In this document: positions 1 through 64,000 of the stretch, piece after piece
Position numbering within the stretch: the first letter of the stretch is position 1
Layout: each line of letters opens with the position of its first letter
DNA from: Squalus acanthias
Taxonomy: Eukaryota
Direction: 5' to 3'
NCBI GenBank assembly: GCA_030390025.1
Contig: JASTWF010000335.1
Coordinates: 372,001-436,000 of the forward strand
DNA length: 64,000 nt
Translations under genes and position numbers: made by a program
Notes under the pieces: generated by a model
What the model was told of the DNA's origin: nothing
Databases searched by the model: none
What the model saw: the letters and a program-made list of their open reading frames with translations, nothing else

Positions 1-62
1 AGACCGAAGCCCGTACAAAATCCCAAACAAGCAAACTCTGCTCCTAATTTGAGGTTCACATT

Positions 63-101
63 TCAGCTGGAGTGGGTTGGATGCTTTGCAATCACGTCAT
101 G
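63..101 (-). CDS. MS4A: MS4A probable terminal coding exon ([12 protein letters not shown])
   Basis: Strong acceptor atattttattcttttgcag, phase-0 frame ending in TGA at 63-65; the 3' UTR runs off the window. Confidence 0.6.
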   Translation of the reverse strand, partial: HDVIAKHPTHSS

Positions 102-3100
102 CTGCAAAAGAATAAAATATATAATGAGACGTAAGTTGCATAAAAAAGGACAGACTTTCATTTTTATAGTGCCTCTCAAATCGCTCAGAAACAGCTCAAA
201 GTGCTTCAAAGACAATGTGGGGGACTATAGTGTAAAACTGATGCTATCAGATCAGTCGCCCCTCGGAGAAGGTGCAGAGGAGATTGACCAGAATGGTACC
301 AGGGATGAGGGACTTCAGTTACGTGGAGAGACTGGAGAAGCTGGGATTGTTCTCCTCAGAGCAGAGAAGGTTAAGGGGAGATTGACCAGAATGGTACCAG
401 GGGATGAGGGACTTCAGTTACGTGGAGAGACTGGAGAAGCTGGGATTGTTCTCCTTACAGCAGAGAAGGTTAAGGGGAGATTGACCAGAATGGTACCAGG
501 GATGAGGGACTTCAGTTACGTGGAGTGATTTAGAGAAGCTGGGATTGTTCTCCTTACAGCAGAGAAGGTTAAGGGGAGATTTAATAGAGATGTTCAAAAT
601 TATGACAGGTTTTGATAGAGTAGATAGGGAGAAACTGTTTCCACTGGCAGGAGGGTCGGTAACCAGAGGACACAGATTTAAGATAATTGGCAAAAGAACC
701 AGAGGGGGAGACGAGGAGAGTTAAAAAAAAAAATTGCAGCGAGTTGTTACGATCTGGAATGCGCTGCCTGAAAGGGCAGTGGAAGCAGATTCAATAGTAA
801 CTTTCAAAAGCCAATTGGATATGTATGTGAAAAGCAAAAATTTGCAGGGCTATGGGGGAAAGAGCAGGGAGGGGGCGGGGGGAGAGGGACTAATTGGATC
901 GCTATTTCAAAGAGCCAGCACAGGCACAATGGGCTGAATGGCCTCCTTCTGTGCTGTAAGATTCTATGAATCTATGATTTATACATCTCTCCTCATTTTT
1001 ATTTCCATTCAATGAATTTTGGGAAAACGGGCGAGTGATCTGATATATCACCAATTTTACACTAGTGTCCAAAGTCAAAATTCCCCCCAATGAAGGACGT
1101 TTGAAGGGCAAGAACTGTTGCTATATAGGCAAATATTGAGGAAAGGTTGAGTAGGTTGGGCCTCTACTCATTGGAATACAGAAGAATGAGAGGCGATCTT
1201 ATTGAAACATATAAGATTGTGAGGGGGCTTGATCGGGTGGATGCAGGGAGGATGTTTCCACTGATGGGTGAGACTAGAACTAGGGGGCATAATCTTAGAA
1301 TAAGGGGCTGCCGTTTCAAAACTGAGATGAGGAGAAACTTCTTCACTCAGAGGGTAGTAAATCTATGGAATTTGCTCCCTCAGAGAGCTGTGGAAGCTGC
1401 GACATTAAATAAATTTAAAACGGAGATAGACAGTTTCCTAGCTGATTAAGAATTAAGGGTTAAGGGGAGCGGGCAGGGAAGTGGACGTGAGTCTAGGTTC
1501 GGATCAGCCATGATCCTATTGAATGGCGGAGCAGGCCCGAGGGGCCATATGGCCTACTCCTGCTCCTACTTCTTATGTTCTTAGGTTCTTATATGGCAGC
1601 TGCTTTGCGCACAGCAACATTCCACAAACAGCAGTGAGATGAATGTTCAGAAGAACTCCCTTCTCTTCCAACAGAGTGCCATGGGAACTTTATCGCCCAC
1701 CTATACCACCAGTAGACGGGGCCTCGATTTAACTAAAGGACACTCCTCTGGACAGCAAATCACAGAAAGACCTGCTTTTATTTAGCGCCGTACATGACCT
1801 CAGGACGTCCCAAAGCACTTCACAGCCATTGAAGTACTTTGGAAGTATTGTAATGTAGGAAACACAGCAGCAAATTTGTGCACAGCAAGCTCCAGCAAGC
1901 AGCAATGTGATCGTGACCAGATGATGACATATTAGTGATGTTGGTTGAGGGATAAATATTGGCCAGGACACCGGGGAGAACTCCCCTGCTCTTCTTCAAA
2001 ATAGTGCCATGGAATCTTTTACATGCACCTGAGAAAGCAGACGTCTCGTCTGAGAGACGGCACCTCCGACAGTGCAGCGCCATCAATTTAAGATAGAAGG
2101 ATATGTTGCTGGGATTAGATGGAGAAGGGGTGGGAGGAGGCTCGTGTGAAGCATAAACACCAGCATGGACTTGCTGGACCGAATGGCCTGATTCTGTAAT
2201 AATGTTAACGTTAACTCTCTTTCTCTCTCCATGGATGCTGCCTGACCTGCTGAGTATTTCCAGCATTTTCAGTTGTTATTTCAGATTTCCAGCATCCGCA
2301 GTATTTTGCTATTGTATTGGCCTGTTTCTGCTGTAAATACTTTGTAAACTATTATAAGGGGGCTAAATTCAGTTGATTTGCGCCTCTGACATCATCGCCA
2401 CGGTCAGGGGGGCCTACCTGCGGCCGGGGCGGCACTAGCTGGGAGGAGGGAGTGCAGCGAAGATTCACCAGACTGATACCTGGGATGGCAGGAATGACAT
2501 ATGAGGAGAGATTGGGTCGATTGGGCTTGTACTCGCTGGAGTTTAGAAGAATGAGAGGGGATCTCATTGAAACTGATAAAATTCTAACAGGACTAGACAG
2601 ACTAGATGCAGGAAGGATGTTCCCGATGGCGGGGGAGTCCAGAACCAGAAGTCACAGTCTAAGGATAAGGGGTAAGCCATTTAGGACTGAGATGAGGAGG
2701 AATTTCTTCACCCAGAGAGTGGTGAACCTGTGGAATTCTCTACCACAGAAGGCAGTAGAGGCCAATTCATTAAATATATTCAAGAAGGAGTTGGATATAT
2801 TTCTTAAAGCTAAAGGGATCAAGGGATATGGGGAGAAGGCAGGGACAGTGTACTGAATTTGGATGATCAGCCATGATCTCATCGAATGGCGGAGCAGGCT
2901 CGAGGGGCCGAATGGCCTACTCCTGCTCCTATCTTCTATGTTTCTATGTAAGTTATAGGGGAGGTGGCGGGCGGCCATTTTTGTTGCTGGCCGCCTGCCA
3001 GCACCTGCCCCCTCTGCTGTCCCCGGCCTCCTCTGAAGCCCCCCCGCGGGGTGCCGGCTGCTCTCCGTGAGCCCGGCACTCCTCTTGAGGGCCGGGCTCA

Positions 3101-6100
3101 TTTGCCGGCACTCCCGATCCCTGGTGGCCCAGCTGGGCGCTGGGACGCGCTGCGTCAGGCCCCTCCCTTTTAATAAGGGGAGGAAGGCCTGCAGTACCGC
3201 GGTGCGAGGTGCCGTGATATTGGCTCGCAGCGCCCCAAGAGGGACGTGGGGCGCTTCCAGTAGCGCCCCTCCTCCCTCTCGGGGCGCTACCTGGGAAAAT
3301 CGGCCGCGAGGTCGCTAACTTTTTCGGGGCGCTAAGGGCGAAGGTAGCGCCCAATTTTTCACCCTGATTCTCCCTTACTTCTCCTTCAATTTGTTCCCAA
3401 CTGACCCATCGCTAGCAACAAGTTTTACTTAATTTTTTGTCCTTGCTCCTCCCACCTTCTCTATACACCGGGCACTGTTCTTGCTGTGATTATCCCTCGG
3501 CCGAGGTGTGATAAAGGGCAGTTGGAAAGATTAACTGTAATCATCTGGCAGTGTTCTCTGACTATATATGCCGTGCCTATATGCATCTCTTCACTTCATC
3601 TGACGAAGGAGCAGCGCTCCGAAAGCTTGTGATTTCAAATAAAGCTGTTGGACTATAACCTGGTGTTGGGCGACTTCTCACACTTACCAGAATTGTGTAA
3701 GCATTCTCAAAATGAAATAAGCTCTTGTAGTTATAAAAGGCAATGATAACTGCGATGCCCATCTCCAACACTGTGAAGAGCAGGAGAGCTATCGTTAAGG
3801 AAAATGTCGTCGCCTGTTGGAAGCAAGGCACAAGGTCGATTAACTCTTAGCTCTTGTAAAATAATGACACATTTCATGGCACTTCATACTGGTGAAGTTG
3901 GAGATAAAGACAAAATTTCAATCTTCACTAAGCTGAGCCTCGTCAAATATGTGTATGGAGATGATTAGAACACAAAAGGACTGCTTTTGAATTGAAACAG
4001 GCGAACTAGCTCCAGCCCTACAACCCTCCGAGATCTCTGCGCTCCTCCAATTCTAGACTCATGCGCATCCCGATTTTAATCGCTCCACCTTTGGCAGCCG
4101 TGGCTTCAGCTGCCTAGGCCCCAAAGATCTGGAATTCCCTCCCTAAGCCTCTCTTTCCTCCTTTAAGACGCTCCTTAAAACCTACCTCTTTGACCAAGCT
4201 TTTGGTCGCCTGTCCTAATATCCCCTGATGTGGCTCAGTGTCAAATTTTGTTTTATAACCCTCCTGTGACGCGCCTTGGGCTGTTTTAGTAAATTAAAGG
4301 TGTTCTAGAAGTTGTTGTTGTAAGGGCTGTGTGGAACAGTGGGATACATCAGACTGCCTGGGGTCTGCGGACCCAAGTAGGGGCCATACGAGGGCCCCAG
4401 AGGGTTGGCGATGATTGACATGTCTGTCTCTCTGGCGTTGGGCACAGAAGGACAGCATCTGGAGAATTCTGTACTTTACTGCCTTTCCGTTGTGGCTGTA
4501 TACGAGCAAATATGTTTCTGCAACGATAGTACTGTATTCGTCAGAGTGCCAATACCTGCTGCCCCAATCCTCCAAGTGTCAATATCTGCAGCCCACCACT
4601 TCAGAGTGTCAATATCTGCAGTGACCCCCTCAGAGTGTCAATATCTGCAGCCCGACCCCCTCGGAGTGTCAATATCTGCAGTCCCACCAGCTCAGAGTGT
4701 CAATATCTGCAGTGACCCCCTCAGAGTGTCAATATCTGCAGCCCACCCCTTCAGAGTGTCAATATCTGCATCCCCACCCCCTCAGAGTGTCAATATCTGC
4801 AGCCCACCCCCTCAGTGTCAATATCTGCAGTGACCCCCTCAGAGTGTCAATATCTGCAGTGACCCCCTCAGAGTGTCAATATCTGCAGCTCCACCCCCTC
4901 AGAGTGTCAATATCTGCAGCCCACCACTTCAGAGTGTCAATATCTGCAGTGACCCCCTTTTGAGTGTCAATATCTGCAGCCCGACCCCCTCGGAGTGTCA
5001 ATATCTGCAGTCCCACCAGCTCAGAGTGTCAATATCTGCAGAAACCCCTCAGAGTGTCAATATCTGCAGAAACCCCTCAGAGTGTCAATATCTGCAGCTC
5101 CACCCCCTCAGTGTCAATATCTGCAGTCCCACCCCCTCAGAGTGTCAATATCTGCAGTCCCACTCCCTCAGAGTGTCAATATCTGCAGTCCCACCCCCTC
5201 AGAGTGTCAATATCTGCAGTTCCACCCCCTCAGAGTGTCAATATCTGCAGTCCCACTCCCTCAGAGTGTCAATATCTGCAGTCCCACCCCCTCAGAGTGT
5301 CAATATCTGCAGTCCCACCCTCTCAGAGTGTCAATATCTGCAGTCCCACCCCCTCAGAGTGTCAATATCTGCAGCTCCACCCCTAGAGAGTGTCAATATC
5401 TGCAGGTCCACCCCCTCAGAGTGTCAATATCTGCAGTCCCACCCCCTCAGTATCAATATCTGCAGCCCCACCCCCTCAGAGTCAATATCTGTAGTCCCAC
5501 CCCCTCAGAGTCAATATCTGTAGTCCCACCCCCTCAGAGTGTCAATATCTGCAGTCCCACCCCCTCAGAGTGTCAATATCTGCAGTGACCCCCTCAGAGT
5601 GTCAATATCTGCAGTCCCACCCCCTCAGTGTCAATATATGTAGTCCCATCCACTCCGAGTGTCAATGTCTGCAGCCCCACACCCTCAGAGTGACAATATC
5701 TTCAGTCTTACCCCCTCAGTGTGTCAATATCTGCAGTCCCATCGGTTCAGAGTGTCAATATCTGCAGCCCCATCCCCCGGAGTGTCAACATCTGCAGTCC
5801 CACCCCCTCAGAGTGTCAATATCTGCAGTGACCCCCTCAGTGTCAATATCTGCAGTCCCACCCCCTCAGAGTGTCAATATCTGCAGTGACCCCCTCAGTG
5901 TCAATATCTGCAGTCCCAGCCCCTCAGAGTGTCAATATCTGCAGTGACCCCCTCAGTGTCAATATCTGCAGTGACCCCCTCAGAGTGTCAATATCTGCAG
6001 TGACCCCCTCAGTGTGTCAATATCTGCAGTGACCCCCTCAGTGTGTCAATATCGGCAGTGACCCCCTCGGAGGGTCAATATCGGCAGTGACCCCCTCAGT

Positions 6101-9100
6101 GTCAATATCTGCAGTGACCCTCTCAGTGTCAATATCGGCAGTGACCCCCTCACAGTGTCAATATCGGCAGTGACCCCCTCAGTGTGTCAATATCGGCAGT
6201 CCCACCACCTCAGAGTGTCAATATCTGCAGTCCCACCCCCTCAGTGTGTCAATATCGGCAGTCCCACCACCTCAGAGTGTCAATATCGGCAGTCCCACCA
6301 CCTCAGAGTGTCAATATCTGCAGTCCCACCCCCTCAGAGTGTCAATATCTGCATCCCCACCCCCTCAGAGTGTCAATATCTGCAGTCCCACCCCCTCAGA
6401 GTGTCAATATCTGCATCCCCACCCCCTCAGAGTGTCAATATCTGCAGTCCCACCCCCTCAGAGTGTCAATATCTGCAGCCCCACCCTGTCAGAGTGCGAA
6501 TATCTGCAGTCCCACCAGCTCAGAGTGTCAATATCTGCACTGTCCCCCTCAGAGTGTCAATACCTGCAGTGTCTCCCTCAGAGTGTCAATATCAGCAGCC
6601 CCACCCCCTCAGAGTGTCAATATCTGCAGTGTCTCCCTCAGAGTGTTAATATCAGCAGCCCGTGCGAATATCTGCAGTATCCCTCTCAGATTTGCCATTA
6701 GCTGCAGTGTCCACCTCCGAGTGTCAAGATCTGCTGTCCCACTGCCTGAGTGTCAATATCTGCAGTCTCACCCCCGAGAGTGTCAACATCTGCAGCCCCA
6801 CCCCCTCAGAGTGACAATATCTGCAGCTGCAGCCCCTCAGAGTGACAATATCAATGATAGGATAATTGTACAGGGTCTGTGGGTTGGGTAGAGTCAATGA
6901 TAGGATAATTGTACAGGGTCTGTGGGTTGGGTAGAGTCAATGTGAGGACAATTGTACAGGGTCTGTGGGTCGGGTAGAGTCAATGTGAGGATAATTGTAC
7001 AGGGTCTGTGGGTTGGGTAGAGTCAATGTGAGGATAATTGTACAGGGTCTGTGGGTTGGGTAGAGTCAATGATAGGATAATTGTACAGGGTCTGTGGGTT
7101 GGGTAGAGACAATGATAGGATAATTGTACAGGGTCTATGGGTCGGGTAGAGTCAATGATAGGACAATTGTACAGGGTCTGTGGGTTGGGTAGAGTCAATG
7201 ATAGGATAATTGTACAGGGTCTGTGGGTTGGGTAGAGTCAATGATAGGATAATTGTACAGGGTCTGTGGGTTGGGTAGAGTCAATGATAGGACAATTGTA
7301 CAGGGTCTATGGGTTGGGTAGAAACAATGATAGGACAATTGTACAGGGTCTATGGGTTGGGTAGAAACAATGATAGGACAATTGTACAGGGTCTGTGGGT
7401 TGGGTAGAGTCAATGTGAGGATAATTGTACAGGGTCTGTGGGTTGGGTAGAGTCAATGTGAGGATAATTGTACAGGGTCTGTGGGTTGGGTAGAGTCAAT
7501 GATAGGATAATTGTACAGGGTCTGTGGGTTGGGTAGAGTCAATGATAGGATAATTGTACAGGGTCTGTGGGTTGGGTAGAGACAATGATAGGATAATTGT
7601 ACAGGGTCTATGGGTCGGGTAGAGTCAATGATAGGACAATTGTACAGGGTCTGTGGGTTGGGTAGAGTCAATGATAGGATAATTGTACAGGGTCTGTGGG
7701 TTGGGTAGAGTCAATGATAGGACAATTGTACAGGGTCTATGGGTTGGGTAGAAACAATGATAGGACAATTGTACAGGGTCTATGGGTTGGGTAGAAACAA
7801 TGATAGGACAATTGTACAGGGTCTGTGGGTTGGGTAGAGTCAATGATAGGATAATTGTACAGGGTCTGTGGGTTGGGTAGAGACAATGATAGGATAATTG
7901 TACAGGGTCTGTGGGTTGGGTAGAGACAATGATAGGATAATTGTACAGGGTCTGTGGGTTGGGTAGAGTCAATGTGAGGACAATTGTACAGGGTCTGTGG
8001 GTTGGGTAGAGTCAATGATAGGATAATTGTACAGGGTCTGTGGGTTGGGTAGAGTCAATGTGAGGATAATTGTACAGGGTCTGTGGGTTGGGTAGAGTCA
8101 ATGATCGGACAATTATACATAGTTTGTGCGTTGGTTAGCATCAATGATAGAACAACTGTACATACATGGTCTGTGCGTTGGTTATATCAAGAACAGGACA
8201 TACATGGCATGGAAGGAATAGGTCTGATGGGCTGCAAGACCTTTATTTAAATTCCATTTTGTCTCATATTTTGAAAGTGCCTGGGCACTTTCTTATGGTA
8301 TGGATTGCCATTAAATAAGATCAATTTAAAACCAAAAAAAGTTTGATAACTCATTTCCTTAAGTATCTCCCTTACAGGAGCATACCGTCCAACATAAATC
8401 ACACAATAAGGCACCATTGCTATTGACTGTAAGACTCACAGAATATAATACTTACGGAAAAATATACAAATTCGGGCGCTGGCGTAAAGAGTAGCGAGAT
8501 GGAATATATTATGATGCCAATTGCTGTTGCACCAGCACTGATGCCGTTCATGAGAAGTCCTGCCTTCATCTAAGTACAATACAACACAGAGCATACGATG
8601 CTTCAAATAGATAGTGTAACGGTTCAATAGTGTCAATTGCACAATCGACGTCACTGGTTACCTATTACAGTTTTTCTGGGAAGTGGAGGGAGGGAGTTTT
8701 ACTTGTCCCGAAATTGTGCTCTGCCATATTATCAGGTGACTGTTCAAGATGGTGTATGATGTTATTTTGTCTGCTATTTTAACAGAGCCAGTGAGCCGTG
8801 TATTTCAAATCATAGAATCAAGAATGATGCAGCACAGAAGGAAGCCATTCGGCCTATCGTGCTTCAGCTATACAGGGTACTGGTGAGGCCACACCTGGAG
8901 TACTGCGTACAGTTTTGGTTTCCATATTTAAGAAAAGATATACTTGCTCTCGAGGCAGTTCAGAGAAGGTTCACTCGGTTGATTCCGGGGATGAGGGGGT
9001 TGACTTATGAGGAACGGTTGAGTAGGTTGGGCCTCTACTCATTGGAATTCAGAAGAATGAGAGGCGATCTTATTGAAACATATAAGATTGTGAGGGGGCT

Positions 9101-12100
9101 TGATCGGGTGGAGGCGGGGAGGATGTTTCCACTGATGGGTGAGACTAGAACTAGGGGGCATAATCTTAGAATAAGGGGCTGCCATTTCAAAACTGAGATG
9201 AGGAGAAACTTCTTCACTCAGAGGGTAGTAAATCTATGGAATTTGCTACCTCAGAGAGCTGTGGAAGCTGCGACATTAAATAAATTTAAAACGGAGATAG
9301 ACAGTTTCCTAGCTGATAAGGGAGTTAAGGGTTATGGGGAGTGGGCAGGGAAGTGGATGTGAGTCTAGGTTCGGATCAGCCATGATCCTATTGAATGGCG
9401 GAGCAGGCCCGAAGGGTCGTATGGCCCACTCCTGCTCCTACTCCTTATGTTCTTATGTTCTTATGTGCCTGTGCCGGCTCTTTGGTCGAGCTATCCAATT
9501 AGTCCCACTCCCCCCCTGATCTTTCCCTGCAAACTTCTTCCCAACAAGTAGTTATCCAATTCCCTTTTGAAAGTTACTGCTGAATTCCACCACCCTTTCA
9601 GGCAGCGCATTCCAGATCACAACAACTCGCTGTGTAAAAAAAAAGTTTCCTCATGTCACCTCTGGTTCTTTTGCCAATCACCTTAATTTAGTGTCCTCTG
9701 ATTACCCACCCTTCTGCCACTGGAAACAGTTTCTCCTTATTTACTCCAACAAAACCCTTCATGATTTGAACACCTCGATCAAATCTCCTCTTAACCTTCT
9801 CTGCTCTAAGGAGAACAATCCCAGCTTAAGAACATAAGAAATAGAAGCAGGAATAGGCCACTTGGCCCCTCAAGCTTGCTCCACCATTCAATAAGATCAG
9901 GGCTGATCTCGGGCTCAAGGCCACTTCCCTGCCCGCTCCCCATAACCCTTCACTCCCTTATCTTGCAAAAATCTATCTCCACCTTAAATGTATTTAATGA
10001 CCCAGCCTCCACGGCTCTCTGGGGCAGAGAATTCCACAGATTTACGACCCTCTGAGAGGAGAAATTCCTCTTCATCTCAGTTCTAAAAGGGCGACCCTTT
10101 ATTCTGAAACTATGCCCCCGAGTTCTAGATTTCCCCACGAGGGGAAACATCCTCTCTGCATCTACCTTGTCGAGCCCCCTCAGTATCTTATATGTTTCAA
10201 TAAGATCACCTCTCATTCTTCTAAATTCCAATGAGTATATATAGTCTCTACACATAACTGAAGTCCCTCATAAGAACATAAGAAATAGGAGCAGGAGTGG
10301 GCCATTCGGCCCTTCGAGCCTGCTCCGCCATTCAATGAGATCATGGCTGATCTTCTGCCTCAACTCCATTCACCGGTCCTATCGCCATATCCCTTGATGC
10401 CCTTACTAGTCAGAAATCTATCGACTTCTGTTTTGAATACACCCAATGACTGAGCCTCCACAGCCCTCTGGGGTAGAGAATTCCAAAGATTCACCGCCCT
10501 CTGTGTGAAGAAATTTCTTCTCATCTCAGTCCTGAATGGCCTACCCTTTATCTTGAGGCTGTGGCCCCTGGTTCTAGGCTCCCCAGCCAAGGGAAACATT
10601 CTCCCAGCATCCACCCTATCAAGCCCTGTAATAATTTTGTATGCTTCAATGAGATCCCCTCTCATTCTTCTGAATTCAAGAGAATACAGGCCTAGTTTAC
10701 TCAATCTCTTCTCATACGACAGTCCTGCCACCCCAGGAATCAATCTCGTGAACCTTCGTTGCACTCCCTCTATGGCAAGCTCATCCCTGGCACCATTCTA
10801 GTAAATCTTTTCTGCACCCTCTCCAAGGACTTAACATCCTCCTTAAAGTGTGGTGCCCAGAATTGGACACAATACCCCAGCTGAGGCCGAATCAATGTTT
10901 TTATAAAGGTTAAGCAATAACTTCCTTGCTTTTGTACTCTATGCCTCTATTAATAAACATGATGTGGAGATGCCGGTGTTGGACTGGGGTGGACAAAAGT
11001 GAGAAGTCGCACAACACCAGGTTATAGTCCAACAGCTTTATTTGAAATCACAAGCTTTCGGAGCGCTGCTCCTTCGTCAGGTGAAGTGAAGAAATACATA
11101 TGGGCACAGCATATATAGTAAGAGAACAATGCCAGACGACTACAGTTAATCTTTCTAATCTTTCTAACTGCCCTTGGTGTGATAAAGGGCAGTTAGAAAG
11201 ATTAACTGTAATCATCTGGCGGTGTTCTCTGACTATATATGCTGTGCCCATATGCATCTCTTCACTTCACCTGACGAAGGAGCAGTGCTCCGAAAGCTTG
11301 TGATTTCAAATAAAGCTGTTGGACTATAACCTGGTGCTGTGCGACTTCTCACTTCTATGAATAAAGCCAAGTATCCCGTATGCTTTATTAAACAGGTTAA
11401 CTCCTTCATTAAAATAGCAGGGAAAGAAACGTTCTGTATAAAAGTGTTAAACATTCAGGCGAATGCTCCCGGCGAATTCCGTTCCGCGGCAGGAATGCTG
11501 AGACGGGGGAAAAAACTTCCCCTTCAGTCCCTATGCCGCGGGATCCCTTCGAGCCACTGCTGCGGGTGTTGATTTTGTGGGGGTAGGGCTGCCCCATTCC
11601 CGCGTCACTGGAGAATGGCAGGTATGATCAATCGAGGTGCAAACCTGCGTGGCACCACTGCACAGTGCGGCGCATGACTGGGCACAATCCGTAAAATTCC
11701 TCAAAATAAATTGTGGAGCCACCGCTTTTAAAAGCATCAACCCGCAACCTTGGAGGCTAATATTCCTCCTGTTGATAGTTTTAGCAAAGAAAAAACATTT
11801 GGTTCCCTTGGTTTTCCTGTGGGTGGACGAGTAATATCTGGCTTTAATAAACTGGAAGATATTAATAAATTGCAGAATGGGTGTGTAACTGGCAAATTAA
11901 CTTCAACATAGTTGATGATGTGGAGATGCCGGTGTTGGACTGGGGTGGACAAATGTGAGAAGTCGCACAACACCAGGTTATAGTCCAACAGCTTTATTTG
12001 AAATCACAAGCTTTCGGAGCGCTGCTCCTTCGTCAGGTGAAGTGAAGAGATGCATATAGGCACAGCATATATAGTCAGAGAATACTGCCAGGTGACTACA

Positions 12101-15100
12101 GTTAATCTTTCTAACTGCCCTTTATCACACCTCGGCAGAGAGATAATCACGGCAATCAAAGGTGTGGATGGTGTCCAAACAGGTCAGTCAGGAAAACATT
12201 ACACCGACAACGTATGAACGGACACCACGCAACAATTGCCAGGCAGGAGTGTTCCCTCCCAGTCGGGGAACACTTCAGCAGTCCAGGACATTCAGCCTCC
12301 GATCTTCGGGTAAGCGTTCTCCAAGGCGGCCTTCGAGACACACAACAACGCAAAATCGTCGAGCAGAAACTGATAGCCAAGTTGCGCACCCATGAGGACG
12401 GCCTCAACCGGGATCTTGGGTTCATGTCACGCTACATGGAACCCCACCTGACGTAGAGTCATCCAGACTGGAGTCGTCGTTGGCTTGTTCTCTCTACACA
12501 GTTGCGGCCGGACCTGCTGTGATTTCCAGCAAAAAAAGTTTTTTGTTTTCCATACAGACCCCAGTATCTGCCACATTGTCTTTGATGGAATGTTTTCCTG
12601 ACTGACCTGTTTGGACACCATCCACACCTCTGATTGCCGTGATTATCTCTCTGCCGAGGTGTGATAAAGGGCAGTTGGAAAGATTAACTGTAATCATCTG
12701 GCAGTGTTCTCTGACTATATATGCTGTGCCTATATGCATCTCTTCACTTCACCTGACGAAGGAGCAGCGCTCCGAAAGCTTGTGATTTCTAATAAAGCTG
12801 TTGGACTCTAACCTGGTGTTGTGCGACTTCTCACATTTGTCCACACCAGTCCAACACCGGCATCTCCACATCATGACTAATAAATCCAATAGGGAATTCA
12901 GGAGAAACTTCTGGTGAGAACGTGGAACTCACAACCACAGGGAGTGGTTGAGGCAAACAGCATAGATGCATTTAAAGGGATGCTGGATAAACACATGAGG
13001 GAGAAAGGAATAGAAGGATATATTGATGGGGTGAGATGAAGAGGGGTGGGAGGAGGCTCCTGTGGAGCATAAACACTGGCATTGACCTGTTGGGCTGAAC
13101 GGCCTTTTTCTGTGCGGGCAATACTTTGTAATACTTTGTCAATTGCACGCACAGGCTCCAAGTGGAAATAGCAATTGCACAGCCTTGCTTATAACGCCTA
13201 GACTTTTGACACAAGCTCACTGCTACTTACAATCCACCTGGTCGGCTTCCTCTTCAGCTCAACTGTTAAGGATCCTGAAATAATATACTGGAAGAGAAAC
13301 CAGTCAAGAAGGCAAAATGTTAGTGCTGGTTTGGAATTGGTTCGAATTAGCTGCATCAACATAATTTTGCACTTCAAAGTCACCCGAAAACATGCTGGGG
13401 TTAACGTGCAATATTTGTAACACATTTGATCCTCTGTTCACCACCTTTTACAAGGTAGTTCCGCATGAATGCATCAAATGAATGCATTACAAATATAGCA
13501 CGGTAGAACCTCCACCCCTCAATCTGTTGACACCAAATCTGGGGGTGGAGTTTCCGCTCGGTTTCTTCCAGTGCAACTTGCCCGAAATCTGACCGAGCAC
13601 TGCGAAAGATTGAGGAATTTCGAGCGCAAGTTACGTTTGACGCAAATCGAGTTTCCGCGATCTTTGATGCTGGCTGAAAAAAAAATCGCGCTGGTAGCCG
13701 GTCCCGCCCACAAATCTGGCCGCGCCCCCCCGATCGAAATAATCACCAGGGCGAGTTTCCGCTAATTGCGGCCCTTTGCGGGCCTTCGAGGAGGCTCTTA
13801 AACTTAAGTTGATTCCTTTTAGGCGCGACATTAAATAAATTGAAAACGGAGATAGACAGTTTCATAGAACATAGAACATAGAACAGTACAGCACAGTACA
13901 GGCCCTTCGGCCCTCGATGTTGTGCCGAGCATTGTCCGAAACCAAGATCAAGCTATCCCACTCCCTATCATTCTGGTGTGCTCCATGTGCTTATCCAATA
14001 ACCGCTTGAAAGTTCCTAAAGTGTCCGACTCCACTATCACAGCAGGCAGTCCATTCCACACCCCAACCACTCTCTGAGTAAAGAATCTACCTCGGACATC
14101 CCTTCTATATCTCCCCCCATGCACCTTATAGTTATGCCCCCTTGTAACAGCTACCTCCACCCGAGGAAATAGTCTCTGAACATCCACTCTATCTATCCCC
14201 CTCATCATCTTATAAACCTCTATTAAGTCGCCTCTCATCCTCCTCCGCCCTAAAGAGAAAAGCCCCAACTCCCTCAATCTTTCCTCATAAGACCTCCCCC
14301 CCAAACCAGGCAGCATCCTGGTAAATCTCCTTTGCACTCTTTCCAATGCTTCTACGTCCTTCCTATAGTGAGGTGACCAGAACTGCACACAATATTCCAA
14401 ATGTGGTCTCACCAAGGTCCTGTACAGTTGTAGCATAACCTCACGGTTCTTAAACTCAAACCCCTTGTTAATAAACGCTAACACACTATAGGCCTTCTTT
14501 ACTGCTCTATCCACTTGAGTGGCAACCTTCAGAGATCTGTGGATATGAACCCCCAGATCCCTCTGCTCCTCCACGTTCCTCAGAACCCTGCCGTTGACCC
14601 TGTAATCCTTATTCAAATTTGCCCTACCAAAATGAATCACCTCGCACTTATCAGGGTTAAATTCCATCTGCCATTTTTCGGCCCAGCTCTGCTTCCTATC
14701 AATGTCTCTTTGCAGCCTACAACAGCCCTTCACCTCATCCACTACTCCACCAATCTTGGTGTCATCAGCAAATTTACTGATCCACCCTTCAGTCCCCTCC
14801 TCCAAGTCATTGATAAAAATCACAAACAGCAGAGGACCCAGCACCGACCCCTGTGGCACACCGCTGGTAACTGGTCTCCAGTCCGAAAATTTTCCATCCA
14901 CCACCACCCTCTGCCTTCTATGAGATAGCCAGTTACTTATCCAATCGGCCAAATTTCCCTCTATCCCACAACTCCTTACTTTCTTCATGAGCCGACCATG
15001 GGGAACCTTATCAAACGCCTTACTAAAATCCATGTATACGACATCAACTGCTCTACCTTCATCTACACACTTAGTTACCTCCTCAAAGAATTCAATCAAA

Positions 15101-18100
15101 TTTGTTAGGCAAGACTTACCCTTCACGAATCCGTGTTGACTATCCCTGATTAAGTTGCCTCTTTCCAAATGGTCATAAATCCTATCCCTCAGGACCTTTT
15201 CCATTATCTTACCAACCACCGAAGTAAGACTAACCGGCCTATAATTGCCAGGGTCATTCCTATTTCCTTTCTTGAAGAGAGGAACAACATTCGCCACTCT
15301 CCAGTCCTCTGGCACCATCCCCGTGGACAGTGAGGACCCAAAGATCAAAGCCAAAGGCTCCGCAATCTCCTCCCTTGCCTCCCAAAGAATCCTAGGATAT
15401 ATCCCATCTGGCCCAGGGGACTTATCGACCCTCAGGTTCTTCAAAATTGCTAAAACATCTTCCCTCAGAACTTCCTAGCTGATAAAGGAATTAAGGGTTA
15501 TGGGGAGCAGGCAGGGAAGTGGATGTGAGTCTAGGTTCGGATCAGCCATGATCCTATTGAATGGCGGAGCAGGCCCAAAGGGTCGTATGGCCCACTCCTG
15601 CTCCTACTTCTTATGTTCTTATGTTCGAAGAGCACCAATAGGCACCTTTTAAAAGTTTTTAATTATTAAACAATATTAATGTAACGAGCAAATGGTTCTG
15701 TATAGTTTTTTTTAAAGTCATTTTCAGTTATTTAAAATCGGGTTACTCACAGGTGGTGGACCTTTTTGGTGATAAACCCATTAATCAAACTACACCGGGT
15801 TACCACGCTTAAATGCATCAAGGAATATTTTTTAATGCAAGAAAAAATAAAGAAACAATTATGTTCTAAAACGCTGCCTGATTGCACTGGTTCGGGGAGG
15901 ATTTTATGCTCGGTGATTTTATGCAAATGGGCAAAAAATTCCATTTGGAAAACTGCCACAATTTTGAGTGCAATTTGCGCCCGGATTACCAGTTGCGGCT
16001 AAAGCAGAATCTCTACCCCCTGCTATCAATCCGGCCATGGCAGGAGCGCCCTGTCCCTGTGAAAGCTTCTAAGGACGGTGAGCGAAAGGAGTTCAAATGG
16101 AGCTTCCCTGATAGCTGAGCAGCTAAGTATGCTGTACGTTGTGGAATGAATTTTATTGACTGGCCAGAAGACGGGATTGATTCACTGAGCTCTGCTGAGG
16201 AGGGACCGTATAACTGGCCTCAGCGTTCCTGGATTAGGGAAGGCCACGGCGGCAGTGTGCACCATCAAGTTGCACTGCGGCAACTCGCCAAGGCTTCTTT
16301 GACAGCATCTCCCAAACCCGTGAGCTCTACCATCTAGAAGGACAAGGGCAGCAAGAGCAATGGGAACACCACCAACTCCAAGCTCCCCACCAAGTCACAC
16401 ACCATCCTGACTTGGAAATATCTCGGCCGTTCCTTCATCGTCGCTGGGTCAAAATCCCGGAACTCCCTCCCTAACAGCGCTGTGGGAGTACCTTCGCCAC
16501 ACGGACTGCAGCGGTTCAAGAACATAAGAACATAAGAAATAGGAGCAGGAGTAGGCCAATCGGCCCCTCGAGCCTGCTCCGCCATTCAATGAGATCATGG
16601 CTGATCTGATCCTCACCTCAAATCTAAAGAATACAAGAAGTAGGAGCAGGACCCGGCCACTCAGCCCCTGGGCCCGCTCCGCCACCCACAGGGCCCTGAC
16701 CGATCCGAACTCAGCCTCATGTCCAATTTCCAGCCCACTCCCCGTAACCCCTAATTCCCTTTACTTCTAGGAAACTATCTATTTCTGTTTTAAATTTATT
16801 TAATGATGTAGCTTCCACAGCTTCCTGGGGCAGGAAATTCCACAGACCCACTACCCTCTGAGTGAAGAAGTTTCTCCTCATCTCAGGTTTGAAAGAGCAG
16901 CCCCTTATTCTAAGATTATGCCCCCTAGTTCTAGTTTCACCCATCCTTGGGAACATCCTTACCGCATCCACCCGATCAAGCCCCTTCACAATCTTACATG
17001 TTTCAATAAGATCGCCTCTCATTCTTCTGAACTCCAATGAGTAGAGTCCCAATCTACACAACCTCTCCTCGTATGTCCACCCCCTCATCCCCGGGATTAA
17101 CCGACTGAACCTTCTCAAGGGCAACTAGGGATGGGCAATAAATGCCGGCCTTGCCAGTGATGCCCACATCCTGTGAATGAATATAAAAAATCAGCCAGGG
17201 ATCCTGCTCCTGATCACACTATCCAGTGATCTCTGCTGGAAAGTGCGTGTGTTTGGACCTCGGGTGAGGACAGGATTGAGTTCGGCTTGTGATATCTTCC
17301 GCAGTCAACTACTCAACGTCTAGGGTCATCCTAAGGTCACCAGCATCCATGGACCCCAGTGATTCTGATTAGATAAAGGGGGTGAAATTGGCCTTGGGCA
17401 GGAGGGGGTGACGCAAAACTGGCGGTATTGCATCGGTCACCCATGACACGCTCCGCCTGATACTGAGCTCCGCTGATTTCAAGAAAACTGAATATCAGGC
17501 CGTGTCCTATAATGGGTGGCAATTGCGATTCCGCCTGCTTCTCGTTCCGCCCACCCCCCCCCCGCCCATGTCCAACTTCATCCCCGAAATCTTCCCAGAT
17601 GCGTTTGCAATGTCGCTGCGTGCAGCGACCAGAGGGATTCAGCCCCACTGACGTGAGGGACCTTAAACAGTTTTGACAGATTGACAGGACGCAAGGACTT
17701 TATACCGAAATGACCCCTGGTGCGGGAAACATTTCTTTCTGCGGGCCACGATGAGTATAAAACTGGCGCAGGATGCTCGAGCATTACCGGAGCAGCTTTT
17801 GCACAACTGCGGCCAAATCGTCTTGGTAACAGAAAGGGGAGTTGACACACTGGGGTATATAGAACATAAGAACATAAGAAGTAGGAGCGGGAGTGGGCCA
17901 TACGACCCTCGGGCCTGCTCCGCCATTCAATAGGATCATGGCTGATCCGAACCTAGACTCACGTCCACTTCCCTGCCCGCTCCCCATAACCCTTAATTCC
18001 CTTATCAGCTAGGAAACTGTCTATCTCCGTTTTAAATTTATTTAATGTCGCAGCTTCCACAGCTCTCTGAGGTAGCAAATAGATTTCCATAGATTTACTA

Positions 18101-21100
18101 CCCTCTGAGTGAAGAAGTTTCTCCTCATCTCAGTTTTGAAACGGCAGCCCCTTATTCTAAGATTATGCCCCCTAGTTCTAGTCTCACCCATCAGTGGAAA
18201 CATCCTCCCCGCCTCCACCCGATCGAGCCCCCTCACAATCTTATATGTTTCGATAAGATTGCCTCTCATTCTTCTGTATTCCAATGAGTAGAGGCCCAAC
18301 CTACTCAACCTTTCCTCATAAGTCAACCCCCTCATCTCCAGAATCAACCGAGTGAACCTTCTCTGAACTGTAGGTTTCAGACAGGAGTGCGCACGGTCAG
18401 AATTCGGGCTCGGAGGTCAGCCTGCCTCGGGTCACCTTCCAGCCACCCAGTGGTCGCTGAGCTTTGCGCCCAAATTCCTGCTGTGCAATCTCGCTTTGCA
18501 AGGCTCTGCAACAAACAGGAACAGGAGAAGGCCATTCTGCCACATTCAATGTAGCTGGTCTGTATCCTAACTCCATCCCAGTCGCCTTTGGCTCCATATC
18601 CCTTTGTAACTAGTGATCTCAGATTTAACCTTATCCATTGAGGTGGCAGCTACTGTTTTTTTGTGGGTGAGGGTTCCACACTTCTACCACCCTTTACGTG
18701 AAGAAGTGCTTGCTAATTCCTAGTTTGGTAAAAATCTACCCAATTTCTTTAGGGGCTCTCTCCGGGGGTTTCGATTAGCTCGCTCTGTAAGGGTCCTCGG
18801 GACTTTCTGTGTGGTGCTGTCACAATGGACGTCGCTGCCTTCAACAAACATAGAAACATAGAAGATAGGAGCAGGAGCAGGCCATTCGGCCCCTCGAGCC
18901 TGCTCCGCCATTCGATGAGATCATGGCTGATCATCCAAACTCAGTACCCTGTCCCTGCTTTCTCCCCATATCCCTTGATACCTTTAGCTTTAAGAAATAT
19001 ATCTAACTCATTCTTGAATATATTTAATGACTTGGCCTCAACTACCTTCTGTGGTAGAGAATTCCACAGGTTCACCACTGTCTGGGTGAAGAAATTCCTC
19101 CTCATCTCAGTCCTAAATGGCTTACCCCTTATCCTTAGACTGTGACCCCTGGTTCTGGACTCTCCGACCATCGGGAACAGCCTTCCTGCATCTAGTCTGT
19201 CTAGTCCTGTTAGAATTTTATATGTTTCGATGAGATCCCCTCTCATTCTTCTATACTCCAGCGAGTATAAGCCCAATCTACTCAATCTCTCCTCATACGT
19301 CATTCCTGCCATCCCAGGTATCAGTCTGGTGAATCTTCGCTGAACTCCTTCCATGGCAAGAACATCCTTCCTCAGATAAGGCGACCAAAACTGCACACAG
19401 TACTCAAGGTGTGGTCTCACCAAGGCCCTGTACAACTGCAGCAGGACATCCCTGTTCCTATATGCAAACCCTTTCGCTATGAAGGCCAACATACCATTTG
19501 CCTTCTTCACCGCCTGCTGCACCTGCATGCTTACCTTCAGCGACTGGTGCACAAGGACACCCAGGTCTCATTGCACTTCCCCTTCTCCCAATCTATTGCC
19601 ATTCAGATAATAGTCTGCCTTTCTGTTTTTGACACCAAAGTGGATAACCTCGCATTTATCCACGTTATATTGCATCTGCCACGCTTCTGCCCACTCACCC
19701 AACCTGTCCAAATCATCCTGGAGTTTCTCAGTATCCTCCTCGCAGCACACACGCCCACCCAGCTTTGTGTCATCTGCAAACTTGGAGATATTACATTTAG
19801 TTCCCTTATCTAGATCATTAATGTATATTGTGAATAGCTGGGTTCCAAGGACCGAACCCTGCGGTACCCCACTAGTCACTGCCTGCCACTCGGAAAAAGA
19901 CCCATTAATTCCTACTCTCTGCTTTCTGTCCGCCAACCAGTTCTCTGTCCAAGTCAATACCTTGCCCCCAATCCCATGTGCCTTAACTTTACACGCTAAT
20001 CTCTTATGCGGGACCTTATCGAAAGCCTTTTGAAAGTCCAAATACACCACATCTACTGGTTCTCCCTTATCTATTTTCCCAGTTACATCCTCAAAACAAG
20101 ACCACCGCGGTTTGACCAGGAGGTCAAGGGACAAACTGACCCAAATTCCGGTCCAGAAAGAGACTCCGGATTTTCCCGCTACTGAATAGATCAGAGACAC
20201 GGAGAGAGGGACGCCGAAGACAAGCTGCATAATGCCAACCAATATCTGCGTGGCCTGGAGGGAAGGGAAGGATGCAAAACAGAAAAAGGATCATTTTCCA
20301 AGGCAAAGATAAAGCGAGTAACAACTGAAAGGTTAGAGATATTTGGAGGAAACCTCAACAGATGATTGTAAGTCAGTATAAACTGCTACCTTGCTCTACT
20401 GTTCACTGGGAGTAAGATTGGTCTAAAATATGGAGACCAGAACTGTGTACAGTTCTCCAAGTGTGACATGGAGACCAGAACTGTGCACAGTACTCCAAGT
20501 GTGATGTGGAGACCAGAACTGTGCACAGTAACTCCAAGTGTGATGTGGAGACCAGAACTGTGCACAGTAACTCCAAGTGTGATATGGAGACTAGAACTGT
20601 GCACAGTTCTCCAAGTGTGATATGGAGACCAGAACTGTGCACAGTACTCCAAGTGTGATGTGGAGACCAGAACTGTGCACAGTAACTCCAAGTGTGATGT
20701 GGAGACCAGAACTGTGCACAGTAACTCCAAGTGTGATATGGAGACTAGAACTGTGCACAGTAACTCCAAGTGTGATATGGAGACCAGAACTGTGCACAGT
20801 AACTCCAAGTGTGATATGGAGACCAGAACTGTACACAGTAACTCCAAGTGTGATATGGAGACCAGAACTGTGCACAGTAACTCCCAGTGTGATATGGAGA
20901 CTAGAACTGTGCACAGTAACTCCAAGTGTGATATGGAGACCAGAACTGTGCACAGTAACTCCAACTGTGATATGGAGACCAGAACTGTACACAGTAACTC
21001 CAAGTGTGATATGGAGACCAGAACTGTGCACAGTAACTCCAAGTGTGATATGGAGACCAGAACTGTGCACAGTGCTCCAAGTGTGATATGGAGACACGGT

Positions 21101-24100
21101 GGCATAGTGGTTAGCACTGTTGCCTCACAGCGCCAGGGACCCGGGTTCGAATCCAGCCAAGGGTGACTGTCTGTGTGGAGTTTGCACATTCTCCCCGTGT
21201 CTGCGTGGGTTTCCTCCGGGTGCTCCGGTTTCCTCCCACAGTCCAAAGATGTGTGGGTTAGGTTGATTTGGCTATGATAAATTGACCCTTAGTGTTAGGG
21301 GGATTAAATACGTGGGGTTACGGGGCTAGGGTGGGATATGTGTCGGTGCAGGCTCGATGGGCCGAAATGGCCTCTATCTGCACTGTGGGCATTCTGTGAT
21401 TCTGAGACCAGAACTGTGCTCAGTAACTCCAAGTGTGATATGGATACCAGAACGGTGCACAGTGCTCCAAGTGTGATATGGAGACCAGAACTGTGCACAG
21501 TAACTCCAAGAGTGGTCATATAAGTCACATGGTTAGCAAGGACCAATCAGCTCCAAGAGTCACTTGGTGCCACAAAAACAGAAGGAAGACAATTTAAACT
21601 TCCACAAACTGAACTTTTGAGAAAGTTAAAATAAATCAAAACCGGTCGATATAAATGTAAACAATGAAAAATTCAACATCTTAACTGAAATTTGAACTAT
21701 GTTGAAGATGAAGGCCTGGTCAAGACCCTGGGACTCAATTTATGAGCTAGCCCAGGGAGAGGCATCAGCTGCTTAGATCTACCCATTTAAACAAAAAACC
21801 TCTGCCTATGAGCAATGCCATGAGACTGGAATATGAAATGAGTAGGAGGCACCCACCCACTTTTATCCCAGGCATAACCAGGGTTCAGAATGTCTCGCAG
21901 TCCCCCTTAACGTATAAAATTCTGGGAACGAGCGGTTCTTTCATGAACCCTCGTGATGCTCGCATTGTGAACAGAGAAAGGGGCGGCTGCACACCAAGTA
22001 CTGCCATTATGTCAAACTTATGAAAGAAAAGTGTTTTTGATGTTTACTCCCAAAGCTTTCAGTTCTCTCCTCAGAATCCACAGCTCAGATGAGGCTGCAG
22101 ATGTAGTGGAGGTGACCTGGACCGCCACAGGGACTGTTGTCGGTTCGTATGATACGTGGTGAGCTTTGTTGTCCACTTCTCTCCTTTCATCCGGATTGGA
22201 GACAGACGGTTCCTGCGGAGAGAACAAGATCAGTCATCTTTCCGTTGGGATTTTTGTCAGTCTTGATAAGAGAAAGCAGTTGGCATGTTAGCATTTACGA
22301 ACATAAGAAATAGGAGCAGGAGTAGGCCACACTTGGACGTAAAGCATGGCTGATTATCTACCTCAACTCCACTTTCCCGCCCTATTTCCATATCCCTCGA
22401 TTCCCTCAGTGTCCAAACATCTCTCGCTCTCAGCCTTGAAGGATGTTCTTGCCATGGAAGGAGTTCAGCGAAGATTCACAAGGCTGATACCTGGGATGGC
22501 AGGAATGACATATGAGGAGAGATTGGGTCGATTGGGCTTATACTCACTGGAGTTTAGAAGAATGAGAGGGGATCTCATCGAAACATATAAAATTCTAACA
22601 GGACTGGACAGACTAGATGCAGAGTCCAGAACCAGGGGTCATAATCTAAGGATAAGGGGTAAGCCATTTAGGACAGAAATGAGGAAGAATTTCTTCACCC
22701 AGAGAGTGGTGAACCTGTGGAATTCTCTACCACACAAGGCAGTTGAGGCCAAGTCATTAAATATATTCAAGAATGAGTTAGATATATTTCATAAAGCTAA
22801 AGGTATCAAGGGATATGGGGAGAAAGCAGGTACAGGGTACTGAGTTTAGATGATCAGCCATGATCTCATCGAATGGCGGAGCAGGCTCGAGGGGCCGAAT
22901 GGCCTACTCCTGCTCCTATCTTCTATGTTTCTATGAATATACTCAACGACTGAGCATCCACAGCCCTCTGGGGGAGAGAATGCCAAAGGTTCACAACCCT
23001 CTGAGTGAAGAATTTTCTCATCTCAGTCCTAAATGGCCGACCCCTTAGCCTGAGACTGTGACCCCTTGTTCCAGACTTCCCAGCCAGGGGAAAACAGCCT
23101 CTCAGCATCTACTCTGTCAAGCCCTTTAAGAATTTTAGACATTTCAATGAGATCGCCTCTCATTCTTCTAAACTCCAGGGAATATAGGCCCGTTCTACTC
23201 GATCACATGGCTAGCTTCAAGCATTTCTATCTGGTGTGGTTGGTTCTGTGCATTTTGAGGTCAAGGAGGCCGCTGTACATGGTAGCATTGAGTTGGCGAT
23301 TCTCAGCACAGTACTATATCTGACCATACCTGACTAATACAGGGGCAGATGGGTGGATTTAATAGATAATGACCTCAACATGAGTCACGGGACTGCCAGG
23401 GTCTACAAGATCCCAGCATCAGTCCACTGACCAAGCCTGACCCCACTGACTTATCGGGCTGGATTTTCAATGACCCGTGGAGTCGGGTTTGGAGGCGTGT
23501 GGGGGGTTAAAGTTGCAGATTCGGGGGTCCCGACCCCATCCCGACTCCATTCCGCCTCCACGCAATTTTGACAAAATCGGTTGCGGGGTTCCCGACTCCG
23601 TCCCGCCTCCAAGAGGCGGGAGAGGCCATTAAAGCCCTTAACAAGCCCTAAATTGGCTCTGTAATGCCATTTCGAAACGTTTTAGCTAGTTTAACCCTTT
23701 TCCAACGTGAATTACGCCTGATGTGAAACACGCCAGTGAAACCTGCCGGGAGCACAAGTGGATAGCTGACTATCAGCTGCAGGTCCACTATTACAACGGA
23801 GATGTGATGAAGGTAGTAGTAGTATTAGGTCTGAAAGTCGCCTCTGATGCTGCTGCATTGAATGTCTTCAGAGACTGCCTGGGAGGACTTGGTTGGAAAA
23901 AAAATTCTCTCTCACTCTCTCTCTCTCTGCGATGCTGCTCATTTTGCATCCAGGTCCTCTCACAGCAAAGGCCAGGCAATCTCTGAGACCAGGCAGTCTC
24001 TGACCTGCAATGATGACATCATCAGAGGCGACTTTCAGACTGAAACCACTAATTGGGTCATGGGTTCCCACATGCTGGAACTCAATTGCCCAATTAGGTG

Positions 24101-27100
24101 AAAATTGCATCAATCTCCCACATCCAATTGCAGGCGGGTGGATAACACGACCCCAACCCGCCCCAGTATCAAAATCCAGCCCATCGTCTCACTCTCAGCT
24201 TTGGTCCGCCTGGTTTGCACTGCGGCGAGCAGTAGATCTCAACAATTCCGAACTTCCCTTCGGATCCAAGGACAGGGGTTAATGGAAATGGAGCACGATA
24301 TTGCGCCAGGCGATCACTTGGAGGCAGGAGGGACAGTGTGAGTGCCCACCACAGGACAAGGAAGCCCTTGGTGGTATTTCAACGTTGAACTGAAAAAAGG
24401 CAACACGGACAAAAGGATCAGAGACGCACCTAACAAATGGGGAAAGTAGTTGTCAAGCCCCAAGGTGGGTGGATTAGGTAAAAATTGTCACGCAGAGAGC
24501 CGGAGAGAGATCAAAATCAGGAGTATTTATAAATTACGTGACAAACAGTTTGAGCACGTGGATGGAAGAAGAATCTTACATTAGACTGCTGCGGATTTTG
24601 TTGGGGTGTACTTGGTGCCAACCTGGTGAAACGGGCAGGTGGCATCGCTGCCGGTTCTGGTGGTGGTGCTTGCATCGCAAAGGCATTGGCACGCACTGGC
24701 TGTTCCTGGGCAGCTGGCTAGAAGAGGGAATGCACACCGTCACATTTTTTTTTAATACACTGTCGCTGAACGAAACAAAACTCCAAAACATCCAAAACTC
24801 TGCTGGCCCCGTATCCTAACTAGCACCAAGTCCCGTTCACCCATCACCACCTGCCCTACCTCCCCCACCCCCGTGCTCGCTGGCCTACATTGGCTCCCGG
24901 TCCGGCAAAGCCTCGATTTTAAAATTCTCATCCTCGTGTTCAAAGCCCTCCATGGCCTCACACCATCCTGCCCCCCACCACCCCCACCTCGCTCCCTACC
25001 TTGCATTTATACAGCGCCTTTATAGTAAAATGTCCCAAGATGCTTCACAGGAGCGGTTAACAAACAAGATTTGACACCGAGTCACATAAGGAGCTATTTG
25101 GACAGATGACCAAAAGCTTTATCAAAGAGGTAGGTTTTAAGGAGTTCCAACGCACTCCTGGCTGGCCTCTCGCATTCAACCCTACGTCAACTTGAGGTCA
25201 TCCAAAACTCGGCTGCCCGTGTCCTAACTCGCACCAAGTCCCGTTCGCCCATCACCCCCTGTGCTCGCTGACCTACATTGGCTCCCGGTTAAGCAGCGAC
25301 TCGATTTCAAAATTCTCATCCTTGTTTTCAAATCCCTCCATGGCCTTGCCCCTCCCCATCTCTGTAACCTCCTCCAGTCCCTACAAACCTCCCTATCTCT
25401 GTAACCTCCTCCAACCCTACAACCCTCCCTATCTCTGTAACCTCCTCCAACCCTACCTATCTCTGTAACCTCCTCCAGCCCCTACAACCCTCCCTATCTC
25501 TGTAACCTCTTCCAACCCTATAACCCTCCCTATCTCTGTAACCTCCTCCAGCCCCTACAACCCTCCCTATCTCTGTAACCTCCTCCAACCCTACAACCCT
25601 CCCTATCTCTGTAACCTCCTCCAGCCCCTACAACCCTCCCTATCTCTGTAACCTCCTCCAGCCCCTACAACCCTCCCTATCTCTGTAACCTCCTCCAGCC
25701 CCTGCAACCCTCCCTATCTCTGTAACCTCCTCCAACCCTACAATCCTCCCTATCTCTGTAACCTCCTCCAGCCCCTACAACCCTCCCTATCTCTGCAACC
25801 TCCTCCAACCCTACAACCCTCCCTATCTCTGTAACCTCCTCCAACCCTCCCTATCTCTGTAACCTCCTCCAGCCCCTACAACCCTCCCTATCTCTGTAAC
25901 CTCCTCCAGCCCCTACAACCCTCCCTATCTCTGTAACCTCCTCCAGCCCCTACAACCCTCCCTATCTCTGTAACCTCCTCCAGCCCCACAACCCCCCGAG
26001 ATATCTGCACTCCTCGAATTCTGCCCTCTTTAGCATCCCTGATTATAATCGCTCAACCATTGGTGGCCGTGCCTTCTGTTGCCTGGGCCCTAAGCTCTGG
26101 AATTCCCTCCCTAAACCTCTCTGCTTCTCTACTTCTCTTTCCTCCTTTAACATGATCCTTAAAACCTACCTCTTTGACCAAGCTTTTGGTCACCTGCTCT
26201 AATTTCTCCCTATGTGGCTCGGTGTCAAATTTTTTGTCTTATAATACTCCTGTGAAGCGCCTTGGGATGTTTTACTACATTAAAGGCGTTATATAAATAC
26301 AAGTTGTTGTTGAGTGTCTTAAAGGAGGAAAGAGGTAGAGAGGTTTAGGGAGGGAATTCCAGAGCTTAGGGCCTAGGCAGCTGAAGCCACGGCCACCAAT
26401 GGTGGAGCGATTAAAATCGGGGGTGCGCAAGAGGACAGAATTGGAGGAGCGCAGAGATTTTGGAGGGTGGTAGGACTGGAGGAGGTTACAGTGATAGGGA
26501 GGGGGGAGGCCATGGAAAGATTTGAACACAAGGATGAGAACTTTAAAAGCGAGGTGTTAAAGTTAATGATCCTATGGCACTATTCCAAGAAGGAGGAGGA
26601 AACATAGAAACATAGAAGATAGGAGCAGGAGTAGGCCATTCGGCCCCTCGAGCCTGCTCCGCCATTCGATGAGATCATGGCTGATCATCCAAACTCAGTA
26701 CCCTGTCCCTGCCTTCTCCCCATATCCCTTGATACCTTTAGCTTTAAGAAATATATCAAACTCCTTCTTGAATATATTTAATGACTTGGCCTCAACTACC
26801 TTCTGTGGTAGAGAATTCCACAGGTTCACCACTCTCTGGGTGAAGAAATCTTCCTCATTTCTGTCCTAAATGGCTTACCCCTTATCCTTAGATTATGACC
26901 CCTGGTTCTGGACTCTCCGACCATCGGGAACATCCTTCCTGCATGTAGTTTGTCCAGACCTGTCAGAATTTTATATGTTTCGATGAGATCCCCTCTCATT
27001 CTTCTATACTCCAGCGAGTATAAGCCCAATCGACCCAATCTCTCCTCATATGTCATTCCTGCCATCCCAGGTATCAGCCTTGTGAATCTTCGCTGAACTC

Positions 27101-29447
27101 CTTCTTTTCCATCGCAGGCTCGAGGGGCTGAATGGCCTACTCCTGTTCCTATGTTCATCCATCTTAGTTCAGCTGCGATTTTTGTTGCAGGAATTGAGTG
27201 GGACTGGACTCATTATTCCAACAATAACGTGCATTTATAGAGCAGCTTTAACATCAAAATAAACCCGCAAAGGCTTCTCGTCACACAGGCGTAAAGAAAA
27301 AAATGGATGCCGAGCCGAAGAAGGATGGGTGGAAATGGTGGGTTTTAAGGAAGATCTTAAAGGAGGAGAGGGAGGTGGAGAGGCAGAGAGGTTTAAGGAG
27401 GACAGCAGGGGGCCTAGACGGCCGAATGCAGGAGATGAACAAGAGGCCAGAGGCGGAGGAGCAGAGAGTTCTGCGGGAGGTGGGGGGGGGGGGGGGGGCG
27501 GTGGGTGGTTGTAGGGCTAGAGGAGATTGAGGATATTGTGGAGATGGGGAGCCAATGAAGGTCAGTGACACAGGGGCAGTGGGGGAGCGGCACTAAAACT
27601 GACTAGATATTTTAGTAGCTTCTCCCACCATGCAAACAACCTCGGTCTGTATATCGCCATTTGTGTTTATACGGGTTGAAGTTGCTTGTTTGGTGGGAAT
27701 ATCTATTAAAGCGGCAGAGTTATTATCTAAATGGAAAAAAACTGCAAAGTGCTACAGTACAAAGGGATCTGGGGGTCCTGGTGCATGAAACACAGAAGGT
27801 TAGTATGCAGGTACAGCAGGTGATCAGGAAGGCCAATGGAATCTTGGCTTTTATTGCAAGGGGGATGGAGTATAAACGCAGGGAAGTCTTGCTCCAGCTA
27901 TACAGGGCACTGGTGAGGCCACACCTGGAGTACTGCGTACAGTTTTGGTTTCCATATTTAAGAAAAGATATACTTGCTCTCGAGGCAGTTCAGAGAAGGT
28001 TCACTCGGTTGATTCCGGAGATGAGGGGGTTGACTTATGAGGAAAGGTTGAGTAGGTTGGGCCTCTACTCATTGGAATTCAGAAGAATGAGAGGCGATCT
28101 TATCAAAACATATAAGATTGTGAGGGGGCTTGATCGGGTGGAGCCGGGGAGGATGTTTCCACTGATGGGTGAGACTAGAACTAGGGGGCATAATCTTAGA
28201 ATAAGGGGCTGCCGTTTCAAAACTGAGATGAGGAGAAACTTCTTCACTCAGAGGGTAGTAAATCGATGGAATTTGCTACCTCAGAGAGCTGTGGAAGCTG
28301 CGACATTAAATACATTTAAAACGGAGATAGACAGTTTCCGAGCTGATAAGGGAATTAAGGGTTATGGGGAGCGGGCAGGGAAGTGGACGTGAGTCTCGGT
28401 TCTGATCAGCCATGATCCTATTGAATGGCGGAGCAGGCCCGAGGGGCCGTATGGCCCACTCCTGCTCCTACTCCTTATGTTCTTATGTTCTAAGTAGGGG
28501 ACACATCTTCTTCTTCAAAACTTGGACGTAAAGCATCGCCTAGCTGGAGCTCATACGGGAAACCCTCTTTCAATTTCATGGATCAAAAATCTGGCAAGCT
28601 GTTTTATCTGATACTCCCCACCCATATTCCCACCTGGAAAATCTGCCTGTAAGTCCACATACAACAACAACAACAGCTTGCGTCGATACAGCGCCTTTAA
28701 CATTGTAAAAGCGACTAAAATAGGGGATGCGCAAGAATTGGAGGAGCGCAGAGATCGCGGAGGGTTGTCGGGCTGGAGGATGTGGAGATGCCGGTGTTGG
28801 ACTGGGGTGGACAAACGTGAGAAGTCGCACAACACCAGGTTATAGTCCAACTGCTTTCTTTGAAATCACAAGCTTTCGGAGCGCTGCTCTTTCGTCAGGT
28901 GAAGTGAAGAGATGCATATAGGCATGGCATATATAGTCAGAGAACACTGCCAGATGATTACAGTTAATCTGGAGGCGGTTACAGACATAAGGAGGGGTGC
29001 GAGACAATCGAGGTATTTCAAAACAAGGATAAGAATTTTAAAATGGAGGTGGTGCCGGATCGGAAGCCAATGTAGGTCAGCGAGCGCAGGTGGGCGAACG
29101 GGACTTGGTGCGAGTTAGGATATGGGGCAGCACATAGTCGTCCTTTACATACACCTAGCGAGAGAGAAGGGGCTGAGTTGGGGGCAGAGGGAGACAAACA
29201 GGAAGGAGAAACAGCAGGCACGTGGCCAGCGGGCGCAAACACAGACCAGTGAGATACAATGACTGCCTGCAAGTTACAGGACCCGCTTGGCGAACAGATT
29301 TTGCGTGCTTACGTTGATCGTTAGGTGTTGCGGCTTGGGTGTATTCGGCGGCGTAGTGACGGCACTGGGGGCTGGCGTTGCCGTGCCGCTTTCTGGGGCT
29401 GGTGTTGGCAGGTCATTGGCCCAGTTGCCTGCAGTCAGGTCGTCCAT
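63..29447 (-). CDS. MS4A: Spliced MS4A-family (CD20-like tetraspan) gene, 8 coding exons, 295 aa: MDDLTAGNW...[23 protein letters not shown]...[20 protein letters not shown]...|[12 protein letters not shown]...|[26 protein letters not shown]...|[12 protein letters not shown]
   Basis: Manually assembled exons of 135+138+165+114+57+114+126+39=888 nt, all phase 0 with AG/GT boundaries and no internal stop. Family motifs occur in order: E(P/L)KALG, QILxG, SGxxFW, YIISGSL (57-nt exon), MNxxSA, LLFTVLE. The subfamily or orthologue cannot be assigned by eye. Confidence 0.9.
265..975 (+). mobile_element. CR1-type LINE 3' fragment with an internal ~99-bp segment in three tandem copies
   Basis: RT C-terminal motifs ([17 protein letters not shown]); segment repeated at ~279, ~378 and ~477. 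Confidence 0.85.
1135..1590 (+). mobile_element. CR1/HER1-like LINE 3' fragment
   Basis: [12 protein letters not shown]...[11 protein letters not shown]; 3' stem-loop and short GTTCTTA tail. Confidence 0.9.
1591..2080 (-). mobile_element. Two Deu-core/L2-tailed SINE fragments (SacSINE/AmnSINE-like)
   Basis: Same block (gacctcaggacgtcccaaagc...gcacagcaagctcc...cacctccgacagtgcagcgc) recurs at 32.8, 54.4 and 58.6 kb; family name is from memory, not a search. Confidence 0.6.
2358..3364. mobile_element. Non-autonomous TIR (Harbinger-like) element interrupted by a CR1 fragment (2441-2946, +)
   Basis: Left end GGGGGCTAAATTCAGTTG resembles the reverse complement of the 32315 end; right end AATTTTTCACCC; GC-rich interior. 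Confidence 0.6.
3484..3683. mobile_element. Penelope-like terminal-repeat fragment with a hammerhead motif (3595-3632, +)
   Basis: Near-identical to the 12640-12835 arm; CTGACGA-A-GGAGC-AGC-GCTCC-GAAA-GCTT. Confidence 0.8.
3688..3813 (-). CDS. MS4A: MS4A coding exon 7, TM4 ([42 protein letters not shown])
   Basis: Acceptor ccttgcttccaacag, donor CTG|gtaagt; hydrophobic helix with the LE motif. Confidence 0.9.
4010..4320 (+). mobile_element. L2-like LINE 3' fragment
   Basis: Similar to 25980-26310; ends in a gttgttgtt tail. Confidence 0.7.
4545..6850. repeat. Minisatellite, ~27-31-bp unit CAGAGTGTCAATATCTGCAGTCCCACCCCCT
   Basis: Direct tandem repetition with a variable C-rich segment. Confidence 0.95.
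6850..8150. repeat. Minisatellite, 43-bp unit GTCAATGATAGGATAATTGTACAGGGTCTGTGGGTTGGGTAGA
   Basis: About 30 highly homogeneous tandem copies. Confidence 0.95.
8456..8569 (-). CDS. MS4A: MS4A coding exon 6, TM3 ([38 protein letters not shown])
   Basis: Acceptor ttgtattgtacttag, donor TCC|gtaagt; MNxxSA motif. Confidence 0.9.
8810..10958 (-). mobile_element. CR1 LINE fragment hosting three nested CR1 insertions (8859-9464 +, 9827-10236 -, 10270-10779 -)
   Basis: Host sequence resumes after each insert, with short duplications gtgc and ctcat; RT C-terminal ORFs. Confidence 0.8.
10959..11352. mobile_element. Palindromic Penelope-like terminal-repeat element with two opposed hammerhead motifs (11048-11085 -, 11266-11303 +)
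   Basis: Left and right halves are reverse complements around ~11175. Confidence 0.8.
11915..12874. mobile_element. Penelope-like element: ~285-bp inverted arms around a GIY-YIG endonuclease C-terminal remnant
   Basis: Arms 11915-12200 and 12590-12874 are reverse complements. ORF 12214-12456 (MNGH...PVGEHF...H...RKIVEQKLI...GLNRDLG) resembles a PLE GIY-YIG tail. Hammerhead motifs at 12004-12041 (-) and 12748-12785 (+). Confidence 0.85.
13231..13287 (-). CDS. MS4A: MS4A coding exon 5, TM2 ([19 protein letters not shown])
   Basis: Acceptor ggtttctcttccag, donor ATT|gtaagt; short 57-nt F/YIISGSL exon typical of MS4A genes. Confidence 0.92.
13542..16019. mobile_element. Non-autonomous Harbinger-like TIR element with nested LINEs
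   Basis: TIRs GGGGTGGAGTTTCCGCT / AGCAGAATCTCTACCCC flanked by a CTG duplication. Confidence 0.7.
13864..15470 (-). mobile_element. 5'-truncated CR1 LINE with an uninterrupted 498-aa RT frame (13948-15444)
   Basis: Motifs [42 protein letters not shown]; 3' tail reads (CATAGAA)n on the plus strand. Confidence 0.95.
16520..17115 (-). mobile_element. CR1 LINE 3' fragment with extended 3' UTR, inserted into another LINE 3' end (~16270-17190)
   Basis: RT C-terminal ORF 16717-17124; tcaag duplicated at the junctions. Confidence 0.85.
17860..18370 (-). mobile_element. CR1 LINE 3' fragment inside a GC-rich putative TIR element (~17378-18480)
   Basis: RT C-terminal ORF 18042-18347; host begins GGGGGTGAAATTGG like the other TIR elements. 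Confidence 0.8.
18847..20096 (-). mobile_element. 5'-truncated CR1 LINE (RT with a stop codon)
   Basis: [27 protein letters not shown]; its 5' truncation lies ~45 nt from the MS4A exon-4 donor. Confidence 0.92.
20141..20254 (-). CDS. MS4A: MS4A coding exon 4, TM1 ([38 protein letters not shown])
   Basis: Acceptor ccttcccttccctccag, donor TGG|gtcagt; QIxxG and SGxxFW motifs. Confidence 0.92.
20425..21510. repeat. 40-bp minisatellite derived from a CR1 RT segment
   Basis: Unit GAGACCAGAACTGTGCACAGTAACTCCAAGTGTGATATG(G); the reverse strand reads [12 protein letters not shown] as in CR1 ORF2. Confidence 0.9.
21094..21402 (+). mobile_element. tRNA-derived HE1/V-SINE-like element inserted in the minisatellite
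   Basis: A box TGGCATAGTGG, B box GGTTCGAATCC, V-core gtggagtttgcacattctccccgtgtctgcgtggg, LINE-like 3' stem-loop. Confidence 0.88.
22048..22212 (-). CDS. MS4A: MS4A coding exon 3 (EPSVSNPD...[12 protein letters not shown])
   Basis: Acceptor ttgttctctccgcag, donor GGA|gtaaac; ends in the MS4A pre-TM1 ExKALG motif. Confidence 0.88.
22300..23195 (-). mobile_element. CR1 fragment with a nested opposite-strand CR1 fragment (22437-22933 +)
   Basis: RT C-terminal ORFs on both strands; tgaa repeated at the junctions. Confidence 0.8.
23456..24182. mobile_element. Non-autonomous Harbinger-like TIR element
   Basis: Perfect 12-bp TIR GGGCTGGATTTT / AAAATCCAGCCC with a 3-bp ATC duplication. Confidence 0.8.
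24580..24717 (-). CDS. MS4A: MS4A coding exon 2 ([46 protein letters not shown])
   Basis: Acceptor cattccctcttctag, donor AAT|gtaaga, 138 nt, phase 0, Pro/Gln-rich. Confidence 0.75.
24780..26560. mobile_element. Cluster of L2-like LINE 3' fragments, including a 36-37-bp internal tandem expansion (25350-25990)
   Basis: L2-type motifs ([30 protein letters not shown]); unit CCCTCCCTATCTCTGTAACCTCCTCCAGCCCCTACAA. Confidence 0.8.
26601..27105 (-). mobile_element. CR1 LINE 3' fragment
   Basis: RT C-terminal ORF 26826-27158; GTTTCTAT tail. Confidence 0.9.
27715..28491 (+). mobile_element. CR1 LINE 3' fragment
   Basis: QRDLGVLV...[11 protein letters not shown]...[15 protein letters not shown] tail. 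Confidence 0.92.
28779..28968. mobile_element. Penelope-like terminal-repeat fragment with hammerhead motif (28866-28903 -) inside an L2 fragment
   Basis: Matches the 11915 arm; one stem-II substitution. Confidence 0.8.
29313..29447 (-). CDS. MS4A: MS4A coding exon 1 ([45 protein letters not shown])
   Basis: Acceptor ccttttctaatttcgcag|C ATG G (exon starts at 29448), donor AAC|gtaagc; Pro/Thr-rich open frame. Confidence 0.75.
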
Positions 29448-29639
29448 GCTGCGAAATTAGAAAAGGAGCAACAGATTTTAACAACATTTTCTGACCCAGA
29501 GTGCTTCGAAATGAAGCTAATCCTCACTGAAGAGAGCTGCAATGTAGACCGCAGAACACAGAACTTAAACTGTCACGCATGCTAACTGTGAGGTGCAAGC
29601 TCAAAACGATATATGCACATCGTAACTCGCAGAACACTC

Positions 29640-31200
29640 AACGACAACGTGCATTTATACCGCACCGTTAATGTAGTAAAAAAACGTCCCAAGGTGCTAC
29701 ACAAGAGCGTAAATCAAACAAAATTTAATACCGAACCACATAAGGGGATATTGGGACAGGTGGCCCAAAAGCTTGGTCACGGAGGAGAGCCTTAAAGGAA
29801 AAGAGGTAGAGACGACGGTTTAGGGAGGGAATTCCTGAGCTTAGGGACCTAGTCAGCTGAAGGCACAGCCACCAATGGTGGAGCGATGGAAATCGGGGGA
29901 CGCATAAGAGATCGGAATTGGAGGAGTGCAGATATCTCGGAGGGTTGTAGGGGCTGGAGAGGTTACTGAGATAGGGAGGGTTGTAGGGGCTGGAGGAGAT
30001 TACAGAGATAGGGAGGGTTGTAGGGGCTGGAGGAGGTTACAGAAATAGGGAGGGTTGTAGGGGCTGGAGGAGGTGACAGAGATAGGGAGGGTTGTAGGGG
30101 CTGGAGGAGGTTACAGAGATAGGGAGGGTTGTAGGGGCTGGAGGAGGTTACAGAGATAGGGAGGGTCATAGGGCTGGAGGAGGTTACAGAGATAGGGAGG
30201 GTTGTAGGGGCTGGAGGAGGTTACAGAGATAGGGAGGGTTGTAGGGCTGGAGGAGGTTACAGAGATAGGGAGGGTTGTAGGGGCTGGAGGAGGTTACAGA
30301 GATAGGGAGGGTCGTAGGGCTGGAGGAGGTTACAGAGATAGGGAGGGTTGTAGGGGCTGGAGGAGGTTACAGAGATAGGGAGGGTTGTAGGGCTGGAGGA
30401 GGTTACAGAGATAGGGAGTGTTGTAGACCTGGAGGAGGTTACAGAGATAGGGAGGGTTGTAGGGGCTGGAGGAGGATACAGAGATAGGGAGGGTTGTAGG
30501 TCTGGAGGAGGTTACAGAGATAGGGAGGGTTGTAGGGCTGGAGGAGGTTACAGAGATAAGGAGGGTTGTAGGGGCTGGAGGAGGATACAGAGATAGGGAG
30601 GGTTGTAGGGGCTGGAGGAGGTTACAGAGATAGGGAGGGGCGAGGTCATGGAGGGAGTTGAATAGAAGAATGCGTTGCCGGACCGGGAGCCAAAATAAGT
30701 CAGCGAGCACATGGCAACACATTCTTCTATTCAACTCCCTCCATGGCCTCGCCCCTCCCTATCTCTGTAACTTCCTCCAGCCCTACAACCCTCCTTTTCT
30801 CTGTAATCTCCTCCAGACCCTACAACCCTCCCTATCTCTGTAACATCCTCTAGCCCCTACAGCCCTCCCTATCTCTGTAACATCCTCCAGCCCTACAACC
30901 CTCCCTATCTCTGTCACCTCCTCCAGCCCTACAACCCTCCCTATCTCTGTAACCTCCTCCAGCTCCTACAACCCTCCCTATCTTTGTAACCCCCACCAGC
31001 CCTACAACCCTCCCTATCTCTGTAACCCATGAACGGGACTTGGTGCGAGTCAGGACACGGGCAGCAGAGTTTTGGATGAGCTGAAGTTTACGGAGGGTGG
31101 AAGATGGGAGGCCAGGCCAGGTGAGCGCTGGAATAGTCAAGTCTAGAGGTAACAAAGGCACACATGAGGGTTTCAGCAGCAGATGAACTGAGGGAGGGGC
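29640..31200 (-). mobile_element. L2-like fragment with a 36-37-bp tandem expansion (29940-30640) and an inverted duplication (30713-31027)
   Basis: Reverse complement of the 25.3-kb unit; fold-back junction at 30657-30735. Confidence 0.8.
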
Positions 31201-31419
31201 AATGTTAGAAAGGTGGATGTGGCCTTGGAAGGAGTGCAGCGTAGATTTACCAGAATGATACCTGGACTCCAAGGGTTAAATTACGAGGAGAGATTACACA
31301 AACTAGCTTTGTATTCCCTGGAATTTAGAAGGTTAAGGGGTGATCGAAATTTTCAAGATATTAAGGGAAACAGAAAGGGTAGATAGTGAGAAACTATTTC
31401 CGCTGGTTACAGAGTCTAG

Positions 31420-32314
31420 GGGGGAAAAATTCAGTATTGCCCCGTTTGGGGCGCAATTATCGGCCGGGCGCAAAGATTAGCGCCTGGCGCTAATTATCGC
31501 CTCCGACTGCAAACTTGCCTTTTATCGCCCCTGGAGGTGATTGGAGCGCTAAATAAGGCTCTACACCTCTGTCTTAAGGCGCAAAGGTCGAGGAGCGAGG
31601 CGCTAACTCAGAGCGCTGGCGAAGCTCATGTGATGTCAGTCAACAATGGAACACAGACACAATGGCCCCGGCCAGTTCTTAAAGGGGAGGGTCGATCTTG
31701 CTTTCCATCCACATCCTGCTCATTGCAGCCTTGAATCTCGGCCTGGAGAGACCTGTACATCAAATCTGCTGGAAAGAACAATGGAGAGGCCCAGGGAAAG
31801 AGCTCAGAGTGCAGCCACCGCAGTCTCTTCTAAATCGATACAAGGAAGGGCAAATCAAAATGAACCTGCAAAGTGCTGCTCAGTACCCAAAACTCCTTCA
31901 CACAGCGTTGAATCTCTCCAGAGGTCTCTCTCTCTCTCTCTCTCAGAATGCGTGGTTTAAAAATGTCGCCAACAAAAAAAGGCAGGAAGCGGTCGCCTTT
32001 AAATAGCGCTCCCCCAGTCCCTTCCTGACTGCAAAACGCTCCCCTCAACCTGTCGTTGCTAGCGGCAGGCGGTAAGGCAGGGGGCGCCACTCAATATCTG
32101 CTCCGGGGCGCTACCGGGGCGTTGCGCACTCGACTGACGTCACGATCTGCCGGCGCAGGAGTTCGTGGCGGTAGTGTTTAGCGCCGCCGCAAAATGTCTA
32201 GTTAATTTCGCGAGCGACGCAAACATCGCCGTGCCTGGGCACTAGTTGCTTTGCGCCCCATTAGCATCCTCTTAAGGCGCTAACGGGAGGCGCAACCAAC
32301 TGAATTTTTCCCCC
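31420..32314. mobile_element. Non-autonomous Harbinger-like TIR element inserted in a CR1 fragment (31210-32598 +)
   Basis: TIR GGGGGAAAAATTCAGT / ACTGAATTTTTCCCCC; the host reads gagtctag...gactagaagacatag across the insertion. Confidence 0.82.
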
Positions 32315-32814
32315 TCGGACTAGAAGACATAGCCCCAAAATTAGAGTCTTTCAGGAGTGAAGTTAGGAAACAGTTCTACACGCAAAGGGTAGTAGAAGCT
32401 TGGAAATCTCTTCCGCAAATGGCAATTGATGCTAGGTCAATTGTTAATTTAAATCTAAGTAGAATAGATTTTTGTTAACCAAAAGTATTTAGAATATGGG
32501 GCAAAGGCGGGTATATGGAGTTAGGTCGCAGATCAGCCATGATCTCACTCAATGGGGGAACAGGCTCGAGGGGCTAAATGGCCTCCTCCTGTTCCTATGA
32601 CGCAACTGTCCTCGACCAATGCCCGCACTTCCAGCAGGTCTCACAGAACGCTGGCTAATTGTACTCCTCTTAACCCGGAGAGGGTGAGGCCTGTTGTAAG
32701 CCCCTAATGCCTCCCCAGCTGGCATTAGAAGATTCAACACAGATCGGACTATTCACTTGATAAAGGTCTCTGAGCTCCGCATTGATTTTCTTATCTGCTG
32801 CATCTACTGTATAA

Positions 32815-34020
32815 AGAAAGAAATCACTACATGTATAGCGCTTTTCACGACCTCAGGATGTCCCAAAGCGCTTTACAACCAATCAAGTACTTGTGAAGTG
32901 CAGTCACTGTTGTAATGTAGGAAACACAGCAGCCACTTTACACACATCAAGCTCCCAGAAACAGCAATGTGATCACGATCAGATCATCTATTTTAATGAT
33001 GTTGGTTGAGGGATAAAAATTGGGCTTCGGGGAGAACTTCCCAATGCATTTCTTCCAATAGTGGGTGTCGGTCAGACTTAATGTCTCATCCGAAATATGG
33101 CACCTCCGACAGTGCAGCTCTCCCTCAGTACTGCCCCCTCCGACAGTGCAGCGGACTCCCTCAGTACTGCCCCTCCGACAGTGCAGCGCTCCTCAGTACA
33201 CACCCTCCGATAGTGCAGCGCTCCCTCAGTACTGACCCTCCGATAGTGCGGCGCTCTCTCAGTACTGCCCCTCCAACAGTGCAGCGCTCCCTCAGTACTG
33301 CCCCCTCCGACAGTGCGGCGCTCCCTCAGTACTGCCCCTCCGAAAGTGCAGCGCTCTCTCAGTACTGCCCCTCCAACAGTGCAGCGCTCTCTCAGTACTG
33401 CCCCTCCAACAGTGCAGCGCTCTCTCAGCACTGCCCCTCTGACAGTGGTGCACTCCCTCAGTACTGCCCCCTCCAACAGTGCAGCTCTCCCTCAGTACTG
33501 CCCCCTCCGACAGTGCAGCGCTCCCTCAGCACTGCCCCTCTGACAGTGCAGCGCTCCCTAAGTACTGCCCCTCTGACAGTGCAGCACTCCCTCAGTTACT
33601 GCCCCTCCGACAGTGCAGCACTCCCTCAGTACTGCCCCTCCGACAGTGCAGCACTCGCTCAGTACTGCCCCTCCGACAGTGCAGCGCTCCCTCAGTACTG
33701 ACCCTCTGACAGTGCAGCAGTCCCTCAGTACTGCCCCTCCGACAGCGCTGCGCTCCCTGAGTACTGCCCCTCCGACAATTCAATGCTCCCTCAGCATTGC
33801 CCCTCTGAGAGCGCAGCGCTCCCTCAGTACTGCCCCTCGGACAGTGCAGCGCTCCCTCAGTACTGCCCCTCCGACAGAGCAGCGCTCCCTCAGTACTGCC
33901 CCTCCGACAGAGCAGCGCTCCCACAGTACTGCCCCTCCGACAGTGCAGCGCTCCCTCAGTACAGCCCCTCCGACAGTGCAGCGCTCCCTCAGCATTGCCC
34001 CTCCGAGAGCGCAGCACGTC
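32815..34020. repeat. SINE fragment running into a 33-bp tandem array CCCCTCCGACAGTGCAGCGCTCCCTCAGTACTG (33100-34020)
   Basis: The SINE body is continuous with the first repeat unit. Confidence 0.9.
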
Positions 34021-34289
34021 TCTGACAGGGGCCTCCTGTCGGAAACGTTGGGACTTTGTCTTCAGGCCACCCTTAAAAGTGACCTGTATTAAGATAGTGC
34101 AGAGAGGACTGTCATACAAATAGGTTAAACATTTGTCATCTCCAATTACTCACTCGGAGTTTGAATCCTCTCTATCAGTGGTATCCTCTCTCAGGTTCAT
34201 CATCCTCTCTCAGGTGTATTCACTCTCCGGGTGGTTGATCTTCTCTTTTCCCAGGTGTTGTACTCTCTTTCTCAGGTATATGATTCTCT

Positions 34290-37200
34290 CTCAGGTGTTG
34301 TATATCACTCTCTCAGGTGTATATCGCTCTCTCAGATGTTGTATATCGCTCTCTCAGATGTTGTATATCACTCTCTCAGATGTTGTATATCGCTCTCTCA
34401 GATGTTGTATATCGCTCTCTCAGATGGTGTATATCACTCTCTCAGATGGTGTATATCACTCTCTCAGGTGTATATCACTCTCTCAGATGTTGTATATCGC
34501 TCTCTCAGATGTTATATATCGCTCTCTCAGATGTTGTATATCGCTCTCTCAGATGTTGTATATCACTCTCTCAGATGTTGTATATCGCTCTCTCAGATGT
34601 TGTATATCACTCTCTCAGATGTTGTATATCACTCTCAGATGTTGTATATCGCTCTCTCAGATGTTGTATATCACTCTCTCAGATGTTGTATATCACACTC
34701 TCAGATGTTGTATATCACTCTCTCAGATGTTGTATATCGCTCTCTCAGATGGTGTATATCACTCTCTCAGATGTTGTATATCACTCTCTCAGATGTTGTA
34801 TATCGCTCTCTCAGATGGTGTATATCACTCTCTCAGATGTATATCACTCTCTCAGATGTTGTATATCGCTCTCTCAGATGCTGTATATCACACTCTCAGA
34901 TGTTGTATATCACTCTCTCAGATGGTGTATATCACTCTCTCAGATGTTGTATATCACTCTCTCAGATGTTGTATATCGCTCTCTCAGATGTTGTATATCA
35001 CTCTCTCAGATGTTGTATATCACTCTCTCAGATGTTGTATATCACTCTCTCAGATGTTGTATATCACTCGCTCAGATGTTGTATATCACTCTCTCAGATG
35101 TTGTATATCACTCGCTCAGATGTTGTATATCACTCTCTCAGATGTTGTATATCACTCTCTCAGATGTTGTATATCGCTCTCTCAGGTGTATATCGCTCTC
35201 TCAGATGTTGTATATCACACTCTCAGATGTTGTATATCACTCTCTCAGATGTTGTATATCGCTCTCTCAGATGTTGTATATCACTCTCTCAGATGTTGTA
35301 TATCACTCTCTCAGATGTTGTATATCACTCTCTCAGATGTTGTATATCGCTCTCTCAGGTGTATATCACTCTCTCAGATGTTGTATATCACACTCTCAGT
35401 TGTATATCACTCTCTCAGATGTTGTATATCGCTCTCTCAGATGTTGTATATCGCTCTCTCAGATGGTGTATATCACTCTCTCAGATGGTGTATATCACTC
35501 TCTCAGGTGTATATCACTCTCTCAGATGTTGTATATCACTCTCTCAGGTGAATATCACTCTCTCAGATGTTGTATATCACTCGCTCAGATGTTGTATATC
35601 GCTCTCTCAGATGTTGTATATCGCTCTCTCAGATGTTGTATATCACTCTCTCAGATGTTGTATATCGCTCTCTCAGATGTTGTATATCACACTCTCAGAT
35701 GTTGTATATCACTCTCTCAGATGTTGTATATCGCTCTCTCAGATGGTGTATATCACTCTCTCAGATGTTGTATATCACTCTCTCAGATGTTGTATATCGC
35801 TCTCTCAGATGGTGTATATCACTCTCTCAGATGTATATCACTCTCTCAGATGTTGTATATCGCTCTCTCAGATGTTGTATATCACACTCTCAGATGTTGT
35901 ATATCACTCTCTCAGACGGTGTATATCACTCTCTCAGATGTTGTATATCGCTCTCTCAGATGTTGTATATCACTCTCTCAGATGTTGTATATCACTCTCT
36001 CAGATGTTGTATATCACTCTCTCAGATGGTGTATATCACTCGCTCAGATGTTGTATATCACTCTCTCAGATGTTGTATATCACTCGCTCAGATGTTGTAT
36101 ATCACTCTCTCAGATGTTGTATATCGCTCTCTCAGATGTTGTATATCACACTCTCAGATGTTGTATATCACTCTCTCAGATGTTGTATATCGCTCTCTCA
36201 GATGTTGTATATCACTCTCTCAGATGTTGTATATCACTCTCTCAGATGTTGTATATCACACTCTCAGGTGTATATCACTCTCTCAGATGTTGTATATCGC
36301 TCTCTCAGATGTATATCACTCTCTCAGATGTTGTATATCACTCTCTCAGATGTTGTATATCACACTCTCAGATGTATATCACTCTCTCAGATGTTGTATA
36401 TCGCTCTCTCAGGTGTATATCACTCTCTCAGATGTTGTATATCACACTCTCAGATGTATATCACTCTCTCAGATGTTGTATATCGCTCTCTCAGGTGTAT
36501 ATCACTCTCTCAGATGTTGTATATCACACTCTCAGATGTATATCACTCTCTCAGATGTTGTATATCGCTCTCTCAGGTGTATGTCACACTCTCAGATGTA
36601 TATCACTCTCACAGGTGTATATCACTCTCAGATGTTGTATATCACTCTCTCAGGTGTTGTATATCACTCTCACAGGTGTATATCACTCTCAGATGTTGTA
36701 TATCACTCTCTCAGGTGTATATCACTCTCTCAGGTGTATATCACTCTCACAGGTGTATATCACTCTCACAGGTGTATATCACTCTCAGATGTTGTATATC
36801 ACTCTCTCAGATGGTGTATATCACTCTCTCAGATGGTGTATATCACTCTCTCAGATGTATATCACTCTCTCAGATGTTGTATATCACTCTCTCAGATGTT
36901 GTATATTACTCTCTCAGATGTTGTATATCACTCTCTCAGATGTTGTATATCACTCTCTCAGGTGTATATCACTCTCTCAGATGGTGTATATCACTCTCTC
37001 AGCTGTATATCACTCTCTCAGATGTTGTATATCACTCTCTCAGATGGTGTATATCACTCTCTCAGATGTTGTATATCACTCTCTCAGATGGTGTATATCA
37101 CTCTCTCAGATGGTGTATATCACTCTCTCAGATGTTGTATATCACTCTCTCAGATGGTGTATATCACTCTCTCAGATGGTGTATATCACTCTCTCAGATG

Positions 37201-37440
37201 TTGTATATCACTCTCTCAGATGTTGTATATCACTCGCTCAGATGGTGTATATCACTCTCTCAGATGTTGTATATCACTCTCTCAGATGGTGTATATCACT
37301 CTCTCAGATGGTGTATATCACTCTCTCAGATGTTGTATATCACTCTCTCAGATGGTGTATATCACTCTCTCAGATGGTGTATATCACTCTCTCAGATGTT
37401 GTATATCACTCTCTCAGATGCTGTATATCACTCGCTCGTG
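34290..37440. repeat. 22-bp minisatellite CTCTCTCAGATGTTGTATATCA
   Basis: About 140 tandem copies with 19/20-bp deletion variants. Confidence 0.97.
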
Positions 37441-38664
37441 TACTTTCCTCTCTCAGGTATTTCCTCAAGTCTCTTTCAGAAGTACTTTCCTCTCTCAGGC
37501 TTCTCCACCTCTGTCTCTCTCGGGTGCTGTATCGTTGTGCTCTTAGGTATTGGTAGTTATTCTTCTCAGTTGTGTACTCTTCTTTCTGAGGTGTTCCCTC
37601 CGCTCTCCAGTGTTATACTCTGCTCACTCAGGTGCGCTATGCTCCTCTCTCACAGGTATGCTCTCCTTTCAGGTGTCGTATGCTCCTCTGTCAGGTGTTG
37701 TGTGCGTCTCTCAGGGTGTGTATAGTCCTCTCTCTGGTGTTGTAAGCTCCTCTCTGAGGTACTATATCTGCTCTGAAATACTGAGTCCTTTCTCAGGGGT
37801 AAGTACCTCTCTCAGTGTATGCTTCTTTCAGGTGAAGGCTCCTCTCTCAAAAATAAGCGCCTCTCACCGGTGCTGTATCCTCTCTCAGCTGCAATCTCTC
37901 TCTCAGGTACAATCTCTTCTCTCAGGTGCTGTACCCTCTCTTAGTTACTGTATTTGCTCGCTCAGCTGTACCCTCTCTCTCAGGTACTGTATCGTCTCTC
38001 AGGTGCTGTGTCCCCTCTGTCTCGGGTGTTTGTCCCTCTACCTCGCTCTCATGTTGTAATCCTCTCTCTCAGGTATTGTTCCCCTCTCTCGGGTGCTGCA
38101 ATCTCCAGTATTTGTACCCCTTTCCCTTTCAAGTCAGGCAATCTTCTATCTCAAGTATTTTCTCCTCTTTCAGATGCCGTGTCCTCTTTCTCAGATGTAA
38201 GTTCCGCTAATAAATGCTGTCTGCTCTGTCTCTCACGTGTTGTAGTCCTCTCTTGGTTGTTTACTCCACTCTCAGGTTATATATCCTCTTCCCTCAGGTG
38301 CCCTATCAGGTGGAAACCTCTGTCTCAATGCTCTATCCTCTCTCAGTTGTTTGCTCTGTCTCCTGTATTTGTCCCAGTCTCTTTCAGGTCTTTATTGTCT
38401 GTTTCCCATGCAGGTGTTTTCACCTCTCTCATGGATGTGTGTCCCTCTCTCTCTCTCAGGTGCTGTATCCTTTCTTAGGCATAAGCTCTTATCTGGGGTG
38501 TTTGCTCCACTCCCAGGTATATGTCCCTCTCAGGTTCGATATCCTCTCTCAGGTATACGCTCCTTTCTTTGTTGTGCGCTCCGCTCCCTCAGGTATAAGC
38601 TCCTCCTTCAGGTGTAAACTCCTCTCTCAGAAGTAACCTTCTCTCAAGTGTATTCTCCCTCTCA

Positions 38665-40200
38665 CAGGTGTTGGCACCTCTGTGTCTCTCGGGTGTTGGC
38701 ACCTTTGTGTCTCTCAGGTGTTGGCACCTCTGTGTCTCTCAGGTATTGGCACCTCTGTGTCTCTCAGGTGTTAGCACCTCTGTGTCTCTCAGGTATTGGC
38801 ACCTTTGTGTCTCTCAGGTGTTGGCACCTCTGTGTCTCTCAGGTGTTGGCACCTCTGTGTCTCTCAGGTGTTGGCACCTCTCTGTCTCTCGGGTGTTGGC
38901 ACCTCTCTGTCTCTCAGGTGTTGGCACCTCTCTGTCTCTCAGGTGTTGGCACCTCTCTGTCTCTTCTCTGTGTCTCAAGTGTTGGCACCTCTGCCTTTCA
39001 GGTGTTGGCACCTCTGTCTCTCGGGTGTTGGTACCTCTCCGTCTCCCAGGTGTTGGCACCTCTGTCTCTCGGGTGTTGGTACCTCTCCGTCTCCCAGGTG
39101 TTGGCACCTCTCTGTCTGTCAGGTGTTGGCACCTCTGTCTCTCAGGTGTTGGCGCCTCTGTCTCTCAGGAGTTGGCACCTCTCTGTCTCCCAGGTGTTGG
39201 CACCTCTGTCTCTCGGGTGTTGGTACCTCTCCGTCTCCCAGGTGTTGGCACCTCTGTCTCCCAGGTGTTGGCACCTCTGTCTCTCGGGTGTTGGTACCTC
39301 TCCGTCTCCCAGGTGTTGGCACCTCTGTCTCTCAGGTGTTGGCACCTCTCCGTCTCCCAGGTGTTGGCACCTCTGTCTCTCAGGGTGTTGGTACCTCTCC
39401 GTCTCCCAGGTGTTGGCGCCTGTCTCTCCGGTGTTGGCACCTCTGTCTCTTGGGTGCTGGTACCTCTCCGTCTCCCAGGTGTTGGCGCCTCTGTCTCCCA
39501 GGCGTTGGAGCCTCTGACTCTCAGGTGTTGACACCTCTCCGTCTTTCAGGTGTTGGCACCTCTCTGTCTCTCGGGTATTGGTACCTCTCTGTCTCTCGGG
39601 TGTTGGTACCTCTGTCTCTCGGGTGTTGGTACCTCTGTCTCTTGGGTATTGGTACCTCTGTCTCTCTCAGGTGTGGGATCTTTTTGTCTTGTCTGTCTGT
39701 CTCTCTCTGGTGTTGTCTCGTTTGTCGCTGTATCAGGTATTGGCACCTGTCTGTTTCTCAGGTGCCAACGCCAGTCTCTCTCTCAGGTATTGGCACCTCC
39801 GTGTCTCTCAGGTGTTGGCACCTCTGTCTCTCTCTCAGGTGTGGGCTCCTCTGTGTCTCTCAGGTGTTGGCACCTCTTGCTCAGATGTTGGTACCTCTCT
39901 CTCTCTCTCTCCCTGGTGTTGGCACCTCTGTGTTGCTCTCAGGTGTTGGCAGCTCTGTGTCTCTCTCAGGTGCTTGCAGCTGTCACTCAGGTGTTGTCTC
40001 CTCTGTGCGCCTCTCTCAGGTGTTGGCACCTGTCTGTCTCTCAGGTGATGGCACCTGTTTGTATCTCAGGTGCTGTCTCCTCTGCGTGTCTCTCTCAGGT
40101 GTTGGCGCCTGTCTGTCTCTCAGGTGATAGCACCTGTTTGTGTCTCAGGTGTTGTCTCCTCTCTCTCTCTGTGTCTCAGGTGTTGGCACCTGTTTGTCCC
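38665..40200. repeat. ~23-25-bp minisatellite CTCTCAGGTGTTGGCACCTCTGT
   Basis: Tandem copies, each containing the inverted repeat AGGTG-TTGG-CACCT. Confidence 0.92.
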
Positions 40201-43200
40201 AGGTGTTGTCTCTCCTCTCTCTCAGGTGTTGTCCCCTCTCTCTCTGTCTCAGGTTGTCTCAGGTGTTGTCTCCTCTCTCTCAGGCAATGTCTCAGGTGTT
40301 GTCCCCTCTGTCTCACGTTGTCTGCTCTCTCTCTCTCTGTCTCAGGTTGTCGCTCCCTGTCTCAGGTTGTCTCCTCTCTTATTCTCTCTCTGTCTCAGGT
40401 TATCTCTATGGTTGTCTCCTCTCTCTCTCTCTGTGTCTCAGGTTGTCTCTCCCTGTCTCAGGTTGTCTCCTCTCTTTCTCTCTCTCTGTCTCAGGTTATC
40501 TCTATGGTTGTCTACTCTCTTTCTCTCTCTATCTCTCTCTCAGATGTTGTCTCAGGTTGTCTCCTCTCTTTCTATCTCCCTCTTTCAGGTTGTCTCTATG
40601 GTTGTCTCTTCTCTTTCTCTCTGTCTCAGGTTGTCGCTCAGGTTGTCTCCTCTTTCTCTCACTCTCTGACCCAGGTTGTCTCCTCTCTGTCTCTGGTAGT
40701 CTCCTCTCTCTCTCTCTGTCTCTCAGGCAGTCTCAGGTTGTCTCCTCTCTGTGTTTCAAGAGTTGTCTCAGGTTGTCTCCTCTCTCTGTCTTAGGTTGTC
40801 TCCTCTCTTTCTCTTTCACTCTGTCGCAGGTTGTCTCCTTTCTTTGTCTCAGGTTGTCTCCTCCCTCTGTCTCAGGTTGTCTCCTCTCTTTGTCTCAGGT
40901 TGTCTCCACTCTTTCTCTCTCTCTGTCCCAGGTTGTCTCAAGTTGTTTCCTCTTTCTGTCTCAGGTTGTCTTGTCTCTTTCCCTCGCTCTCTGTCTCAGG
41001 TTGTCTCTCAGGTTGTCTCCTCTCCCTCCGTTTCAGGTTGTCTCAGCTGGTCTCCTCTCTCAGCTTGTCTCCTCTCTCAGCTTGTCTCCTCTCTCGGGTT
41101 GTCTCAGGTTGTCTCCTCTCTCAGGTTGTCTCCTCTCTCGGGTTGTCTCAGGTTGTCTCCTCTCTTAGGTTGTCTCAGGTTGTCTCCTCTCTCGGGTTGT
41201 CTCAGGTTGTCTCCTCTCTCAGGTTGTCTCCTCTCTCGGGTTGTCTCGGGTTGTCTCCTCTCTCTCAGGTTGTCTCGGGTTGTCTCAGGATGTCTCAGGT
41301 TGTCTCCTCTCTCTCAGGTTGTCTCGGGTTGTTTCCTCTCTCTCAGGTTGTCTCGGGTTGTCTCAGGTTGTCTCGGGTTGTCTCAGGTTGTCTCCTCTCT
41401 CTCGGGTTGTCTCAGGTTGTCTCGGGTTGTCTCAGGTTGTCTCGGGTTGTCTCAGGTTGTCTCCTCTCTCTCAGGTTGTCTCGGGTTGTCTCAGGTTGTC
41501 TCCTCTCTCAGGTTGTCTCGGGTTGTTTCAGGTTGTCTCCTCTCTCTCAGGTTGTCTCGGGTTGTCTACTCTCTCTCAGGTTGTCTCAGGATGTCTCCTC
41601 TCTCTCAGGTTGTCTACTCTCTCTCAGGTTGTCTCAGGATGTCTCCTCTCTCTCAGGTTGTCTCGGGTTGTCTCGGGTTCTCTCAGGATGTCTTGGGTTC
41701 TCTCAGGTTGTCTCTCAGGATGTCTCAGGTTGTCTCTCAGGATGTCTCAGGTTGTCTCTCAGGATGTCTCCACTCTCTCAGGTTGTCTCGGGTTGTCTCA
41801 GGTTGTCTACTCTCTCTCAGGTTGTCTCCTCTCTCTCAGGTTCTATCAGGTTCTCTCCTCTCTCAGGATGTCTCAGGTTGTCTCGGGTTCTCTCAGGTTG
41901 TCTCTCAGGATGTCTCAGGTTGTCTCTCAGGATGTCTCAGGTTGTCTCCTCTCTCTCAGGTTCTCTCCTCTCTCAGGATGTCTCAGTTTGTCTCAGGATG
42001 TCTCCTCTCTCAGGATGTCTCAGGATGTCTCAGCTTGTCTCAGGTTGTCTCCTCTCTCAGGTTGTCTCAGGATGTCTCAGGTTGTCTCCTCTCTCAGGTT
42101 GTCTCAGGATGTCTCAGGTTGTCTCAGGTTGTCTCCTCTCTCAGGTTGTCTCAGGTTGTCTCCTCTCTCAGGTTGTCTCAGGTTGTCTCCTCTCTCAGGT
42201 TGTCTCCTCTCTCAGGTTGTCTCAGGTTGTCTCCTCTCTCAGCTTGTCTCAGGTTGTCTCCTCTCTCAGCTTGTCTCAGGTTGTCTCCTCTCTCAGGTTG
42301 TCTCCTCTCTCAGCTTGTCTCAGCTTGTCTCCTCTCTCAGGTTGTCTCCTCTCTCAGCTTGTCTCAGGTTGTCTCCTCTCTCAGCTTGTCTCAGGTTGTC
42401 TCCTCTCTCAGGTTGTCTCCTCTCTCAGCTTGTCTCAGCTTGTCTCCTCTCTCAGGTTGTCTCCTCTCTCAGCTTGTCTCAGGTTGTCTCCTCTCTCAGG
42501 TTGTCTCCTCTCTCAGGTTGTCTCCTCTCTCGGGTTGTCTCAGGTTGTCTCCTCTCTCGGGTTGTCTCAGGTTGTCTCCTCTCTCTCAGGTTGTCTCCTC
42601 TCAGCTTGTCTCAGGTTGTCTCCTCTCTCAGCTTGTCTCAGGTTGTCTCCTCTCTCAGGTTGTCTCCTCTCTCGGGTTGTCTCAGGTTGTCTCCTCTCTC
42701 AGGTTGTCTCCTCTCTCAGGTTGTCTCCTCTCTCGGGTTGTCTCGGGTTGTCTCCTCTCTCTCAGGTTGTCTCGGGTTGTCTCAAGTTGTCTCGGGTTGT
42801 CTCAGGTTGTCTCCTCTCTCTCAGGTTGTCTCGGGTTGTCTCAGGTTGTCTCTCAGGATGTCTCAGGTTGTCTCAGGATGTCTCCTCTCTCAGGATGTCT
42901 CAGGTTGTCTCAGATGTCTCAGGTTCTCTCAGGTTATCTCCTCTCTCAGGTTGTCTCCTCTCTCAGCTTGTCTCCTCTCTCAGGTTGTCTCCTCTCTCAG
43001 CTTGTCTCCTCTCTCAGCTTGTCTCCTCTCTCAGGTTGTCTCCTCTCTCAGCTTGTCTCCTCTCTCAGCTTGTCTCAGCTTGTCTCCTCTCTCGGGTTGT
43101 CTCCTCCCTCGGGTTCTCTCAGGTTGTCTCCTCTCTCAGCTTGTCTCCTCCCTCGGGTTCTCTCAGGTTGTCTCCTCTCTCAGGTTGTCTCCTCTCTCAG

Positions 43201-46200
43201 CTTGTCTCCTCTCTCAGGTTGTCTCCTCTCTCAGCTTGTCTCCTCCCTCGGGTTCTCTCAGGTTGTCTCCTCTCTCAGCTTGTCTCCTCTCTCAGGTTGT
43301 CTCCTCTCTCAGCTTGTCTCCTCTCTCGGGTTGTCTCAGGTTGTCTCCTCTCTTAGGTTGTCTCAGGTTGTCTCCTCTCTCAGGTTGTCTCGGGTTGTCT
43401 CCTCTTTCTCAGGTTGTCTCGGGTTGTCTCAGGTTGTCTCCTCTCTCTCAGGTTGTCTCGGGTTGTCTCAGGTTGTCTCCTCTCTCTCAGGTTGTCTCGG
43501 GTTGTCTCAGGTTGTCTCCTCTCTCTCAGGTTGTCTCGGGTTGTCTCAGGTTGTCTCGGGTTGTCTCCTCTCTCTCAGGTTGTCTCGGGTTGTCTCAGGT
43601 TGTCTCCTCTCTCTCAGGTTCTCTCAGGTTCTCTCCTCTCTCAGGATGTCTCAGGTTGTCTCAGGATGTCTCAGGTTTTCTCAGGTTGTCTCTCAGGATG
43701 TCTCAGGTTGTCTCTCAGGATGTCTCAGGTTGTCTCTCAGGATGTCTCCTCTCTCTCAGGTTCTCTCCTCTCTCAGGTTGTCTCCTCTCTCTCAGGTTCT
43801 CTCCTCTCTCAGGATGTCTCAGGTTGTCTCAGGATGTCTCAGGATGTCTCAGGTTGTCTCAGGATGTCTCAGGTTCTCTCAGGTTGTCTCCTCTCTCAGG
43901 TTGTCTCAGGATGTCTCGGGTTGTCTCAGGTTGTCTCCTCTCTCAGGTTGTCTCGGGTTGTCTCCTCTCTCTCAGGTTGTCTTGGGTTGTCTCGGGATGT
44001 CTCGGGTTGTCTCCTCTCTCTCAGGTTGTCTTGGGTTGTCTCGGGTTGTCTCAGGATGTCTCGGGTTGTCTCAGGATGTCTCGGGTTGTCTTCTCTCTCA
44101 GGATGTCTCGGGTTGTCTCGGGATGTCTCAGGATGTCTCGGGTTGTCTCAGGATGTCTCGGGTTGTCTCCTCTCTCTCAGGTTGTCTCCTCTCTCTCAGG
44201 ATCTCAGGTTGTCTCCTCTCTCTCAGGATGTCTCAGGTTGTCTCCTCTCTCTCGGGTTGTCTCAGGTTGTCTCCTCTCTCTCGGGATGTCTCAGGTTCTC
44301 TCCTCTCTCTCAGGATGTCTCAGGTTCTCTCCTCTCTCTCAGGTTCTCTCCTCTCTCAGGATGTCTCCTCTCTCAGGATGTCTCAGGTTGTCTCCTCTCT
44401 CTCAGGTTGTCTCTCGGGTTGTCTCCTCTCTCTCAGGTTGTCTCGGGTTGTCTCAGGTAGTTTCCTCTCTCTCAGGTTGTCTCCTCTCTCTCAGGTTGTC
44501 TCGGGTTGTCTCAGGTAGTTTCCTCTCTCTCAGGTTGTCTCAGGATGTCTCAGGTTGTCTCCTCTCTCTCAGGTTGTCTCTCGGGTTGTCTCCTCTCTCT
44601 CAGGTTGTCTCGGGTTGTCTCAGGTAGTTTCCTCTCTCTCAGGTTGTCTCCTCTCTCTCAGGTTGTCTCGGGTTGTCTCAGGTAGTTTCCTCTCTCTCAG
44701 GTTGTCTCAGGATGTCTCAGGTTGTCTCGGTGTCAGGTTGTCTCCTCTCTCTCAGGTTGTCTCAGGATGTCTCAGGTTGTCTCCTCTCTCAGGTTGTCTC
44801 GGGTTGTCTCAGGTTGTCTCGGGTTGTCTCCTCTCTCTCAGGTTGTCTCGGGTTATCTCGGGTTATCTCAGGTTGTCTCGGGTTGTCTCCTCTCTCTCAG
44901 GTTGTCTCGGGTTGTCTCAGGTTGTCTCCTCTCTCTCAGGTTGTCTCAGGATGTCTCAGGTTGTCTCCTCTCTCAGGTTGTCTCGGGTTGTCTCAGGTTG
45001 TCTCGGGTTGTCTCCTCTCTCTCAGGTTGTCTCGGGTTATCTCGGGTTATCTCAGGTTGTCTCGGGTTGTCTCCTCTCTCTCAGGTTGTCTCGGGTTATC
45101 TCGGGTTATCTCAGGTTGTCTCCTCTCTCTCGGGATGTCTCAGGTTGTCTCCTCTCCTCTCTCGGGATGTCTCAGGTTATTCCCTCTCTCTCCTCTCTCG
45201 GGATGTCTCAGGTTATTGTCTCTCGGGATGTCTCAGGTTATTGTCTCTCGGGATGTCTCAGGTTATTGTCTCTCGGGATGTCTCAGGTTATTGTCTCTCG
45301 GGATGTCTCAGGTTGTCCCCTCTCTCTCCTCTCTCGGGATGTCTCAGGTTGTCTCCTCTCTCGGGATGTCTCGGGATGTCTCAGGTTGTCTCCTCTCTCG
45401 GGATGTCTCTGGTTGTCTCAGCTTGTCTCAGGTTGTCTCCTCTCTCTCCTCTCTCGGGATGTCTCAGGTTACTCTCTCTCCTCTCTTGGGATGTCTCAGG
45501 TTGTCTCCTCTCTCTCCTCTCTCGGGATGTCTCAGCTTGTCTCAGGTTGTCCCCTCTCTCTCCTCTCTCGGGATGTCTCAGCTTGTCTCAGGTTGTCCCC
45601 TCTCTCTCCTCTCTCGGGATGTCTCGGGATGTCTCAGGTTGTCCCCTCTCTCTCCTCTCTCGGGATGTCTCAGCTTGTCTCAGGTTGTCCCCTCTCTCTC
45701 CTCTCTCGGGATGTCTCAGCTTGTCTCAGGTTGTCCCCTCTCTCTCCTCTCTCGGGATGTCTCAGGTTGTCTCAGGTTGTCTCCTCTCTCGGGATGTCTC
45801 GGGATGTCTCGGGATGTCTCAGGTTGTCTCCTCTCTCTCCTCTCTCGGGATGTCTCAGGTTGTCCCCTCTCTCTCCTCTCTCGGGATGTCTCAGGTTGTC
45901 CCCTCTCTCTCCTCTCTCGGGATGTCTCAGGTTGTCCCCTCTCTCTCCTCTCTCGGGATGTCTCTGGTTGTCTCAGCTTGTCTCAGGTTGTCTCCTCTCT
46001 CGGGATGTCTCAGGTTGTCCCCTCTCTCTCCTCTCTCGGGATGTCTCAGGTTGTCCCCTCTCTCTCCTCTCTCGGGATGTCTCTGGTTGTCTCAGCTTGT
46101 CTCAGGTTGTCTCCTCTCTCGGGATGTCTCAGGTTGTCCCCTCTCTCTCCTCTCTCGGGATGTCTCAGGTTGTCCCCTCTCTCTCCTCTCTCGGGATGTC

Positions 46201-46250
46201 TCTGGTTGTCTCAGCTTGTCTCAGGTTGTCTCCTCTCTCTCCTCTTCTCT
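40200..46250. repeat. Compound satellite of TCTCAGGTTG (10-bp) and TCTCCTCTCTCAGGTTG variants
   Basis: About 6 kb of variant units (CAGG/CGGG/CAGC, TTG/ATG). Confidence 0.95.
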
Positions 46251-46263
46251 CTCCGGGTCTCAC

Positions 46264-46620
46264 CTGGTCTCGAGACTCCCTTTCAAACCGTCAACACTTT
46301 CTTCAAATCGCGCCGCGTGCTGGCGCCTAAGACGCGCTGACGTCACGCCGCCACGGGCACGGTGGTCTGGCCTGGCCTTGGGTTCGGCAAGGTTGCGTGC
46401 GCAGGGTGGATTTGAACCGGCCCTTCGCGCTCACTCGCTGTTGGAAACCTGTCAATCACCCGTTGCGCGCGCAGGGTTGATTGGACCCCGCCCCTTTCAG
46501 GCTCTCCCACTCTCTTGGAAATTGTCAATCAATCGCTTTACGTCAGAAACGTAGTGACGTACAATCCTCGCCACGCCCCATTTGCCCCAGGGGCGCCCGG
46601 GGAAATTTGATTGGTGTCAG
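46264..46620 (-). promoter_or_regulatory. CpG-rich promoter plus probable non-coding first exon (donor CAG|GTGAGA after 46264)
   Basis: Unique CpG-dense island. Motifs: CRE TGACGTCA 46338-46345; minus-strand CCAAT at 46480-46484 and 46610-46614; GC box 46486-46494; NRF1-like TGCGYGCGCA at 46394-46403 and 46464-46473; TTTGAA at 46282, 46302 (minus) and 46411 (plus). Confidence 0.7.
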
Positions 46621-47291
46621 TCGTTGGGAAGGAGGTAGCCATTTAGATTTATTTTAACCTTGATGAATAGTTAAAGGGGTAGGAGGGACAGTCAATGAGC
46701 AGGATTTTTTTTTGTTCCAACCGCTCTTGGCCTGCCTGCATCAATGCTCATTTGTGATCTATCCTTGGCCCACCTCCTATTTTGAATCATAGAATGGTTA
46801 CAGCACAGAAGGAGGCCATTTGGCCTGTCCAGCCCGTGCCGGCTCTCTGCAAGACCACTTCAGCTAGTCCCACTCCCCCGTCCTTTCCCCGTAGCCCTGC
46901 AAATTTTTTTCCTGCAGGTACTTATCCATTTCCTTTTTGAACGCCACGATTGAATCTGCCTCCACCACCCTCTCAGGCAGTGCATTCCAGATCCTAACCA
47001 CTGGCTGCGTAAAAAAGTTTTATCTTACGTCGCCTTTGGTTCTTTTGCCAATCACCTTAAATCTGTGTCCTCCGATCCTCGACCCTTCCGCCAATGGGAA
47101 CAGTTTCTCTTTATCTACTCTGTCCAGACCCCTCATGATTTTGAACACCTCTATCAAATCTCCTCTCAACCTTCTCTGCTCCAAGGAGAACAACCCCAGC
47201 TTCTCCAGTCTCTCCACGTAACTGAAGTCCCTCATCCCTGGAATCATTCTCGTAAATCTTTTCTGCACCCTCTCTAAAGGCTTTCACATCC

Positions 47292-64000: not shown

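Follow-up and report, generated by a model that had tools for sequence, protein, structure and literature searches.

The window analyzed here, a 64,000-nucleotide stretch of Squalus acanthias DNA, carries an intact MS4A gene of a short-loop subfamily, one that our searches found only in cartilaginous fishes, and the exon encoding its fourth transmembrane segment (TM4) ends in a YxxL-x6-YxxL pattern reminiscent of an ITAM. This shark and ray subfamily is undescribed, and the motif is a real and conserved feature of it. With a probability that we put at roughly 0.55, we favor the reading that the motif marks a conserved face of a TM4 helix continuing into the cytoplasm of this chondrichthyan protein, and that it is more likely structural than a signaling switch.

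Gene structure and location of the motif

The gene lies on the minus strand between positions 34203 and 63, where nine coding exons separated by GT-AG introns join into one 312-amino acid frame with a terminal stop only; the eight exons other than that of TM4 were located by scans for hydrophobic segments and by tblastn. The exons, and the motif within them, are as follows.

34154..34203, minus strand: coding exon 1, with the start codon and an acidic N-terminus; phase-2 donor GTGAGT
29313..29448, minus strand: coding exon 2, Pro/Thr-rich N-terminal tail
24580..24717, minus strand: coding exon 3, Pro/Gln-rich N-terminal tail
22048..22212, minus strand: coding exon 4, part of the N-terminal tail, with the pre-TM1 helix at its end
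20141..20254, minus strand: coding exon 5, TM1 and the start of TM2
13231..13287, minus strand: coding exon 6, end of TM2 and the intracellular loop
8456..8569, minus strand: coding exon 7, TM3 and a short second extracellular loop without Cys
3688..3813, minus strand: coding exon 8, 42 codons in phase 0/0, with TM4 and the stretch that continues it into the cytoplasm
3688..3729, minus strand: YxxL-x6-YxxL pattern (Y287, L290, Y297, and L300, with the invariant F293 between them), last 14 codons of the TM4 exon
63..101, minus strand: coding exon 9, the final 12 residues followed by a TGA stop; AG acceptor; 12/12 identical to the end of Scyliorhinus P0010

The initial annotation had assigned the sequence to a cartilaginous-fish MS4A protein, an identity borne out by a predicted four-TM fold of the catshark orthologue, by the scores of the orthologues P0001, P0004, and P0011 against Pfam PF04103 (MS4A/CD20-like; 57.5–64.9 bits, cut-off 27.9), and by relatives in sharks and rays, with the window protein 81–82% identical to P0004 and P0001; the window's TM4 exon searched alone scored against no family. 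The ITAM-like pattern described at the end of that exon is likewise present, in an intact MS4A frame on the minus strand, and fits the consensus YxxL/I-x6-8-YxxL/I as proposed. It is encoded at 3729-3688 (the surrounding 16-codon stretch is 3688-3735), with the codons of the four motif residues at 3729-3727 (Y287), 3720-3718 (L290), 3699-3697 (Y297), and 3690-3688 (L300) and 12 last-exon residues to follow, and it forms the 3' end of a 126-nt exon (3813-3688) with an AG acceptor and a GTAAGT donor in phase 0. A single match to such a pattern is weak proof, since YxxL/I-x6-8-YxxL/I occurs nine times, the window motif included, in the 105,709 residues of the window's six-frame translation and arises in 0.7% of cases when the 28-residue tail is shuffled; what counts is whether the pattern is conserved.

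Three contigs of two related organisms span the exon and intron unbroken and are 95–99% alike, and among the differences listed for these contigs those in the exon fall at 3748, 3750, and 3751, with none of the listed ones inside the motif. A 202-bp interspersed repeat at 3481-3682, which has five more copies in the window (93–96% alike), lies in the donor-site region of the motif exon. In contigs of two related organisms, 3683 joins directly to sequence matching about 3450-3480; the insertion is thus recent, and it left the GT donor intact.

Several other features of the window deserve mention. Exon 8456-8569, encoding TM3, is missing from the gene models of four species (P0002, P0003, P0014, and P0021), and a three-pass form without TM3 would flip TM4 and make the motif extracellular, if such an isoform is real. 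The first coding exon of another MS4A gene, covering the pre-TM1 part and closely matching P0120, is found at 58236-58379 (minus strand); no TM exons matching it turned up in the downstream part of the window, where tandem repeats make up most of the sequence. In the introns and the upstream DNA, very long minisatellite and low-complexity arrays with periods of 10–43, along with dinucleotide runs, occur at 4541-8162, 34286-46245, and 54755-63220, and a gap of 200 N bases lies near 59480-59679.

Orthologues and conservation of the motif

Searching with the TM4 exon returned 7 proteins among 18 candidates, every one from a shark, and a profile search (16 matches among 7,999 scored) added the basking shark, three rays, and the record P0015. 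Among 1.84 billion representatives searched, 488 matched, with scores that drop to the generic MS4A level past the orthogroup, and no orthologue from outside the cartilaginous fishes appeared among the 16 profile matches or the best 150 of these 488 representatives (10 of them taxonomically named). ESM Atlas returned clusters with generic MS4A and TMEM196 names (0.88–0.91) and, for the Heptranchias protein P0030 discussed below, MS4A clusters.

In a quick 153-row tree, the orthogroup falls within a 21-row clade of MS4As with a short second loop (SH-aLRT 98), while a careful 46-row tree gives 100/98 for the orthogroup, just 90/35 for the wider short-loop clade, and a position for P0015 outside sharks and rays. 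All six short-loop paralogues that we looked up come from sharks or rays, and three of them lie on contigs equal in length to that of an orthologue, which points to a tandem cluster. The P0002 model from Rhincodon continues past the TM4 exon of this gene into a pair of short-loop paralogues located downstream, which resemble P0095/P0189 and P0052, and it is likely an annotation fusion that reveals the tandem order.

The motif is kept in 21 of 23 orthologue records, the exceptions being a partial record that stops short of TM3 and a Mobula model whose frame is lost immediately downstream of the TM4 Glu. To describe conservation we used 11 rows, one per species and excluding Mobula: the window, seven sharks, two rays, and P0015. 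Both Tyr, both Leu, and the length of the six-residue spacer, whose conservation among orthologues the initial annotation had proposed as a check, are unchanged in all 11. Across these rows, 14 of the 42 columns of the TM4 exon are invariant, and within the 14-residue motif span the invariant offsets are 0, 3, 6, 10, and 13, corresponding to the four motif residues and one Phe at offset 6. Conservation goes on past the second Leu, where an Asp and a Val are invariant in the nine sequences that have the last exon.

It could be argued that the pattern arose by chance within an exon that evolves slowly throughout, under no special constraint, given that one in three core columns shows no variation to begin with (49 of 150), that 10 of 19 Leu columns are invariant, and that shark orthologue exons are 81–95% identical. 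We find this quite improbable. Only one of the five other Tyr columns is invariant, the joint chance of all four motif positions being invariant is about 0.01–0.02 (with columns treated as independent and the sequences being related), and the motif is also kept in rays and in the deepest-branching record, at 52–56% whole-protein identity. Phe never replaces either motif Tyr in the 11 sequences, and does so in three of the five other Tyr columns. This invariance above background, together with Tyr that is never Phe, indicates that the motif residues are under real constraint. The lack of Tyr-to-Phe exchange favors a role for the hydroxyls and to that extent counts against a structural reading, although a never-Phe Tyr pair suits tight packing as well as a hydroxyl need.

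Sequence context of the motif

Positions relative to the membrane were counted from the conserved TM4 Glu in 145 other MS4A representatives, of which 121 have this anchor and 118 are also long enough. The first motif Tyr falls at +12, and, just as the initial annotation had suspected, this is where other MS4As have a Cys (96 of 118, with Trp in 8); Tyr is found there in just 1 of the 121. Lys or Arg occupies +13 in 70 of the 118, and Leu, Ile, or Val occupies +15 in 60, with Leu at +15 also in 8 of the 11 motif-less short-loop paralogues (anchors set by hand). The first module is thus a Cys-Lys-x-hydrophobic stretch of the family in which the Cys has changed to Tyr. Two further cautions raised at the outset also proved sound: the first Tyr is near the membrane, with the best 19-residue hydrophobic window of the TM4 exon stopping two residues before it, and the upstream acidic residue is absent. 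The ITAM consensus is given as D/E/N-x-x-YxxL (PMC4536121; PMC11663944), and the window motif and its orthologues lack this acidic lead-in, the −3 position being Phe in 10 of 11 and Leu in the other.

These features bear on whether the motif is a full, independent ITAM, in which the helix would mask both Tyr at rest and, on clustering, unfold or come off the membrane to expose them to Src-family kinases and SH2 domains, making the protein the signaling partner of a putative shark receptor. The exact YxxL-x6-YxxL in 11 of 11 sequences while 9 of 10 other span positions vary, a spacer as short as that of FceRI-beta (PMC3353146), and the rarity of the Cys-to-Tyr change at +12 would all suit such a function. 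Yet besides the closeness of the first Tyr to the hydrophobic span and the missing acid, Lys or Arg directly follows the first Tyr in 11 of 11, the FceRI-beta-type middle Tyr is absent, and the motif lies in one exon, whereas ITAMs of classical signaling subunits are described as being interrupted by an intron within their first module (PMC4536121). Between −6 and +13, the net charge is 0 to +1 (seven records) vs −3 to −5 in six MS4As with the distal motifs described below. Also against an ITAM, three dogfish MS4A genes (MS4Ax1-3), which may not include the window gene, were reported not to be blood-restricted, in a study whose text makes no mention of an ITAM (PMC2826416). We judge an ITAM function of the window motif unlikely.

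An ITIM or ITSM reading was also considered and rejected: two residues before the second Tyr, 9 of 11 sequences have Asn and the two rays have Thr and Ser, a variability that leaves no conserved ITIM.

Predicted structure

The AlphaFold2 prediction for the catshark orthologue P0011, built on a 114-row alignment (pLDDT 92.4, pTM 0.85), places the motif, Y144-L157, inside a single helix spanning 113-163 (block pLDDT 93 and 92), and a model from a shallow alignment (14 rows, pLDDT 51) has the same helix. The motif is predicted to be helical rather than part of an accessible, unstructured tail clear of the membrane, and by sequence it starts two residues from the hydrophobic span. AlphaFold can over-extend helices, and ITAMs can themselves be helical on membranes. 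Among PDB entries, Foldseek matched the model to 8y81_B (TM 0.73) and VIA to 8k7t_B (Z 18.7, rmsd 1.9), with residues 6-148 on 40-199 of mouse FceRI-beta (143 aligned) and residues 7-150 superposing on 49-208 of human FceRI-beta. By sequence and fold together FceRI-beta is the best match, only FceRI-beta and CD20 chains having been matched. The first YxxL overlays modeled, ordered mouse residues at about I195-E198, and as the shark Tyr at +10 aligns by sequence with mouse Tyr193, the first motif Tyr corresponds to Ile195. The mouse ITAM, starting at Tyr210 (+27), begins 15 residues past the start of the window motif and outside the 160 modeled residues, and the helix beyond residue 148-150 of the P0011 model lacks a solved counterpart.

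The parallel that the initial annotation had drawn with the ITAM of MS4A2 is not supported on several counts, namely a motif at +12 vs +27 in mouse, a neutral to basic context including the Lys/Arg after the first Tyr, and an unbroken helix in the model. We also regard as barely credible the idea that the window gene represents MS4A2 in sharks, as its orthologue, with a motif that is the ancestral FceRI-beta ITAM. Two of the seven first matches carry the automatic name 'FceRI beta-like', the PDB match points the same way, and an AU test on 130 columns does not reject a grouping with P0150, the single MS4A2-like row, which is marsupial and has a long branch (p 0.149), but the best tree places P0150 in a starred 12-row clade (98/95) away from the orthogroup, which instead sits among short-loop paralogues whose named members are all chondrichthyan. 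The second loop has no Cys pair, identity is only 24–27%, and the mouse ITAM lies 15 residues farther from the membrane than the window motif. With P0150 apart in the best tree and an AU p of 0.149, MS4A2 orthology is unsupported, and as the window motif and the MS4A2 ITAM do not occupy homologous positions, the ancestral origin that had been raised for it is unlikely.

Under the helix-face reading that we prefer, TM4 is predicted to run about 20 residues beyond the membrane. The first Tyr and the Lys/Arg after it, with Tyr at the observed position of the family Cys, would anchor the helix at the membrane interface; the first Leu, which is shared across the subfamily, would be a helix residue; and the invariant offsets would together form one helix face that may pack against the equally conserved pre-TM1 helix, which carries an invariant E..L..L-G stripe, or against a partner subunit. 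The motif would look like an ITAM because i, i+3, i+10, and i+13 is also helix-face spacing. By analogy with other MS4As, the protein would serve a membrane complex as a four-pass accessory subunit or as its chaperone and would probably not be a dock for the tandem SH2 domains of Syk/ZAP70. On a helical wheel, the five invariant residues cluster (top 3.5% of subsets), mostly because ITAM spacing forces them to; the Phe alone is independent, and of ten places open to it, it occupies one of the two that fit the helix face best. As an invariant residue that is no element of an ITAM, this Phe supports the modeled helix face. The hydrophobic moment of the window stretch is nonsignificant (12% of shuffles reach it), and values that fewer than 5% of shuffles reach occur in only 5 of the 11 rows, of which one is a mis-joined model. 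A homodimer prediction scored 0.16 and gives no answer on dimerization.

A possible though not probable alternative, judged from the sequence, is that the second YxxL acts by itself, as a YxxPhi sorting signal for the mu subunits of AP complexes or a single phosphotyrosine (hemITAM-like) site, with the first YxxL structural. Motifs of the YxxPhi type are bound by mu subunits (10.1101/2023.12.21.572896). Y297-x-x-L300 stands roughly midway between the membrane and the C-terminus, some 12 residues from each, is specific to the orthogroup (paralogue tails being shorter or unrelated at the same place), and is invariant in 11 of 11 with no Tyr-to-Phe exchange and with Glu or Gln at −3 throughout, which qualifies it as a conserved cytoplasmic YxxPhi. 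YxxPhi-type motifs bind in extended form, however, and this one is predicted to be helical (pLDDT 92). In addition, the residue at −3 is the acid Glu in just 5 of 11, YxxPhi within +16 to +29 is common in other MS4As (13 of 121), and the conserved Asp and Val past the Leu are as would be expected for a helix face.

A distal motif in a second shark MS4A group

YxxL-x6-YxxL also occurs in three of the other 121 representatives, in each case at +41 to +47: the Heptranchias protein P0030 (XP_067850648) and two platypus MS4As. A search with P0030 gave 17 matches among 184 candidates, and the motif is present in all nine further records of its group (44–65% identity), from Heterodontus (such as P0174), Pristiophorus (P0175), and Scyliorhinus canicula (P0178), and absent from all seven more distant matches. 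In all 10 records of this group (P0030 and P0174-P0182), a distal YETL-x6-YxxL in an acidic context is found 47 residues past the TM4 Glu. The group forms a clade (100/98) separate from the window gene. The platypus proteins P0055/P0169 (MS4A4A-like) and P0127/P0171 (MS4A12-like) end in an acidic YxxL-x6-YxxL much like that of the P0030 group, and they group weakly (80/40) with the marsupial P0150, with the start of whose ITAM the distal motifs align by column. One clade uniting the shark distal-motif, platypus, and MS4A2-like rows is absent from the best tree and is not rejected (AU p 0.153). From its sequence, the P0030 group, which lies outside the window, appears to be a much better candidate for an FceRI-beta-type ITAM than the window motif. 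A YxxL-x7-YxxI is also found at the extreme N-terminus of the MS4A representatives P0033 and P0045.

We found no description of an ITAM in a shark MS4A, for either motif, in the literature searched, which left out most subscription journals, and a survey of sharks based on 2014 data states that FcR gamma and classical Fc receptors were not found (PMC4016189). It is doubtful that cartilaginous fishes evolved a second, independent MS4A ITAM through a Cys-to-Tyr change at the end of TM4, one that would be membrane-proximal, held on a helix, and unmasked on activation. If they did, then, together with the distal acidic shark motif, ITAM-bearing MS4A signaling subunits would long predate IgE and would have arisen more than once; a signaling window motif would be an ITAM working right at the membrane surface and offer a handle on shark activating receptors. 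The well-placed acidic motif of the second shark group matters more than the window motif, as it makes the origin of FceRI-beta-type signaling testable.

Comparison with known systems

Like the MS4A/CD20-like family at large, the window gene has four TM helices, a predicted fold matching FceRI-beta and CD20, the TM4 Glu, and phase-0 TM exons; it differs in its very short, Cys-less second extracellular loop, its long Pro-rich N-terminus, its Tyr in place of the juxtamembrane Cys, and a long tail predicted to be helical. Classical ITAM adaptors (FcR gamma, CD3, CD79, and DAP12) share with it the two YxxL modules, but they have a seven-residue spacer, D/E/N at −3, and a first-module intron (PMC4536121), and they are single-pass proteins.

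MS4A2 (FceRI beta), which is named as the ITAM-bearing member of the family (PMC11663944), shares both the MS4A fold and the YxxL-x6-YxxL spacing in a C-terminal tail. Its ITAM tyrosines are Y219, Y225, and Y229, the middle one being noncanonical (PMC3353146), and this ITAM is reported to bind Lyn (PMC8776166; PMC3995055). That ITAM is distal (+27 in mouse), acidic, equipped with a middle Tyr, and beyond the modeled structure, whereas the window motif is at +12, neutral to basic, with an invariant Phe at offset 6 rather than a middle Tyr, and on the predicted TM4 helix. Finally, the second shark group and the platypus proteins P0055 and P0127 resemble the window gene in having a conserved YxxL-x6-YxxL in an MS4A tail, but theirs lies at +41 to +47, near the C-terminus, with Glu or Gln after the first Tyr and a charge of −3 to −5.
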